Source of the DNA: Candidatus Bathyarchaeota archaeon
GTDB lineage: Archaea > Thermoproteota > Bathyarchaeia > 40CM-2-53-6
Direction of reading: 5' to 3'
NCBI GenBank assembly: GCA_963706285.1
Contig: CAVPLU010000003.1
Coordinates: 1 to 64,000, forward strand
Length of the DNA stretch: 64,000 bases
Both the position numbers and the translations under genes were made by a program. A model generated the notes under the pieces. That model was given only the letters and a program-made list of their open reading frames with translations, was not told the DNA's origin and did not search any database. Below, one piece after another: positions 1 through 64,000 of this stretch; positions within the stretch are counted from its first letter, which is position 1; every line of letters starts with the position of its first letter.

Positions 1-1015
1 TCACCTGAACATGACATAGGCTGCTACCCAAACACCCAAGACCGTGAAAATGCCCGCAAGGATGCTTCCTATCGAGAATAGTGGAACGCCAATCAGTATC
101 GTGGCGATATTGCATCCATCTCCAACGACTGCTCCGAAACCCATTACGAGCCCTCCAATCAGAGATTGCGCAAGCAGTCGAGGTCGTGGAACTCGCAGCT
201 TCCATTCCTTTGATAATACTGCTGCGACGGCAGCACCAAGGATCGCTCCCAGCACCAAGCCCATCTCCCAATTGAAGGGGTAGCCAACATTCACACGAAA
301 AATCGTTGCCACGAGTCCAATGTAACCGCCACACCATCCAGGGTATGTCCCACCTGCAGCCTCAAGGCTGACGTATGAGAAGATTGCAACTATGCCCAAG
401 AGCAGGCCGGAAAACCACCAAGGCCATCCTTTTCCAAAGAGCGAGAGATCTCGGAAACTGGCACCTCTGAGACTCCTCCATGCCAAGATGACGGTGACTA
501 TAAGGATCGGCGCTATGAGTGCCCAATGATTCAATCCAAGGATAGATGGCAAGATCGGTGCCGCGCCCGCGAACTCGATCTGTGTTGTGCTCTGAAGTGT
601 GTTCTTGAACGGGGCAAGCCAAAGAGAGAGGGTGACTGTCGAACCAATGCCTATTCCTACAAGCGCAAGCACCGAACCGATCATTCCTTCGCCAGCGCGG
701 TATGTAGATCCAGAAACGCAGCCACCAGCGAGAACCATCCCAACTCCGAAAATGAATCCCCCGAGTATGTTTGCTCCCCAGTAAAGACCTCTAGGATAGG
801 TTGTGAGATAGACCAGAGTCAGCCAATGCCGCAAAACCAACCATTTCGACGGCTATTGCTATCCAGATCGCTTTGGCGATCGTTGAGTCTTTGAACAGAA
901 GAATATCACGGAACCCTGAATTGAAACAGATCCGCCCCCGTTGCAGGATAACTCCAAAGATGGCGCCTACGATCAGCCCGGACAAGATTTGCTCAACAGC
1001 CAACATCTGTATCAC
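1..1015 (-). CDS. YeeE/YedE (TsuA-like) sulfur/thiosulfate transporter family membrane protein (one apparent frameshift near 800-840)
   Basis: ORFs 791..1015 and 1..840 join: FGVILQRGRICF, GMVLAGGCVSG and GAVVGDGCNI are the three conserved Cys-containing YeeE motifs. Confidence 0.85.
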
Positions 1016-1203
1016 TCAGTGTTTGTCTACCAGCGGCTCCACAAAACCGGCGGAGACATGTAAATCGTTGTATTGCGGCCTTCCCATTAAGTTGGTCAAG
1101 ACTTGTCCCTTTTTCGCATCCGCGAACAACATCAACCCGGGCCGATTCGATCCTTACGTGATGGGTCACGAGAAAACTCTATCGTACTTGACAAGAAGAT
1201 CGA

Positions 1204-1461
1204 CTAGCTGATCGTATTCGATGTTCTCAACGCCATTTGCCTTGCCAAGGCCTCCTGCACCATCTTCTCCTTGAGTGCAAGCACCTTCACGCCTCTCTGC
1301 ATCAAGTCTTCGATTTCATCTTCCTCGGCTGCATGTGTGGTGGTAATGATCCCTTCGTGAATTAGAACGACTGCGTCACCCGACTTGGCCAGCTTGAAGG
1401 CCAGTGTCCTTCTCGTCGGGTCCGGCCTATAGAGCATGAAGAGTGTGGGCATGAGACTCAC
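1204..1461 (-). CDS. DsrH/TusB-like sulfur relay protein (C-terminus probably frameshifted)
   Basis: GDAVVLIHEGI...GVKVLALKE pattern; last of three DsrE-fold genes in tandem. Confidence 0.65.
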   Translation of the reverse strand: MSLMPTLFMLYRPDPTRRTLAFKLAKSGDAVVLIHEGIITTTHAAEEDEIEDLMQRGVKVLALKEKMVQEALARQMALRTSNTIS

Positions 1462-1826
1462 CTAGAATGTGATCGTAGCATCAGCCTCATGGACGAGTTG
1501 AGCTAATCGTTCGGTACTGAGAGTTCCGATGCCAGCAAGCTGATCATCGAGTATGCCTCTCTTCTGAGCGGACTCTAGATGAACTTGCACCTTCAATCCA
1601 AACTCCTCGGCGTCCTTCATGAACTGGTCGAGATCCTTCATTCCTGTTCCCTGAACGCTTCTGTTCTTTAAGAACCGTGAACACTGCATCATTCACTAAG
1701 ACAACCGTCGTATCAATATCCATTCCAGCCAGAGCCAATTGCGGCGCGGAGTCCTTCGCCCACAATTGTCCCACAGCGATGGCCAATGTTCGGGGCCTTG
1801 TCGATTACAATCAAGAGTCGCTTCAT
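1462..1826 (-). CDS. DsrF/DsrE-family sulfur relay protein (frameshifted)
   Basis: MKRLLIVIDKAP (ATG 1826) + LALAGMDIDTTVVLVNDAVF + LAQLVHEADATITF across three frames. Confidence 0.65.
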
Positions 1827-1835
1827 ATGAATCCC

Positions 1836-2187
1836 CTAGTTGCTGAAGTTCAGGATTCGGTCTGCCCAGCTCGTCATTCTGGCGAGGTCCGGTAGCCCAC
1901 CCATCTGCGAACCCTTGACCAACGCCTCTTTTGCTATTCCTCGAAGAATACAACATGCGCTACAAGTCGTAACTTCGACACCTTTTTCCACAAGGCTTCT
2001 TACAATCTCGGCTTGCCTTTTCTCTCCATTTGCCTTCACATCTCTGCTGGCAGCAACAACCGACTCGTCGTAGAGGAAGACCTTGACTTCATGCTCCTTT
2101 TCTAGCGCAGCTGTGACAATTGCATATGCTGTCTCAAGATCTCGCGTATTTGTAGGGATCAGTCTGAACTATTACCGTGATCTTCAT
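1836..2187 (-). CDS. DsrE/TusD-family sulfurtransferase (frameshift near 5' end)
   Basis: ALEKEHEVKVFLYDESV ... GVEVTTCSACCILRGI ... LPDLARMTSWADRILNF. Confidence 0.75.
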
Positions 2188-2262
2188 TCACTGAACGTCT
2201 CCGTCTACGTTAGGGAACGGTGACGTGACAGAACAGCTGACAGCGTACTTGTTCACCTCACC

Positions 2263-2518
2263 TTACCCCTGATGCTTGGTTTCTCCCACTTGTATGTAGA
2301 GTTCATGAACAGGGCCGTTGACTCTCTGAACCGCCAGCACTTTGTGGCCTTCAGCAGTAACATTACGTGGAATCCTCTCAACCGACATCGGATAGTCGAC
2401 AATGACTTTCAGGATCTGTCCCGGCTTCATCTCCTTGAGTTTCTTGCGTGTCCTGATGTCTGGGTACGGGCATATTTCTCCCTGAACGTCCAGATACCGC
2501 GTCAAAGGACTGGCTCAT
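2263..2518 (-). CDS. tusA: TusA/SirA-family sulfur carrier
   Basis: LDVQGEICPYP (CPxP motif); probable true start ATG 2518 (MSQSFDAV) with a 1-nt indel. Confidence 0.85.
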
Positions 2519-3059
2519 TTCGGTTCCCAGCTCCAACTGAACTGACTGTGGAATATGTGTGTCGCTTAGGAAATCTATACTCTCGTGTCCCTACAGCGCT
2601 CGAAAGCGTATCATTTGAAGTGTCCTTCGAAAATCTACAATTCTCGTCATCCGAACTTCCAACTGGATGCATTCTTTCCGCCGGCACACCCAATCGGATA
2701 CTTGCGAAACAAGACCACGCGGATTTGCCTTCCTCTATCTAGTTGCTCTGTTTCGAGTGACAATGTCACCGACAGAGATTCGTCACCAAGTGAAACACCA
2801 ATCCCAGGCGACACATCCTGCTTGTGGGGATAGCGGTCAAGATGCATTCCGGATGACAACCGCCAATGAAGACGACAGGATGCAGTCCGAGCACTAACAA
2901 GTCAATATCCGTTTCTCCTCTGCTGCAACTTGCAGGTGATTGGATTCTTGCGAGAACGCATCCGAGAGTGCTGCAGGACTCAACTTGATTTGGTTAGAGC
3001 AGAGATTCTGTTTCTTCTTATTGCGTGACTAGCGTAATAGGTCGAATCTGTGCGCTACT

Positions 3060-3070
3060 CTTATATGAAA
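3060..3070 (+). promoter_or_regulatory. Candidate archaeal TATA box for the ilv leader transcript
   Basis: CTTATATGAAA about 50 nt upstream of the leader ATG. Confidence 0.4.
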
Positions 3071-3115
3071 CATTAAGGGCTTCGTGCGATTCCAAGGACC
3101 TTGCAACACCGGGAA

Positions 3116-3202
3116 ATGCGAAAACTCTTCAAATTCGACGATCAATTGCGATTACTCTCGATCGTCGTTAGCGTCGTCCTAGTCCTTATTGTCGTTCAGT
3201 AG
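3116..3202 (+). CDS. Putative Ile/Leu/Val-rich leader peptide (28 aa, MRKLFKFDDQLRLLSIVVSVVLVLIVVQ)
   Basis: Translated by hand; 13 of the last 16 codons are Leu/Ile/Val; stop is 39 nt before the ilvB ATG; alternative start TTG 3146. Confidence 0.7.
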   Translation: MRKLFKFDDQLRLLSIVVSVVLVLIVVQ

Positions 3203-3233
3203 ACCTCGCGACTACCCAATCTTTCGCGAGGTC
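3202..3233 (+). promoter_or_regulatory. 10-bp perfect hairpin covering the SD-like GAGGT of ilvB
   Basis: GACCTCGCGA (3202-3211) / TCGCGAGGTC (3224-3233); GAGGT at 3228-3232 lies 9 nt before ATG 3242. Confidence 0.7.
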
Positions 3234-3241
3234 GAGAAAAA

Positions 3242-4951
3242 ATGGAAGTGAACATAATGGAGATGTCAGGTGCGAACGCACTCGTTGAGGCTCTTAGACG
3301 AGAGAAGACAGAGGTAGTGTTCGGGCTCCCAGGAGGCCAGATAATGCCAGTATACGACGCCCTCCACAAAATACGAGACTTGCCGCCCGAATCTCGAATC
3401 AGGCACGTCCTCGCTCGCCACGAGCAGACAGCCGCTCACATGGCTGATGGATACGCACGAGCGAGCGGCCGAGTAGGAGTCTGTATGTCAACCTCCGGTC
3501 CGGGAGCAACGAATCTCGTAACCGGAATCGCAACTGCCTTCATGGATTCATCTCCAATAATCGCGATTACAGGCCAGGTCGGGAGACGCTTCATCGGGAA
3601 AGACGCCTTTCAGGAAACAGACATCGTCGGAGTCGTCACATCCGTAGCCAAGTACGCGTTCCAGCCTAGAAAGGCTACTGAGATTCCTCAGACGGTGAAG
3701 GCAGCGTTTCATATTGCTTCCACGCGGAGGCCTGGCCCCGTTCTTATCGACCTTCCTAGAGATGTGCAGCAAGAGATGGGCGTCATGGACTTCACGGATC
3801 GAGTGATCCCCAAGAGATACTCTCCAATACCTGATCCTGACCCTGAGACAGTCCTGAGAATGATCGATGTCCTCGCGAACGCGAAAGCCCCCATGATCCT
3901 TGCTGGAGGCGGAGTCAAGATCTCAGAAGCCTCACAGGAACTCATAGCACTCGCCGAGTTGCTGATGTGCCCCGTCGCAACCTCGCTCATGGGAAAGGGA
4001 TCCATTCCAGAAGATCATCCCCTCTCGGTCGGCGTAATGGGGATGCATGGCTCATCTGAAACAAACCAACTTGTAACAAAGGCCGATGTTCTACTGGTCA
4101 TAGGCTCTAGACTCTCCGACCGAACCACCGGAGATGCAAACAAGTTCTGTCAGAACAGTTCGATTCTGCATATCGATGCGGACAAGGCAGAAATTGGAAA
4201 GAACAAAACACCCACAATCTCGCTAGCAAGCGACGCAAAGAGAGCACTGAAAGCGATCAACGCCGGTCTAAGCACAAAACTTGTCGAAGAACGCAAGTCA
4301 CGGTCCTTCCGCAAAGCCGAGGCCGCACTCAACATCGAAGGACTCAAAAAGGACGGCCCTTACCTGTCGGCCGTTCGAGTCGTCAAACTACTAAGGCATC
4401 TGTTGCCCCGAGAGACAATTGTGACAACAGAGGTCGGACAGAACCAAATGTGGTGCGCAGTGCATTTCCAAGCATATGGCCCGAGACAATTTATCACGTC
4501 AGGAGGCCTTGGCACCATGGGATTCGGATTCCCCGCTGCCTTAGGCGCAAAAGTCGCATGCCCCAGTGCACCCGTAGTCGATGTGGCCGGAGACGGAAGT
4601 TTCGCGATGACCGAGAACGCCTTAGCCACATCCATCGAGGAGCACATCCCTGTGATAGTAGTGATCCTAAACAACCGTATGCTCGGCATGGTCGCGCAGT
4701 GGCACCGAATGTTCTACGGACGAAGATACTTCGGCGTTGAACTTGGCAAGTCACCCAACTTTCCAAAGCTGGCCGAAGCGTACGGCGCCATTGGAGTAGA
4801 AGCAAGAGACTACAAAGAGCTAAGCAAGGCAGTGAAGGACGCACTTAGCAGCGAAGTCACTACCGTGATCGATGTGCCAGTTTCCCCTGAAGAGAATGCA
4901 ACACCGATGCTTCCCCCGGGAGCAGGACTGGAGGATGTGGCTATCGCATGA
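3242..4951 (+). CDS. ilvB: Acetolactate synthase large subunit
   Basis: RHEQTAAHMADGYAR, TSGPGATN, GDGSF...N TPP-binding motif. Confidence 0.95.
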   Translation: MEVNIMEMSGANALVEALRREKTEVVFGLPGGQIMPVYDALHKIRDLPPESRIRHVLARHEQTAAHMADGYARASGRVGVCMSTSGPGATNLVTGIATAFMDSSPIIAITGQVGRRFIGKDAFQETDIVGVVTSVAKYAFQPRKATEIPQTVKAAFHIASTRRPGPVLIDLPRDVQQEMGVMDFTDRVIPKRYSPIPDPDPETVLRMIDVLANAKAPMILAGGGVKISEASQELIALAELLMCPVATSLMGKGSIPEDHPLSVGVMGMHGSSETNQLVTKADVLLVIGSRLSDRTTGDANKFCQNSSILHIDADKAEIGKNKTPTISLASDAKRALKAINAGLSTKLVEERKSRSFRKAEAALNIEGLKKDGPYLSAVRVVKLLRHLLPRETIVTTEVGQNQMWCAVHFQAYGPRQFITSGGLGTMGFGFPAALGAKVACPSAPVVDVAGDGSFAMTENALATSIEEHIPVIVVILNNRMLGMVAQWHRMFYGRRYFGVELGKSPNFPKLAEAYGAIGVEARDYKELSKAVKDALSSEVTTVIDVPVSPEENATPMLPPGAGLEDVAIA

Positions 4952-5481
4952 TCGCTCCTCAGCAAGAAGTAATCATCAACGTGCTCGTGGACCATAAGCC
5001 AGGAGTCCTCTACGAAGTCTCCAACCTCTTCAGAAGAAGAGGATTCAACATCAGCAACGTCGCGATCGGAACATCCGAGAGGGACAAAATCGCTAGGATG
5101 ACACTTACAATGCGTGGCAGCGAAGCCGAGGCCATGCAGCTAGTCAAACATCTCGAGAATCTGGTTGATGTAATCAGAGCCGAGATAGTTGACTCCAGCA
5201 AAGCAGTGGTTAGAGAGCTCGCCCTCGTCAAGCTAGCTCCCAAACCAGAGGATAGGCTTCAGATCCTGAGCTTCGTAGACGTCTACCGAGCCAAAATCGT
5301 GCACCTGGCCGACGATAGCATGATTGTGGAAGCGTCAGGCGATTCGGACAAGATCGACGCCTTGATCGAACTGAGCCGGAACTTCGGACTGAAAGAAGTT
5401 GCCCGAACCGGCATCACGGCATTATCAAGAGAACGAAAACTAACAGAGTCAGAGTCACAAGGAAATGATGTAGGATGGTAA
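4948..5481 (+). CDS. ilvN: Acetolactate synthase small (regulatory, ACT) subunit
   Basis: HKPGVLYEVSNLFRRRGFNI, EVARTG; overlaps ilvB stop. Confidence 0.93.
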   Translation: MIAPQQEVIINVLVDHKPGVLYEVSNLFRRRGFNISNVAIGTSERDKIARMTLTMRGSEAEAMQLVKHLENLVDVIRAEIVDSSKAVVRELALVKLAPKPEDRLQILSFVDVYRAKIVHLADDSMIVEASGDSDKIDALIELSRNFGLKEVARTGITALSRERKLTESESQGNDVGW

Positions 5482-5563
5482 GAGTGTATCTGGATAAGGA
5501 CGTTGAACTGAGTTGGCAAAAACATCAGAAAGATGCGCGGCCTAGAATCGTAGTGAATCGACT

Positions 5564-6820
5564 GTGAATATCATAGAAAAGATACTCGCGAAAGCATCCG
5601 GCAAGCAACAAGTGCATCCAGGAGAGATCGTTGAGGCAGAAATCAGTTCTGCAATGATCCATGACATCACAGGACCGCTAGCTGTTCAATCCTGGAAGAA
5701 GCTCGAAGAGAAGAAAGTATGGGATCCTAGCAGAGTCGTCGTGATCTTCGATCATTACCTCCCACCGCCTACAGAGCAAGCCGCAAGCCTACAGAAGATC
5801 ATGCGCGATTTCGTGAATGACCAGGGTATCCAGAACTTCTATGACATCGGACGAGGCGGCATCTGTCATCAAGTGATGCCCGAGAAAGGACACGTGCATC
5901 CAGGCGACGTTATCGTTGGAGCGGACTCGCACACGTGCACCTACGGAGCTTTCGGAGCGTTCTCAACAGGAATTGGCTCAACTGAAATGGCTGCAGTTTT
6001 TGCTACTGGGCGTCTCTGGTTCAAGGTTCCAAGAACGATCAAGATCGAAGTAACCGGCAGCCTCGCACCACTTGTGATGAGCAAAGACCTCATCCTCCAC
6101 ACACTCGGAAAGCTCGGCGTCTCAGGAGCAAACTACCGAGGAATGGAATTCACAGGCCAAACAATTGAAGACATGAGCATCGCAGGGAGAATGACCATCT
6201 GCAACATGTGCATAGAAGCAGGAGCCAAAGCCGGAATAATCGCACCCGACAAGAAGACTACGGAATACCTGGCTGCCAGAACCTCACGCCCATTCCAGAG
6301 CGTAAGAAGCGATGAGGATTCCGAATACGAGCGAACAATCAACATAGATGCATCAACCCTTTCACCACAGGTCGCACGCCCCCACTCCCCCGACAACGCT
6401 GTGCCTATCGAGAAGATTCCAGAAACACGAATCGATCAAGCATTCCTAGGGTCTTGCACGAATGGCAGGACTGAGGATCTCCGAATCGCGGCCAGGATCC
6501 TTGACGGAAAAAGGGTGAACGACCACACGAGATTGATCGTTACACCTGCGTCACAAGAGGTCTACTCTGAATGTCTCAAAGAGGGGCTCATCGAGGTCTT
6601 CACCGAATCCGGAGCCGTCGTGACTAATCCAGGATGTGGAATCTGTATAGGGATACACATGGGTGTCCTAGCCCCGGGAGATGTTTGCATAAGCTCATCC
6701 AATCGCAACTTTGTTGGAAGAATGGGAAGCTCTCAAGCAAGCATATTCCTTGCTTCCCCAGCGACAGTAGCCGCATCTGCAATCACTGGCAAGATAACCG
6801 ACCCGCGCAAACTGAGTTGA
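5564..6820 (+). CDS. leuC: 3-isopropylmalate dehydratase large subunit
   Basis: GADSHTCTYGAFGAF, GSCTNGR, PGCGIC, NRNFVGRMG. Confidence 0.92.
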   Translation: MNIIEKILAKASGKQQVHPGEIVEAEISSAMIHDITGPLAVQSWKKLEEKKVWDPSRVVVIFDHYLPPPTEQAASLQKIMRDFVNDQGIQNFYDIGRGGICHQVMPEKGHVHPGDVIVGADSHTCTYGAFGAFSTGIGSTEMAAVFATGRLWFKVPRTIKIEVTGSLAPLVMSKDLILHTLGKLGVSGANYRGMEFTGQTIEDMSIAGRMTICNMCIEAGAKAGIIAPDKKTTEYLAARTSRPFQSVRSDEDSEYERTINIDASTLSPQVARPHSPDNAVPIEKIPETRIDQAFLGSCTNGRTEDLRIAARILDGKRVNDHTRLIVTPASQEVYSECLKEGLIEVFTESGAVVTNPGCGICIGIHMGVLAPGDVCISSSNRNFVGRMGSSQASIFLASPATVAASAITGKITDPRKLS

Positions 6821-6826
6821 CGTCCT

Positions 6827-7321
6827 ATGATCGTGAAAGCCAAAGCTGTCAAATTCGGCAACAATGTAGATACCGATGTGATCCTACCGGGAAAGTACCT
6901 TGCTCTGACAGATCCTGAAGAACTCAAGGAGCATGTCATGGAAGGTATCTCCCCTGGTTTTGCTTCGAAGTTCGCTGAAGGAGCAATCGTCGTGGCCGGG
7001 GAGAACTTCGGGCAGGGATCGAGCAGAGAACACGCACCGATAGCACTCAAAGCTGCAGGCGTGAGATGCGTCGTTGCAGAGTCTTTTGCACGTATCTTCT
7101 ACAGGAACTCTATGAACATCGGCCTCCCTGCCCTAGAGTGCCCAGGCGTCTCGACTCGTGTCATCGACGGGGATCAATTGTCAATTGACATTGAACGCGG
7201 TGAAATCAAGAATCTAAGGACCGGAGAGACGCTCAGAACGGAAGTGATTCCGCCCAATCTCCTTCAGGTGTTGAATGACGGTGGAATCATGGAGCATTTG
7301 AGAAAGAAGCGGGCCCACTGA
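6827..7321 (+). CDS. leuD: 3-isopropylmalate dehydratase small subunit
   Basis: NVDTDVILPGKYL, NFGQGSSREHA, SFARIFYRN. Confidence 0.93.
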   Translation: MIVKAKAVKFGNNVDTDVILPGKYLALTDPEELKEHVMEGISPGFASKFAEGAIVVAGENFGQGSSREHAPIALKAAGVRCVVAESFARIFYRNSMNIGLPALECPGVSTRVIDGDQLSIDIERGEIKNLRTGETLRTEVIPPNLLQVLNDGGIMEHLRKKRAH

Positions 7322-8358
7322 TGACAGTATGCAAGATCTCACTCATACCAGGTGACGGAATAGGGCCTGAACAGACCGAAGCAACCATCGAAGTACTTGA
7401 GAAAGTCAGAGACGTCTTCGGGCTTAAGCTTGAATTCATCTGGACGGAAGCGGGGGACGATTGTAAGCGCAAGCACGGTTCAGCCTTGCCAGACGATACC
7501 GTTCGCACTCTCGAGAACACGGATGCGTGCCTAAAGGGCCCCGTCGGCGAAACCGCATATGACGTAATTGTCACTCTGCGGCAGATGTTCGACCTATACG
7601 CTAACCTAAGACCCGCCCGAACCTATCCGGGATTGAAATGCCTCGACCCCGACACCGACCTCATCATAGTGAGAGAGAATACGGAAGATCTGTACAAGGG
7701 GCTTGAGTTCGAGATCGCAGACTCAGTAATCGCGATAAGAGTAACCACGGTGAAGGCCTGTCAGAGGATAGCATCCAAAGCGTTTCACATCGCAAAACAA
7801 CGGAATGGCAAGAAGCTTGTTACGGCGGTGCACAAGGCGAATGTTATGAAGAAAACGTGCGGTCTATTCGCCTCGATCTGCCGAGAGGAAGCGAAGAATC
7901 ATCCGAATATCAAATTTGAGGAGATGTACGTGGACGCGGCCGCAATGAATCTTGTGCGGGAACCCGCGCATTTCGATGTGCTGGTAACCACGAACATGTT
8001 CGGAGACATACTGAGCGACGAAGCAGCTCAAGTTGTGGGAGGTCTCGGGATGGCGCCATCAGGCAACATAGGCGAAAAATTCGCGATATTTGAGCCCGTG
8101 CACGGTTCAGCCCCGGACATAGCTGGCAAGAAGATCGCAAACCCAACCTCGATGCTGCTGTCCGCAAGCATGATGCTTGACTGGCTAGGTGAGAAGTCTG
8201 GCGATTCTAGTTACAGGGCGGCTGCTCATTCGCTCGAAACCGCCACCATGAAAGCTCTCACCGACCGAATCACAACCCCAGATCTAGGAGGCAACTACAC
8301 GACGCAACAAGTTGCAGCTGCAGTCGCAGAGAGAATAGCCATGGAAGCGGTAAAATGA
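7321..8358 (+). CDS. leuB: 3-isopropylmalate dehydrogenase
   Basis: IPGDGIGPE, RENTEDLY, NMFGDILSD, EPVHGSAPDIAGK; leu operon context. Confidence 0.9.
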   Translation: MTVCKISLIPGDGIGPEQTEATIEVLEKVRDVFGLKLEFIWTEAGDDCKRKHGSALPDDTVRTLENTDACLKGPVGETAYDVIVTLRQMFDLYANLRPARTYPGLKCLDPDTDLIIVRENTEDLYKGLEFEIADSVIAIRVTTVKACQRIASKAFHIAKQRNGKKLVTAVHKANVMKKTCGLFASICREEAKNHPNIKFEEMYVDAAAMNLVREPAHFDVLVTTNMFGDILSDEAAQVVGGLGMAPSGNIGEKFAIFEPVHGSAPDIAGKKIANPTSMLLSASMMLDWLGEKSGDSSYRAAAHSLETATMKALTDRITTPDLGGNYTTQQVAAAVAERIAMEAVK

Positions 8359-9887
8359 ATCCCACACCCGAGAAGTATGTTCGGATATTCGACACTACCC
8401 TACGAGACGGAGAACAGACCCCAGGCGTCTCACTGACCCCTGAAGAGAAACTCGCAATCGCAAAACAGCTTACACGTTTGGGCGTCGACGCGATCGAAGC
8501 TGGCTTCCCTATCTCGTCGGAGGGCGAGGCGGCAGGGGTGAAACTTGTCGCCAAAGATGGCCTGTCTTCGGAAATCTACGCTCTCGCACGCGCGAACCCA
8601 CAGGACATCGACGCCGCTCTACAATGCGATGTCGGCTACGTTCACGTCTTCATCGCAACATCAGATCTGCATCTGAAGCACAAGCTCAAACTCACTCGTC
8701 AGCAGGTCATAGAAAAGGCAGTGCACGCAGTCTCCTACGCGAAGGATCATGGACTGACAGTTGAGTTCTCAGCTGAGGATGCCACTCGATCAGATCCCGA
8801 ATACCTGGGACAAGTACTCAGGTCCGTCTGTAAGGCAGGCGTGGATCGCATAAACATACCCGACACAGTAGGTGCGACATCACCCGAGAAGATGCGACGC
8901 ATCGTTGAATTGGTGAAACAACAGATCGACAAGCCGATCAGCGTCCACTGCCACGACGATTTCGGGTTAGCAGTCGCAAACAGTCTAGCAGGAATCGCAG
9001 CAGGAGCCGCTCAAGCTCACGTCACCGTGAACGGTATTGGCGAAAGAGCTGGAAACGCCTCACTTGAAGAACTCGTAATGGCTCTGCACCAACTTGCCGA
9101 CATGAAGACTCGCATCGACACCTCTCTCCTCTATGAGACCTCAAGAATGGTCGCCAAGGTAATGGGCGTAATTGTTCAACCAAACAAGGCAATTGTGGGA
9201 GACAACGCATTCGGTCACGAGTCAGGAATCCACACTCACGGAATAGGTTCAGAAGCATCCACTTACGAACCATTCGATCCAGCGATCGTGGGAAGAAAAA
9301 GATGGTTCCAAGCAGGAAAACACGCTGGCGCACATGGAATAGCCGCCCAACTCGCTGAGATGGGCTTCTCCCCCAACCCTGAAGAACTCTCCCAGATCGT
9401 AACTAAAGTCAAAGACCTAGCCGACAAAGGAAAAACCGTCACCGACACAGACCTATCCGCAATCGCTGAAACAGTAATCAGCACTCTAACGCCTGGAACC
9501 AACCCAGTCTCGCTGAACGATTTCGCCGTAATGACAGGAATCGGCGTTGTCCCAACAGCCTCTGTACGCATCAAGATCAACGGAACAGAATACATCGCGT
9601 CTGAGACAGGCGTCGGCCCGATCGACAGCGCAATGAAGGCGATACAGAAACTCACTGACCCGCTTGTTCATGTGCGATTGAAAGAGTTTAGACTCGACGC
9701 CATCACCGGCGGCTCTGACGCACTAGCTGAAGCCGTTGTGAAAGTTGAGGACGATGATGGAATCACAGTTTCGGCACGAACAACAGGTGAAGACGTCGTT
9801 CGAGCGAGCGTTGAAGCAATGATTCTAGGAATTAACAAGCTCCTCCACAAGAAACACCTTAGCACAAAGAGCCCTCCCGAAAAGTAG
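8355..9887 (+). CDS. leuA: 2-isopropylmalate synthase (LeuA/CimA family)
   Basis: [23 protein letters not shown] and C-terminal regulatory domain; CimA cannot be excluded. Confidence 0.82.
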
Positions 9888-9898
9888 GTGCATATGAC

Positions 9899-11591
9899 GT
9901 GAGATCGGACGCCATCAAGCAAGGTCCTGAGAGAGCGCCGCACCGAAGCCTCCTAAGAGCATGCGGCGTCAAAGAGGAAGATTTCTCAAAACCCTTCATT
10001 GGAATAGCGAACTCACAAGCAGACATCGTCCCCGGCCATGTTCATCTACACGAGTTCGGTGCAGTCGTCAAATCAGCAATTCGAGAAGCAGGCGGAGTCC
10101 CATTCGAATTCAACACCATCGCAGTCGACGACGGAATCGCGATGGGCCATCCAGGAATGAGATACTCGCTTCCAAGTCGAGAATTGATCGCCGACTCCGT
10201 TGAAACGATGCTTGAAGCTCACCAACTCGACGGAGTCGTATGCATCCCCAACTGCGACAAGATTGTGCCTGGAATGATCATGGGTGTGCTGCGCGTCAAC
10301 ATCCCGGCGATCTTCGTCAGCGGTGGACCGATGGAAACAGGTCGAACAAGCGAAAATGCATGCATCGATCTAGCCTCGGTATACGAAGGCGTAGGACGAT
10401 TTCAGGCAGGATCTCATCACAAAGAAGCAGCTCAACGAACTTGAAGAAAGAGCATGTCCTTCATGCGGATGTTGCGCAGGACTATTCACCGCGAACTCAA
10501 TGAACTGCCTCTGTGAAGCAATTGGATTAGCCCTCCCAGGAAACGGAACAATTCTTGCGAACTCTCCTGACCGGATTGAACTACTCAAACGAGCAGGCCG
10601 CCAAATCATGTCACTCGTCGCAGCTGACCTCAAACCCAGAGACATCATAACCGCAGAGGCGATCGACAACGCCTTCGCTCTAGACATGGCGATGGGAGGT
10701 TCCACGAACACTATCCTTCACACACTAGCCATCGCTAAAGAAGCCCAGGTCGAGTACCCGCTCAGACGAATAGACGAAATAGCAGAAAGAACACCCCAAA
10801 TATGCAAACTAAGCCCCGCATCCGAATACAGAATGCAAGACCTGTACCAAGCAGGAGGCGTCAGCGCCATCCTCAAAGAACTCAGCAAGAAAAACGGAAC
10901 CCTTCATCCAGAACAGATGACAGTCACTATGAGGACGCTTGGCGACAACATCTCCGACGCCAAAGCAGCCGACCTACACGTGATCAAATCAATCTCAAAC
11001 CCTTACAGCCATCACGGAGGAACTGCGATACTCTATGGCTCGCTGGCTCCAAAAGGAGCAGTCTGCAAGACGGGCGCAGTCGACCCTGCAATGATCAAGC
11101 ACAAAGGTCCCGCTCGGGTGTTCGACTCTGGAGACGACGCATCCAAAGCAATTCTTGAAGGCTCCATCAAAGAGGGAGACGTCGTCGTTGTACGATATGA
11201 AGGCCCAAAGGGCGGACCCGGAATGCGAGAGATGCTCACCTTGACCGCCGCGTTGATTGGCATGGGTCTCGGAGACAAAGTCGCGCTTGTCACAGATGGG
11301 CGATTCTCTGGAGCAACCCGAGGTGCATGCATTGGACATGTTTCTCCTGAAGCAGCGGCAGGCGGGCCGATCGCGTGCCTCAAAGACGGAGACTCAATCG
11401 AGATAGACTTGGAACGTCATCGTCTAGATGTGGACCTAGATCAAGGCGAGATCGAAAACCGCCTGAAGCGTCTGCACTACTCGCCGAGTGTGAGATCAGG
11501 GTATCTCGCCAGATACGCCGACCTAGTTGGTTCGGCTGACGAAGGAGCAATTCTCAAGCGATGCGTCGTCGGAAATCAAGGTGACACGTAA
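9899..11591 (+). CDS. ilvD: Dihydroxy-acid dehydratase (one frameshift near 10415)
   Basis: [39 protein letters not shown] across ORFs 9899..10444 and 10500..11591. Confidence 0.92.
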
Positions 11592-12508
11592 TGTCAAAGG
11601 AAGAACCGGAATTTGCATGGATGAACGGAGAGTTCGTTGAGTGGGAAAAGGCGAACGTTCCTATCCTAACTCATGCCCTCCACTACGGAACAGCGGTCTT
11701 CGAAGGAATAAGAGCCTACGAGACCGGTAACGGACTTTCGGTCTTTCGCCTGAACGAGCATATGCAACGTCTCAAAGAATCTGCGCATGCCTACATGATA
11801 TCCCTTCCATACTCAGTGAGCGATCTGTGTGAAGCAACGGTTGCACTCCTTGCCAAGAATAGATTTCATGATTCAACATACATCAGACCCATCGCCTTCA
11901 AATCCAGTGGTGTCCTCAAACTTGATTTCAGAAAGATCCCCACATGGGTTGCTATCGCAGCCTTTCCGTTCGAAAAATACTTCGAGAAGGAAGGTCTCGA
12001 TGTCTGCGTCTCCTCATGGAGGAGGACAAGTGAATCTTCCGTATTGCCCTTGGCAAAGGCGTCAGGGCCCTACATCAATTCCATCCTAGCCAAGGTCGAG
12101 GCTGCCCAAAACGGCTTTGACGAGGCAATATTCCTCGATCAGAGAGGATTCGTTTCAGAAGGCAGCGGACAAAACATCTTCATCGTGAAGAAGGGAATCA
12201 TTTACACCCCTCCGGTAACCGCAGCAATACTAGAAGGAATCACAAGAGATGCAGTGAGCATTATCGCACGTGAACACGAATTGCACGTTCACGAACGTGA
12301 TATTGCACGCGGCGAGTTGTACACGTGCGATGAAGCATTCTACGCTGGAACCGCAGCTGAAATTTCGCCAATACTCTCAATCGACAAGAGAGTAGTGGGC
12401 GAAGGACGAGTAGGCCCAGTAACCCAACGACTACGTGAACTGTTCTCAGAAGTTGTCCACGGAAATGACGAACGACATAGCCACTGGCTAACCCCCGTCT
12501 ATCACTAG
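11591..12508 (+). CDS. ilvE: Branched-chain amino acid aminotransferase
   Basis: HALHYGTAVFEGIRAY, EGSGQNIF, ILEGITR, GTAAE. Confidence 0.95.
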   Translation: MSKEEPEFAWMNGEFVEWEKANVPILTHALHYGTAVFEGIRAYETGNGLSVFRLNEHMQRLKESAHAYMISLPYSVSDLCEATVALLAKNRFHDSTYIRPIAFKSSGVLKLDFRKIPTWVAIAAFPFEKYFEKEGLDVCVSSWRRTSESSVLPLAKASGPYINSILAKVEAAQNGFDEAIFLDQRGFVSEGSGQNIFIVKKGIIYTPPVTAAILEGITRDAVSIIAREHELHVHERDIARGELYTCDEAFYAGTAAEISPILSIDKRVVGEGRVGPVTQRLRELFSEVVHGNDERHSHWLTPVYH

Positions 12509-12558
12509 ACCAGACGCGAAGACGAACTCTCTCTGACGCAGCTATCTAGGGCAGCACC

Positions 12559-13393
12559 CTAGAGAAACACAGCATCTTGCCTTTCGGCATCGTAGAGACC
12601 CGCCTTCAACATGCCTTCAATGTCACCCTTGAGATTCAAAAGTCTCGGGAGTCTTCCGATAGATCCGACGTATCTTCCTCTAACCACGAGCGCCCCTCTT
12701 AGGCCACGAATCTTCTCTGCAGTCTCTAACCCAGCTTGCACGGACGCTTCAACATCGTTTCCCTTAACCGCATTACAGATCGCGGTTGCTGAAGCATCAG
12801 ATAGCGCCGCAGTATCCGCCACGGCAACAGCAGCATCAGCTTCCCCGAACGTCAATGCGTGGCTCACTGAAGCAGAGCTAGTTGAGACGCCGACTGGACA
12901 ATCCTTAGACTCTAGACGAAAACCGATGCGTGCCGAAACCGGTGAGGGGCCTGCGTAGACTCCAACGTTCAAGGGAATTTTCGAGTTTGCCGCAATCTCT
13001 CCACCATTCTCGACAAGAGACACAGAGGCGCCACAAGACGACATGGCCTCTATTGCTAGATCTGCCAAAGCGCCTGGAACCGCAGCAAACGGTCCGACAT
13101 TCGCGGCAGAAGCCGCTTCAGATGCGAGTCGAACAATTCTGGCATCATGTTCTTCGAAGTCTAGAGGACTGAGTGCACATGACGAAAGCAGGGTCTTGTC
13201 TGATATGTTCCTCCAGCAAGGCTCTGTTGAGTAGAATGGATCCTTCTGCGGCTTGAATCGCTGCAGCCAAGTCACTGATGAACAGGAGATTCGACTGCTT
13301 GATGACTCTCCTAGTTCTGAAAAGGCCCCTTTCGAAGGAGATCTGTGGGTTGAGGAGAGTCATTGTCTTCTTCTCCGGATCTACATGGGCCAA
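12559..13393 (-). CDS. UPF0280 / ApbE-like protein (MA1715-type; frameshift near 13175)
   Basis: VGPFAAVPGA, VENGGEIA, STSSASVSHALTFGEADA. Confidence 0.8.
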
Positions 13394-13395
13394 GA

Positions 13396-13785
13396 CTAGG
13401 TCGAAGCGATCGCTCTGACAGGGCAGGTGTCAACACAGAGAAGGCACTTTATGCATTTGGCCTCGTCGAGCTCAACATCCCAGTTGGCGTTTTGTCTTAT
13501 CGCTTGAACCGGGCATGGAGAGACGCATGCGCCACATGAAATGCACTTGTCAGGATCGATGCGCACGGATGCTAGGATTCTGTCAACATGAACGCCCGCT
13601 TTCTCGAAGAGGGAGATCACCCTCTCAAGTTGCGCTCCTCTGACCGGTGCGTCGACTGTGACCTCACCGGTTGTCGGAGTGACCTTTGCTTCAAGTATGT
13701 TGAGCATGACCTTTGTGTCAAGCACGACCTGTGAAAGCACAGGGTTGGGTATCTTGCCCGTAGGGTAGCTTAGCCTAAGCTTCAA
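13396..13785 (-). CDS. NIL domain + 2x[4Fe-4S] ferredoxin (MA1822-type)
   Basis: [11 protein letters not shown] motif; [12 protein letters not shown] and [12 protein letters not shown]. Confidence 0.88.
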
Positions 13786-14999
13786 CGAGAATCACCTCTC
13801 TCAGGATTTCTCGATACACTGGTCGAGGATGCGTGTCCTGACTTGGTCTCGAGTCTGTCCGCTTCTAGAGGTTTGAATTCTCTCCGCTCGGGAAGCAGTT
13901 CAGCTGGTCTGGAAAGCAGAAACTTCTCTTTCAGGACCCAACGTTTGAGTGTCTCAGCGATTTCTTTGGCGTACTTGAAACTTGAGAGTGGCGAGGTTGG
14001 TGTCTTCCGACCGTTGATGAGTACATTTCCTGACTTTAGCTCGGCATATGATGCGTCACAAACCGCGGGTCTGCCGCGCGACGGAACGCCATAGTCGAGA
14101 ACTGTTGTGTGTATATCATTATCAGTCAACGCGGCTGATTCAGCCACGTCCATATTCAGTATCGGTATCGGGATTCCGACTCCAACGTACAGCGTGGTTC
14201 CATATCTGTAGTAGGTGGCTCCTCGAAGGTACCGCGGGCTCATCCCCCTCAAGTCGCCTCTCACCATTATCGTGCCAAATTGAGTCTGTGGGCTGTGCTG
14301 GGTTCCTTCGCCGATAACGTATCCCAGACCTCCTCCGAGGAAGATCCTCGTGCCGATCCCAATCGTCTGGAACCCTTTGTCCTTGTAGAGTGGACTCAGT
14401 TGCCCGGCTCCGCTGTATGTGACATTGCCGAACTGTGGCAGGAGCGTTCCCATGTATGTGTGGATTATCTTGTCAGTGCCGTTTGTCGCCGCGTTGTAGT
14501 GCTGGTATGCATTTCGTGGATTGATCAGTGTCGCTTGATTCAGATCTTTTAGAGTGACTGTGGTCTCTATGTCTCTTCTTGGATAGCAATCCGTCCCGTA
14601 GGCCTCTCCGCGTAGATGAACCTCCTTGCCTCTGACCAGATCCTCGATAACGTGCCCTCCCCCATATTCGAAGCCTTGAGACTCGCTCGTCGCAGTCGCG
14701 CCTATGTACGCGTCAACGGCTGCTAATCCTTTGTAGGCGGGAACATCGTTGAGCCAGCAGCGTGACATCTTGATCGGAGGCTCAGAATGGCCAAAGTTTA
14801 GGAATGCCCCGGAACTGCACATGGCACCAAATGTTCCAGTTGTGACGACGTCGACTTCCTTTGCAGATGCCTCCAATCCGTTTTCTGCGACATGCGAAAT
14901 GAATTCATCTGCAGTGACTACGATTGCGTCGCCACGCTTGATCTTTGCATTGATCTCTTCGTAGGTTCTGAGTGATTCTGCTCCGACTTGTTTGGCCAT
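13782..14999 (-). CDS. Homocysteine biosynthesis protein / L-aspartate semialdehyde sulfurtransferase (DUF39, MA1821/MJ0100-type), no CBS pair
   Basis: [51 protein letters not shown]. Confidence 0.88.
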
Positions 15000-15224
15000 A
15001 TTCTAGATGCCTTCGTGATTCTGCGCGAACTGTCGCTGTCTCGATTAAGGATTCTTGATAGAACTATTCCGATAGGAATATCGTTAGAGACGATCAACGC
15101 AGAGATTCGTGGTGACGTGCAGAGAGACAATCGGTCGTCGAGCGGTTAGGTTAACTGCCATTAGATGCATCTATTTGCGGCTTAGCAACAGGTGTGCGCT
15201 CGAATCTCTGGAGTTGGATAGGAA

Positions 15225-16635
15225 GTGAAGGATGAGAACCTGTCTAGACTGAGGGTTAGACTTCGCTCGGTCGATTCGGAACTCATTGCCGTCTTGGCTA
15301 GGAGGAATCGATTGGTCGGCAAGATCGGACGAGCGAAACAGAGACTCAAGATGGAAGTGATCGATCCGATCACTGAGAAATCCGCAATGGAGAACTTTGT
15401 CGCCTCCGCCAAGAAGGCTGGATTGGATGAGGGTTACGCAAGGCGGGTTGGAGAACTGGTCATCGAGGCCTCAGTAGATTCTCAGAAGCGACATAGGCCG
15501 TCTGCGGTTTCAAGCGACGCCACATTGAAACAGTTCGCAGAAACAATACGGGCAGCAGAGAAACTAGGCCGCAGACTGATCAGGTTCGATATCGGCGAAC
15601 CACGCTTCAGGACTCCGCGCATCGTGGTCAACGAAGCCAAGAGATGGCTCAACCGATCGCCCACAATGCTATACGGCTCAAGCGCCGGGCTAACCGAACT
15701 CACCGAGACAATAGCAGCAAAACTCAACGCCCAGTACGGTACGCGACTACGTCGCTCGAATGTTCTGATCGTTCCTGGGGGTCGCTTCGGAATTTTCGCT
15801 GCAATTCGAGCGACCGTGTCAAATCTTGACCGGGTGGTGGTTTGTCGCCCTGCTTGGCCAGCCTATGCGTCCTGCACGAGCCTAGTTGGCGGAAGACTCC
15901 TCCCCGTTGAGACTACACTGGAGGACAAATGGGAGATCGATTTTGCTGCTCTTGAAGACACACTCAAGCTCAAGCCAAAGATGCTCATCCTAAACACCCC
16001 CAGCAACCCCACGGGAAAGGTGCTTTCAGCAGATAGATTCGAAGAGGTAATCGAGCTCGCAGGTAAGTATGACACAACGGTTCTCTCAGATGAGGTCTAC
16101 GCAACTTACTGCACTACGACGCCACCTAGCATTCTCGATTACTCCGACAGTAAGGCGATCTACATCAACAGTCTCTCAAAGGAATTCAGCATGACCGGTT
16201 GGCGAGTAGCCTATACGGTGGCTGACGAGCAGACGATAGCAAAGATGCGCAACCTCGTTGAGATCACCCTTACAAACGTGCCTGAACTCGTGCAAAGAGC
16301 AGCGCTCGCCGCCCTCAAAGATCCGAGCAGTGAATCATCATCTGCCAGACGAAAAATTGCGAGATGCCTTCGCACAGCCTGCCACGAACTACGACGAGGC
16401 GATCTTGAATTTCACACTCCTGAAGGCGGATTCTACGTCTTCCCGAGAATGAAACGGAAACGGATTGACTCCGTGAAATTTGCGCAACACTTACTTGAGA
16501 AGTACTGCTGTAGGAGTCATGCCTGGATCCGTTTTCGGGGATTACAAAGACTTTCTCAGGCTAGCAGTCACTGAATCAGAAACCGCAGTCAGGACGGGCA
16601 TCAGACGAATTGTGAAGGCGATGAACGAATGGTAA
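15225..16635 (+). CDS. Chorismate mutase (AroQ) - class I/II aminotransferase fusion (frameshift near 16508)
   Basis: N-terminal LSRLRVRLRSVDSELIAVLARR..IGRAK; then NTPSNPTG, SDEVY, SLSKEFSMTGWR; shifted tail VMPGSVFG..FLRLA ends TAA 16635. Confidence 0.85.
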
Positions 16636-17541
16636 CTCGAGTGGCTATCATTGGTGCAGGAGGAATGGGTGCCTGGTTCGCTCGCTTGCTCAAATCGCGT
16701 GGATACCGCATCATTGTTGCCAGTCGTAATCCGAAAAAAGCCCGACGCCTGGCGTCGCAGCTCCGAGCGAAATCCGTGTCCACTAATGTCGAAGCGGCGC
16801 GGGGAAGCGATGTAATTATTGTTGCGACCCCCGCGAGCACTACTGTCGCGGTAATCAAAGAGATTCTTCCAGTCACACGCAAAGGAGCTCTAATCTGTGA
16901 AATCTGTGCTACCAAATCAGTCGTCACGCCAGTCCTTGCGAGCTGCTCAGAAGCGAGGAATTAGGACCGCAAGCATCCACCCCATGTTCGGGCCTCTGGC
17001 ACAGGGCGTACGGGGAAGAAGAATTCTCGTAATCAAGGCCCCAGGAGACATGAATAGTCGCAAGATGCTGAAGCGCATGCTTGAAGGCGCCGACGTCTTT
17101 TTCGCTCGCCAAGATGTCCATGACAAACGTATAGCAGTCACGGTTGGTCTATCCCACTTTCTCAATATGGCATTCGCCATGACTGTCTGCAAAGGAAGGA
17201 ATCTTGCCGAAATGCGCAAATTCGCTGGCAGGACCTATGACCTACAGATGTTGCTAGCAGAAGCGATCGCGCACGAACCGGAGACCACAGTCGACATCCA
17301 TATCATGAACAGAGAGTTTCGCCACATTCTAAGAGAATTTGAACAGAATGTTCGAATCCTCTCAAAGATCGTTAACAGCAAAGATCGAACCAAACTCCTG
17401 GCCCAGTACAAACGTGTGAGTGGCAATCTTGCTGCCGATCCGGAATTCGAGTCGGCACCAACCACTTTTGAAAGAGTCACAGAGGCGCAATCCGCAGGCT
17501 CAAGCAGGCGGAGCCCCGTAAATGCCCGTGGGGGTCGCTGA
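16629..17541 (+). CDS. tyrA: Prephenate dehydrogenase (frameshift near 16940)
   Basis: IIGAGGMG Rossmann motif, SIHPMFGP, HDKRIA...SH. Confidence 0.85.
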
Positions 17542-17543
17542 AC

Positions 17544-18377
17544 ATGTCTAGACCTAGAGTGCGCGTTGCCTTCCAAGGAGAGAAGGGCAGCTACAGTCAT
17601 GAAGCTTGCGAACGCTACTTCGGAAGCCGCATCGAAGTGAAGCCCTTCAGAACGCTGAGGGAGGTTTTCCACGCCGTCGAACGTGGATCACGCATCTTTG
17701 GACTTGTGCCGGTCGAGAACTCATACGAGGGAGGCATCAACGAGACATACGATCTGTTAGCCAGCACCACATTGAAAGTCTGCGGCGAAACCCAAGTACG
17801 CGTGAGACATTGCCTTATTGCAAAACCTGGAACCAAGCTTCGCGACGTAACGACGGTCTATTCCCACCCGCAAGCGTTGGCTCAGTGTGCGAGATATTTG
17901 CGTGCTCACAAATTGGAGGCTGTGCCGGCCTACGACACAGCAGGTAGTGTGAGAATCGTCAAGGCTATGCGCTCGAGAAATGTAGCTGCGATCGCGAGCA
18001 AACGTGCTGCAGAACTGAACTCGATGCAAGTGATTGCTGAAGGAATCGAGGACAGCGATGTGAATTATACGAGATTCCTAGTTCTGGGGAAGAAGGTGCC
18101 TGCTCGATCAGGAGACGACAAGACCTCGATCATTTTCGGAGTAGAACACGCGCCAGGGTCTCTGTATCGATGCCTCCGAGTGCTTGCATCAAGACGGATT
18201 AATCTCATGAAGATCGAATCTAGGCCTGTCAAGAATACGCCGTGGCAATACAACTTCTACGTCGACTTTCACGGGCACGTAAGAGACAAGCAGTCTCAAG
18301 AAGCGCTTAGAGACTTACGTGAACGAGCGACCTTCGTGAAGGTCCTCGGATCCTATCCGAGGGCAACGTCCAGTTAG
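17544..18377 (+). CDS. pheA: Prephenate dehydratase with ACT domain
   Basis: FQGEKGSYS, PVENSYEG, SHPQALAQC, NYTRF, KIESRP, LGSYP. Confidence 0.95.
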   Translation: MSRPRVRVAFQGEKGSYSHEACERYFGSRIEVKPFRTLREVFHAVERGSRIFGLVPVENSYEGGINETYDLLASTTLKVCGETQVRVRHCLIAKPGTKLRDVTTVYSHPQALAQCARYLRAHKLEAVPAYDTAGSVRIVKAMRSRNVAAIASKRAAELNSMQVIAEGIEDSDVNYTRFLVLGKKVPARSGDDKTSIIFGVEHAPGSLYRCLRVLASRRINLMKIESRPVKNTPWQYNFYVDFHGHVRDKQSQEALRDLRERATFVKVLGSYPRATSS

Positions 18378-19474
18378 CGCTTCTTTAGAACGGGTTGGAT
18401 CAAGCCCGCACGTAATGAATGATCGGCCAACACGATCGCCATCATGGCTTCAGCGATTGGAATTGTTCTAGGGACGACGCAAGCGTCGAATCTGCCCTTG
18501 ATCAATAATGGTTCCTCCTTCATAGTCCGAAGATTCACAGTAGTCTGTGGCATGGCGATCGATGAGGGTGGCCTAAGGGCGATTCTGCACACTATCGGTT
18601 GGCCATTGCTGAGGCCGCCAGTGATCCCTCCAGCATTATTGGTCAGGCTTTGAATTGCCTGGCCGCGCACCGCTAAGCGGTCGTTGTACTCTGAACCCAT
18701 CATCCTAGCGGATTGGAATCCGGCTCCCACTTCAACCGCCTTCACGGATGGAATCGAGAACAAAGCCTTGCTAAGGTCACCATCTAGGCTATCAAACACA
18801 GGTTCTCCCAAACCAACCGGAACACCAGTCGCAACAGCCTCGACAACGCCTCCTAAGGTGTCGCCTCGTTTCTTAGCGTCCGCAATCGCCTCAACCATTT
18901 TCTCCGCTGCCTCCGAATCAGCGCAGCTCAATGCGTTGCCACGGGACGCTCTCGCTTCGTCTCCTGGCGGGACCTTCTTCGCTCGTATCCCGGCGATTTC
19001 TACAGTATGAGCGTACACCTGAATGCCAATTGTGCTGATCAGTTTCTTCGCGACCGCCCCTGCCGCCACAAAACCAACAGTGACTCTGGCGGAGAATCGG
19101 CCGCCGCCTCTGTAATCCTCATTCCCACCATACTTGAGTCTAGCAACCAGATCCACTTGCCCAGGTCTCGGAGTATACTTTCTCTCCTCATATGCCTCTG
19201 AACGCGTGTCCAGATTGGGGACTGAAAGATGAATTGGAGCACCGGTCGTATGATCGTTGAATATTCCAGATGAGACTTCCACTTGATCGGCTTCTCTGCG
19301 CTCAGTCGAGAATTGTTCTCCGCTAGGTTTCCTTCGCTGTAATTCCCGCTGGATATCGTTCACGGGCAGTTCGAGTCCAGCTGGGCATCCATCTATGATG
19401 ATTCCGACTCTCGGACCGTGGCTTTCGCCAAAACTCGTTACGACGAATCGTGCGCCTAAGGAATTTCCCGTCAA
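18374..19474 (-). CDS. aroC: Chorismate synthase
   Basis: SFGESHG, RGGGRFSAR, NNAGGITGGLS, GRFDAC. Confidence 0.93.
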   Translation of the reverse strand: MTGNSLGARFVVTSFGESHGPRVGIIIDGCPAGLELPVNDIQRELQRRKPSGEQFSTERREADQVEVSSGIFNDHTTGAPIHLSVPNLDTRSEAYEERKYTPRPGQVDLVARLKYGGNEDYRGGGRFSARVTVGFVAAGAVAKKLISTIGIQVYAHTVEIAGIRAKKVPPGDEARASRGNALSCADSEAAEKMVEAIADAKKRGDTLGGVVEAVATGVPVGLGEPVFDSLDGDLSKALFSIPSVKAVEVGAGFQSARMMGSEYNDRLAVRGQAIQSLTNNAGGITGGLSNGQPIVCRIALRPPSSIAMPQTTVNLRTMKEEPLLIKGRFDACVVPRTIPIAEAMMAIVLADHSLRAGLIQPVLKKR

Positions 19475-20746
19475 TTTTCTCTCACACTTGCTCCTAGCAA
19501 CTGGATATCATACCAGAATGATGGATAGGACTTTCCAACACATTCGGCATCAACTATCGTGACTTCTCCGGTTAATAGGCCGAGTAGAGCAAACGCCATC
19601 GCTATCCTGTGATCGCGGTGAGGATCAATGGTGGCTTCGTGCATTTTGCCTCCTTGGACGGTGAACGTATCTTCCGATTCCTGGGTTTGAATACCCATCA
19701 GTCTGAGCCCTTCAGCTCATTGCTTGGACTCGGTTGGACTCTTTGATTCTGAGCCTCCGAATGCCTTTGATCGTGCTGGTACCGTGCGCAGCCGCACACA
19801 ATGCACAGATGACCGGGAACAGATCCGGGGAGTCTGAAACATCGAATTCTCCGGATTGAAGCTGTGATCTCTGTGTAGTTATGGAGTCCGAGCCTCGCTT
19901 CACTTGAGCCTTCATGAGTTCAATGATGCTCAATATGCAACGGTCGGCCTGTCGGCTCTTCTCGTCAAGGCCACGGATGCTCACTTTGTCGCCAGCAATA
20001 GTGGCACCTGCCAACAGGAATGCAGCAGAAGACCAATCGCCCTCAATCTCCACCTCAGAAGCGCGATATGTCTGCGGACGGACTCGAAAGTCAGTCAAGC
20101 CATCATTCGCCTCAACTTGGACGCCGAAATCGCGTTGCATGTCAAGCGTCATCTGGACATAGGCTTTGGACTCTAGGCGTTCTGTTATTTTGACTTCGAC
20201 CGGTTTCTCTGCCAGAGGAGCCGCCAACAGCACAGCCGATACGTACTGGGAGCTGACGTTTCCAGGAATTGTGATGGATCCGCCTTTGATCGGTCCTTTC
20301 ACATGAACCGGCGGATAGCCGAGATCGGATGTGCAGTGTGCCCCGAGCTCTCCAAGAGCAGCTGCCAGATCTTTGACGGGTCTTTTGAGTAGAGAGGGCT
20401 CACCCGAGATTTCTATGTCGTGGGGAGTGGTTGCACAAATGGCGGTCATGAATCTGAGGGTGGTTCCTGATTCTCCGCACATGATCACATCTGATGGGAG
20501 TTTCAGTTCGCCGGATCGGGTAACTCGGGCGGTGCCGGCGCCCCATTCGGTTGCCACGCCAATCCTTGAGAGTGCATCAGACGTTGCACGCGTATCATCG
20601 CAAGAAAGCGGCGAACGCAGCGTGCTTTCACCCTGAGCTAAGGCTGAGCAGAACAGGGCTCTGTGAGTGTAGCTCTTCGAAGGCGGTACCCGTAGCGAGC
20701 CGCTCAGGTTGCTCTTCTGTACTGTCATTCTCAATGATGCTAGCAC
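19471..20746 (-). CDS. aroA: EPSP synthase (frameshift near 19715)
   Basis: PPSKSYTHRA, GESGTTLRF, SSQYVS, RIKESNR, DHRIAM, KSYPSFW. Confidence 0.9.
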
Positions 20747-20747
20747 C

Positions 20748-21626
20748 TCATGGTTTCGCGGTTAGCCCTGGCAATGACGGGCGACTTCGTGTCTTCGATA
20801 CCAGTATCTCGCCATCATGTCTTTTCAACACGTCTATGACCCGGGCCTTGCATTCATCATTCACTACGAAAGCACGGGCTGGGCCTTTTCCGGATACGCC
20901 GGCTGCCAACGCACCTGCGTCCATGCTGTCCAAGATTACATCTCTGGGAAGCTTCAGAGCGTCCGAATAGACTAAGCCGTTGAGTGTCATCGCGTTCCAG
21001 TATTTGCCAGCAAGGGCCAACTCGTGGGCGACTTCTATCTGCTTGGCAAATGTCTTGATTCTTGTGAGATCAACATCGACCGAGTATGCTTTCTCTCGCG
21101 GGACGAGCAGCAAGACTTGGTGGTCTTCTATTGGATATGTTCGTAGGATCTTTCGAAGCGTGTTATCTGTAACAACAACGTTTCCGTACAATGACGCTGC
21201 AGCATCATCGAACGCACCGGTCACACTCACTTTCGCCTCCAGACTTGCGTTTACGACCAGGTCTAGAATCTCGTTTGGTTGCAGTTGCTTCTGAAGTGCG
21301 GCTAGGGTGGCGAGGGTGATTGCATTGCCTGCGACGCTGCTGCTCTTCAAGCCTCTCGCTATCGGGATATTGGACTCTGTCTCCACTCTGGCGCCAAGTT
21401 TCTGCATCCCAAAGCGCGTGAACACGGCTTGAACACATTTCTCCGCTAGCAGTGTCTTTTCTTCCATGTCGCCGAGTATTCTGGTTTGGATGGTCGCGTC
21501 GTCGGTCAATGTTACCTTCGCTTTGGTCCAGAGATCGATTCCGAAGGCGGCGCCTTTGCCAGTTGCCATCGCGTTTACAATTGTTACCGCACCGTACGCT
21601 GTTGCTTCTGCACTCAACTCATTCAC
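20748..21626 (-). CDS. aroK: Archaeal GHMP-type shikimate kinase
   Basis: GAVTIVNAMATGKG, IPIARGLKSSS, VTGAFDDA, GVSGKGP. Confidence 0.9.
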   Translation of the reverse strand: MNELSAEATAYGAVTIVNAMATGKGAAFGIDLWTKAKVTLTDDATIQTRILGDMEEKTLLAEKCVQAVFTRFGMQKLGARVETESNIPIARGLKSSSVAGNAITLATLAALQKQLQPNEILDLVVNASLEAKVSVTGAFDDAAASLYGNVVVTDNTLRKILRTYPIEDHQVLLLVPREKAYSVDVDLTRIKTFAKQIEVAHELALAGKYWNAMTLNGLVYSDALKLPRDVILDSMDAGALAAGVSGKGPARAFVVNDECKARVIDVLKRHDGEILVSKTRSRPSLPGLTAKP

Positions 21627-22517
21627 ACCTGCTTTGCCTTGAGTGCAGCTGCGTGCATCACGTCGATCGGAGGCTTTCGACCCGTCCAGAGTTCGAAGGA
21701 CAATGCTGCTTGACTAACTAGCATGTCTAGGCCGTCGCTGACTTTCGCTCCTACGCTTTGTGCATCGGCTAGGAAACTGCTCTCTTGATGATAGTTCGCG
21801 TCGAAGACGATCATTCCCGGTCGGACTAACCTCTCATGGGTCAGCATCTTGGCGAAGCGCGGAAAAGCTTGTACAGGCAATGTATTGATGAGAATGTCAC
21901 TCTCGCTTGTTTCCTTCCGCAGGTTAGCATTGCTTCAGCTGGTAGGATCGACACTTGTTCCCACTCCAGCGAGTGATCTCGCTTGCCAGACCTGAGCCCT
22001 TAGCTCGAGTGCGGTTGAGAATCGATATGCTCGCGACCGTCTTCGAAAGATAGTAAGTGATAGCTCGTGCAGCTCCTCCCGCGCCTAGAATTGTGGCTTT
22101 CGTGCCTGACAACGATCCGCCTAGCGTCTGTAGTACTTCCAGTGCTGCTTGGCCATCAGTGTTGTATCCTCGAAGACCGCGGCTCGATGTGGTTATGGTG
22201 TTGACTGCGCCGATCTCACGAGCGGTCTTCTCGATCGTATCTAGAAAACGGATTACACTGGTCTTGTGAGGTATCGTCACATTGAGACCCACTATTCCGA
22301 GAGCCCTGATCCCCGCTATTGCTCGTGCCAGCTCGCTTCTTCGAACATGAAAAGCGACGTACACGAAATCCATGCCTAGCGATCTGAATGCCGCGTTATG
22401 AATTGGCGGAGATAACGAGTGCTCGATAGGATCTCCAATGACCGCACAGACCCGCGTTCCTCCACCGATCCCAGGCAATTCCTTGAGCATCGGCGAGGAC
22501 TCCAAGGAACCGTTCAA
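21623..22517 (-). CDS. aroE: Shikimate dehydrogenase (frameshifted near 21860-21930)
   Basis: HSLSPPIHN, NVTIPHK, GAVNT, NTDG, GAGGAA, GLDMLVSQA. Confidence 0.9.
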
Positions 22518-23197
22518 GCTACGCCAAGCTCCTTGTACAGTGACCTCAGCTCATCGATCGGAATCTGCCCCGGTGCAGTCTCCAGGCCAGGACGGAATGA
22601 AGCAAATGTGAAATAGCCTCCAAAGAGCGGAGATAGAACTCTCGACGAGATCCCATGCTTCCCCATGCAGAAGCAAACCAACTTCGCCTCCGTGGCATAT
22701 TTTTCGACGAATTTCAGGCACCGAAGGCTATCCCTGTAGCTTCTGGCGGTGCAGACTATCTTGCAGATATCTGCGCCTGCCCGTCTTTCCTTCTCGAGAA
22801 TGGATTTCAGTGTAGATTCGGTGGGAGTGAGCTTTGAGTTGTGGTGTGAGATGATTATCTCTGCCCCATCTTCTCTAACGTTGTGAATCACTCTGCGGTC
22901 ATCCTTTGAAGTCAATTCGATATCAACATAGTCGAAGCCTTCTCGGGCTGCGCTCATCAGGGTCTCAAGTCTATTCTGTTGTGTGCCAGAGAAGTGGCCG
23001 CCTTGTGTCTTGCTTCGATTTGTGGCGATCAACGGTCGTTCGGTGGCATCCCTAATCATGGAGAACGAAGATGCCGACTTCATCAAGTCGAATCGTAATT
23101 CAATGAGATCTGGATCATGCCGATCCAACAATCGAACGGATCTGGCCGCTTTCTTGACATTCTTCTCCATTACTGGGACGCAAATCCTCGGCCGCAT
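22514..23197 (-). CDS. aroD: Type I 3-dehydroquinate dehydratase
   Basis: IELRFD, YVDIEL, IISHH, ADICKIV, MGKHGISSR, APGQ. Confidence 0.92.
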   Translation of the reverse strand: MRPRICVPVMEKNVKKAARSVRLLDRHDPDLIELRFDLMKSASSFSMIRDATERPLIATNRSKTQGGHFSGTQQNRLETLMSAAREGFDYVDIELTSKDDRRVIHNVREDGAEIIISHHNSKLTPTESTLKSILEKERRAGADICKIVCTARSYRDSLRCLKFVEKYATEAKLVCFCMGKHGISSRVLSPLFGGYFTFASFRPGLETAPGQIPIDELRSLYKELGVA

Positions 23198-23346
23198 CAA
23201 TGCTCTTCACTCCAAGAGGCGATCATTGTGGAGAGTGCGTCCAATGCGACGTTGGGCGGAATCTGATCGATCAGGAAAACCTCGCCCGTAGTCTTGCGTA
23301 GCACCAACCGAACGCGCAGAGACACTCTCTTCTTGTCACTGTTCAA
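23197..23346 (-). CDS. Small hypothetical protein (49 aa) possibly translationally coupled to aroD
   Basis: Hand translation from TTG: MNSDKKRVSLRVRLVLRKTTGEVFLIDQIPPNVALDALSTMIASWSEEH; its TGA overlaps the aroD ATG (TGATG). Confidence 0.45.
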   Translation of the reverse strand: MNSDKKRVSLRVRLVLRKTTGEVFLIDQIPPNVALDALSTMIASWSEEH

Positions 23347-23654
23347 CCGGACAACAGTCTCACTTGATCGATCGGACTATCTAATCTCAACGCATTGAAA
23401 TCCTTTCTTGAGCCTTGCGTCAACCTGACGTACAGCGAGCAAGGCTTGGAGAAGCGAACGCCCTTGAGTCTCAGCCGCCTTTCGTGTGGCAACCATTGAC
23501 TACGACCTATCGGACCAAAGTGAGGCGCTCAGCCTCTACCGGAAGGAAAATGATCAAATGCACACGCCAAACAAGAAGCCTAGAGATAGAAACCCAGGAT
23601 ACAACTACTGGACTGCAGAATCCTTTTCATATTCGTCTGTTTTCATGGACGGCG

Positions 23655-23763
23655 GGGCCCGTAGCTCAGTCAGGTAGAGCACCGGAGAAGCACGTTCGGT
23701 GAAGCTTTTACCTGTACGGAGGAGACCCGGGGGTCCCGGGTTCAATTCCCGGCGGGCCCGCCA
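23655..23763 (+). tRNA. tRNA-Lys(UUU) with two introns (30/31: 23686-23703; 37/38: 23711-23724) and encoded CCA
   Basis: Acceptor GGGCCCG/CGGGCCC, D-arm GCTC/GAGC, T-arm CCGGG-TTCAATT-CCCGG; removing both introns gives CCGGG-CTTTTAA-CCCGG. Confidence 0.9.
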
Positions 23764-23813
23764 TATTACACAACAATGATAGACGAGATTTCAATCGCCT
23801 TTCTGTCTATGAT

Positions 23814-23852
23814 GGTTCAAATTGGATGCCCGCACCAAGTGTACCGCTACCA
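23814..23852 (+). repeat. Modular site, first copy
   Basis: GGTTCAAATTGGATGCC-CGCACCAAGTGTAC-CGCTACC; core 23831-23844. Confidence 0.8.
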
Positions 23853-26278
23853 CGAGTAGCGATCGAGAATAGTCTGCGTAATGCGGTTTCTGGCGAGGGC
23901 TTCTTGGCTGATGTTTGCGGATCACAATTCCGAAAGCGTGGATATCACTGCGACGTGCATCGACTAGCAGTGACCGATGACCGAGAGCGTGTTGACCTGT
24001 GTTCACGGTGGAACTGCATGAGACCAGAGGTTGAGATGTGCGTCATCTCGGATATACTTAGAAGCATCGAACGCGTACGCGTCTAGACTCTGGCACGATG
24101 CCAAGACTAACGCAGATCCGAGAACATGGCCAAAGATTGAGGTATTGCAGAAACTCGTATGAGATTGGAGCTTGTATTCATCGGCAGATGTATATGACGG
24201 ATCGACGAATGCAGTAGGACTCGGAGTAACCTCTGGCTCAGAATCTACGACGGCCTGCATCTTGCCAAGGCAGTGATCTATGCAGACGATAGGATACAAT
24301 CACTGTTCGAACGTGAAGCTCCACGTGCTTCGATGCTTGCGAGTCTGGTCAATTGGCACCGATCGTTCGAATGGACCTTCGGAAGAGCTCGCAAGGCTAC
24401 GGGATCATCCCTCGTCATGGGAGCTCCGAGACAGAGTTCGCGTAGATCGCACGAACGCGAGGATTTCACAAGCATGATGAAGTACCAAAGATGCAGGTGC
24501 CTCGCAACGGCGCGACCTGACCTTCAAGGAGCTGATCTAGATGCGTCGGCTATGAAGACGATATTGGCAAGGAGATTGATGGTGAACCGCCAGCCTTGGC
24601 TCATACTGGAAGTCAGCGACAGGATTCCCGGGATCTGAGGTCGGCAGTCTCGGAGAAAACGTGCAACACAGTCGTGATATGTAGCCTCAGATTTGAACCA
24701 GAGTTTCGAAGCGAAGTCAGGATTTAGGAGTTCTGATGCAACCAACTTGACTCACAGGGCACGAGCTAACCGAACTCGCCACAGCTAGACAAGGCATCAT
24801 GCACAGGTGAAGCTACGGTTCGTCCTCGATTGCGGCATTCTACAGATCTCTGAGCAGTTGTACTGCTCTGTTGTTCATTCAACGATGAGTCCAGGTTCGA
24901 GCTGATCGCTGTTGGATGCTGTCTCAACTATGCGACAGGAGGACATTCCAAGTTCGTCATGATCGCACGAAGCATCTATGCCATTAGTGCCAATGCGTAA
25001 TCCCAGAATGACGCTATGGAAGCGAGTCTGGAACGAGGTTCTGTTTACGCATGCAGCGGCCTATGTCGAAAGTCTTGAGACACGCTTCGAGGTAAGTGGA
25101 TCTCTCTCCACTTCATCTCAGTGCTCACGGCAGTTCACGTCAGCGGTCATCCAGGGCTGCGCATCTCAAGTTGTTCTGACTGACGACGGAATAGGGAGAC
25201 GCCACTGACAAGCCCAGGAGCGATCAAATCTGGAACAACCCGGCGTAGACCGCATCAATTGCTCAACCGTCAACAGCCAAGCAATTCCCCACGTCATGCA
25301 AGATGACTATCTATGACGCCGAATGACTAGTCAGACTGGAGCCAGTACGGTGCATGAGCAGAGGTCGCTCGGGTTGCTCCTCGTCTTGGTTCCATGACTG
25401 AACCTTGACCTATCGCATGGCAGCAAACTGCGCAGTTTCCACGACCAACCAGCTGGGGGACTTGCGGAGCACACGAATGCTGAGCCCGTTGAGACGAACC
25501 TTACTTGGACTAACCGTCGCAATCTCGCAAGATGGCGGCATACTACGTCGCGACGATGGGGTTAACGAGCGTGTAGCCTTCCGAGCTGATGAGCCCGACG
25601 ACAGTCATCGAATGGCGTTTCATGATAGACGTACAAGAATCGTCAACGACAAAGTCCTTGCAGGACGCAAATCAGCATGAGTGATACGAACGTCGGCGAT
25701 ACGAGTTACATGATGCAGACGAATCTGCGTCGTCAGTGTACCAAGGCTGCCTTCCGCAATGAAACTTAGACACGCACGGTAAACGTACTGCAGATCGCGT
25801 CCAGTGTAACCGGCGACGAGTTCAGTTGGCATATTGCACCTTCAAGCATTGGAGGATCAAGACGGCGTTTTGATCTCGAGGTACTTGAACGGATTTATGG
25901 GCACCAGGGTCTCCTGAGTACGTGCTTAATGTTCGACAGATTCCTGAAAGAAACTACACGTTGGAGGCGCCGTGCACCTATGTTCCGGAATATCTGTCCC
26001 CAAGGCGCCATTTTGCTTACGCATCAGGTCGCAAGCATCATGAATGCGTTTTAGGACGCTGACTTCGAGTCAAGGTCCTCCTACAGCCAAAGGAACTTGA
26101 ACTGGCAGTTCAGATCTGTGACCGCGCGAATTTACCGACGACGAACCTCTTATACGGACTGGAACTCTTGCCCAACCAGCTGACCACCGACTGAACCAGC
26201 CGTCTAGGGTCCGCTTCGGATCATCTGTAGTTTGCAGTTGCGCAGACCACGCTTCAGAAGCCCTCGAAGACGTTTATG

Positions 26279-28453
<2,175 letters not shown>

Positions 28454-28546
28454 TCAAACGACGCCGTTGTCAGGCAATATTAGAATTGTGCCAGATAGAT
28501 ACGAGAGCTAGGAGTGAGAGATGAATTGGTGAGCTCGCTAATTCTT

Positions 28547-28660
28547 GGTGGTGGGTCCCTTGGTGCGTCCGCGACGACGAAAACTGACGGTTCAATTTGG
28601 GTGCCCGCGCTAAATGTACCACACACACAAATTACCTGAACGTCAACGGTTCAAATTTCA
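28547..28660. repeat. Modular site cluster (cores 28554-28567 inverted, 28606-28619)
   Basis: GGTGGTG-[rc CGCACCAAGGGACC]-..CGACGACG, then GGTTCAATTTGGGTGCC-CGCGCTAAATGTAC-CACACACAC. Confidence 0.8.
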
Positions 28661-29084
28661 GTGCAGTATTGGCCGCTACAACCAATTTCCTTAGCCAATT
28701 GAATCATCGGCATTGATTCCTAGGTTTGAATTCCATTTAACAGCGTTGTTGTGACAGAACTCGATATTCATCCTGCCCACCATCACTACAATAGCTAAGA
28801 GCTACTGCCAGGATAGTTCTTGATTGCGAAAACCGAAAGTTGGTCGTCGCGAAGGCTTTCCAGTTCCCACGGTAAATTCGTCATTGGTGTTGCGGTTCCG
28901 AACGCTACCCATGATGGAGCAGCAGTTCCTCCAGTAGTTCTCTGAACGGCGTTGGCGACATTCTTTCCGAGCTTCTCTTCAAGATAAGTCAGATCGTCTG
29001 GCTGAGTGGTCGCCCCCAGCAGGAAAGTTTGAATCTGCAGATCACTGCTTAGTTAGGCCCTGGAAGTACAGAGAGGAGAGCACG

Positions 29085-29429
29085 ATGAGCAACGAACAGG
29101 TGGCACCTGAGACGAAAGGTGTTACGGTGAAGTTGCTTGCAACGGTTGACCTTGGCCCTGAGATCGAGGGCATGGCAGGGCGCCAACTTCGAATGCGTAT
29201 GGTGACCATCGAGCCTGGAGGCGTCTTCGGCCCGATTCACGACCATAAAGACAGACCAGGCACCGTCTACATACTGCAAGGAACGATCACTGACCATCGA
29301 AATGGAGTCGCTACGGTCTATGGGCCGGGAGTGGGCTGGCCCGAGGATAGGAACACCACACACTGGCTTGAGAACAGAGGAACGATTCCGGCGGTGGAGA
29401 TCTCGGTCGACATAGTCAGGCAAGAGTAA
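29085..29429 (+). CDS. Cupin domain protein
   Basis: VTIEPGG..HDHKDRPGTVYILQGTI..GPG...THWLENRG; SD GAGGAG. Confidence 0.85.
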   Translation: MSNEQVAPETKGVTVKLLATVDLGPEIEGMAGRQLRMRMVTIEPGGVFGPIHDHKDRPGTVYILQGTITDHRNGVATVYGPGVGWPEDRNTTHWLENRGTIPAVEISVDIVRQE

Positions 29430-29543
29430 GCTCAGGTCCTCTGGTTCATACTACTGGGACTCACACTACTCACCGATCTTCGGATGGATGTTCACTGCGT
29501 GTCCGGGACTACTGAACTTTGCAGTTGTCGTTCGTCGTTGAAA

Positions 29544-29665
29544 GTGTGCGTGGTATCAGTGGTGCGAGCATCGCAAATTGAACTGTGTGTTTGCGCACCA
29601 AGCTACCCACACGCCACACAACACAAAATTCCAAAACCACGAACAACGACGATTCAGATCCGGAT
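29544..29665. repeat. Modular site cluster (cores 29553-29566 minus, 29594-29607 plus)
   Basis: rc GTTCAATTTGCGATGCT-CGCACCACTGATAC-CACGCAC back-to-back with TGTGTGTTTG-CGCACCAAGCTACC-CACAC. Confidence 0.8.
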
Positions 29666-29892
29666 GCTCGACTCCACCAAGGGCCATTGGGTATCTGCTT
29701 GCCCCCAAAGAGAACTATGTTGATTCTTGCGTGAAGAGTTGAGTACTCTTTCCCAGTCCCTACTGACATCCATCATGTTCCGGATTTGTCGACATCCGTA
29801 CAAGGAACGTGCTCTGTGACATCAATTCGGGACCGCATCACGAGACAATCTTAATTATCCTGTCTCTACCAGCAAAAGTGGTTTGATGAACC

Positions 29893-30973
29893 ATGGTTGA
29901 ATTAGACTTCGGTGGCACAGTAGAAAATGTCATCACAAGAAAAGAGTTCACGATTAAGCAAGCCCAAGAAGTCTTGAAGGGCGAAGTTATCGCCACTCTC
30001 GGGTACGGCATCCAGGGTCGAGCTCAAGCCCTGAACATGCGGGACAACGGGATAAAAGTCATTGTTGGACAAGAGAAAGGCATTCACACCTCTTACTATG
30101 ATTCAGCTGTTGGGGACGGGTGGGTTCCAGACGAGACACTGTTTCCGATGGAAGAGGCTGCACGACGGGCAACCATCAAGATGTTTCTGCTCACAGACGC
30201 AGGACAGAGAGCAGACATGGCCCGTAGTTCGAGGAACTCTGAAGGAAGGCGACGCACTGTATTTCTCACACGGATTCTCCATAGTCTACGGAAACATAAC
30301 AGATGTCATCCCGCCGAAAAACGTCGATGTGATCTTGGTCGCCCCGAAGGGCTCCGGCACATCCGTTAGACGAAACTTCCTCGAAGGTAGCGGCATAAAC
30401 AGCAGCTTCGCCGTTCATCAAGACCACACAGGGAGAGCCTACAACCGAGTAAAGGCCATGGGCATCGCCATAGGCTCAGGCTACCTTTTCCCCACGACCT
30501 TCGAACGCGAAGTGTACAGCGATTTGACAGGCGAAAGAGGCGTATTGATGGGCGCCATAGCAGGAATAATGGAAGCCCAATACAACACACTTAGAGAGCA
30601 CGGACACAGCCCAAGCGAAGCCTTCAACGAAACCGTGGAGGAACTAACCCAAAGCCTCATCAGACTAGTTGATGAGAACGGTATGGACTGGATGTTCAAC
30701 AACTGCAGCGAAACCGCCCGCATAGGCGCGTTGCGATGGAGAAAACGCTTCCGCGACAACACCAAACCACTCTTCGACTCACTATACGAACTTGTAGTCG
30801 CGGGCGAAGAAACCCGCATAGTCCTTGAGAAAAGCAACGCGCCAGACTACAGACAGAAACTCGCGGAAGAACTCAAAGCCATGGGTGACTCCGAACTCTG
30901 GAGAGCAGGCGCCACAGTCCGATCCTTGCGACCGCAAAAAACGGGTTCAAATTCAAAGGCCCGCACCAGCTGA
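29893..30973 (+). CDS. ilvC: Ketol-acid reductoisomerase, Bacteroidetes/fungal-like long type (frameshift near 30210)
   Basis: LGYGIQGRAQALNMRDNG, YFSHGFS, VAPKGSG, SDLTGERGVLMGA, SPSEAFNETVEE. Confidence 0.9.
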
Positions 30974-30986
30974 CCCACACACAATT
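30944..30986 (+). repeat. Modular site overlapping the ilvC stop (core 30962-30975)
   Basis: GGTTCAAATTCAAAGGCC-CGCACCAGCTGACC-CACACACAATT. Confidence 0.85.
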
Positions 30987-30998
30987 CAAAGTCCAAAT

Positions 30999-31600
30999 TT
31001 AGACCCTTAGCGAGCCACGGAACGCCCTAACGCCATAGAAAGAGGGCGCACTGTTATGATACACGAAGACATGGCCGTAGCGGCGATCAGCAAAGAGGGC
31101 GCCGCCGAGTTTTCTAATATCAGAAGGTGTTTTCACCCAGCTCGACGTCTTCGTATCGAAATTTCCAAGTTTCTGCAACTCTCGATATTGTTCTTCCGTT
31201 AAAAGCTCAATGCCCATGGCAGCTGCCATATCAATAGCGTTATCTTCTGGTTGCACCCTTGCTTTTCCCTTGCCTCCTGCCCTTCACGGTCGTAACAAAC
31301 ATTTCTGCGGCCTTTAGGACTTTCCGCTGAACAATCATAAAAAATGTATTCGCCCGTCTTTTTATCATGACCAACAACATCCGGTTCACCGCCAGTTCTT
31401 TCCATTTCATTGAGTGACCACAGTTTTTCAGTATTAGCTTCCAGCTTTGCTTGTACTTTAGCCCATTCAAGACCTTTATGGCGGTTCATGTTTTTCTCAA
31501 AACGGGCTTTCAATGCTCTGAGTAGTTCTTCACGTTGTTCTGGTGACAACTCTTTTTTGAATGCAGTAATTGATGGCTTGCGCATAATCATAGTATTCAT
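30999..31600 (-). CDS. DUF4256 family protein (frameshift near 31260)
   Basis: LKARFEKNMNRH, MERTGGEPDV, SAESPKGRR, FDTKTSSW, LGGALFADRRY; visibly AT-richer than neighbours. Confidence 0.8.
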
Positions 31601-31869
31601 CCTGAGTTTATAAAATCATCTATGCAGGGTGACGTTTACTTTACAACTCATTGATTGAGAGTTCTCACCTCTAGATTCTATTTCAACATAGATTCAAGAA
31701 CTTTCTTCTAACATATCTCAGCATAGATCTATGCGTAGAAAGATTAGACTAAGGCGTTTCCTGTAACAGTATAATTCTATTGCACATGTTTCTAGCCTAG
31801 AATTCTAGGTATAAGACATTGACTTCTATCGTCTAGGCGTCGTCCGTGGCAGGAATAGGCGTTGAAAAT

Positions 31870-31901
31870 GTGTGTGTGCGCACCAAGGGTACCACACACA
31901 C
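31870..31901 (+). repeat. Modular site, symmetric form (core 31879-31892)
   Basis: GTGTGTGTG-CGCACCAAGGGTAC-CACACACAC, perfect 9-bp inverted arms. Confidence 0.88.
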
Positions 31902-32107
31902 GTGCGAAAGCGTTTCACGGTAACGTCAACTCGGAATCTCAGAACATCTGGGTCATGTTCCTATCTCTTTCTCTCGTGGTGAACTCTCTTGCTTTTGACA
32001 GATCCAATTGCCTGAATGAAGCATATATTCCAAGAATTCCGGCATCCCGCTAACCAGGAGAATGAGAGAGTTGATATTTCGCCATTAGTGGATTTGACTG
32101 ATTTCAC

Positions 32108-32560
32108 ATGTATCGAGAATGGGTACCCGTCGGCAGACTCGTTCTGGCATTAACACTATTCTTCATTGGCCTTAGCGTATTCATTGTGGCCGCAAGCATA
32201 GTTGCCGGAGAATCATCGGACATAGGTATAGGCACAACTCTGGTTCCTGTTATGTTCATCCTCGCGATCTTATGGAACTTCCGCGGCTTACGGATAGAGA
32301 TCGATGATATTGGGGTGACGGTCAAGTATGGCATGCTGAACAGTAAGCGCATTCTTTTTGATGAGATAGTCTCATGTGAACCAGTAGAATCCACATTCGG
32401 TAAGTATCTAGGGGTAGGGATCAGATATGGTAGAGACGGCTCATTTGCGTACACCACATCTTTCGGTTCAGCGGTGAAGATAAGTACGAAAGAGGGACGG
32501 CCCTTCGTCTTCTCTACACACCATCCTGAAGACGTCTGCAGAGCTATCTTGAACGAATAG
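32108..32560 (+). CDS. Membrane protein with C-terminal PH-like domain
   Basis: Two TM helices then IEIDDIGVTVKYG..RILFDEI..GVGIRY..FVFSTHHPE. Confidence 0.7.
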   Translation: MYREWVPVGRLVLALTLFFIGLSVFIVAASIVAGESSDIGIGTTLVPVMFILAILWNFRGLRIEIDDIGVTVKYGMLNSKRILFDEIVSCEPVESTFGKYLGVGIRYGRDGSFAYTTSFGSAVKISTKEGRPFVFSTHHPEDVCRAILNE

Positions 32561-32587
32561 AATTCTCTTGAATTCGCCATTTTTCAG

Positions 32588-32795
32588 GTGGTGGTGCGCA
32601 CCAGCTGACCCGACGACGAACACCCCTCCTATGACGGTTCAAATTTGGGTGCCCACGCTAAGCGTACCGACGACGAAAACACGCCACTCCCATGCAGGTT
32701 CAAATCTGACTGCCCGACCCAATTGTACCGACGACGCAAAGCGCCCCTCCCATACGACGTCCAGTTCTTCGATGACCGCACCAGGGAACAACAAT
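32588..32795 (+). repeat. Tandem array of four modular sites, period about 61 bp (cores 32597, 32654, 32715, 32777)
   Basis: Unit GGTTCAAAT-N5-TGCC-core-CGACGACG-AAA-CGCCCCTCC-CAT repeated. Confidence 0.88.
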
Positions 32796-32885
32796 TCGGC
32801 CGAGTATCGCAAGTCAGTCCAGGCAAAGCGACTTCATAGGAAGAACTCAACTGACAGTAAACGTACTAGGCTTTTTATGTGGTGA

Positions 32886-33332
32886 ATGAATTTGCCTGAG
32901 AGGGATATTCCACTGCCCACGTCTCCGAACGAAAACATGAAGTCTCCCCCGTTTTTTGCTGCACATGATTTCATTGTTACCCATTACAAGGACTATAGCA
33001 TCTGGCTCTCGACTTTCGGTAGAAAGACCTGCAAACCACGACTCGTTCAAATATGGTTCGCCTTTGTGAACGATCATTTCTACGTATTTTCACGCGGTGG
33101 GCTTGGCTCTCAATGGGCCAAGAACGTCTTGAAGAACAACAGGGTGATCGTGAACCTTGCAGGAAAAGCCTTCCTTGGCACAGCTCGCCCGCTACGGGAC
33201 AATGACATGCGCGATGAAATCTACAAGTACTACAAAGGAAAATACAGGTTCTATCCCCAGACGTACATATTTTCTTGGAAGAAGAGAGTCCTGTTTGAAA
33301 TCGAACTTGAAGGGCTAGCTGACCTCACTTAA
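32886..33332 (+). CDS. Deazaflavin-dependent nitroreductase-like / split-barrel protein
   Basis: LSTFGRKTCKPRLVQIWF...SQWAKNVLKNNRV; true start probably further downstream. Confidence 0.65.
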   Translation: MNLPERDIPLPTSPNENMKSPPFFAAHDFIVTHYKDYSIWLSTFGRKTCKPRLVQIWFAFVNDHFYVFSRGGLGSQWAKNVLKNNRVIVNLAGKAFLGTARPLRDNDMRDEIYKYYKGKYRFYPQTYIFSWKKRVLFEIELEGLADLT

Positions 33333-33400
33333 GGATAATGAAATCATCACACGACTCCCTCAAGACGTGTTGACAGTAGGGCAAACCTTGACAATCTGCA

Positions 33401-33510
33401 TGTGTGCGGATCGCTTGGTGATCGACGACGACGCACACTTCACGCGCGGCGACGACGAAAACGCCCCTCATGTCGGGTTCAAATCTTGCTGCCCGCGCGG
33501 TACCGACAGC
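33401..33510. repeat. Modular site cluster
   Basis: TGTGTG-[inverted core]-CGACGACG ... CGACGACGAAAACGCCCCTCATGTC-GGGTTCAAATCTTGCTGCC-CGCGCGGTAC. Confidence 0.75.
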
Positions 33511-33669
33511 TTGGCAAGCTGTACGGGGGGTAATATTGCCGACTCTCGCAAGGGTTGAAGAATGTTTGGTCGTGCCACGTCGTCCTGTATGCTGAGTGGG
33601 GTCGTGAGATAGTTGATCGCTCAGCGAGGTTGCTTGTGGTTGCGTTTCTTGAGGTCTCGACTGTGATGC

Positions 33670-34488
33670 TTGCTCCAGAGCTACTCATCGCCAACTCGAG
33701 TAGGGCTTGAGCCAAGTGTCAACTCATCTCCACGAGGCGTCTTCTGGACACTCGTCAAGGAGGTCTTCTGGTCTCACTTCACACGGCGAGGATCAGTGGC
33801 GGCGGGCATGAGAATGGTTGCCCGTTCTGAATCCTGCTACCGGGTATTCAACGAGTGGAGCGTACCCACAGGCAGCGGAGCTGGATTTGGGATCTTTGTT
33901 GATGCTGGCTTCGTCTACTTCACGCAGGGCTATTACAACAAGATTGGGCGCTTGAGTGATATCGGTCCTGGCACTACGATTTATGCCAACTTGATTAGCA
34001 CTTCAGTTGCGACTTTAAGTCAGGTATCGACTGCGACAGGCACCTTCTTCTCAGCGGTCACCACGACGAGTGTGACCGCAAGCACAACGTCTGTGAGCCA
34101 CTCAACTGCCAGCGTCGCAACATCGCTGTCAGATGTTTTCCAAGCGCCGTACAGGACGACCACAGTGTCATATGTAACGAGCATTGCGATCATTGACGGT
34201 ACGTCGACGATTTACTCGACAATGGCCACGGTAAGCACGGTTGGAACCAGCACGTTAACCTCGTTCACCACTTCAACGACTACTTCTGGCGGAACCATAA
34301 TGCAGTTTGTAACTGAGACCCATACTGTATACGCGTACTTGCTGATGATACATAAGGCAATTGCACCTGTAGGCGGCTTCATCGAATCCGTCAACAAGCT
34401 CATGCTGCTTGTGTCGTGGCTTGCAGTCATCGGTGCAGTCGCTTGCATCGGCACCGTAGTCATGATCGTGAAGAAGCGTCGTCCGTAG
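33670..34488 (+). pseudogene. 5'-truncated Ser/Thr-rich surface protein with a Vgb-like repeat remnant and C-terminal TM anchor
   Basis: NEWSVPTGS..FGIFVD..VYFTQ..NKIGRL, long Thr/Ser tract, PVGG..TM..KKRR; no credible N-terminus. Confidence 0.55.
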
Positions 34489-34490
34489 TT

Positions 34491-34570
34491 ATTTGTGTGT
34501 GCCTCTAGTGGCGCAGGCGTCGGAATTTGAAGCGTTGATTTTGTGTGTACGCACCAAGGTACCCATGCAC
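34491..34570. repeat. Modular site cluster (cores 34502-34515 minus, 34550-34563 plus)
   Basis: rc CTTCAAATTCCGACGCC-TGCGCCACTAGAGG-CACACACAAAT, then TTGTGTGTA-CGCACCAAGGTACC-CATGCAC. Confidence 0.8.
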
Positions 34571-34998
34571 GATAGCAAGCGAGCACAATAGCCTCCCTCC
34601 TCCAGAATGCTGGACAAAAGGATCAATCAACGTCGTATTTCCGCAACATCTCGAGTGTAAGCTAGTAGGACGAACCATAGGCGAGATACTGCAACTTACG
34701 GACGAGACGCATGTGGGTCCATTAGAGTTCACGCCTGAATCGTTCCCTTTCCAGATCCCAGATCAGATCGAGATCGGAGAGGCCTATGCGGAAGACCCAG
34801 ACGAGTTTCGCTCGGCAAGAACCCCAACGAGCCCATTCTAAGGCTCCATATTATGGCGGTTCAGGTGTAGTTGGCACCAAAAATCTGAAATCCTCGCTAG
34901 CATACAGAATAGATGTCCTTCTCGGGCAAGATGTCCGCATATACGGAGGGGACTCGGTAACGGAATTGTTGGTATTCCTTTGGAGTGTGAGTAAATAA

Positions 34999-37506
34999 GT
35001 GATTTCAAAGAATATTGGTCTTGACTGCAGGCATGGTCGGTTTGAGAAGAAAGGTAAGTTTCTCCTCGTAGTATCGTTAACGTTGGTCCTAATCATTAGC
35101 AGTGGAAGTTTTCTTACATCAAACGTTCTTGGCCACGTGACTGGCAAGACGCTTCAGGGATGGGCGCCGACTCCGCCTTCAATCGATGGAGACATCGTCG
35201 CCTCGGAATGGCAGACCGCTGCGTCATCCACATTCTCCTTGACAATTGGAGGAAACCCTTACGCAGGCACATTGTATATCATGAACGATGCGACCAATCT
35301 GTACCTAGCAGTTGCGATAGCAGATCCGACCTTCAGCCCTGATCCCACACCTGACGCCGTCGCTTTCTACTTCGACAATAACCACAACGGTATCTATCAA
35401 CCAGGTGAGGATTCCGTCGCGCAGTACTCCGGGGTAACCGGGTTCAGGGACCGATTTTTGCAGGCGATCCCTACAATGGGAATTGATGTGGCTTTAGGTG
35501 GAACTACTGACGGGTCCGGAGCCTGTGCCGCACACGCCGGTAACAACCACTTTGAGATATCCCATCCTCTCAACTCATTCGATGATGCACATGATTTCAG
35601 CCTTGGCCCGCTGAGTACCGTCGGTTTCACTATGGGGTATGCCGATGCGGCAGTGGGACAGGACTATTGGCCAGCCATCGCCACGGAGAACACTACGACT
35701 TGGGGTGATATCGTAATTGCTTCAGCTCCTCAGACCATGATGGCGTGGGCTTCGACGCCACCAACCATCGATGGTGTTCTCGGAGCCACCGAGTGGACAG
35801 GCGCTGCCCACACATCCTTCTCGATCGGCTGGAGTTTCGTCGGTGACCTATGGGTCATGAACGACGCCACCAACCTATACGTGGCTGTCAAGATCGCAGA
35901 TACATCTCTCACAACCATGGACAGGCTTTACATCGCCTTTGACAACAACAATAATGGTGTTCGTGAAGCGGGAGATGACATACTTGGAGTAATGGGCGAT
36001 GGAGAATTCATGGATCTGTTTTGGGGCCCCACCACCAAGTTTGACAACTTCGAAGCAGGAAGCTCCGATGGTGAAGGCAAATCATCCGGCTCCGGCGGTT
36101 TCAACAGCTTCGAAATTAGTCACCCGCTCAACACAGCAGACAACGTACATGACTTCAGTCTGACTGCAGGGGACACGGTTGGCTTCGATTTGGAGTACTG
36201 GGAAGAGGCAACAGGATACTGGGGAGACTGGCCTTCCCTGAACGCCAGAAGCTGGGCACACATTATCGTCGCCTCAGCTTCAGTGCCTACACCGGATTTT
36301 GCACTAGCGTGCGCTCCATCACCATTGAGTTTGACTCAAGGCGGAAGTGGCACGAGCACATGCACAGTAACTTCGCTGAATGCGTTTAGCGCAGCAGTTG
36401 GGCTTTCAGGTTCATGGGTTGGGGCAGCACCATCTGGTGTCACACAAGCACTTCCAACGCCCATAACGCCTACCTCCGGCGGGAATGCAACATCAATCCT
36501 AACAGTCACAACCGCTGCTAGCTCCTCAACCGGGTCCTTCACGTTCAGAGTTACCGGAACAAGCGATGCGCTCACACACGCCGTGGATATACCAGTTCAG
36601 ATAAACTCCGGCGCAAGTGACTTCACAATTACCGTAAGCCCAGCTTCACTTTCACTTGGTCCCGCTGCATCCGGAACCACAACGATAACAGTACAATCCA
36701 TAGGAACATTCTCCGCGCCGGTAACCCTGACGGGTTCCGGACTCAGCGGGTTGAACTTGGCCCTCGGTACCAATCCAGTGATCCCCCCAGCAGGCGGAAT
36801 CGCTCAAGCAGTCCTCACCATCACAGTAGCTGGAGCGCCCATAGGATCGCACTCAGTGACGATTACAGGAGCAAGTGGCGCACTTGGTCACAGTACCACG
36901 CTTACCGTCGAAGTCACCGGCACCGGAGGAGGATGCTTGATTGCCACAGCCACCTACGGATCCGAACTTTCAGATGAAGTACAATTTCTCAGAGGCTTCC
37001 GCGACAATTCAATCATGAAGACAACCTCGGGATCCAGTTTCATGATCGCTTTCAACGCTTGGTACTACTCATTCAGCCCAACCTTCGCACAATTCATACG
37101 CGAACACTCAACCGCAAGAACCATCGCAAAGGCAACGCTCTATCCACTCATGGGTATCCTCAGATTGGGCGCCGCCACATTTCAGGTGTCTCCAGCGAAC
37201 CCTGAGGCAGGTGCAGTGCTGTCAGGGCTACTAGTAAGCTCGCTCATAGGAGTAGTTTACCTAGCTCCTCCACTGGCGATAGCACTTGTCTTCTCTTCAA
37301 GACTACGTCGAATCGCGAAGAAACTGCAGTTGCCTATTATGATGATCCTGTTCAGCACCATGATGGTTGTGTCTTTCGTCATGATTGTTGGCGCACCTGG
37401 CATACTGACTATGCTTGCAACGTCCGCAATTGTACTCTCAAGTCTGATTGCTTCGGGACTATTCGCTTCGCATGCAATCCTGCGTGCGGTGAAGGATCCC
37501 AAATAG
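34999..37506 (+). CDS. Cell-surface protein: signal peptide, two CBM9/DOMON-like domains, two Ig-like repeats, CFI-box-CTERM and TM helices
   Basis: Duplicated PP(S/T)IDG..EW..MNDATNLY..FDNN..FEISHPLN; DF(A/T)..P..L..G.S.T repeats; CLIATATYGSELSDEVQFLRGFRDN. Confidence 0.8.
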   Translation: MISKNIGLDCRHGRFEKKGKFLLVVSLTLVLIISSGSFLTSNVLGHVTGKTLQGWAPTPPSIDGDIVASEWQTAASSTFSLTIGGNPYAGTLYIMNDATNLYLAVAIADPTFSPDPTPDAVAFYFDNNHNGIYQPGEDSVAQYSGVTGFRDRFLQAIPTMGIDVALGGTTDGSGACAAHAGNNHFEISHPLNSFDDAHDFSLGPLSTVGFTMGYADAAVGQDYWPAIATENTTTWGDIVIASAPQTMMAWASTPPTIDGVLGATEWTGAAHTSFSIGWSFVGDLWVMNDATNLYVAVKIADTSLTTMDRLYIAFDNNNNGVREAGDDILGVMGDGEFMDLFWGPTTKFDNFEAGSSDGEGKSSGSGGFNSFEISHPLNTADNVHDFSLTAGDTVGFDLEYWEEATGYWGDWPSLNARSWAHIIVASASVPTPDFALACAPSPLSLTQGGSGTSTCTVTSLNAFSAAVGLSGSWVGAAPSGVTQALPTPITPTSGGNATSILTVTTAASSSTGSFTFRVTGTSDALTHAVDIPVQINSGASDFTITVSPASLSLGPAASGTTTITVQSIGTFSAPVTLTGSGLSGLNLALGTNPVIPPAGGIAQAVLTITVAGAPIGSHSVTITGASGALGHSTTLTVEVTGTGGGCLIATATYGSELSDEVQFLRGFRDNSIMKTTSGSSFMIAFNAWYYSFSPTFAQFIREHSTARTIAKATLYPLMGILRLGAATFQVSPANPEAGAVLSGLLVSSLIGVVYLAPPLAIALVFSSRLRRIAKKLQLPIMMILFSTMMVVSFVMIVGAPGILTMLATSAIVLSSLIASGLFASHAILRAVKDPK

Positions 37507-37578
37507 TCAATGCGTGTAATGAGCCAGCGGTGGAGGACATTGTTGCGGCGGAATTCTACCCTCGTCGTTGAGGTATTT

Positions 37579-37648
37579 TGTATGTGTGCCACCAAGTAAC
37601 CCGACGACGATTCAAATACGCATTTCCGCGCCAAGTCTACCGACATCG
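37579..37648 (+). repeat. Two adjacent modular sites (cores about 37589 and 37627-37640)
   Basis: TGTGTG-CCACCAAGTAACC-CGACGACG-ATTCAAATACGCATTTC-CGCGCCAAGTCTAC-CGACATCG. Confidence 0.8.
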
Positions 37649-38043
37649 AATTCTCTTGCTGCTCCTGACGTGTCCAAGAATCCTCTAACGTCATGTTCGA
37701 ACCTGTTTCGTACCTTGACCACCAACCGGGATCCTGATCGCCTTGATTTGAGCGACTGTGTATGCCTCTTTGAGGCGTTCCACCATAGACCCCCCTTGGC
37801 GGCGGGTTTCGATTTTTTGGAGGGTTTGGGCATGGTTCTCAGCTTCACTGTTCGATTGGTAGCGAGGCTCTTGAGGGCGTTCTGGAGTACAAGAAGCCAA
37901 TGCCAAACTACGAGTGTTGTTCTGCCGGACAGCAAGGTCTCAAGAAATCATAGCACAAATCCTTCGCGCACTACCGGTGTTCTCGGTCTTGGCCGTTTCC
38001 TTAGATGGATACGCTTTTCATCGTCAACGCGCTGTTTCTGGGC

Positions 38044-38682
38044 ATGAGAGCAACAACCGTTCTAATTCTCCTATGTTTCGTTGCGAGTGTCTACGCGTGG
38101 ACCGCCAATCCCGTCATAGTGCAGAATGATCTCGTATTCAGCCTCACGAATCTGCAGGACGGAAGGGTCTGGACACTGTTTACAGCAATCTTCGTCCACG
38201 CCAATCTCCTTCACCTCTTAGGCAACATGATCTTCCTCTACGTGTTCGGTAACACGTTAGAAGGCGTCGCAGACACCAGACGGATGCTACTAGCATTCTT
38301 CTTAGGCGGAATCCTAAGTTTCCTGCTCAGCTTACCATTCTTCCCACCCGACGCAACATTCGTGGGCGCATCAGCGGCAATATTCACCCTCACAGCTGTT
38401 GTTATGTTGTTGAAGCCGCTCAGGTTCTCTTTCCTGTTACTCATGCCTGTCGGGCTAGTAGCGGTTCTATATTTCCTCTACAACGCCGTCGCCGTATACA
38501 CTCACCTACAGAGCGACGTAGCCTACATCTCACACATAATCGGCTTCACACTCGGGCTACCATTAGGAATCGCTTGGAGTCCACAATGGAAGAGGAATCT
38601 ACTGATCTCCATTGGACTCCTAATCGTATACTTCGTTATACTCTACTTGGTCACCACATATGTGCTACCCTTACTGCTCTGA
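38044..38682 (+). CDS. Rhomboid family intramembrane serine protease
   Basis: FVHANLLHLLGNM, VGASAA (catalytic Ser), SHIIGF (catalytic His). Confidence 0.9.
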   Translation: MRATTVLILLCFVASVYAWTANPVIVQNDLVFSLTNLQDGRVWTLFTAIFVHANLLHLLGNMIFLYVFGNTLEGVADTRRMLLAFFLGGILSFLLSLPFFPPDATFVGASAAIFTLTAVVMLLKPLRFSFLLLMPVGLVAVLYFLYNAVAVYTHLQSDVAYISHIIGFTLGLPLGIAWSPQWKRNLLISIGLLIVYFVILYLVTTYVLPLLL

Positions 38683-39027
38683 CTCTCTGGAAATTACTGT
38701 GGCCCACCGTACCGTTGAACTGAGGCCGCGACTTTTTCCTGATGAACCAGAACCGGATCCCCTCAACCGCATACTTGGAATCATTACTCAAGCGGGCGAG
38801 GCGTCATCTCTCATCAGTATCTGCTGCGGACGTGCCGAGAATTCAAGATGAAACGACGGGACGTGAAGAACCTGCCTTTAGCAGACAAAAGAAACATGAC
38901 ATATCCGTGGGTCGTTGTAATCTCAACTCTTACTTGTGCGTGTTTACATCACATGTATCTTACACGCAAAGCAATCGCTACCACGACAGCCTTTATTCCC
39001 AAAGTCCGGTTTGGCTGAACATTCGGT

Positions 39028-39063
39028 AATTGTGTGTGGGGCTAATGGTGCGCACACACAATT
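39028..39063 (-). repeat. Modular site, symmetric form (core 39039-39052)
   Basis: AATTGTGTGTG-N14-CACACACAATT, perfect 11-bp arms; core rc CGCACCATTAGCCC. Confidence 0.88.
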
Positions 39064-39157
39064 GTGCTCGTCTCGCTCACAGCGACTTGTCAAGTTTTCA
39101 TTGTATCACGAAGATAAAAAAAGGAAAGAAAATGAGTTGAGAAGAAACTGAGCGGGG

Positions 39158-39550
39158 TCAGTGTTTCGCCTGTTTTGACATGTACTCTCCGGCTTGTGCG
39201 AACTGTTTCTTGAACTTTTCAAAGTCAACATTGGCCGCGTGCAGTATGGAGCTCCAACCAGTTGTGAATCTAGTGAGAAATGCGGTCTCGGCGATTTCAT
39301 CATCAGTAGCACCGTTCATTCTGGCGGCTCCTGTGTGGAAGTGAATACAGTACGGGCAATGGATTGCAGACGCGACCGCTAACCCCATAAGCTCACGGTA
39401 TTTGGCAGGTATCTTGGTTTCTCCGAAAGAGAACTTCTTCATCTCCGCCCATTCGTGAGGAAGTGCATCATGCGGAATCGCAGTGAATTGATCAAGCACT
39501 ATGCCCATAGTCTTCTTGATATCGGCAAGAGCATTTTCATATTCTCCCAT
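39158..39550 (-). CDS. Carboxymuconolactone decarboxylase / AhpD-like protein
   Basis: KYRELMGLAVASAIHCPYCIHFH..A...GAT..EI. Confidence 0.88.
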   Translation of the reverse strand: MGEYENALADIKKTMGIVLDQFTAIPHDALPHEWAEMKKFSFGETKIPAKYRELMGLAVASAIHCPYCIHFHTGAARMNGATDDEIAETAFLTRFTTGWSSILHAANVDFEKFKKQFAQAGEYMSKQAKH

Positions 39551-39848
39551 TCAATGTAACACCTCTGATACCCATCTTACCTTCGGGCGTTTCAGGTTTT
39601 CGGTATTTGCAAGTGTTTTTCATGTACTCTGCGGCAACAAAGACAGCTTCGTCGTCGTTTGGTAGATGTGTGCACCATGAAGGCCGCACAGAGAGAAACG
39701 ACGATTTGAATCCGGATAGCATGAAATCTGCCCATAGGTTTGATAGATCAGTACAAAATCCTCGAGTTAAGGCTGGCTAGATGCACGTTTATGCGAGTAC
39801 AGAACTTATACCGAAACAGACACCACTAGGCTTGGGATCGACTAGTAG

Positions 39849-40253
39849 ATGGCTTCAGTTCGAACAGCGGTCGGAATAGTTCTATCCATCATCGGCTTCG
39901 TCCTGCTGCTGTATGCCGGGTTGAACTTCAACAACCTCTTTTTCATTCAAGAAATGTTGACAGAAGCAGATATTCCAGCTTACGGCAGATCTGTAGCCGC
40001 GCCTGCGTTTCTGGCTCTATTGGTATTGTTGGACGGATCATTCGTGTTGGGTCTTAAGAGAGTCTTCAGTCTGAGCGTTCACGTTCTGGGTAACTTCGTC
40101 TGGTTGCTTGCGCTTCTCCAATTGGATCGGAACTTGGCCATGCCGATTACGGCTGTCTCAGCCTATCAACAGATCTTCTACCTAGTATTGGTGGGCGTGA
40201 TCTTCTTTATCGTGGGTGTCATAGTGAACGATATTCCACAACGCAAGAAATAG
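39849..40253 (+). CDS. Hypothetical 4-TM membrane protein
   Basis: Hydrophobic ORF, TATA-like CTTATA upstream, flanked by repeat sites. Confidence 0.65.
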   Translation: MASVRTAVGIVLSIIGFVLLLYAGLNFNNLFFIQEMLTEADIPAYGRSVAAPAFLALLVLLDGSFVLGLKRVFSLSVHVLGNFVWLLALLQLDRNLAMPITAVSAYQQIFYLVLVGVIFFIVGVIVNDIPQRKK

Positions 40254-40309
40254 AGAATCATGAATTATGCAGATTGGAAGCTAACATTTCTACAAACGGA
40301 GTGTTGAAG

Positions 40310-40798
40310 ATGAAGGGCATAGTTGTTTATGACACCTCCTACGGAAACACCAAGAAAATCGCAGAGACAATCGCAGAGACACTAAAAGAGTCTGGAATAG
40401 AAGTTGATCTCTTCAACGTAAGAGACGTAAAGAAGTTAAGCGCAAAGGACTACGATTTCTTGGTTCTCGGTTCTCCGACCAAATTTGGCACAATGAGCTT
40501 TGCAATCAGATTCTTCTTGGGCAAGGTGAAGAGTGAGGAATGGATGAACAAGCCTTTCGCAGCCTTCGACACTGAAAATCCTGAGAACATGGAGAAGAAA
40601 GAATATAGTGCAGCCGAAAAGATTGCTGAAAAGCTCAAAGAGAAGAAGATGAACCAACTGTTGCCAGTTCTGAAAGCCGCTGTGTTGGGGCAAAAGGGAC
40701 CGCTTATAGAAGGCGAAATCGAGCGGACAAAAGACTATGCAAGGGAACTCGCCATTAAATTGAAGGAAGAAAAAGGTCTGAAGAACAATTTTTGTTGA
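40310..40798 (+). CDS. Flavodoxin domain protein
   Basis: VYDTSYGNTKKIAE, LVLGSPT, AAFDT. Confidence 0.88.
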   Translation: MKGIVVYDTSYGNTKKIAETIAETLKESGIEVDLFNVRDVKKLSAKDYDFLVLGSPTKFGTMSFAIRFFLGKVKSEEWMNKPFAAFDTENPENMEKKEYSAAEKIAEKLKEKKMNQLLPVLKAAVLGQKGPLIEGEIERTKDYARELAIKLKEEKGLKNNFC

Positions 40799-40972
40799 GC
40801 GAGGAGAATTTCACGCGTAGACCAGCTCAAACGTCGCGAAAAGTCGAAGAGCCTCCTCCACGCTAAGATCATTCGCCGACGCTCAATGGTGATGACTTTG
40901 AGTGTTTGACTATGGTCATCAAAGCCACAACGCGTCAGAAGCGCCTTCTGACGGAGTCTATTCTAGGGCCTA

Positions 40973-41144
40973 GTGTGTGGGTTTAATGGTGCGCACCACC
41001 ACCAAAACTGCCTAAACGACAAGGGTTCAATTTACGATGCCCCCCAGCTGACTCACGCACTTTGGTGATCGTGCTAGCTTCGCTCTCAACACAAGTCTCA
41101 GGACAAGGACTGGATCCGACTGATCTCTCCCGCACCAAGGTACC
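40973..41144. repeat. Modular site cluster (cores 40980-40993 minus, about 41041, 41131-41144)
   Basis: GTGTGTG-N14-CACCACC; GGTTCAATTTACGATGCC-CCCCAGCTGACT-CACGCAC; CGCACCAAGGTACC. Confidence 0.78.
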
Positions 41145-41674
41145 GGGGAAAACGGTTGCGTCTTCCTTGCATTTGCTGGTGTCATCGTGATAACGATGGG
41201 AGGCGCTTCGACGGCTTCTCTAAGCTTGTTTGAGCCTGTTGGAGTGTTGCTCATGGTTGCCGCTGCCTTCTGCTGGGCAGGCTATTCATTCTCGGCAAGA
41301 GGGTACTCCATGGTTACTCCAGCGCCGTTGCCACGTCTTGCGTGTTTCTGCTCGGCACGTTGTACTTGATTCCATTCGCGCTCGTTGAAGGCCACACAAG
41401 CCTCGTTCTGAATTCATCATGGATGACGTGGCTTAGCATCGTCTACCTAGCGATACCGAGCTCCGTGATCGCTTACATGCTTTGGAACCGCGCGATAAAA
41501 GAGATTGATATCACTAAACTCCTCGTCGCAATGTACGCCATACCAATACCAACAGCAATTCTCTCCTACCTATTCCTCGGGGAGAAGATAACATACTTCC
41601 TACTCCTCGGCGGAGCTCTCGTCATCATCGGAGTCTATCTGACAGGATCATCACGAAGCAACCACCACGCCTAG
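41145..41674 (+). pseudogene. C-terminal half of an EamA/DMT transporter, 5'-truncated at a repeat core
   Basis: FLAFAGVIVIT, AAAFCWAGYS, IAYMLWNRA, LFLGEKIT..GGALVIIGV. Confidence 0.72.
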
Positions 41675-41818
41675 ATGCCTCTCAGGGAGAGGCGAGGAGA
41701 TTCTCGGAGGTCGCTGACTTTCGATCCGAACTCAACCGATTTGAGATCCCTAAGCTCTAAGGAGTCACCTATATCGACCGTCCACCGTTCTTAGAACGAG
41801 GAATCGCATACGAGGGAA

Positions 41819-43342
41819 GTGGCGAAAGCGAACAAACTCGGAGACATCTTCAGCCCAATCTACTCGCTTGCGGCGTCCGGTTGTCCGGAGTTCAAAATGC
41901 TAGTTGATGGAAAATGGACCTCGCTGGAGCAACGTATCGAGGTCCGGAGTCCAATCGATGATGGTCTAGTTGCGACCATCCCGAACGCTTCGGAACGAGA
42001 AGCGGATCAAGCGGTCGAGTCATCAGACACTCACAGAAACGCCATCAGGACCGTCCCCGCAGTCGAGAAGATCGAGATCTTCCTGCGCACGCGCGAATTG
42101 CTGCTCGACAACGAAGACTCCTTTGTCCATATTCTGTCGCTGGAAGCGGGCAAGACATTGGCTAATGCAAAGGGTGAAGTGAGATCTACGGCCGAGCGCC
42201 TGAAGCTCACCCCCGGAGGACTACAGCAAGATCAGAGGAGAACACATCCCAGGCGATTGGTCAGACGAGACCGTGGGTACCTCCGCAGACGTACTAAGAG
42301 AGCCACTGGGGGTCGTCTTAGCGATTTCACCTTTCAACTACCCACTCTATATTACCTCAACCAAAGCGATCCCGGCACTTCTCGCGGGAAATTCGGTCGT
42401 TGTGAAACCGGCAAGTCAAGATCCACTCTCTTTTCTCATGTTCGCTCGACTCTGGAGGAAGCTGGACTTCCGGCGGGCACACTCAACGTCGTGACAGGAA
42501 GGGGACCAATCGGCGAGTATCTAGCGGGCCGCGAGAAGGTTGACATGATCAGCTTCACGGGAAGCACGGAGGTAGGAAAGAGGCTGGCTCGAGTTGCAGG
42601 CATCAAGAAACTGCACATGGAATTGGGCGGGAAAGGATGCGCGATAGTTCTCGGAGACGCTGACCTTGATCTTGCGGTGAAGGAGATCGCGAAAGGCTCT
42701 CTCAGCTACAGTGGGCAGAGATGTGATGCAGTAAGCCGAGTCCTCGTTGAACAGAGTATTGTAGAAGCGTTCGTTGAGAAGATTGTGGAGGAGGCTGGAA
42801 CGTACAAGGTTGGCGACCCACGCGACCCCACAGTCAAAGTCGGACCACTCATCAATCGCAGTGCAGTAGAAAGGGTGCATGGCCTCGTTACTGATGCGAT
42901 CGACAAAGGCGCCAAGGCGCTTGTAGGAGCGAAGTTCGAAGGCAACTACTACTATCCAACGGTGCTCTACCCGGTTCCTATAAACGCGAACATCATGTGG
43001 GAAGAGACATTTGGTCCCATAATTCCGGTAATGTCTGTGAAAGATGTGGACGAAGCGATTGACCTGACGAATAGGTCGAAGTATGGCTTGGATTCGTGTG
43101 TCTTCACCTTCAACCTTAACCTTGCAAGAAAAGTCGCAAAGAGACTTGAAGAAGGAGAGATAACGATAAACGCGGCTCCCCGCCACGGCGTCGGCTATTA
43201 CCCGTTCGGTGGAAACAAAGACTCTGGACTCGGTAGAGAAGGAATAGGATACAGCATAGAAGAAATGACGAGACTGAAGACAATCGTCTACAACTGGAAG
43301 CCCGCTAGAGTCTGGAGCGACCTAGTGGAACCGGGTAAGTGA
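41819..43342 (+). CDS. Aldehyde dehydrogenase, GAPN-like (two compensating frameshifts near 42210 and 42450)
   Basis: REPLGVVLAISPFNYPL in the alternate frame, FTGSTEVG, ELGGK, SGQRC, EETFGP, PFGGNKDSG. Confidence 0.85.
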   Translation: MAKANKLGDIFSPIYSLAASGCPEFKMLVDGKWTSLEQRIEVRSPIDDGLVATIPNASEREADQAVESSDTHRNAIRTVPAVEKIEIFLRTRELLLDNEDSFVHILSLEAGKTLANAKGEVRSTAERLKLTPGGLQQDQRRTHPRRLVRRDRGYLRRRTKRATGGRLSDFTFQLPTLYYLNQSDPGTSRGKFGRCETGKSRSTLFSHVRSTLEEAGLPAGTLNVVTGRGPIGEYLAGREKVDMISFTGSTEVGKRLARVAGIKKLHMELGGKGCAIVLGDADLDLAVKEIAKGSLSYSGQRCDAVSRVLVEQSIVEAFVEKIVEEAGTYKVGDPRDPTVKVGPLINRSAVERVHGLVTDAIDKGAKALVGAKFEGNYYYPTVLYPVPINANIMWEETFGPIIPVMSVKDVDEAIDLTNRSKYGLDSCVFTFNLNLARKVAKRLEEGEITINAAPRHGVGYYPFGGNKDSGLGREGIGYSIEEMTRLKTIVYNWKPARVWSDLVEPGK

Positions 43343-43423
43343 TTCAGAACGTCCTTGCCCTCTCGGCTTTGCCTGATCCGGGACCAAGGCTTGGCGAAGA
43401 CAATGCGCTCCTCCATTCGTTAT

Positions 43424-43465
43424 GGTTCAAACTGGTCGCCCGCACAGAGCATAACCACACACCAA
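43424..43465 (+). repeat. Modular site (core about 43441-43454)
   Basis: GGTTCAAACTGGTCGCC-CGCACAGAGCATAA-CCACACAC. Confidence 0.72.
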
Positions 43466-43601
43466 CGAAAGGAAGAATGGGCGAGCCTGACTGCAAGCGC
43501 TTAGCCGTTTCTTGCCTCATGGGCGAAAGGGCATTAGAGCGAGCTGCCGTCGGAGATTATCAAGAAAAATGTCGCTTGCTCCACTTTCGAATATCTATTT
43601 C

Positions 43602-44101
43602 TCAAAAGCCCTTGCTCTTTCTGATCTTGATAGAAATTCTGTGGTCAGCTTTTTGAAGCATTACTCTATTCAAAAATTCCTGCCTTAGATTTCTTGGAAG
43701 ACGCCGTGATTGCCAATTGCGTTCTTTGACAACCTTACCCTCCGCATTAGCGGGGTCAGCCGCTGCAACTGCCTTAAGAGCATAGTAAGAAGCGCCGAAG
43801 GCGTGTTGGGGAACATGTGCAGTTGCCACCGCTTGACCTGCGGCACGCGCAGCAAAACAAGCCGCGTTATCTTCTTTGCTTCGCGGGCGGAGGCATGAGC
43901 TGCAAGAGAAACTCCACGCACATCAGCCATCTTAAACACTCCTGTGCGAATCCAGGTTCGGCATGCTTCGATGGCTTTGCGAGGTCGGTCGTCTTTCGGG
44001 TATGCCTTTTCAAAATACGGAAGCACTCGTTCGGCACAATCCGCAGCACAGGTTGCCAGCGACCTCTGATCTTGTTTACTGTATTTCTTGTATCTTCTCA
44101 T
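43602..44101 (-). CDS. Imm5-like putative immunity domain protein (frameshift near 43875)
   Basis: AADCAERVLPYFE..PKDDRPRKAIEA..W, ATAHVPQHAFGA..YA, KERNWQ..RLP. Confidence 0.75.
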
Positions 44102-44423
44102 GGTATGGTTGCTCTCCCTCTTCACGGGCGATCTTGCGAAATATCGATAGGCTTTTCGTGCCTGATTGATTTCGGAGTTATCATCTTCCTGTTGGCAGCC
44201 GCTTTGCCGATAGTGCCAGGTCTCGTGTGTGATACAGCTGGTGCAGGGATATTGCATAGGCCCTGTTTATAGTGGTCACGTGGACATGCTAGAAGGGGAC
44301 GTGGAAGTCACGTGCAAGTCCACCTTACTGCCACGCGTGAGGGCGTTCACGAAGCTTGTAGACTAACCGCGCGCCAACGCAGTCTTGGCTTTCCTTAGTG
44401 AGACATCAACGTTCGAACGTGAC

Positions 44424-44503
44424 GTGTGCGTGGTTAGGACTTTGAACCGTCGTTCGTCGTGGTTATTGGGTTGATTTTTGTCGGTAGGCTGGTGCGCACA
44501 CCC
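44424..44503 (-). repeat. Modular site cluster (core 44483-44496)
   Basis: rc GGGTGTG-CGCACCAGCCTACC-GACA ... ACGACGAACGACGGTTCAAAG. Confidence 0.78.
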
Positions 44504-44578
44504 GCGCACCACAATGACACATGATATGGAAAGGCAGATATCAGGCCATAGCCAGAGTATCTCTGGAGAATATGGGTT

Positions 44579-45214
44579 ATGTCTGGGCCGATTGACATAG
44601 TGCTTTGCTTACACAATGCATTTCGTCGTGACACGCTGGAGATCGATGACGCTGCCTTCAAAGCAGCGCGTAGTGGTGGGGATATTAGTCGCGTTTTGGA
44701 TCGACTGCACATTACCGGAGAAGTTCTAGACTATCACGCGAAGGGTGAGGAGGAGGCGGTGTTCCCCGCTGTCGATAAGGTGGCGCCGCTTGTAGCGAAG
44801 GCCTACTTTTTGGACCATCGTGAACTAGACATAATGGTTGCTGGACTGGAAGCGATGCGGACAGCACCGGATGCATTAACAGCGGCTAGGGCGACAGCTG
44901 TCCTGAACGCACATCTGAGGATTCATCTGAACAAGGAAGACGCTCATTTGTACCCAATTCTGCGAGAGCGAACTACAGAAAGCGAGCAAGCCTCAATCGT
45001 TGGGACGATGGCCAGGAAGATCCCCCCTGACAGAAACCCCACTGTTGTTCGGTGGCTTTTCCCGTTACTAGGCCATGATGACCGTGCCGTGGTCACTAGG
45101 GGCTGGATGACTTTTATGCCTCCGCAAGTTTTCGCTGGACTCAAACCTCTCATTCGAGAGACTGTTGCCGGAGACTGGGCCGAGCTAACACGGCGAGTCC
45201 CAGAACTAAACTAA
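44579..45214 (+). CDS. Hemerythrin (HHE) domain protein
   Basis: LHNAFRRD, HAKGEEEAVFP, DHREL, HLNKEDAHLYP. Confidence 0.85.
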   Translation: MSGPIDIVLCLHNAFRRDTLEIDDAAFKAARSGGDISRVLDRLHITGEVLDYHAKGEEEAVFPAVDKVAPLVAKAYFLDHRELDIMVAGLEAMRTAPDALTAARATAVLNAHLRIHLNKEDAHLYPILRERTTESEQASIVGTMARKIPPDRNPTVVRWLFPLLGHDDRAVVTRGWMTFMPPQVFAGLKPLIRETVAGDWAELTRRVPELN

Positions 45215-45297
45215 CCCAATTGTGATTCGACCCACTCTCCACTGCTTCAATCCATCAGCTCTGTTTTGCCGACTAAATTGTGGGTCCGTGCAGTTTC

Positions 45298-45330
45298 TTG
45301 TGTGTGCACATCAAGTGATCCACATACATA
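45298..45330 (+). repeat. Modular site, symmetric form (core 45307-45320)
   Basis: TTGTGTGTG-CACATCAAGTGATC-CACATAC. Confidence 0.75.
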
Positions 45331-45377
45331 CACGTGAGACGATGACTCGTGCTCTTTCGCGCTCTTGAGAACTCCAT

Positions 45378-45461
45378 AAGAGGCCCCTCTTTCCCGGAAA
45401 GAGGCCCCTCTTTAGGTCAAAGCGGCACCTCTTTCCCGGAGGGCGGCACCTCTTTGCAGAG
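45378..45461. repeat. 4 x 21-bp tandem repeat
   Basis: AAGAGGCCCCTCTTTCCCGGA / AAGAGGCCCCTCTTTAGGTCA / AAGCGGCACCTCTTTCCCGGA / GGGCGGCACCTCTTTGCAGAG. Confidence 0.85.
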
Positions 45462-45575
45462 AGTGGTCCTACATAATGCCACGCATGCCGCGGGCGCAGC
45501 GATAGGGAAAGAGGATAGCGGGGGCATCTCGCATTGGGCGCACAGTCTGACAGCCCTTTGTCATCGTTATTGTTA

Positions 45576-45617
45576 TTGTGTATGAGTAGGCTGGTGCGGG
45601 CAGTGGAGTTTGAACTG
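45576..45617 (-). repeat. Modular site (core 45585-45598)
   Basis: rc AGTTCAAACTCCACTGCC-CGCACCAGCCTACT-CATACACAA. Confidence 0.82.
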
Positions 45618-45779
45618 CGATTCTAGGCGACGGCAATTCATCATGCCGGCTGGGACAGAGAATCATCAAACTACGTTTTCTCGTAAGCGGGTATGATTCT
45701 TTGACGACGTCTGCCGAAACAAGGAAAGAAGGGTTAAATGCGCCTCAGGCTGCATGGCGCAGTTCGGTCGTCATCTAGA

Positions 45780-46103
45780 ATGCAGTTCTGCTCGAAATGC
45801 AGTCTGACGCTTGTTCCAACAAAGAAGGAAGAGACTGTTGTGCTAACATGCCCAAAGTGCGGGCAAGAAACTAGACGTTCAGATCCAGTGATGCAGAAAC
45901 TCGGAAAGACCAAGGAATCCATCGTGGTAATCGGCAAAAAGGAAGAGAACATACGAACTCTCCCGACAGCAAAAACTCGCTGCCAAAAATGCGGGCATGG
46001 AGAAGCTTTCTATTGGATGGTGCAAACGCGCGGGGGCGATGAAGCATCAACCCAGTTCTTCAGGTGTGCCAAATGCGGAGTAACATGGCGAGAGTATTCA
46101 TGA
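45780..46103 (+). CDS. tfs: Archaeal transcription factor S (TFS/RpoM family)
   Basis: MQFCSKC..CPKCG and CQKCG..WMVQTRGGDEASTQFFRCAKCG..WRE; acidic DE pair intact. Confidence 0.9.
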   Translation: MQFCSKCSLTLVPTKKEETVVLTCPKCGQETRRSDPVMQKLGKTKESIVVIGKKEENIRTLPTAKTRCQKCGHGEAFYWMVQTRGGDEASTQFFRCAKCGVTWREYS

Positions 46104-46237
46104 AACCCCGAAGTTGGGAAACCACTGTAGAGATAGGATAGCTCCCGATAGCGGTCGTCGCAGAACCAGACAAAGAGACAGGGCAGGGATAGATGTTCGC
46201 CCAGCTGGCACTTAATTCGTCGTTAACGAACTGGTCT

Positions 46238-47407
46238 TCACTGGTGAGACTCGTTGTCTCTCACCAACAGGACGACTGATATGAGGAAAAGAGTGTACAC
46301 CGCTGCAATGAGCCATGAGATCGAATAGCCAAACGATATGGCGAGAAGAGAGAACGCCACCGGAGACCAGAATCCTGCGAACATTTGAATACAATTTACC
46401 CAGCTTACTGCAAGCGTTTCATATTCCGCTGACACGGCCGGGACCTCTCGCGCGGCCAAGTAGCTAATAGTGAAGGCGCCACTGCAACTCCCCACAATGA
46501 TAGTGGCCCCGATTGCAGAGTAAGAGTTTCCAATGGAAACTAATGCGACCGCGATTGCCAATGCTGATCCGAGAGAGAATAGCAACAAGCGAATTCTCCT
46601 TGTTTTATCATATAGTAACCCAAACAGAGGAGATGCAAATATCGCAGATAACGGACTGAGACTCCCTATTATTCCAGCTGACGCCGGCCCCAGATTCAAT
46701 GACTGTTCAAGATAGAAGATCATGAAAGTGTTAATGAGGATCTGACCGCTGCCTATCCCAAATAGGTAAAGCGAAAGTATGAGCAACCATCTATTCGAAA
46801 GCACTTTTCGCAAGTCATCTGCCTTGATGACAAAGCCTTTGCGCAGTTCATCTCTTGGCAAGTATGCCAAGAGGAAGAGGGCGCCTAGAACGCCTAGAGC
46901 ACTGCTAATAGCTAGGCTTAAGCGCCATCCAGTCAGATCAGCTAGAACTGACCATGCAAAAAGACCCAGCGCTCCTCCAACATAGAATGCTGCGTTGAAA
47001 ACTCCAACTCCGAAGCCTTGTGATTTACGACTAAACGACTTTGCGACTAGTGTGACTCCTGGACCAAAAAATAGGGCCATGCCAACTCCGACGAAGAATC
47101 TCAGTATGACGAACTGATAGAACTCAGAAGTGACTGCCGTCAGACTCGTTGCAGCCGACGAAATCAGTATCCCGTATATGGCGATTTTCCTTGGTCCGAA
47201 CTTTGCTGCGAATACTCCTCCTGGAATTTGAAACACACCTAGTCCAATGTAGAAACTCGCAGTAACGAAGCCTAGGCCTGAAACATCTTGACCGAAATCA
47301 TGAGCCATGAATGCGAAAACTGCAGCCACGTTATACCAATTAACCGCATAGATTACTCTAGAAAAGACCAACGAAGCGACGGCGCCGCGGTTAGATATGC
47401 TTCTCAT
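46238..47407 (-). CDS. MFS transporter
   Basis: About 12 TM; GVFAAKFGPRK motif A, LRFFVGVG; start ATG 47407. Confidence 0.88.
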   Translation of the reverse strand: MRSISNRGAVASLVFSRVIYAVNWYNVAAVFAFMAHDFGQDVSGLGFVTASFYIGLGVFQIPGGVFAAKFGPRKIAIYGILISSAATSLTAVTSEFYQFVILRFFVGVGMALFFGPGVTLVAKSFSRKSQGFGVGVFNAAFYVGGALGLFAWSVLADLTGWRLSLAISSALGVLGALFLLAYLPRDELRKGFVIKADDLRKVLSNRWLLILSLYLFGIGSGQILINTFMIFYLEQSLNLGPASAGIIGSLSPLSAIFASPLFGLLYDKTRRIRLLLFSLGSALAIAVALVSIGNSYSAIGATIIVGSCSGAFTISYLAAREVPAVSAEYETLAVSWVNCIQMFAGFWSPVAFSLLAISFGYSISWLIAAVYTLFLISVVLLVRDNESHQ

Positions 47408-47491
47408 TTGAATAGTTGTCCAGCAATTAATGCGTGGTCGCAGTGAGCATTTCAAACCTAAAGAACTATGCTGACGGCGGGACCTCTTAGC

Positions 47492-47520
47492 GTGTGTGTA
47501 GCTTAGTGCGCACCACCACA
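47492..47520 (-). repeat. Modular site (core 47497-47510)
   Basis: GTGTG-TGTAGCTTAGTGCG-CACCACCAC. Confidence 0.75.
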
Positions 47521-47678
47521 ATACGCCCCTATGTGACTGCAGACTACCATGAAAGACTCGACTGAAGCACAGCATGTGCTAAGACAAGTCTTCTTTGAGT
47601 CCAGAATATTCGGGGCTGCCGGCAATAAGACTCTACATGCAGAGTTAAAATACCGCGTCGCGCGTTTTCCACATTACG

Positions 47679-48521
47679 ATGACTACTAAAGTCTGTCTCG
47701 TAACAGGCGCCAGTTCTGGTGTTGGTCGAGCTACGGCAGCCAGATTAGCAGGAACCGGCGCAGGTGTGGTAGTGGTTTGTCGTGACAGGACTCGCGGAGA
47801 ACAGGCTCGTAAGGAAATTATTTCACAGACCCAAAACCAATCAGTTGACTTGATGATCGCCGACCTATCCTCTCTGGCTTCTGTTCGCAGTCTGGTGGCC
47901 AATTTCGAAGCGAGATACTCCAGACTAGACGTGCTGATAAACGACGCTGCGATTTACAGCAGCACTCGTGAAGTTACGCCTGATGGCTTTGAGTTAATGT
48001 TTGCAACAAACTATTTGGGGCCGTTCCTCCTTACCCGTTTGCTGATTCCTCGCCTAGTAGCAGCGGCGCCTTCCAGAGTCATCAGCGTGACTGCACCCTC
48101 TACAACTAGACCGAATCTCAATGACCTGCAAGGAGAACGAAAGTTCGGGGCGTTGAGTGCCTTCGGGGCGTCGAAAGCCGCGGATCTCCTCTTCACTTAC
48201 GCACTCTCTCGCAGGCTTGAACGAGTAGGCGTGATGGCAAATGCCTATCATCCCGGCATCGTGCGAACAGGCCTGATGAGCAGGGCGTCTGTGCCTGTTC
48301 GATTGGTCTCAAGCGTTATGAATTTGTTCGTCGGGGTCACGCCTGAACGAGCTTCTAAGGGGTTAGTAGAGTTGGCCACGTCTGACAGATTTACGAAATT
48401 GACAGGACAACTCGTGCACAATGGCAAGACGATTGCCGCACCGTTCGTCGAGGACGTAGACTTTCAAGACCATCTGTGGAAAACAAGCTGCGGACTCGTC
48501 GGACTACCGGAAACGGTTTGA
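47679..48521 (+). CDS. Short-chain dehydrogenase/reductase (retinol dehydrogenase-like)
   Basis: TGASSGVG, DLSSLASVR, FATNYLGPFLLT; YxxxK reads FGASK, so catalytic Tyr is replaced. Confidence 0.88.
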   Translation: MTTKVCLVTGASSGVGRATAARLAGTGAGVVVVCRDRTRGEQARKEIISQTQNQSVDLMIADLSSLASVRSLVANFEARYSRLDVLINDAAIYSSTREVTPDGFELMFATNYLGPFLLTRLLIPRLVAAAPSRVISVTAPSTTRPNLNDLQGERKFGALSAFGASKAADLLFTYALSRRLERVGVMANAYHPGIVRTGLMSRASVPVRLVSSVMNLFVGVTPERASKGLVELATSDRFTKLTGQLVHNGKTIAAPFVEDVDFQDHLWKTSCGLVGLPETV

Positions 48522-48615
48522 TCATCTCAACTCATCACATGGGTACAAGAGACGTAGTTTACAGAAAATGGAGAACGTACTGAGTTAAGGAGGTTGCATC
48601 GCTTCGCTCGTGACA

Positions 48616-49110
48616 TCAAAGACTCTGCGACTCTTCCTCAAAGAATCCTGTGAGTGATGCTGGGATTTCCACCATAGGTCTTGCTCTCTGATATTCTGCC
48701 CGAGTTACGGACTTGGTCTCCATTTCAAGGAAAGCCCTAGCCATCCCATCTTGCTTTAGTTCAGCCCTGATCTGGGCCATGGGTCCCTCACGCTTGACGA
48801 TCCAGCCTGTCCCCGATATAGGACGTTTTGTACTCATATCTCCGAGCTTCATGTCAATCGTCTTAGGCATTAGGGGAACTCGATGAAGAATTCCACCGGC
48901 TGTCCAGATGATCAGATCGACGAGCACTGCGTATACAATTCCAGGGTTGACGACACCGGGCTGACCAGACCACCACTTTGTAGGGATGCATTCGGTGGTG
49001 ACACGATCGTCTCCCTTGAAGAATCTCAGTCTAAGGCCCATCGGATTCTGTGGGCCACACCCGAAGCAGAGGTTGTCGTCCGAATTTTCGAGTTCGACTC
49101 GTTGAGTCAT
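48616..49110 (-). CDS. PaaI/hotdog-fold thioesterase-like protein
   Basis: CFGCGPQNPMGLRLRF, GQPGVVNPGI...D. Confidence 0.78.
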   Translation of the reverse strand: MTQRVELENSDDNLCFGCGPQNPMGLRLRFFKGDDRVTTECIPTKWWSGQPGVVNPGIVYAVLVDLIIWTAGGILHRVPLMPKTIDMKLGDMSTKRPISGTGWIVKREGPMAQIRAELKQDGMARAFLEMETKSVTRAEYQRARPMVEIPASLTGFFEEESQSL

Positions 49111-49220
49111 GTAGACACAGGCACCCCGCCGTCTTTATATCAATTCCGAAGCGTGCTTCCGCGATTTGAAATTGAGGAACTAAGAAGGGTGATCGTTTGC
49201 TTTACCACAGTTTTTGAAAA

Positions 49221-49360
49221 GGTGGTGGTCTGCTCTGGATGCTTGCGCCAGAATTTGGACAGGCATTTACGTGTGTGTGGGTACCGTGGCGTGCACACAC
49301 TAAATTGCACGAACGATTACGGTTCAATTCACGGCACTTGCACCAGACTCACACAAATCA
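49221..49360. repeat. Modular site cluster, three copies (cores about 49228 minus, 49280-49293 minus, about 49339 plus)
   Basis: GTGTGTGTG-GGTACCGTGGCGTG-CACACAC flanked by outward-reading G(G)T(T/C)CAA(A/T)T arms. Confidence 0.78.
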
Positions 49361-49504
49361 AACGAAAGACGACGGACGAGAGCTGAAATTCGGATTGTAG
49401 CCTCTTGTTGTACTGATTTTCTTACGGACAGCGCCAAGAATGGACTCTGGTAGACAGTTCGGAAAGCCAAGTTGAAATACTGACCGAGACTAATCCTAAC
49501 AGTC

Positions 49505-49942
49505 ATGCCGAAATCATTCGTGATCGAGCAATCGTACTACTTTGAGGTGGCGTTCGACAAGGTCTTCCAAGCGTTGACAGACTCGAAGATGCTTGTGAAA
49601 TGGTTCCTGTCGAAGGCTAAAATCGTATCGAAGAAGGGCGGGAGCTACTCCTTCGCTTGGATCGGAGGATATCATATGACTGGAAAGGTGAAGCGATTTG
49701 AGACGAACAAGGCTGTCTCCTTTTCGTGGTCTGATAAGCTGAAGAGTGGAGAATTGGCGAAAACTACGGCCTCGTTCAAAGTTGCTAAGAAAGGGCATGG
49801 GACTCTGCTGAAGCTGCGTCACACAGGTTTCGAGGACCCCGAGCACTTCGCAGAATGCTCCTCACGATGGGGATACTATCTGACCAACATGAAGTCAGTC
49901 TTGGACCATGGCATAGACCTGCGGTCAAAGTACGACTCGTAG
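49505..49942 (+). CDS. SRPBCC/AHSA1 domain protein
   Basis: KVFQALTD..LVKWF, VSFSW, GTLLKLRHTGF, WGYYLTNMKSVL. Confidence 0.85.
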   Translation: MPKSFVIEQSYYFEVAFDKVFQALTDSKMLVKWFLSKAKIVSKKGGSYSFAWIGGYHMTGKVKRFETNKAVSFSWSDKLKSGELAKTTASFKVAKKGHGTLLKLRHTGFEDPEHFAECSSRWGYYLTNMKSVLDHGIDLRSKYDS

Positions 49943-50126
49943 ACTCACCGCCAATTATCAATCAACGGGCAATCAATCCTTTGTCCTTAATCGTTTCGTA
50001 ATTGTGTCTGTATGCACTAAGGTGCCCGTTGTCGGGTGGGCTTGTGCACACGTAACCAGAAAATTCCAATCCAAGAACGCCTGTTCAAGTCAACCTGAAG
50101 ACTCTGACTTCTTCTGGGGTTCCAAC

Positions 50127-50789
50127 TCATTTGTGAAGTGTAACAACTCGGCGGTGCCTGTCTATCCAGTAACCTAGAGGCACCGTTATCCACAGCAGAA
50201 GCAGAGTCGATGCGACGGCCTGTTCATTTGGCGGAGACGGACCGAACTGGCTGACAAAATAGACTGCGACCAAAACAACCGCGAGAGCCCACGCTCCAAA
50301 TCGTCCCAACCGATCATTCGCCACAGTTGAACGAAGATAGAGTGAAAAACCAAAGACGAACAAACCTAGCTCTAACAGTATCGTGAGCGGAAGAGAATTC
50401 CATCCTCCCAAACCAACCTTTAACCCATCCTCGAAGCCCAGAGGCAAGTCCGGCCTGTGCATGATCAAGTCGAGAAACCAATGGCTAGAAACAGCAAGAC
50501 CTACCACTGTCGCCGATCGGAGATCACGTCTAACAACATAGTAGACACCTCCAAGAAGAATCGAATAGACCAACGCGGCAGCTAAGCTGTGGCTGTACGG
50601 GTAAGAGTAGAGATCAAGACTAGAAGCCGCCATGAGCCCAGGCTTCACTGAAGCATGCTCCACTCCTGCCAAAAGAAGGATTGCAAAAACCAAGTCAAGC
50701 AGCTCAGCGGCAAGAATCAGAGTACCCAACGATACTCTCAACGCAACACGTTTTGCCCCAAAACCAACACCGAAATGACCCAGAAACAT
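50127..50789 (-). CDS. Membrane-bound metal-dependent hydrolase-like protein
   Basis: MFLGHF, YSHSL, SHWFLDLIMHRPDLPL. Confidence 0.8.
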   Translation of the reverse strand: MFLGHFGVGFGAKRVALRVSLGTLILAAELLDLVFAILLLAGVEHASVKPGLMAASSLDLYSYPYSHSLAAALVYSILLGGVYYVVRRDLRSATVVGLAVSSHWFLDLIMHRPDLPLGFEDGLKVGLGGWNSLPLTILLELGLFVFGFSLYLRSTVANDRLGRFGAWALAVVLVAVYFVSQFGPSPPNEQAVASTLLLLWITVPLGYWIDRHRRVVTLHK

Positions 50790-51013
50790 CCGGCAGCACC
50801 CTACCCTAGCTACCTCTGAAATGGCTCACGCCGGAACTTCAGACTTTTCATCCTTTCACACACAACTCAAACGACGACCCCACCAAAGGATGGCACATAG
50901 AAGCGAGCGATGCAAAGAGCGGCGCAAGCGTCGAAGCGCTTCAGTGTAGGGGTTCAGTACCGTACGATTGATATCCACCAGTTTTGATGTGTCGGCTACT
51001 CAAGGAGATTCTC

Positions 51014-51508
51014 ATGAAGCCGGTTCTGTTGGTGATAGACGTCCAGAAAGAGTACTTCAAAAACCCCAGAACGGCGCAATCCCTCAACGATGCTATTGCA
51101 TACATCAATGCGACCATAGAACTGTTCAGAGAGAAACATCTGCCAATTGTCTGCATTCAGGACGTGGATAAGGAGGAGGGAGTTGTGCCGGGCAAAGACG
51201 GGTTCGAACTGCCTCAGAACCTGAACATACTGTCTTCGGATCTTCACATTCATAAGACTTACAGAAATTCTTTCAACAAGACACCCCTTGGAGAGAGACT
51301 GCGAGAATTGGGCGTCGACACTGTAATCATCACTGGTTACTCCGCTGAACGTTGTGTGTTGTCTACGTATCGAGGCGCGGAGGACCTTGATTTGACATCC
51401 ATCATTTTGAGGGGCGCTCTTGCCAGCGATAATCAAGAGAATATTGAGTTTGTCGAACGCATCAGCAACATAATCTCTTATGAGAGTTTGAAGAAGGCCC
51501 TTGAATAG
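51014..51508 (+). CDS. Isochorismatase-family cysteine hydrolase
   Basis: LLVIDVQ, KTYRNSF, ITGYSAERCVLST; SD AGGAG. Confidence 0.88.
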   Translation: MKPVLLVIDVQKEYFKNPRTAQSLNDAIAYINATIELFREKHLPIVCIQDVDKEEGVVPGKDGFELPQNLNILSSDLHIHKTYRNSFNKTPLGERLRELGVDTVIITGYSAERCVLSTYRGAEDLDLTSIILRGALASDNQENIEFVERISNIISYESLKKALE

Positions 51509-51587
51509 TATCTATGACAGGAACTATTCGAAGCGCACGACAAATTGTGCTCTGAATCGTCGGTAGCGAACGTTCTTGGGATTTTCT

Positions 51588-51626
51588 ATGTGGTATCACT
51601 CGTGCGAGCGCCGTGCAATTTGAACC
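51588..51626 (-). repeat. Modular site (core 51593-51606)
   Basis: rc GGTTCAAATTGCACGGCGCT-CGCACGAGTGATAC-CACAT. Confidence 0.72.
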
Positions 51627-51717
51627 TCGCCAGCCGTCATCTTCGCAGATTTGCGTGTGAGTCTCATGATGCGAGACTCGGAAAGTCATACAGGCAAGGT
51701 TGATGCAAGTTCTCTTC

Positions 51718-52089
51718 TCAAGGAATGAGACGTGCTAGCGAATATCCCACTACGAACGTCCCGAGTGACATGAGTCCTGCTCCAACGATTACGATAAACC
51801 AGTTCAGGTTCCACCATTCAAGAGGTGTGTAGTTCCTAAGGAACGGAACGTACACTTTCCCCTCTTCATGCTGGTGGATATGTCCGATCGCGACTCCGAA
51901 GGCGAAGTCGGCGCCCCAGAAACCGAACGCTATCATGAAAGCACCAAGAGCAGATGAGAATACCCCGACTATGGTCGCAAGGAGACTGTTGAGCGTGTGG
52001 AAGGCAAAGGCATAGGTGACAATGATGACGACAAGACCCAATACGCATAGGAGATACTCGTGTCCTTTGATTCTCATTGTGATTCGCAT
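51718..52089 (-). CDS. Hypothetical membrane protein
   Basis: Three hydrophobic segments; lies between two repeat sites. Confidence 0.6.
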   Translation of the reverse strand: MRITMRIKGHEYLLCVLGLVVIIVTYAFAFHTLNSLLATIVGVFSSALGAFMIAFGFWGADFAFGVAIGHIHQHEEGKVYVPFLRNYTPLEWWNLNWFIVIVGAGLMSLGTFVVGYSLARLIP

Positions 52090-52407
52090 CGATACATTTG
52101 CCCACTGGAATATAATCTGGTCGTGTCGACCGTGTGCAATTCATTGAGTGGGACCGTTGCACTACGAACTATTGAATTTGTCATTGCGCACCAACCTACT
52201 CGCTGATCCCAAAACATGATCTTCGTTCGATGATCTTTGCGAATTGGGGATTTTGCGTTATCATCGTGGGTTTAAGGTCGCGCTCTTGCTATTGTTCGTG
52301 TTCTGCACTGTCTTCCGTCCGTAACGCAAATCGCAAATGACTCGCGCATGAAACGGAGTCAGTAGGGACTCTCTGTCGCTATTCTCTTGGGGGTTGGCCT
52401 CATCCGT

Positions 52408-53371
52408 CTAGTACCAACCGGCCTTTCGAAATACTACTAGAAACAAGCCGGTCATGAATGCCATTAATCCTAGTGCAAATAGGATGCTCCAGGGTTCAGA
52501 GAAAGGCGGCCATGTGTGTTGAAAGTTCATTCCGTAGAATCCGCCCACCGCGCCCAGCATCCCGATTGTTATGGTGATCACTGTCAGCCTGTTGACGATT
52601 TGATTTAGCCGGTTTGAGACAGCCGACATGTACAAGTCGACGGTGCTGGTTAGCGCGTCGCGGTAAGTGTCGACCATATCGGTGATCCGCAGCAGGTGAT
52701 CGTAGACATCGCGTAGGTAGTATTGAAGTAGTCTCTGGTCAACGAACGGCAGGTCACGACGTGTCAAGACATTGAACATGTCACGTTGAGGCCCAACCAC
52801 TCGTCGCAATTCGAGAAGAGTCTTCCTCAACTGGAAGAGATTGTTCAACGCTTCTCGACTTGGTTTCGCAAGTATGACGCTCTCCAACTCGTCTATGTTT
52901 TCCCCGACGCCGTCCAGGATAGGGAAGTATGAGTTCACAACGATATCGACAAGCACGTAGAGCAGATAGCCCGCAGACACGTTAGCAACTTCGATTGGGT
53001 TACCAACTCTCTTACGCACCTCATCAATCACGGATTCGCTGCTTCGATGGACCGTCACAACATAGTTCTTCCCCACGAAGACGTCAAGTTCTCTGAAGGA
53101 GAGCTTCCTTTTCCGAATCTGATGATACAGGATTCAGGATTGCGAAGAGGTAATCCCCATACTCCTCAACTTTGGGACGTTGCCTCTGGTTACGTGTATC
53201 CTCAATGGCCAGGGGGTGGAAGTGAAATATATCCCGCATAGCTTGAACATCCTCCTCAGTCGGCCCTGTCATATCCACCCAGACTGTCGATAGATTCGAC
53301 GCGAGAAGCTGAGTAAGCTCTGCTGGAGTCTTCTCAAGTGTTCCTTGCGGAGAGAACACCGTGATTTTCAA
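52408..53371 (-). CDS. corA: CorA-family Mg/Co transporter (frameshift near 53090)
   Basis: FHPLAIED..QRPKVE, YLRDVYDH, GFYGMNF. Confidence 0.9.
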
Positions 53372-53464
53372 GGGTCAAATGTCCCCTCGATGGTTCTGTA
53401 CGGCCTCCTTAAGCAGGCTGATATTCTCAAATCTTCCTACTTGCCGTAAACGCAAACATAAGAT

Positions 53465-53627
53465 GGTTAAGATTTGGACGCGTACCATAAGACCAACACG
53501 CAATCAGTCCAAGAACGACGGTTCAAATTCTTGTGCTCCGACCAAGTCATACCGTGCACACGACGACAACTGCTGACAACCAGCTCACGACTCAAACCCA
53601 GTGCTCACGCAAGGAGCGCACACAATT
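53465..53627 (+). repeat. Tandem of three degenerate modular sites
   Basis: GGTTAAGAT..CGTACCATAAGACC; GGTTCAAAT..CGACCAAGTCATAC; GACTCAAAC..CACGCAAGGAGCG-CACACAATT. Confidence 0.68.
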
Positions 53628-53691
53628 CAATAGATGAATGGGACAAGTCTAATTAATTCGAGATCATTTCGAACCCGAGGAACGTCAAATC

Positions 53692-54888
53692 ATGGTCCTG
53701 CCAATGGGATCAAAGGAGATTGCTCCAAACGTCTTCTGGGTGGGCGCGAAGCACCATAACCGAAGACTGTTCGACGGACTGATACCGCTCCCACATGGTA
53801 CCAGCTACAACGCGTATCTGATCGTAGGATCGAAGAAAACCGCTCTGATCGACACTGTAAATCCAGGGTTCGAGAAAGAACTGTTAGCCAAGATATCAGA
53901 ACGCATCGACCCCGCTAAGATAGACTACGTCATAATGAACCATGCAGAGCCAGACCACGCGAACGCAGCTAAGGATGTGTTAGCGGTTGCGAAGAATGCT
54001 AGGTTAGTTACCGGCGTGAAGGGTAAGGAGGCAGCGATGATGTACTTCGACATACCCTCAGAGAAGATCATGGTCGTCGATGAGAGTTCCATGATAGACC
54101 TCGGCGGCAAGACGTTGAAGTTCGTGGACGCTCCCTGGCTGCACTGGCCGGAGACGATATTCACGTACCTTGAGGAGGACAAGATACTGTTCCCCTGCGA
54201 CTTCTTTGGATCGCATCTGGCGGTCGGCGAGTTCTACGCGGACGAGTATGGCAACGAGAAGACGCTCGACATGGCAAAGATGTACTTCGCCGAGATCATG
54301 ATGCCGTTCAGGAAGCCTGGTCAGACAGCGATCGAGAAGGTCAAGAAGCTCGGGCCGAAGATTATTGCGCCCTCACACGGCATGATCTGGAGAGAATCGA
54401 AGATCATCCTAGACGAGTACGCCAAATGGACCAGCGAGAAGTTCCAGAGGAAGGTCATGATCGTTTATGTCTCTATGTGGGGAAGCACTGAGAAGATGGT
54501 GCTGGCCCTCAGGGATGCGCTCGTGAAGAAGGGCATCACCGTTCAGCTGTTCGACATACCGAACACGGACATCGGCCACATCGCAAAGGAACTCGTTGAT
54601 GCGCCGGTCGTCGTCGTGGGTGCACCAGCGGTGCTTGGTGGAGTACACCCGGTCGCCGCATATGCGACGATGCTGGTTAAGGTCCTGAGAGCGCCGACTA
54701 GGTATGCAGCTGTGCTTACCTCGTATGGCTGGTCCGGAGGTGCCGTGAAAGCACTCCAAGGCATCCTTGAAGGAACGAAGATCGAGGTGCTGGGCGCAGT
54801 CGAGGTTAAAGGTCCGCCTAAGAAAGCCGAGTTCGACAAGGTCACTGAACTGGCAGACACGATAGGTGAGAAACTGAATTCACTCTGA
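53692..54888 (+). CDS. fprA: Flavodiiron protein (FprA/A-type flavoprotein)
   Basis: GTSYNAYL, NHAEPDH, LHWPET, CDFFGSH, PSHG, SMWGST, SYGWSG. Confidence 0.93.
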   Translation: MVLPMGSKEIAPNVFWVGAKHHNRRLFDGLIPLPHGTSYNAYLIVGSKKTALIDTVNPGFEKELLAKISERIDPAKIDYVIMNHAEPDHANAAKDVLAVAKNARLVTGVKGKEAAMMYFDIPSEKIMVVDESSMIDLGGKTLKFVDAPWLHWPETIFTYLEEDKILFPCDFFGSHLAVGEFYADEYGNEKTLDMAKMYFAEIMMPFRKPGQTAIEKVKKLGPKIIAPSHGMIWRESKIILDEYAKWTSEKFQRKVMIVYVSMWGSTEKMVLALRDALVKKGITVQLFDIPNTDIGHIAKELVDAPVVVVGAPAVLGGVHPVAAYATMLVKVLRAPTRYAAVLTSYGWSGGAVKALQGILEGTKIEVLGAVEVKGPPKKAEFDKVTELADTIGEKLNSL

Positions 54889-54990
54889 TGCGACAAAGTG
54901 ACTCGCCCGATTTCGACCATTTGATTTACCTGAGAGAGCTTGTTTTGGGATTCCTCCCCAATCCGTCGTCAATCGTTGTTCAGGAATGAC

Positions 54991-55030
54991 TTTGTGCACA
55001 CCAAGAGAATCACACACTTCTAACAACGAC
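54991..55030 (+). repeat. Modular site (core 54997-55010)
   Basis: TTTGTG-CACACCAAGAGAAT-CACACAC. Confidence 0.7.
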
Positions 55031-55249
55031 GCTTCGAAGCATACTATGGATACTTGTACGCATCTTCTAGTGCAGGTTTGGAGCAATCTACACGTTAGAT
55101 CGTTCCGTAACTGGTGAGCTCTTCTTTCCTCTGGATATTTGCTCCATCACGATCATACGTAATATCTCCAAACTAGACTATCAACAGCAAGTGTTAATCC
55201 CTCGGATGCGGATAGATGCGTGAGGTTCATTGAGGTCTAGACTCCAGGT

Positions 55250-55723
55250 GTGGCGACGTTCTTGCCAATGACCGGCGTTTGTCCCCGTTGCTTCACGAAT
55301 GCTCCATCGGCAGCCAGCTACTGTAACAGGTGCGGAACAATGCTGCGGCGCCCTGAATCGCACGGTGAGTACTACGCACAGTACGCTCCTCCCTTGTATC
55401 CAACTCCAACCCCCGCCCAGTCGGATTCGACTACACGTCCTCAACTCATCAAAGACATCATCAACATATTGATGCTGTACTGGAATCAGCTTGACTGGAA
55501 AACTCTAGGAGCTGTGCTCGATGCGCTCTCGAAGTTCCATGCGCGTGGCGAGGGAGCGGCGGTCGCCGCACGGTATCTGAGAGAATTGAGAGAATGGTTA
55601 GGCCCTTCCGAGGTCTTCGTCTATGGTGGATACTACTATTGCAAGAAGCATCAGAGTCCCTTGCAGTATGTGGAAGGTAGGCTGTGGTGCCCGGTTGAAC
55701 AGAGATACTTACGGACGGAGTAG
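55250..55723 (+). CDS. Zinc-ribbon domain hypothetical protein
   Basis: CPRC..N...ASYCNRCGT; C-terminal CKKH..WCP. Confidence 0.6.
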   Translation: MATFLPMTGVCPRCFTNAPSAASYCNRCGTMLRRPESHGEYYAQYAPPLYPTPTPAQSDSTTRPQLIKDIINILMLYWNQLDWKTLGAVLDALSKFHARGEGAAVAARYLRELREWLGPSEVFVYGGYYYCKKHQSPLQYVEGRLWCPVEQRYLRTE

Positions 55724-55988
55724 AAGACCTCACCACCACGAAGAAAAAGGACTCGAACTCAAGCGGACTGTCACGCGTCGCTGAGCCGAAATTGATGGAT
55801 GAAAGGCAGCGGTATCTGATCCAAAACGAGTGCAGAGCGCTAAGAGGATAGCTAAGCAAGACTATCGCAAACTAAGCGAAGCACAGAGAATTGACTTGTG
55901 CAGCATTCGTCAGGTGGGTAGGATATTATGGCTTCGTAGCGGCTGTGGTGAGCTTGTGGAGTATCAGATAACGCAGGGACAAACTCCT

Positions 55989-56585
55989 ATGAAAGCAGCA
56001 ATCATTGTCGCCCATCCTGATGATGAGAGTATCTGGAGTGGTGGGCTGATACTGCAGAAACCAGATTGGGAATGGACGGTGCTTAGCCTATGCCGGGGCG
56101 ATGATCCCGATCGATCACGGAAGTTTGAGTCGGTTGGTGGCCTGCTTGGTTTCGATGCTTTCATATCCGACGTAGACGATTCCGATCCTTTGAAGCAGAT
56201 AGATGCTCAGAGAGAAATCGGTAGCAGGATTCTCAACTTTCTTGCGTCCACTTGTTGGGATCTTTGCTTGACTCATGGCTCCAACGGAGAGTACGGCCAT
56301 CTCAGACACAAGGAGGTTCACGGCGAGGTCCTCAGGTTGGCCCACGAGGGGACCCTGGAATGCCGCCAGTTATGGACGTTTGCATACGAATGCAACGTTC
56401 AGGAAAGATTCTGCCGACCTGATCCACATGCCAACGTCCTAGTTCATCTTGCAGACAAAGAGCTTTTCGAGAAGAGACGAATAGTTCACCGGGAATATGG
56501 GTATGAGGAGGACTCGTTTGAGGTCCGTTCCTGCATAACGCCTGAAAGTTTCCGACGCTCCATTGTGAGGGACGAGCAGCAATGA
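55989..56585 (+). CDS. PIG-L/LmbE family deacetylase
   Basis: VAHPDDE, THGSNGEYGHLRH. Confidence 0.88.
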   Translation: MKAAIIVAHPDDESIWSGGLILQKPDWEWTVLSLCRGDDPDRSRKFESVGGLLGFDAFISDVDDSDPLKQIDAQREIGSRILNFLASTCWDLCLTHGSNGEYGHLRHKEVHGEVLRLAHEGTLECRQLWTFAYECNVQERFCRPDPHANVLVHLADKELFEKRRIVHREYGYEEDSFEVRSCITPESFRRSIVRDEQQ

Positions 56586-57751
56586 AGATCCTGGTTATGT
56601 ACGACTATCCTCCATCCCCTGGAGGTTTGACCACTCAAGGCGACCTTCTCTACAGAGGGTTACGGGAACTTGGAGTGGAGGTTTTCCCGGCACCATTCGA
56701 GTCGGAGCAGGAGAAGGAATGGTACTATCGTTGGTTCCAACCAGACATAGCTGTGGGCGTCGGATACTGGGGGCATACACCACATCTGATATTGCATCCG
56801 CAACGTCATGGAGTGCGAGCGGTACCATGGTTGGTCGTCGACGGCTACCTAGGAGATACTGAGACATACCTGGAGATACTGAACGCATTACCCTTGATCC
56901 TAGTTACGTCCAACTGGGTCAAGGATGTTTATTCACGTGATGGATTGGATCCTTCAAAGATTGAAGTTCTTCCAGTAGGTTGCGATACAGACTCCTTCAT
57001 CCCAAGAGAGAAGACAGATCCAAAGGTCGTGGCAGTGCGTGAGGCATTGGGAGTATCCCCTGAAGAGATCATGATTCTCACAGTAGGTGGAGACGCGGCA
57101 TCTAAGGGAGCCCAAGAAGTCATGCAGGCGCTCGCTATGATCAGTAAAGAAGCGCCTGATTGGAGATACGTCTGCAAAGTCTGGCCTCAGCCTCGAACGC
57201 AGCAACAGAATCTTGCTGATCTCCAGCTAGCCAAACATCTCGGAATCGACCAGAACGTGATCTATACCATGAGCCGTGCATCCCGCAACTTCATGCCCTA
57301 CTTGATGGCCGCGTGCGACATCTACGCCGGACCGTCTCGTTTGGAAGGATTTGGAATGACGCAGGTAGAGGCCGGAGCGTGCGGTAAACCTGTGATCGGT
57401 ATCAAGGCTATGGGGATGCTTGATACTCTTGTCCACGGGCAGACCGCTTTTCTGGCTGAGGTCGCTGAGGAGGTCCGCATAACGGAGAGAACTTTAGGAG
57501 AGCAAGAGGGATACGAACATGCACATCGAGTTGTCTTCAAGAGTCCACAAACAGCCGATTATCGAGCAAGCGTGCATGACATAGCAGAGTATCTGCTGAG
57601 ACTCATGACAGATGAAAAGCTCCGTCAGAGGATGGGAGAGGCTGCGAGAAAGCGAGTAGTAGAGAAATTTGACTATCGTATCGTAGCAAAAAGTTTCATG
57701 CAGATAGCATCGGAACGGCTGAGGATTCCTTCAAATGTCCATCAGAAGTGA
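56582..57751 (+). CDS. Glycosyltransferase family 4
   Basis: KGAQE, PSRLEGFGMTQVEAGACGKPVI, MGEAARKRV..FD. Confidence 0.9.
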   Translation: MKILVMYDYPPSPGGLTTQGDLLYRGLRELGVEVFPAPFESEQEKEWYYRWFQPDIAVGVGYWGHTPHLILHPQRHGVRAVPWLVVDGYLGDTETYLEILNALPLILVTSNWVKDVYSRDGLDPSKIEVLPVGCDTDSFIPREKTDPKVVAVREALGVSPEEIMILTVGGDAASKGAQEVMQALAMISKEAPDWRYVCKVWPQPRTQQQNLADLQLAKHLGIDQNVIYTMSRASRNFMPYLMAACDIYAGPSRLEGFGMTQVEAGACGKPVIGIKAMGMLDTLVHGQTAFLAEVAEEVRITERTLGEQEGYEHAHRVVFKSPQTADYRASVHDIAEYLLRLMTDEKLRQRMGEAARKRVVEKFDYRIVAKSFMQIASERLRIPSNVHQK

Positions 57752-58926
57752 GGGTGTCGAGAAGGCCAAAAGAGCGGCGCTGGATGTTCTGCTTCATAAT
57801 ATGCATGGTCCGTGTGATGGGCTGCCTAGGACCGCTGGTTGGGGCTACCCGGAACCGTATACTCGCGACCTCATGATCTCGAGCCTAGGAATCCTAGGAT
57901 CACGCAATCAAAGGCTGACTTCTTCAATTCGTCATGTGCTTGAGACTCTCGCTAGGAACCAGAGTCCCCGGGGGCTGATTCCGTCACTGGTTCATGACCC
58001 TGAGGACCGAGCGAGCAGTGATACTACACCACTTTTTCTATTGGCTGTGGCCTGTTTTCGCATGACCACAGGCGAGAGCAGCTTCCTCGAAACTGCGGTC
58101 CAAAAAGCAATGACTTGGATGGGCTACCAAAGTCCATCCGACAGGATAATCGTCGCACAACTGCCGACCAGCGACTGGCGTGATGAACAGTGGGTTCTAG
58201 GGTTTGGCCTCTTCGTGAACACTCTGGTTTACTCATATCTGAGACTCTACGGCGAACATGAAAAAGCCGATCTTCTTCGTAGCCTGATGAACAAGTACAC
58301 CATAACTGCTGACGTCACGCATCGTCACGTTCATGAGGGGCTGGCTATGCGGCAAAAACCGTACTATGCCCTCTGGTCATACAAGAACAACAACAGCGAA
58401 CGGTTTGATTTGCTAGGAAACAGCCTAGCCATACTTACGGGAATCGCCTCGCCTTCACGAGCCAACGCGATCATATCATGGGTTGAACGTGAGTGCGCTA
58501 CGATGCGGAAGAGAGGCAAGCTGGTTGGCGACCTTCCACCGAACCTCTTCCCATTTATTCGTGAGGCGGACCCTGACTGGCGACCACGTTACAAAGATCT
58601 ACAACCTGCCAGGAGAATATCATAACGGCGGTATCTGGCCTTTCGTATGCGGCTTCTATGTGGCGGCGCTAGTGGCTGCAGGTCGACAACGACTCGCAAC
58701 GAAGAAGCTTGAGGCGCTAGCAAGGATAGTACGGCCTGCAAGGACAGCAAACGTGGCTTTCGGCTTCAATGAATGGTTAAGAGCACAGGATGGGACGCCA
58801 CGTGGCCAAGATTGGCAGACTTGGTCTGCAGCGATGTATCTTTATGCCGCTGTCTCAGTGGAGCGATGTGAGACTCCCTTTTTCAAGGAGGTCCGAACCA
58901 GTTCTCATAATGCCGCATTCAGGTGA
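57735..58926 (+). CDS. (alpha/alpha)6 glycoside hydrolase, GH100/amylo-alpha-1,6-glucosidase-like (frameshift near 58600)
   Basis: YTRDL, NQSPRGLIP, DTTPLF, DWRD, RFDLLGNSLA, YHNGGIWPF, FNEW, QTWSAA. Confidence 0.75.
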
Positions 58927-59218
58927 GCGATCTAGGCGAGAGCAAATCCTGGCAGTGCACATCGGGACCTACACGTTCTCATCCGCGGATTCTGTGATGG
59001 ACCCGATCAGAAGCAATTCCCATGTACAACGCCATCTATGCGTACTGTGCCGTGAAGACTGTGCCGGCAAAATTGCTTCAAAAGGAGAATCGGTTCTTGT
59101 TGTGGAAACGGATGTCTCCCACTTGATAGTTCAAATCCAACCGTCCACTCCAGAGATACCGGATACGATCTTCGTTCGAATTGGCCTTCATGACTAAGGC
59201 TGATGCGCTAATTAGCGT

Positions 59219-60102
59219 TCAATCTCGACGCGCTCTTGCTGAGACGGTGACTCTCTGGACTCCGATGAATTTCTCTTTCACTGTCGTCTCAATGCGGGAT
59301 TTGATTTCGTCGAGCGTGCCCACTGTCATGGTGCTGTCGACTTCTATGTGTATTTCCGATTGTACGAAGGGTCCCGAGGCTCTTAGGAGCACGTCCTTCA
59401 CTTCCACTCCATCGTTGTTTTCAACTATTCCTCTTATCTCTTCCACAAGCTGGGGGTTGTGGTAGGCGTCGAGCAACACTAATGTGGTTTCTTTCAGGGC
59501 AACGTAGCAGACGAGAAGGATGAAGAGCCCCACGGCCATTCCTCCTAGTGCGTCCAATTCGTGGAATCCAAGCGAGGAACCGAGCACTGCAAAGAAGACT
59601 AGAAACGATGCTGAACCATCTTTAATCGCGTTGTTGGCATCCAGCCTGAGGGATGCTAGATTGTATTTCTTCGCGATTCTTCTCATCTGAGACAGCCCTA
59701 TAGAGAGAGATGCTGCCTGCAATCAGCAAGACTGCCATTGCTAGGATTGGTAGAGTCAGTGGTCTTGGTTCGAGAAAGGCGCGATAGGATCGGTATATGA
59801 CGAATCCGCCTACACCTGTTAGAACAATTGATGTTGCGAACGCAACCAAGCTTTCGACCTTGTGATAGCCAAAGTGGAATTTCTCGTCTGGTGCTTTTCG
59901 TGACATCTTGAGGCCAAACCAGACCAGGAATGAGACGAAACCGTCTGATATCGAATCTATTCCATCTGCCGTCAAACCAATGCTACCGGTGAACTGTCCG
60001 GTCGCGATCTCGATTACACCTAAGACCTACGAGTGTCCATACTGACGCCTTCGCTAGCCTTTCGCCCTCAAAGTAGCCTGCTGAAACTCCAGAGGACTTC
60101 AT
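59219..60102 (-). CDS. Cation diffusion facilitator transporter (two frameshifts)
   Basis: ADGIDSISD, PDEKFHFGYHKVE, LRLDA..AIKD, C-terminal dimerisation domain. Confidence 0.85.
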
Positions 60103-60212
60103 AGGGTCATCATCCAAGATTCGGTCGACTCGTTGAAGATGCGATGATCATTGCTCCGACGGATCAGATATCTGCATACTGTCTTCATGAAGATGATTAT
60201 GAAGATGTGGAT

Positions 60213-60315
60213 GGTTCAAATCTGGATGCCCACGCGAAATGTGCTGACGATGAAGAACGAACGCTTCCATATGATGACTCAAATTGCGATGGCTGCACCG
60301 CGGTACCCGTGCACA
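60213..60315 (+). repeat. Two tandem modular sites, period 63 bp (cores 60231-60244, 60294-60307)
   Basis: GGTTCAAATCTGGATGCC-CACGCGAAATGTGC-TGACGATG ... GACTCAAATTGCGATGGC-TGCACCGCGGTACC-CGTGCAC. Confidence 0.72.
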
Positions 60316-60537
60316 TATTCCCTGACCATGCTCTCTTGATACAGGCGCTTATGGTTACCATTTGATGCTAGACACAAGTTTCAAATGAATCCAGAATCAC
60401 ATGGATCGACAGCGTCTTGCTGATATATCCCTGTTTGCATGTTTGGAGTCTGTTGCTTTCTCCGTACGCAGACATGAGAGCGCCGAGGAAGGGCGTGATG
60501 ACAAGAAGCGCCAAACATTGGGAGGTAAGATACGACT

Positions 60538-61713
60538 ATGAGTGTCATGATTCTGAGAACGGTCATCTTGCTGGGCGTGCTGTCGTTGGCGGTGGGATTG
60601 TCAGCGCAGGTCACCATGATACGGGCCCTAACGCTGTATGACTCCGGCGAATCCGACGCCCGAAGAGCAGTTAGTACTTGAGTACATCAACCGAGCGCGA
60701 GCCAATCCTACCTCGGAGGGCACACGTTTGGGCATTGACATGTGGGAAAGCTTGTGCGACCTCAATGACGTAGGGGTTCGCCCACCTCTGGCCATGAACA
60801 AGATCCTGCTCCAAGTAGCAGATTATCACAGCTGGGACATGTACACTAACAACTATTTCGCCCACAATGACCTTAGCGGTCACGATCCAAGTCAGCGCAT
60901 GACAAACGCAGGCTATAGTCCGTGGACGTGGGGCGAAAATATCGCTGTGGGCAGTAGTGGTTACAGTGCCACGAATCTGGAAGATGACCTCATGGTTGAC
61001 TCCAGCACCTCATGTCGGTCTCCATCGCGTCAACCTGTTCGACAACAACTTCAAAGAAGTCGGAGTCGGTTATTATGCAGGGGCGACTCCAAATCCCTCG
61101 CGCTGGAGTAACTTCCTCACGCAAGATTTTGGCTTGGCGAGCGTCGGGCCGTTCCTGGTAGGTGTGGTCTACAATGATGCGGATGGCTGACAACTTCTAC
61201 GATATCGGTGAGGGCGTCTCTGGGGTCCAGATCACTCCCAGCGGGGGAAGTTACTACGCAGTCTCATCCACAAGCGGTGGTTACGCGTTCCCGATCGGTA
61301 CCTCAGGGACGATCACGGTGACAGCTTCAGGTTCTGGTTACGGCTCGATCACGAAGACGGTGTCGTTTACTGGTGCAAACATCAAGCTGGACTTCACCAA
61401 CATGAGCAACAACACTACTACGAAAACCACTACAACCACCACTAGGACTTCTACAACCAGCACGACCTCAACAACCAGCACGACTATAGCCATCGCGATT
61501 TCTACCAGCACGCCATCTTCTACTACAACCAGTACGACCTCTTCAACAGCCAGCACGACTTCTAGAGTCAGCATGACTTCTACAATCAGCACGACCTCTT
61601 CCACTACAACAACCAGTACGACGGAGATTCCGGAATATCAGTTTGGCCAAGCAGTTCTCCTCATCGCACTTGTAGGAGTCTATGGAGTGATGCGCCGAAA
61701 GATCGCCAAATGA
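60538..61713 (+). CDS. Secreted CAP (SCP) domain protein with Thr/Ser linker and PEF-CTERM-like anchor (several frameshifts)
   Basis: Signal peptide from ATG 60538, LEYINRARANP, HSWDM..YFAH, GENIA, HRVNL..EVGVG, TQDFG, IPEY-TM-RRK. Confidence 0.8.
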
Positions 61714-61905
61714 GTCAAACGCGTTTTCTTTCACTCTCGAATGATCATGCTGAATCTTTGGGCGCTTCAGCGGTCACCGTGTAGGATCAACAAGCAACAG
61801 AGTCGAGTCTTGTCTTCCTCAAGGAAGCAGTCTTCGCGTCGTACTTGACATTGCCAGGAGTCTTAGCAGTCGTAGTTGTGGGTTGAGATTCGTTCCTTTC
61901 TCTTT

Positions 61906-61950
61906 CTGTGTGTGCATCAAGCGATCCACACACAAATCTCTAGTTCAAAC
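61906..61950 (+). repeat. Modular site (core 61913-61926)
   Basis: CTGTGTG-TGCATCAAGCGATC-CACACACAAAT..AGTTCAAAC. Confidence 0.75.
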
Positions 61951-62042
61951 CCACCTGAGGGCTATCTGACTTGTTTTGGGTTTCCTGTTCTTTGTCAAGT
62001 TCTCGGGTCTGAAGATGAGTGTTAGGCACAGCCCAGGTTAGA

Positions 62043-62624
62043 CTATGGTTTCTTGCTATGCTCGGATGACATCGCGGCCACAGTCTCATAGTTTTCTGGT
62101 GTGCAGTAGAGACGGATCGTCCTCAAGCCGCCGCCTAGTCCTCCGGCGAACCATCGTTCCTTCAAGAGGATTACATGCTCCTTTGGGTACAGCAATACTT
62201 GGCGGACATCGTGCCAGCTGATCTCGCCGCCGATGCCTGCGCCGCTTGTGTGGGATTGTTGGAGTCCGATGATAATGGCTGGCGGACTGGATCTCGCGAT
62301 ACCCATGAGAATCAGTAGGAAACTGATGCCTTTGTAGGCATCTCTTTGCTTTGAACGCGTTGTGAAACCTGCACCTCGACTTTCAACACGGAAACGAACT
62401 TGACGATAGCTTTGTTGAATAATGAAGCGGACTAGTACAGTGAAAAAGATCACCAATGCCACCAGTACAGATGCGTATATGCTCAACAATGTCAGTGGTA
62501 TCAAGATGAGAGCAGAGATTCCGATTACTTTGATCAGGTATTGTGTCGTGAAGCGATCGTAGATGGGAAGATCATAATCCCATTCCAACTCCTTGGGAAG
62601 CTCTCGTTTTTCATTATGTGTCAT
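62043..62624 (-). CDS. Hypothetical membrane protein
   Basis: LEWDYDLPI, TM pair, ISWHDVRQV..P..HVILL..LYCTPENYE. Confidence 0.65.
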   Translation of the reverse strand: MTHNEKRELPKELEWDYDLPIYDRFTTQYLIKVIGISALILIPLTLLSIYASVLVALVIFFTVLVRFIIQQSYRQVRFRVESRGAGFTTRSKQRDAYKGISFLLILMGIARSSPPAIIIGLQQSHTSGAGIGGEISWHDVRQVLLYPKEHVILLKERWFAGGLGGGLRTIRLYCTPENYETVAAMSSEHSKKP

Positions 62625-62717
62625 TGTGTTTTGCCTACAGCATCCTATTGACAATCTTGCGCTTGAATTCGGGTGAACCAACTGTTAAATAGGTTTGGAC
62701 TGGTCACCGTGTTTGAC

Positions 62718-63410
62718 ATGAGCAAGGTATCTGATTCTGAGAAATACATTGCAGAGTTCATCGGCACATTTGTACTGGTTTTCATGGGCTGTGGGAGCGC
62801 TGTAATTGCTGGCAAATTCATAGGCTTCATGGGAATCGCGTTCGCCTTTGGCCTCTCAGTCCTTGTGATGGTTTATGCCATTGGAGGCATTTCCGGATGC
62901 CACATAAATCCCGCCATCTCGATATCGATGCTCGCTTCCGGAAAGATGAAACTGCAGGACACGGTGATCTATGTAGTAGTGCAGTGCATGGGTGCCGTGG
63001 TTGCTGCGGCGTTACTGTACTCAATCGCTATCGGGAATCCGGGATACAGTCTCGCCGTCAATGGTTTGGGTCAGAATGGGTACGGAGAAGCCTCGCCTGG
63101 CGGATTCTCTATGAGTTCCGGATTCATTGCGGAAGTTGTTCTGACGTTCATATTCCTGCTCGTGATCTATGGCTCGACCAGCGAGAGAGCCCCCAAGGGC
63201 TTCGCGGGCCTTTCGATAGGCTTGAGTCTGGTTCTTATCCACCTAGTTGGGATACCGATAACGGGCACATCTGTTAACCCTGCGAGAAGTCTCGGCCCGG
63301 CGATTATGGTCGGAGGTGCTGCTCTGAATCAGCTGTGGCTGTTTTGGGTTGCCCCGATCATCGGAGGGCTTCTCGCCTCATTGGTCTGGCGCATTCTCGA
63401 ATCAAAATGA
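62718..63410 (+). CDS. aqpZ: Aquaporin Z (MIP family)
   Basis: AEFIGTF, SGCHINPAIS, GTSVNPARS, LWLFWVAP. Confidence 0.93.
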   Translation: MSKVSDSEKYIAEFIGTFVLVFMGCGSAVIAGKFIGFMGIAFAFGLSVLVMVYAIGGISGCHINPAISISMLASGKMKLQDTVIYVVVQCMGAVVAAALLYSIAIGNPGYSLAVNGLGQNGYGEASPGGFSMSSGFIAEVVLTFIFLLVIYGSTSERAPKGFAGLSIGLSLVLIHLVGIPITGTSVNPARSLGPAIMVGGAALNQLWLFWVAPIIGGLLASLVWRILESK

Positions 63411-63506
63411 GAAAGCACGAGACCTGAAGCGTACTTGAAATCCCATCAATCTCCATGGGTTGCTCTACTTCGTGCAGCCTCGGTGATCTGAATCGTCGTT
63501 CTGTCG

Positions 63507-63535
63507 ATTTGTGTGTAGGTCACATGTGCGGAGGT
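63507..63535 (-). repeat. Modular site (core 63517-63530)
   Basis: rc CGCACATGTGACCT-ACACACAAAT. Confidence 0.6.
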
Positions 63536-63613
63536 CCGAGCATGGGTCGTAAGGACGTGTGGTCTCCTTAAGCTAGACTTCGCCGTACTAAGTGTTGATA
63601 CGGGTGATTCACT

Positions 63614-64000
63614 ATGGACGCGACGGCGACTAATTCGCATCTCAAAATTCACCTAATCACACACCCGCTCAGACAGAACCCGGCAACATTTGTCTCCGGG
63701 ATACTCTTGCTCGCGGTATTTGTCAGCTTAGCCTCACTAGTCTTACCATCGGTTACCGTGCCAACTTTCAGAACCGAAACTATCACTATCTCAGGAGTTC
63801 TAGTAGTATTTCCAGGATACATCTCTACAACATCCGACAACTCAACACTGTTCTACAAAGTCCCAATGACGAATACAGTCACGGTTACAAGCGAAGTAAT
63901 CTATTCAGGCTTCACGACAATACCGATGTACACTGCTTTCGGTTTGAGTGACGCACAGTTCATGCTTCTGGGGATATTGATGGTCACACTAGGGTTGTCC
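63614..64000 (+). CDS. Hypothetical membrane protein, runs off the window end
   Basis: SD GGTGA, ATG 63614, frame open to 64000 with TM, Thr-rich segment, TM. Confidence 0.55.
   Translation, partial: MDATATNSHLKIHLITHPLRQNPATFVSGILLLAVFVSLASLVLPSVTVPTFRTETITISGVLVVFPGYISTTSDNSTLFYKVPMTNTVTVTSEVIYSGFTTIPMYTAFGLSDAQFMLLGILMVTLGLS

Follow-up and report, generated by a model that had tools for sequence, protein, structure and literature searches.

Casposases are Cas1-type transposases, kin of the integrase that inserts CRISPR spacers, and PolB is a defining gene of casposons, which are self-synthesizing elements. In the accounts drawn on here, published casposons are large, self-replicating transposons, prized chiefly as the presumed ancestor of CRISPR spacer integration. 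The family-2 casposons of Methanosarcina mazei and Aciduliprofundum boonei combine a casposase with terminal inverted repeats and 14-15-bp duplications at tRNA 3' ends. The M. mazei casposase is described as inserting at the 3' end of a tRNA-Leu gene, with 14-bp duplications whose conserved 5' CGCA overlaps the last 4 bp of the tRNA, and as requiring the duplication plus 30 bp of upstream tRNA (PMC6977970). Casposons that lie in tandem have one duplication in common, terminal repeats are often found solo, and casposon islands form in the manner of Tn7 (PMC4779613). A word search of a review of the field (PMC9939771) found no mention of non-autonomous or miniature elements, and a full-text literature search, judged by title and abstract, returned nothing linking casposons with Bathyarchaeia. 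Here we describe a bathyarchaeial chromosome into which a Cas1-type transposase most likely slotted single-gene cassettes, serially, beside a tRNA gene.

The window, that is, the whole stretch of 64,000 nt that was analyzed, contains an intron-containing tRNA gene with an encoded CCA (23655..23763, plus strand; isotype not settled), which forms the left boundary of a variable island. Rfam RF00005 matches 23655-23760 with 52.8 bits, and ARAGORN places the gene at 23655-23763 only with introns allowed; the letters bear out the earlier note, which had read a real tRNA ahead of the array, with a 3' terminus of GGTTCAATT followed by 13 nt and CCA. The tRNA adjoins the shikimate-pathway operon formed by the genes to its left, an arrangement kept in relatives. 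To its right, the cassette island delimited by Pfam matches and site counts occupies 23858..64000 and continues to about 66 kb of the contig, with 26 sites in 23-66 kb versus none before 23.7 kb and none after 70 kb; a site is found in 18 of the 32 gaps between confident ORFs within the island, as compared with 0 of 105 in the rest of the contig. Between the sites lie single genes or small operons identified by Pfam, among them katG (26279-28435, minus strand), a CBM9-like gene (34999-37506), an aldehyde dehydrogenase (41819-43342), an MFS gene (46238-47575, minus strand), an SDR gene (47679-48521), a flavodiiron protein (53692-54888) and a PIG-L/GT4 gene (55830-57751). The cargo (catalase-peroxidase, flavodiiron protein, transporters, dehydrogenases) looks like oxygen-stress and niche genes. 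No casposase was detected by Pfam among the 10 largest ORFs of the window.

The sites belong to a single repeat family with a unit of roughly 45-55 nt. Seeded with the 16 window copies, an nhmmer profile recovers 48 copies in the 2.13-Mb genome, 32 of them beyond the seeds, while a 26-nt core model proved too insensitive. A full site consists of three parts: a pseudo-tRNA 3' end, or leader, GGTTCAAAT-N6-GCC; a 14-nt unit beginning CGCA, mostly CGCACCA, from which the apparent CCA of the sites derives; and a conserved tip, CACACACAA.., CGACGACGAAAAC.. or CCACCACC. The consensus of 46 copies reads GGTTCAAATT..G.T GCC CGCACCA.......CACACACAA. In leaderless sites, an inverted tip (GTGTGTG) replaces the pseudo-tRNA part. 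A PWM scan at >=14 bits returned 96 hits versus 25 for the reversed matrix, so that only hits with flanking grammar were kept; the grammar scans yielded 50 junctions in the genome (a handful of which look false); 28 of these have a leader, the other 22 an inverted tip, and nearly all of them begin with CGCA or a single-letter variant. The tips CACACAC.. and ..GTGTGTG, as well as CCACCAC/GGTGGTG variants, face one another across the 14-mers, and in the insert 30977-31875, one of the few compared end to end, CACACACA.ATT..CAA.G.CC is common to both ends. For the arrangement GTGTG-N-CACAC, the smallest populated spacing is 14 (10 cases); spacings of 16, 18 and 20 result from dinucleotide repeats, and the controls give 0-3 cases at odd spacings and 0-2 in the reverse arrangement. 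Spacings of GTTCAAWT-N-CACAC likewise begin at 23, which equals 9 + 14. The sites are almost all intergenic and confined to islands: only 4 of 71 lie inside confident ORFs, though these cover 70% of the genome.

The first full site of the window (23814..23857, plus) has the leader GGTTCAAAT-N5-GCC and the 14-mer CGCACCAAGTGTAC at 23831-23844. It is immediately preceded by a terminal-repeat-like remnant of what we call the b-type (23782..23813, plus; GACGAG..CGCCTTTCTGTCTATGAT), which is present in the relative G001 too and is comparable to the CGACGACGAAAAC..CCTCCTATGAC stretch ahead of 32636 (32604-32635) and to stretches at C14:1050 and C16:10502, so that the resemblance the earlier note saw between the roughly 50 nt after the tRNA and the array spacer holds. 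Ahead of katG lies a leaderless junction (28545..28570, minus; GGACGCACCAAGGGACCCACCACC, PWM hit 15.7), followed by full sites at 28589..28632 (plus; 14-mer CGCGCTAAATGTAC at 28606-28619, tip CACACACACAA) and 29541..29584 (minus; 14-mer CGCACCACTGATAC, plus-strand 29553-29566, tip CACGCACAC). The leaderless junction at 29586..29623 (plus; GTGTGTTTG, 14-mer CGCACCAAGCTACC at 29594-29607, CACACGCC) is the left end of a cassette common to G001 at 96% identity. Farther along the plus strand are a full site at 30944..30990 (14-mer CGCACCAGCTGACC at 30962-30975, tip CACACACAATTC), leaderless junctions at 31867..31901 (GTGTGTGTG, CGCACCAAGGGTAC at 31879-31892, CACACACAC) and 32588..32620 (GGTGGTGGTG, CGCACCAGCTGACC at 32597-32610, CGACGACGAAC), and full sites at 32636..32680 (14-mer CACGCTAAGCGTAC at 32654-32667, tip CGACGACGAAAAC), at 32697..32741, in tandem 61 nt after site 32636, and at 33476..33510, degenerate beyond the leader. 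A full site on the minus strand (34490..34533; 14-mer TGCGCCACTAGAGG, tip CACACACAA) neighbors a plus-strand leaderless junction at 34542..34579 (GTGTGTA, CGCACCAAGGTACC at 34550-34563, CATGCAC), and the plus-strand full site at 37609..37652 carries CGCGCCAAGTCTAC at 37627-37640.

The remaining part of the island shows the same components. Leaderless junctions on the minus strand at 39030..39061 and 40971..41002 (14-mers CGCACCATTAGCCC and CGCACCATTAAACC) are followed on the plus strand by a full site with a degenerate 14-mer (41024..41065), by a solo core, CCCGCACCAAGGTACC (41120..41135), which is the exact start of a 2.3-kb duplicate common to contig C10, and by a full site 82 nt past the aldehyde dehydrogenase gene (43424..43468), duplicated on C10 together with that gene. 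On the minus strand there follow a full site at 45572..45616 (14-mer CGCACCAGCCTACT) and leaderless junctions at 47488..47519 (CGCACTAAGCTACA) and 49272..49311 (CACGCCACGGTACC). Full sites without further distinction lie at 49321..49360 (plus) and 51582..51626 (minus), the orthologous place of the latter being occupied in G001 by a leaderless junction in the opposite orientation. The full site at 53520..53565 (plus) precedes the gene for the flavodiiron protein, and this gene carries a TATA-like box closer to its start. Beyond it are a full site with the 14-mer CACGCGAAATGTGC and a b-type tip (60213..60256, plus) and a leaderless junction with TGCATCAAGCGATC (61905..61942, plus).

The sites quoted in the earlier note at 23814 (with 12 nt), 30944, 32697 and 37609, and on the minus strand at 45616 and 34533, read as it had given them, and the 13-nt distance from T loop to CCA, which it proposed to test, exceeds chance genome-wide. 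Allowing up to 1 mismatch, GGTTCAAAT occurs 28 times in the window, whereas 100 shuffles gave 13.6 on average and never more than 24. Among 211 T-loop-like sites of the genome lacking a fully paired T stem, 22 have CCA at +13, while the other offsets between 5 and 24 yield 2-10 each, and the exact pattern GGTTCAAAT-N13-CCA occurs 22 times (real tRNAs counted in) versus 0 for the backwards control. In the anchored copies, CCA is at +13 in 30 of 46 and at +12 in 2. Since the sites are copies of one family, their common spacing reflects a single consensus and should not be counted as many independent coincidences. T-stem pairing is indeed lost, with none of the 46 copies pairing 5/5 (range 1-4). 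The idea that the tRNA itself is the first unit of the array did not survive alignment of the sites to the tRNA 3' ends of the genome: the adjacent tRNA fits the family consensus at only 15 of 21 conserved positions, a mid-rank score among the tRNAs of this genome, the best-fitting of which ends ..CCGCACCA and matches 19 of 21. As the consensus terminus (..GCCCGCA-CCA) resembles tRNAs ending CGCA and is unlike that of the adjacent tRNA (..GGGCCCG-CCA), the neighboring tRNA, judged by its letters, is not the template of the sites. The real tRNAs of the genome that end CGCA look unoccupied by inserts, which suggests that the targets used were pseudo-tRNA copies.

The repeat is conserved in sequence across genera and in one other family, and occurs in 9/9 genomes of genus g1 and 4/5 of g4 versus 0/6 of g2 and 0/3 of g3. 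The left flank of the island is syntenic in 8 of 9 relatives from the genus; the island to the right of the tRNA is not. The closest relative has the same cassettes in a different order and at different loci. In G001, which is 93-96% identical to the present genome, the tRNA is followed first by a hybrid site, which leads into a cassette that here sits on contig C16, and the order there is the C16-type cassette, then the 29592-30976 cassette, then the sequence from 37737 onwards. The G001 site that follows the 29592-30976 cassette is not put forward here as an unfilled counterpart of the 30976-32596 insert, because the downstream DNA is not clearly orthologous. Homology with G001 breaks at varying points within the sites (in the T loop, where the 14-mer begins, or past its end). 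A strong site is found within 80 nt of 7 of 54 breaks, versus 0.9% of random intergenic positions; this enrichment is weak evidence, since the presence of sites or a match to the island was the criterion by which the loci were selected.

Such variable breakpoints also speak for a reading in which the sites are a repeat of the host's intergenic DNA that serves in regulation or architecture (as promoter, terminator, insulator or binding site of a DNA-binding protein), ordinary homologous recombination among its copies shuffles the cassettes, and the likeness to casposon targets is a coincidence. That reading, which we regard as unlikely, draws further on the conservation across genera and one other family, on the strictly intergenic location, and on the placement of several copies 50-100 nt past a same-strand stop codon and of others 160-200 nt before a start. 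However, the usual TATA box of the genome is CTTATAT, about 45 nt ahead of starts, the genes downstream of sites have TATA-like boxes of their own nearer the start, the sites lack a T run and have no consistent orientation relative to genes, and they are restricted to variable islands and not to a class of genes; the inverted tips, the 14-nt unit and the co-occurrence with casposase relics (see below) would be left unexplained. An ordinary promoter as the main reading was rejected in view of the CTTATAT box elsewhere and the boxes of the downstream genes.

The earlier note had proposed a tyrosine integrase as the responsible enzyme. On this reading, the sites would be att- or attC-like, in an integron-like or serial-integration array at a tRNA, each being the repeat of one integration; it accommodates an array beginning 50 nt after a tRNA, sites that copy a tRNA 3' end, single-gene cassettes that vary among relatives, and one genome, G009, with 79 site matches and 9 PF00589 matches, two of them on a site-bearing contig. 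The search of the present genome for the tyrosine recombinase family (PF00589) gave no match, whereas the control was detected in 14 of 14 genomes, and among relatives PF00589 and the repeat are unlinked: 6/6 genomes of g2 have PF00589 and no repeats, and G003, G004 and G034 have 16, 36 and 15 repeat matches and no PF00589. Serine recombinases and Y1 transposases were likewise not found in the genome. With sites on both strands, an adjacent tRNA whose 3' end they do not repeat, and a fixed CGCA-starting 14-nt unit between inverted tips that is foreign to tyrosine-recombinase cores, the tyrosine-integrase proposal appears quite improbable. The genome also encodes one TnpB-like gene, far from the arrays.

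The anatomy of the sites and the distribution of genes point to a Cas1-type enzyme. In the relative G009, a Cas1 protein of 367 aa, whose frame runs off the contig end, matches PDB 6opm_A, described as a casposase structure (PMC6977970), with an E-value of 1.3e-63, as compared with 5e-22 for the best other Cas1 chain in PDB; the solved M. mazei casposase is thus the nearest match of the homologues. In the present genome, decayed homologues, truncated or with stops, lie at three loci beside arrays: C10:48969-49334 (72% identical over 118 residues), C9:512-838 (with stops) and C10:248699-248806. They are 1.6, 3.2 and 3.1 kb from the nearest site, and all three come that near in a fraction of 0.0006 of random draws; on C10, a fragment lies about 600 nt inside a junction formed by a 14-mer ending TGCG followed by CATCACCACC. 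Homologues are confined to genera with the repeat (6/9 genomes of g1, 15/23 of g4, 0/22 of g2, 0/3 of g3), and in the 25 genomes scored for both they occur in 9, all among the 14 repeat carriers, and in 0 of 11 repeat-free genomes. Full-length homologues, with open frames of about 405-441 aa, are found in g4 relatives; the only near-full copy in genus g1 is cut off by a contig end. In G066, a full-length gene of 407 aa (L101:13418-14641) adjoins the site. Between genomes, the casposase genes share ~68-72% identity over the gene alone, with no common flanks. PF00136 is found within 10 kb of 1 of the 11 full-length casposase genes (5 relatives), and that sole copy looks like a cellular polymerase; PF03175 is near none of the main casposase group and lies 11 kb from one divergent homologue, and no polymerase family was detected among the 10 ORFs around the casposase of G066 (9.5-19.9 kb of locus L101). 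A search of L101 and L102 with up to 2 mismatches turned up no second copy of the 14-mers beside the intact casposases, and a search of the whole G066 genome with up to 1 mismatch none of its junction 14-mer. Attempts to delimit a complete casposon in G066, G070 or G065 failed, and no element could be bounded that combined a casposase with two matching tips and a matched duplication.

There is hardly any case for the further alternative raised in the earlier note, tRNA-like RNA elements acting as RNase P, RNase Z or CCA-adding-enzyme signals or as small tRNA-fragment-like RNAs, to which the T-loop box and CCA at tRNA spacing and a T-rich, TATA-like stretch about 20 nt ahead of one copy in G034 lend some color, but which has to contend with the missing T stem, an upstream acceptor 5' partner that is not seen, the lack of an Rfam match at E up to 10, a variable N6 with no pairing partner on inspection, and copies on both strands irrespective of neighboring genes. 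Several related candidates were also rejected: a known RNA family (Rfam gave nothing, either above gathering thresholds or when relaxed to E up to 10), a minihelix or the 3' half of a split tRNA (T stem and 5' acceptor partner absent), a small hairpin of N6 with GCACCAAG (not conserved on inspection), a C/D-box RNA (no consistent boxes) and a peptide-coding reading (no consistent frame).

The layout of the sites matches the target of family-2 casposons, a tRNA-Leu 3' end, a CGCA-starting 14-bp duplication and terminal inverted repeats, and we consider it likely, though far from certain, that the sites are junctions left by casposase-type (Cas1-family) integration, the enzyme probably being a casposase rather than a tyrosine integrase. 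The leader would copy the T loop and last acceptor bases of a tRNA ending ..CGCA, the 14-nt unit would have the length and start of a family-2 casposase target-site duplication, and the tip that follows (CACACACAA.., CGACGACGAAAAC.. or CCACCACC..) would be the terminal repeat of the inserted DNA; the likeness of the sites to a tRNA 3' end would thus stem from their copying the type of sequence that mobile-element integrases target. A leaderless site, in which an inverted tip and a 14-mer meet the tip of the next insert, may be read as the shared junction of tandem inserts. The integrase would recognize the leader and CGCA and join the two 3' ends of the donor 14 bp apart; repeated hits, also into leader copies just inside terminal repeats, would stack single-gene cassettes into islands, the present one starting 50 nt past the tRNA gene, and recombination among the many similar sites would later have shuffled and inverted cassettes. 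From the observed anatomy, spacing, distribution, variability and casposase fragments we infer both that a casposase made the joints and the route by which leaders were carried along. A simple insertion model does not account for the scatter of many leaders over both strands, nor for those that bracket a gene in inverted orientation. The lack of a delimited complete element, the scarcity of PolB near casposase genes, the missing common flanks of these genes, the unoccupied tRNAs ending CGCA and the varying breakpoints likewise weigh against the casposase reading. The identical 14-mers CGCACCAGCTGACC at 30962 and 32597, which flank 30976-32596, form the only neighboring same-orientation junction pair of this kind (an estimated ~0.12 expected by chance), and are weak evidence since the 14-mers come in few common variants. 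The notion that tRNA-derived landing pads were amplified therefore stands in part: there are many pads, and they bound cassettes that differ between relatives, but the adjacent tRNA did not serve as their template. In the present genome the casposase system looks largely fossil, because only truncated casposase genes are left.

As a more tentative and rather unlikely extension, a Cas1-family integrase without a PolB partner may in these Bathyarchaeia be the engine of an integron-like gene-capture system. Small cassettes would carry a portable pseudo-tRNA-Leu leader just inside the terminal repeat, each insertion would add a fresh landing pad, so that arrays grow by nesting, and the tandem runs of leader, 14-nt unit and tip, which have a period of 54-61 nt, would represent leader-repeat arrays made by a casposase. 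If this were true, casposons and CRISPR arrays would have a living intermediate in this system. Should the casposase reading be correct, casposon chemistry would have assembled single accessory genes into islands of 40 kb in an archaeal class that is widespread in soil and sediment, a Cas1-type integrase would be a major route of gene gain in Bathyarchaeia, and natural arrays of leader and short duplication would bear directly on the origin of CRISPR arrays. For annotation, the repeats break assemblies and should not be labeled tRNA fragments or small RNAs.

Several described systems share features with these islands. In archaeal elements of the SSV and pNOB8 types, tyrosine integrases make repeats that are exact copies of the 3' part of the host tRNA. 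Here, too, foreign genes downstream of a tRNA have incomplete tRNA 3' ends at their flanks; unlike in those elements, the copies mismatch the neighboring tRNA, and no such integrase was found in the genome. Integrons, including sedentary chromosomal ones, in which attC boxes follow the consensus GTTRRRY, resemble the islands in their long arrays of mostly single-gene cassettes that look promoter-independent, in the conserved separating site, and in a cassette content and order that differ among close relatives. In contrast to integrons, no tyrosine integrase of the IntI type that lies beside attI, or of any other kind, was found in the genome, the sites occur on both strands whereas attC sites are all in one orientation, the site is not an imperfect hairpin with R and L boxes (GTTCAAAT does not fit the consensus), and the 14-nt duplication unit has no integron counterpart. 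As with Tn7 at attTn7, repeated, host-harmless insertion beside the end of a conserved housekeeping RNA or protein gene leads to stacked, partly decayed elements, a comparison also drawn for casposon islands (PMC4779613); the enzyme family, the target and the length of the duplication are different. Family-2 casposons are compared here with the islands of ~8-20 kb described in a 2023 review (PMC9939771). The inserts described here differ from them in being mostly single accessory genes of 0.6-3 kb without their own casposase, in a landing sequence that is a pseudo-tRNA copy dispersed in islands on both strands, in the coexistence of three tip types, and in matched duplications that are mostly not preserved; no PolB was found near 10 of the 11 casposase genes checked. 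As in family-2 casposons, the target resembles a tRNA 3' end terminating in CGCA, a CGCA-starting 14-nt unit lies between leader and terminal repeat, tandem inserts share one unit, solo tips occur, and islands build up at one locus.

Every repeat site quoted in the earlier note was found, with letters and spacing as stated. The T-loop-like word has 28 matches in the window (shuffle mean 13.6, maximum 24), and the claimed T-loop-to-CCA spacing holds genome-wide: among 211 T-loop-like sites without a fully paired T stem, CCA stands at +13 in 22, compared with 2–10 at other offsets. The quoted sites are copies of one repeat, and hence their shared spacing does not reflect independent events. A profile built from 16 window copies recovers 48 genome-wide, 18 of them at 23.8–65.4 kb of contig C3, whose first 64 kb form the window, and the remainder clustered on contigs C9, C10, C16, C14, C6, C8 and C4; several are in tandem, with periods of 54–61 nt. 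Loss of the T stem was also borne out, with 5/5 pairing in 0 of 46 copies, and an Rfam search of the copies (E up to 10) gave no match. A second repeat family, unrelated to the sites, occupies 45378–45455, where a 21-nt unit (AAGAGGCCCCTCTTTCCCGG..), itself a small palindrome, is repeated in tandem three to four times; words related to it (AAAGAGGTGCC / GGCACCTCTTT) are the genome's commonest 11-mers, at 22–24 copies. At 61411–61614, an ORF contains a repeat of 18-nt period (ACTACAACCAGCACGACC..) in seven overlapping copies, which probably encode a Thr/Pro-rich low-complexity protein segment.

Full sites, with the consensus GGTTCAAATT..G.T-GCC-CGCACCA.......-CACACACAA, consist of a leader resembling a tRNA 3' end, a 14-mer that nearly always starts with CGCA, and a tip of one of three kinds (CACACAC, CGACGACGAAAAC or CCACCAC); the "CCA" of the earlier note is letters 5–7 of CGCACCA. 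In leaderless sites, such as GTGTGTGTG-CGCACCAAGGGTAC-CACACACAC at 31867–31901, the T-loop part is replaced by GTGTGTG (or GGTGGTG), an inverted tip. The stretch from tip to tip, or from leader end to tip, is 14 nt. Spacings N in GTGTG-N-CACAC, from 14 upward in steps of two, occur in 10, 12, 12 and 8 cases, against 0–3 for odd spacings and 0–2 for the reverse arrangement, and the smallest spacing in GTTCAAWT-N-CACAC is 23, that is 9 + 14. A genome scan with this grammar returned 50 junctions; 28 of these have a leader, the other 22 have an inverted tip instead, and a handful of the 50 look spurious.

The genome (2.13 Mb in 21 contigs, 51% G+C, archaeal, estimated completeness 89%) yields only 16 tRNAs at the Rfam threshold; ARAGORN misses most of the tRNAs unless introns are permitted, often in odd places, and a T-arm/acceptor scan suggests about 33. 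Most tRNA genes encode CCA, which is absent from three Leu-like genes ending CCCCCGCA. To the left of the site array come a shikimate-pathway operon and then an intron-containing tRNA gene (23655–23763), which the earlier note took for the first unit of the array. This tRNA ends in ..CCCGCCA and shares 15/21 conserved positions with the leader, whereas the best likeness is found in tRNAs ending CGCA(CCA), one of which, ending ..CCGCACCA, shares 19/21. By this comparison of ends, the sites are copies of a tRNA-Leu-type end and not of the neighbouring tRNA. The orthologue of the latter in the closest relative, G001 (94% identical, L023 ~5340–5370), carries an extra ~26-nt insert in the D-loop region, which suggests intron gain or loss.

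The sites mark out an island of variable gene content. Contig C3 has 26 sites at 23–66 kb and none before 23.7 kb or after 70 kb; of the gaps between confident ORFs, 18/32 in the island hold a site versus 0/105 in the rest of the contig. Genome-wide, only 4 of 71 sites fall inside confident ORFs, which make up 70% of the sequence. Ordinary accessory genes occupy the intervals between sites (katG, aldehyde dehydrogenase, MFS transporter, SDR, flavodiiron protein, glycosyltransferases), and the G+C content of the katG cassette (26000–28000), 59.8% versus 48–53% in its surroundings, is compatible with recent foreign origin. Among relatives of the genus, the left flank is syntenic in 8/9 and the island is not. 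In G001 (93–96% identity), the tRNA is followed first by a hybrid site, which agrees in its left part with the site here and, from N6 onward, with a site on C16 here; after it come the C16 cassette, the 29592–30976 cassette and the sequence from 37737 onward, and other window cassettes lie in different contexts. A 2.3-kb dehydrogenase stretch duplicated on C10 starts right after a solo core and ends with its site, and the insert at 30976–32596 has identical 14-mers on both flanks. A 497-bp stretch is shared at 98% identity by C3:65425–65920, with two oppositely oriented junctions around it, and C9:90131–90626, with no site visible.

The earlier note had inferred that a tRNA-derived att site, of the kind used by many tyrosine integrases, was amplified into many landing pads. 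That the landing pads are copied from a tRNA 3' end stands; the enzyme class and the part given to the adjacent tRNA are not supported. Pfam models found no tyrosine recombinase in this genome (detected in 14/14 positive-control genomes), no serine recombinase (12/14) and no Y1 transposase (6/14), and among relatives tyrosine recombinases show no such tracking of the repeat as the casposase does. Cas1-like fragments are present; one, C10:48969–49334, aligns over 118 residues at 72% identity with the C-terminal part of a Cas1 from relative G009 (367 aa, open at a contig end). The match of this Cas1 to the casposase structure PDB 6opm_A (PMC6977970) has an E-value of 1.3e-63, and no other Cas1 chain does better than 5e-22. 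With this query, four matches at three loci were found here, all truncated or with stops, the nearest site being 1.6–3.2 kb away; 0.0006 of random draws bring all three loci this near. The C10 fragment sits some 600 nt inward from a junction that has a 14-mer ending TGCG and then CATCACCACC, as a decayed casposon end should look. In relative G066, an intact casposase gene (407 aa) has a full site 1.9 kb to its left; an AIPR-family (abortive-infection-type) gene between the two (L101 11657–13345) is possible defence cargo.

Relatives, all labelled Bathyarchaeia, were retrieved via a left-flank housekeeping protein. The repeat model matches 9/9 other genomes of the same genus (3–79 matches each), 4/5, 0/6 and 0/3 in genera g4, g2 and g3, and one genome of another family (15 matches); the distant copies retain GGTTCAAAT, GCYCGCACCA and the CACACAC tip. 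Casposase homologues occur in 6/9, 15/23, 0/22 and 0/3 genomes of the own genus, g4, g2 and g3. Both searches took in 25 genomes, and of these the 9 with a homologue are all among the 14 with the repeat (0/11 without), which amounts to a genus-level association, since relatives are not independent.

Taken together, we think it rather likely that the sites are the work of a casposase. Against this reading, matched duplications are the exception among sites, no complete element could be delimited, 10 of the 11 full-length casposase genes checked lack a nearby PolB, one of the genes that define casposons, and homology breaks relative to G001 fall at different points within sites and, in many cases, nowhere near one (the G001 assembly is fragmented and mosaic). 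Leaders are numerous and occur on either strand, in some cases as an inverted pair enclosing a gene; such dispersal would require that leader copies travel just within the terminal repeats, as suggested by the tandem runs and by the reverse-complemented leader and tip ends at C14:93397 and 28570, or that inversions between copies took place later.

How casposons choose their target, and that they stack in tandem, is already in print; small cargo cassettes without a casposase, pseudo-tRNA leaders in dispersed copies, casposons without PolB and Bathyarchaeia hosts did not turn up in the literature searched. As described there, the Methanosarcina mazei casposase targets the extreme 3' end of a tRNA-Leu gene, producing 14-bp duplications that open with a conserved CGCA, the final four bases of the tRNA; it requires the duplication and ~30 bp of upstream tRNA, and mutation of CGCA or of an upstream block abolishes activity (PMC6977970). 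Tandem casposons are separated solely by a shared duplication, solo terminal repeats are frequent, and island building has been likened to Tn7 (PMC4779613). A near-perfect palindrome at C9:33480–33520 (GTGTGTGG-GTCTAGTGGTGCGCACCAGCCAACC-CACACAC), two head-to-head 14-mers with GCGC in common, resembles the "symmetrised" target that works in vitro (PMC6977970). The full site corresponds exactly to the M. mazei target as described (PMC6977970) with an element tip after it, and the layout of the leaderless site is that of the reported tandem casposon junction (PMC4779613).

What the first reader, a model, noticed from the sequence alone, without database searches (positions are those of the whole stretch)
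32588..32795. Tandem ~61-bp array of apparently empty acceptor sites
Seen: four consecutive units (cores 32597, 32654, 32715, 32777). The two inner ones are P-core-P' with no cargo and a conserved spacer (AAA..CGCC.CTCC.AT). Shorter tandems occur at 33401-33510, 37579-37648, 53465-53627 and 60213-60315 (period 63). Inference: the backbone is a tandem array of landing pads, most of them split by inserted modules.
Basis: partly seen in the sequence, partly recalled or inferred. Interest (0 to 1): 0.7.

Follow-up and report, generated by a model that had tools for sequence, protein, structure and literature searches.

The report
Casposase landing-pad array in an archaeon
The 61-base tandem is a row of tRNA-end-like landing sites of the kind used by Cas1 transposons (casposons), part of a 42-kb string of inserted gene modules in a Bathyarchaeon, and it looks like a half-way form between a transposon target and a CRISPR array.

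Summary
Each unit has a short C-rich 'head' (CGACGACGAAAAC), a linker, a 'tail' that mimics a tRNA T-arm (GGTTCAAAT..GCC) and a 15-bp core (consensus CGCACCAAGnGTACC).

The same core occurs about 34 times between 23.8 and 66 kb of this contig. The series starts 48 nt after a tRNA gene and separates unrelated accessory genes, several of them truncated.

In four relatives the same core is a perfect or near-perfect 14-15-bp direct repeat. There it flanks 7-9-kb elements with simple-repeat inverted ends and a roughly 400-aa Cas1. That Cas1 matches the Methanosarcina mazei casposase at E 2e-75 over its full length.

Layout and sequence match published casposase targets: a T-loop leader, a 14-15-bp duplication and a 5'-CGCA start.

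I read the array as repeated Cas1-type insertions at a tRNA-like leader-repeat. The tandem is a run of minimal inserts. This genome keeps only Cas1 fragments.

The elements lack PolB and no such arrays turned up in my literature searches, so I call it a new variant of a known kind. Confidence 0.7.

The parts
23655..23760 (+). Intron-bearing tRNA gene. The array starts just downstream of it.
   Evidence: Rfam RF00005, 52.8 bits. Orthologous tRNA and flank found in relatives.
23808..23853 (+). First T-type site of the array: tail GGTTCAAATTGGATGCC + core CGCACCAAGTGTACC + start of the first insert.
   Evidence: nhmmer E 1.9e-08. Conserved at the same place in G001, with different DNA after the core.
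23808..64000 (.). Array of core-bounded modules (about 34 junction loci). It continues to about 65.9 kb of the contig and then stops.
   Evidence: Cargo identified by Pfam.
29593..30976 (+). KARI (ilvC-like, frameshifted) cassette with a core at each end.
   Evidence: 96% identical block in G001:C335 in a different context. Homology begins and ends at the cores.
30962..30976 (+). Left copy of the 15-bp duplication CGCACCAGCTGACCC (element A), preceded by the tail GGGTTCAAATTCAAAGGCC.
   Evidence: 15 of 15 identical to 32597-32611.
30977..32596 (+). Element A: a 1.62-kb insert with ends CACACACAATTC... and ...CAGGTGGTGGTG. It carries a truncated DUF4256 gene, an inner junction at 31863-31903 and an unknown ORF.
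32597..32611 (+). Right copy of the duplication, which is also the first core of the finding.
32612..32668 (+). Unit 1: head GACGACGAACAC, linker, tail GGTTCAAATTTGGGTGCC (32636-32653), core 32654-32668.
   Evidence: (E 3.2e-17).
32669..32729 (+). Unit 2: head GACGACGAAAAC, linker, tail GGTTCAAATCTGACTGCC (32697-32714), core 32715-32729.
   Evidence: (E 2.5e-14).
32730..32791 (+). Unit 3, degenerate: head GACGACGCAAAG, decayed tail, core 32777-32791.
   Evidence: E 11, weak.
33395..33510 (.). Junction on the minus strand followed by one more CGA-type unit on the plus strand (33449-33506).
   Evidence: (E 4.1e-15).
37579..37652 (+). Two cores separated by a very short insert (CGACGACGA fused to TTCAAAT).
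   Evidence: E 4.4e-04.
39053..40978 (-). Element B: a 1.93-kb insert with (CA)n-type inverted ends. It carries CMD-family and flavodoxin genes and is flanked by 13 of 15 matching cores of a rare variant (39038-39052, 40979-40993).
41131..41145 (+). Core fused directly to the inside of an EamA transporter gene (5'-truncated here, intact in G001).
53465..53627 (+). Three degenerate tail-core units.
   Evidence: E 3.1e-05 for 53509-53564.
60210..60318 (+). Two tail-core units, spacing 62.
   Evidence: E 1.5e-04 and 0.2.

Best explanation
The repeated 15-bp core (consensus CGCACCAAGnGTACC) is the target-site duplication made by a Cas1-type integrase (casposase). The tRNA T-arm-like 'tail' in front of it is the leader that directs the enzyme.

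Proposed steps:
1. An insertion cuts the two strands 15 bp apart.
2. The incoming DNA is joined in. Its ends are short C-rich simple repeats: (CA)n, (CGA)n, (CCA)n or (CCG)n.
3. Gap repair leaves one core on each side of the insert.
4. Repeated insertions at and near a tRNA 3' end built a 42-kb string of modules separated by cores.

This gives two junction types. A leader-core-end junction marks a target. An end-core-end junction arises where two inserts abut.

The 61-bp tandem at 32597-32791 is a run of three minimal inserts (42-47 bp). Each consists of one element end plus a copy of the leader, so each recreates a usable landing pad. It begins at the right-hand duplication of a 1.62-kb insert.

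Shown: the anatomy, the duplications, the casposase-bearing relatives and the likeness to published targets.

Inferred:
- that the cargo-only modules and the mini-units were put in by the casposase in trans;
- how the mini-units multiply, whether by insertion or by unequal crossing-over;
- that nothing is active in this genome now, since it holds only casposase fragments.
For: 1. Casposase-bearing elements in relatives use this core as a duplication. Both ends were found in 4 of 6 loci examined:
- G113:C3: CTCACCAGCTAAAGC, 15 of 15 identical, ends CGACGACGACGA / its complement.
- G265:C3: two tandem elements sharing CGCACCACTATACC three times, (CA)n ends.
- G280:C45: CGCACCAGCTGACCC, 15 of 15, (CCG)n ends.
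- G138:C14: CGCACCAAGGTACC, 14 of 15, (CA)n ends.
In all 4 the leader-side junction is tail+core and the far junction is end+core.

2. The roughly 400-aa Cas1 of these elements matches PDB 6opm_A at E 2e-75 over residues 1-401. The eLife paper on the M. mazei casposase structure (PMC6977970, passages read) contains the accession '6OPM' (2 occurrences counted, passages not shown), and I take the chain to be that casposase. The best CRISPR Cas1 scores 8e-26. The motifs VEG and YDLxEPFR are present in 6 of 6 full-length copies.

3. Published targets look the same (passages read):
- A. boonei: a 15-bp duplication plus 18 bp covering the T-loop part of tRNA-Pro (PMC5137440).
- M. mazei: a 14-bp duplication with conserved 5'-CGCA, target CGCACTTAAGCGTG, which needs 30 bp of tRNA-Leu upstream (PMC6977970).
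- Five euryarchaeal casposons: duplications overlapping the last 4-7 nt of tRNA genes (PMC4046053).
- Tandem casposons sharing one duplication, and solo ends (PMC4779613).

4. In G002:C24 a genuine tRNA 3' end (...CCCACCA) is followed directly by GCCTACC + CGACGACGACG.

5. In the window, element A has a 15 of 15 duplication and element B 13 of 15 of a rare variant. Cassettes recur in other contexts with breaks at the cores.

6. G000 has casposase C-terminal fragments inside or beside two other arrays: C10:48969-49376 and C9:515-1006.

7. Co-occurrence across 87 genomes of the order:
- Among the 19 genomes with at least 5 site-pattern hits, 14 have a casposase-family hit at >=44% identity (17 at any E<=1e-10).
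- Among the 68 genomes with fewer hits, 11 do (20 at any E<=1e-10).
- Genus g2 has 0 of 19 with the casposase and only tRNA-like single hits.
This is my tally. The 44% cut was chosen afterwards to drop CRISPR-type Cas1, and related genomes are not independent.

8. Other recombinases were not found in G000, which is 89% complete: no tyrosine or serine recombinase, IS200-type or IS110-type transposase, or reverse transcriptase.
Against: - No intact casposase in this genome, so activity here is not shown.
- Most adjacent cores in the window differ from each other. Only 2 module-flanking pairs match well, and CAGCTGACCC is a recurrent variant, so a 15 of 15 match is less improbable than it looks.
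- Roughly a third of the oriented cores I could assign lie on the minus strand (13 + and 7 - among the 20 listed). Simple leader-proximal insertion does not predict that.
- The many internal tail-bearing sites and the conserved content of the mini-units have no worked-out origin.
- Casposons as defined carry PolB, and the delimited elements do not.
- Five of the 19 site-rich genomes have no casposase-family hit at the 44% cut (two of these have hits at 37-42%; G245 and G248 have none at any threshold). Eleven site-poor genomes have one.
- Direct repeats flanking an element also arise from tyrosine-integrase att sites.
Confidence: 0.7

Rival explanations
1. Integron-like or tycheposon-like system. 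The sites are att sites derived from a tRNA 3' end. Cassettes move as circles by a tyrosine (or other conservative) recombinase supplied in trans, and each integration leaves a partial tRNA copy.
For: - The sites mimic a tRNA 3' end and the array abuts a tRNA.
- Cassettes are shuffled between relatives.
- In G004 a classical integrative element with a weak tyrosine integrase sits between the same tRNA and the array.
- Islands with scattered partial tRNAs are described for tycheposons (bioRxiv 10.1101/2020.12.28.424599, passages read).
Against: - The G004 element is flanked by a 17-nt copy of the true tRNA end, not by the cassette core.
- Its integrase family is in 33 of 91 order genomes and tracks site numbers poorly.
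- No PF00589 match in G000, nor in 3 other genomes of the genus (G003, G005, G006).
- Conservative recombination cannot create end-core-end junctions while never creating tail-core-tail' ones.
- Inverted simple-repeat ends plus Cas1 inside the delimited elements fit transposition.
- The cores match none of the neighbouring tRNA's last bases exactly.
Confidence: 0.13
2. Dispersed intergenic repeats (REP/MITE/NIME-like) that act as protein-binding, terminator or RNA-processing signals. Cassette shuffling would then be a by-product of homologous recombination between them.
For: - About 73 copies at E<=1 on 10 of 21 contigs.
- They lie between genes.
- End-core-end junctions with (CA)n arms form stable hairpins (z -2.7 and -3.7).
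- An IS110-family element uses the core as its target in two relatives, as IS1111-type elements do with REP and attC sites (recalled).
Against: - Copies are clustered in a few arrays, not spread evenly. On this contig all lie at 23.8-66 kb of 217 kb.
- Cores cut into genes (EamA).
- The units themselves fold no better than shuffles.
- No Rfam family is matched.
- The arms are not constrained to pair.
- Perfect 15-bp duplications around Cas1 elements are not explained.
Confidence: 0.1
3. A degenerate or unusual CRISPR-like array whose 61-bp period gives guide RNAs.
For: - The period of 57-63 bp is in the CRISPR range.
- Cas1 relatives are involved.
- A leader-like element precedes each repeat.
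Against: - The 'spacers' are conserved copies of one another and recur on other contigs and in other genomes.
- The repeat is 15 bp, not 25-50.
- No cas genes are nearby.
- No fold.
- Most intervals are kilobases of genes.
Confidence: 0.03

Closest known systems
Family 2 casposons (Aciduliprofundum boonei AciBoo-C1; Methanosarcina mazei casposons)
   Same: - Cas1 with a C-terminal extension, full-length match to the M. mazei casposase structure.
- A 14-15-bp target-site duplication that begins with CGCA and overlaps the last bases of a tRNA(-like) 3' end.
- A T-loop region upstream that acts as leader.
- Inverted ends.
- Tandem elements sharing one duplication.
- Leftover solo ends (PMC5137440, PMC6977970, PMC4779613, PMC4046053; passages read).
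   Different: - No PolB in the four delimited loci, so the elements are not self-synthesizing.
- The inverted ends are only about 10-20 bp of simple repeats, of at least four kinds.
- Dozens of small Cas1-less cargo modules and 42-47-bp mini-inserts form long arrays.
- The host is Bathyarchaeia. My search for 'casposon' with 'Bathyarchae' gave 3 papers with 1-2 mentions each, seen as listing only.
CRISPR leader-repeat arrays (Cas1-Cas2 spacer integration)
   Same: - A leader plus a duplicated repeat.
- Ordered accretion of inserts.
- The tandem has a CRISPR-like period of 57-61 bp.
   Different: - The repeat is 15 bp.
- The inserts are conserved element ends or whole genes, not unique spacers.
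- Each mini-unit carries its own leader copy.
- No Cas2 or effector genes at the locus.
Integrons, including archaeal ones (PMC9668308, passages read)
   Same: Arrays of mostly single-gene, promoter-poor accessory cassettes separated by a short recombination site. Many arrays lack the enzyme gene (CALIN-like). An IS110-family element targets the site, as IS1111-attC elements do (recalled).
   Different: No IntI, no attC hairpin with R''/R' boxes, cassettes in both orientations, and sites that mimic a tRNA end.
tRNA-linked islands built by successive integrations (tycheposons of Prochlorococcus, bioRxiv 10.1101/2020.12.28.424599)
   Same: An island next to a tRNA, with tRNA-3'-like fragments scattered through it, cargo of niche genes and remnants of older elements.
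   Different: There the fragments are copies of the island's own tRNA made by tyrosine recombinases. Here they are a diverged, multi-locus site family tied to Cas1.

Membership tests
Casposon | Encodes a Cas1-family integrase (casposase) with the catalytic residues | tested here: inconclusive
   Relatives: intact roughly 400-aa Cas1, E 2e-75 to 6opm_A, motifs kept in 6 of 6. This genome: only C-terminal fragments that start after the Glu and His motifs. None lies in the window.
Casposon | Target-site duplication of about 14-15 bp flanking the element | tested here: met
   15/15, 14-15 (three copies), 15/15 and 14/15 in four relatives. 15/15 and 13/15 for two modules in the window.
Casposon | Terminal inverted repeats | tested here: met
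   Simple-repeat inverted ends of about 10-20 bp, (CGA)n, (CA)n or (CCG)n, in the four delimited elements. In window element A the two ends are of different types (CA against CCA).
Casposon | Site preference for a tRNA 3' end with an upstream T-loop 'leader' | tested here: met
   Tail GGTTCAAAT + 5 + 7 + N + CCA geometry. A genuine tRNA end is used in G002:C24. The leader-side junction is tail+core in 4 of 4 elements.
Casposon | Family B DNA polymerase (self-synthesizing) | tested here: not met
   No PolB among the ORFs scanned inside the G113 and G138 elements. No PF00136 hit falls inside the four delimited loci, and PF03175 gave none, although its control genomes gave none either. In G265:C8 an 870-aa PolB lies about 5 kb from a cas1 gene; it resembles the one 870-910-aa PolB seen in each of the other genomes.
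Integron | IntI tyrosine recombinase beside attI | tested here: not met
   No PF00589 match in G000 (89% complete), while the control rings in 14 of 14 genomes. The genes before the array are a shikimate operon and a tRNA.
Integron | attC: an imperfect hairpin of 57-141 nt with R''/R' boxes, all in one orientation | tested here: not met
   Units fold no better than shuffles (z 0.68, 1.45, -0.49, 1.65). No RYYYAAC/GTTRRRY pair is seen by eye. Sites lie on both strands. The attC covariance model itself was not available.
CRISPR array | Repeats of 25-50 bp separated by unique spacers, with cas genes or a leader | tested here: not met
   A 15-bp repeat, conserved 'spacers', and no cas genes in the window.
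tRNA-targeting tyrosine-integrase island | Element flanked by an exact copy of the adjacent tRNA's 3' end, with the integrase next to attL | tested here: not met
   True for a separate 4.5-kb element in G004 (17-nt repeat), but the cassette cores differ from the neighbouring tRNA end.

The most novel reading that the evidence does not exclude
Bathyarchaeia carry a working Cas1-solo gene-capture platform. In this reading a PolB-less casposase inserts almost any DNA with short C-rich ends at a portable tRNA-like leader-repeat, building integron-sized cassette arrays. The 46-61-bp leader-repeat tandems would be a living intermediate between a casposon target and a CRISPR array: a repeat formed by duplication, a leader, and short inserts.
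Probability: 0.3. Interest if true: 0.88.

Novelty: new variant of a known kind. Interest (0 to 1): 0.74.

Why it matters
Casposons are the proposed ancestors of the CRISPR adaptation module, but known examples are single or paired large elements. Here one casposase-type target has been reused dozens of times.

The result is kilobase cassette arrays on one hand and short leader-repeat tandems with a CRISPR-like period on the other. The host lineage, Bathyarchaeia, was not reported to hold casposons in the searches I ran.

If the casposase moves the cargo-only modules, this is a second, non-integron route to cassette arrays in prokaryotes. It would also give a natural system for testing how a transposon target became a repeat array.

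The site and enzyme are simple enough for an in vitro test.

Tried and rejected
- **Public reads.** No run holds more than 22% of the sampled words of 28001-38000. Laying four runs gave only joints between site-like repeats with sides under 30 nt, which is the expected artefact of a repeat family in metagenomes. So there is no evidence on excision, circles or transcripts.
- **tRNA-adjacent integrase.** A tyrosine integrase beside the tRNA in G004 looked like the array's enzyme. Its element is bounded by the true tRNA end instead, and its family does not track the arrays.
- **G004 437-aa ORF.** An ORF next to the first sites in G004 has no relatives in the other 9 genomes of the genus searched.
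- **A conserved 'trio' around cas1.** The downstream ORFs are 15-17% identical. The upstream ORFs give no BLASTP hit to each other at 1e-3.
- **IS110-family transposases.** They lie on contigs with sites in four relatives, but they are insertions into the core, not its cause. None is in G000.
- **Exact pattern scan of species genomes.** The first scan was too strict and found nothing. The looser one found 88 loci, a mix of Bathyarchaeia contigs and bacterial tRNA genes. It was used only to place the organism.
- **Flavodoxin cassette in G028.** It shares 87% identity with a different family's genome, but only within the gene. The flanks there carry another repeat type, which I did not follow.

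Full report
**Observation**

The stretch 32588-32795 was read directly. Tandem Repeats Finder reports 32610-32753 with period 61, 2.4 copies, 76% matches and score 147. It is the only long-period tandem among 19 rows for the window.

- 32597-32611: CGCACCAGCTGACCC
- 32654-32668: CACGCTAAGCGTACC
- 32715-32729: CGACCCAATTGTACC
- 32777-32791: degenerate

Between successive cores lie 42-47 bases with a fixed order:
- a 'head', GACGACGAAAAC;
- a linker, often CCCCTCCTATGAC;
- a 'tail', GGTTCAAAT + 6 + GCC.

Chance controls. The head motif occurs 5 times in the window against 0.65 expected, and 0 of 100 shuffles reach 5. The tail motif alone is weak, 11 against 6.3 expected. A profile built from four window units finds 50 copies at E<=10 in the 2.13-Mb genome. 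Copies on other contigs that were not in the profile score down to E 1e-12.

The unit is therefore a real, conserved, multi-copy sequence.

**What the site looks like**

The tail plus the first half of the core has the geometry of a tRNA 3' end: T-loop TTCAAAT, 5 bases, 7 bases, one base, then CCA. It resembles real tRNA ends of this genome, such as GGTTCAAATCCCTCCCCCCGCACCA on contig 4.

Two kinds of junction occur:
- **T-type:** tail - core - head.
- **H-type:** reversed head - core - head, for example TGTGTGTGT-GCGCACCAAGGGTACC-ACACACAC at 31863-31903.

Heads come in several simple-repeat kinds: (CA)n, (CGA)n and (CCA)n, plus (CCG)n in relatives.

The two arms of an H-type site are independent. 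Mixed pairs such as GGTGGTGGT-core-CGACGACGA at 32588-32620 cannot pair. A junction with two tails sharing one core was never found. The only convergent pair of tails in the genome has two separate cores.

The 61-bp units fold no better than shuffled sequence on either strand (z 0.68, 1.45, -0.49, 1.65). Rfam matches nothing in the array except the tRNA gene.

**The surroundings**

The genome is archaeal. It has a GHMP-type shikimate kinase, and almost all its tRNA genes carry introns. Contigs of relatives that carry the same site are labelled Bathyarchaeia.

On this contig the sites run from 23808, which is 48 nt after the tRNA gene at 23655-23760, to about 65.9 kb and then stop. That is 23 profile hits at E<=1, all inside this span of a 217-kb contig. 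By hand I count about 34 junction loci.

Between the junctions lie unrelated accessory genes:
- KatG, in a 60% G+C block
- a frameshifted KARI
- a truncated DUF4256
- an F420H2-reductase-like protein
- a CBM9 protein
- a rhomboid protease
- a CMD-family protein
- flavodoxin
- an EamA fragment
- an aldehyde dehydrogenase
- an Imm5-like protein
- hemerythrin
- a TFS-like protein
- MFS and SDR proteins
- an isochorismatase
- a split CorA
- a flavodiiron-like protein
- a glycosyltransferase cluster

Similar arrays lie on contigs 9, 10, 16, 14, 6 and 4, with 73 hits at E<=1 in all.

**Mobility**

The closest relative searched (G001, same genus) has the KARI block at 96% identity on a different contig. 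There it is followed by DNA that lies 7 kb away in this window. Homology starts at one core and ends at the next.

The aldehyde-dehydrogenase block is duplicated at 94% on contig 10 of this genome, beginning right after a core. In the window the EamA gene is cut off exactly at a core, while it is intact in G001.

The DNA after the first core downstream of the tRNA differs between this genome and G001, while the tRNA, the 48-nt interval and the first site are conserved.

**Which enzyme**

This genome (89% complete) gave no match to the following families:
- tyrosine recombinases
- serine recombinases
- IS200-type transposases
- IS110-type transposases
- reverse transcriptases

It has one TnpB.

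It does hold Cas1 C-terminal fragments, two of them inside or beside other arrays: contig 10 at 48969-49376 and contig 9 at 515-1006. The fragment is 65-78% identical over 85-96% of its length to the C-terminal part of a large family of roughly 400-residue Cas1 proteins (521 hits).

A full-length member matches chain 6opm_A at E 2e-75 across residues 1-401. I take that chain to be the M. mazei casposase, since the paper on that structure holds the accession (PMC6977970). The best CRISPR Cas1 reaches 8e-26.

**Elements in relatives**

I fetched six loci with full-length copies. Both ends of an element could be read in four of them.

| Locus | Leader-side junction | Far junction | Size |
|---|---|---|---|
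| G113:C3 | tail - CTCACCAGCTAAAGC - GACGACGACGACGA... | ...TCGTCGTCGTCG - CTCACCAGCTAAAGC - next head | about 9 kb |
| G265:C3 | tail - CGCACCACTATACC - (CA)n | two tandem elements; the same 14-15-mer occurs three times | about 8 kb each |
| G280:C45 | tail - CGCACCAGCTGACCC - (CCG)n | (CGG)n - CGCACCAGCTGACCC - next head | about 7 kb |
| G138:C14 | tail - CGCACCAAGGTACC - (CA)n | (TG)n - CGCACCAAGGTACC (14 of 15) | about 9 kb |

In all four the leader-side junction is T-type and the far junction is end + core.

The remaining gene content varies: SIR2, ATPases, a DUF4365 protein and a TIR protein (the TIR protein lies beside the cas1 of a fifth locus, G307:C50, whose ends I could not define). 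No PolB lies inside the four delimited loci. The genes next to cas1 are not conserved.

**Fit to published casposase targets** (passages read in each paper)

- The A. boonei enzyme needs the 15-bp duplicated segment plus the adjacent 18 bp that encode the T-loop part of tRNA-Pro. The duplicated segment overlaps the tRNA end by 5 bp (PMC5137440).
- M. mazei casposons make 14-bp duplications with a conserved 5'-CGCA. The crystallised target is CGCACTTAAGCGTG, and 30 bp of tRNA-Leu upstream are required (PMC6977970).
- Five euryarchaeal casposons overlap the last 4-7 nt of tRNA genes (PMC4046053).
- Tandem casposons separated only by a shared duplication, and solo ends next to CGCA sites, are described in Methanosarcina (PMC4779613).

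The consensus core here, CGCACCAAGCGTACC, begins with CGCA and overlaps the tRNA-like end (including CCA) by seven bases. It is preceded by the T-loop mimic and resembles the M. mazei target in sequence. In G002:C24 a genuine tRNA end ...CCCACCA is followed at once by GCCTACC and a (CGA)n head.

**Back to the window**

Two Cas1-less modules carry the same signature:
- **Element A, 30977-32596.** It is flanked by CGCACCAGCTGACCC at 30962-30976 and 32597-32611 (15 of 15). It has the KARI tail as leader, and its ends are CACACACAA... and ...GGTGGTGGTG.
- **Element B, 39053-40978, minus strand.** It is flanked by CGCACCATTAAACCC and CGCACCATTAGCCCC (13 of 15, a rare variant) and has (CA)n inverted ends.

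The finding therefore starts at the right-hand duplication of element A. Removing A in silico puts the KARI T-site directly before the three units. TRF on the rebuilt stretch still.4 copies of period 61.

G001 shows the same order, KARI site followed by a (CGA)n unit. That unit is 24 nt longer and only 53 of 91 aligned columns are identical, so I cannot show orthology.

**Distribution**

A pattern for tail+core (up to 2 mismatches; the reversed-pattern control gave 0 everywhere) was run over 301 genomes of the class. It is multi-copy only in:
- this genus (up to 62 copies);
- part of genus g4;
- family f2;
- a few other genomes, for example one f9 genome (9 copies) and several g33 genomes of another order (up to 7).

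Elsewhere it hits one to three true tRNA genes.

For the 87 genomes of the order present in both searches, I tallied:

| Site-pattern hits | Genomes | Casposase-family hit, >=44% identity | Any hit, E<=1e-10 |
|---|---|---|---|
| 5 or more | 19 | 14 | 17 |
| fewer than 5 | 68 | 11 | 20 |

Genus g2 has 0 of 19 genomes with the casposase and no arrays. The 44% cut was chosen afterwards to exclude CRISPR-type Cas1. Related genomes are not independent, and the pattern is biased towards this genus.

In at least eight cases a casposase gene or fragment lies within 5 kb of a listed site on the same contig. One example is G286:C34, 6850-7032 against 7052-7078 (the site list is incomplete).

**Interpretation**

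The core is a casposase target-site duplication and the tail is its leader. The heads are the ends of inserted DNA. H-type junctions arise where two inserts abut, and T-type junctions are targets.

The tandem is a run of minimal inserts, each carrying a leader copy.

Open points:
- how the mini-units arise and multiply, whether by insertion as 46-bp elements or by unequal crossing-over between cores;
- why roughly a third of the oriented cores are inverted (13 + and 7 - among the 20 listed);
- whether cargo-only modules are moved by the casposase in trans;
- whether anything is active in this genome, which has only fragments.

**Literature**

The following searches found no description of such arrays:
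- 'Bathyarchae' with integron or gene cassette
- archaea, tRNA fragments, integrase, tandem, island, cargo
- integrons in Archaea
- Bathyarchaeia with mobile elements
- casposon with target-site duplication
- casposon with 'Bathyarchae' (3 papers with one or two mentions each, listing only)

A 2023 review describes four casposon families, all as cas1-polB islands. It contains no occurrence of 'non-autonomous', 'MITE' or 'Bathy' (passages read). Supplementary tables of the casposon papers were not opened and may list PolB-less relatives.

Noticed in passing
L136 (G002:C24) 3869-5245; L133 (G005:C54) about 9520-10915: An IS110-family element with subterminal inverted repeat ATGAAAATTCTC is inserted at the same point of the core, between GCCCGCA and CACCAAG, in two different genomes. 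It is a site-specific parasite of these sites, much as IS1111-type elements target integron attC.
   Followed up: partly
L016 (G004:C27) 7366-11830: A 4.5-kb integrative element with a weak tyrosine integrase (16 bits to PF00589). It is flanked by a 17-nt direct repeat of the true tRNA 3' end and sits between the orthologous tRNA and the cassette array. Its integrase family is found in 33 of 91 genomes of the order.
   Followed up: yes
window 26279-28435 (-): A KatG catalase-peroxidase in a block of 59.8% G+C against about 51% around it, bounded by a degenerate T-type site (26104-26150) and a junction at 28541-28568. It looks recently imported.
   Followed up: no
window 29893-30973; 52408-53371; 31199-31600; 41342-41674: Several cassette genes are broken: KARI is in two overlapping frames, CorA is split in two ORFs, DUF4256 covers only profile positions 1-94 of 173, and EamA is 5'-truncated at a core.
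   Followed up: partly
G000 contig 10, 48969-49376 and 248699-248806; contig 9, 515-1006: Casposase C-terminal fragments. All start after the catalytic Glu and His motifs. Several relatives carry fragments of similar extent, which suggests recurrent 5' truncation.
   Followed up: partly
window 41145-41160; G000 contig 4 about 177716; contig 14 about 587; L163 12557-12590: The sequence core + GGGGATATAGGT (GGGGAAAAC in the window) recurs after the last core in several places and genomes. It may be the original DNA downstream of the target.
   Followed up: no
L005 (G028:C58): A flavodoxin gene 87% identical to window 40282-40769 sits in a lower-G+C genome of another family. There it is flanked by GCGCGCGC-rich repeats of a different kind, perhaps another site family.
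   Followed up: no
window 61411-61614: An 18-bp-period repeat inside ORF 61162-61713, giving a Thr/Ser/Pro-rich low-complexity protein stretch. It is unrelated to the sites.
   Followed up: no
window 45378-45455: A 21-bp tandem (AAGAGGCACCTCTTTCCCGGA, 3.7 copies) made of small hairpin-like units, between two junctions.
   Followed up: no
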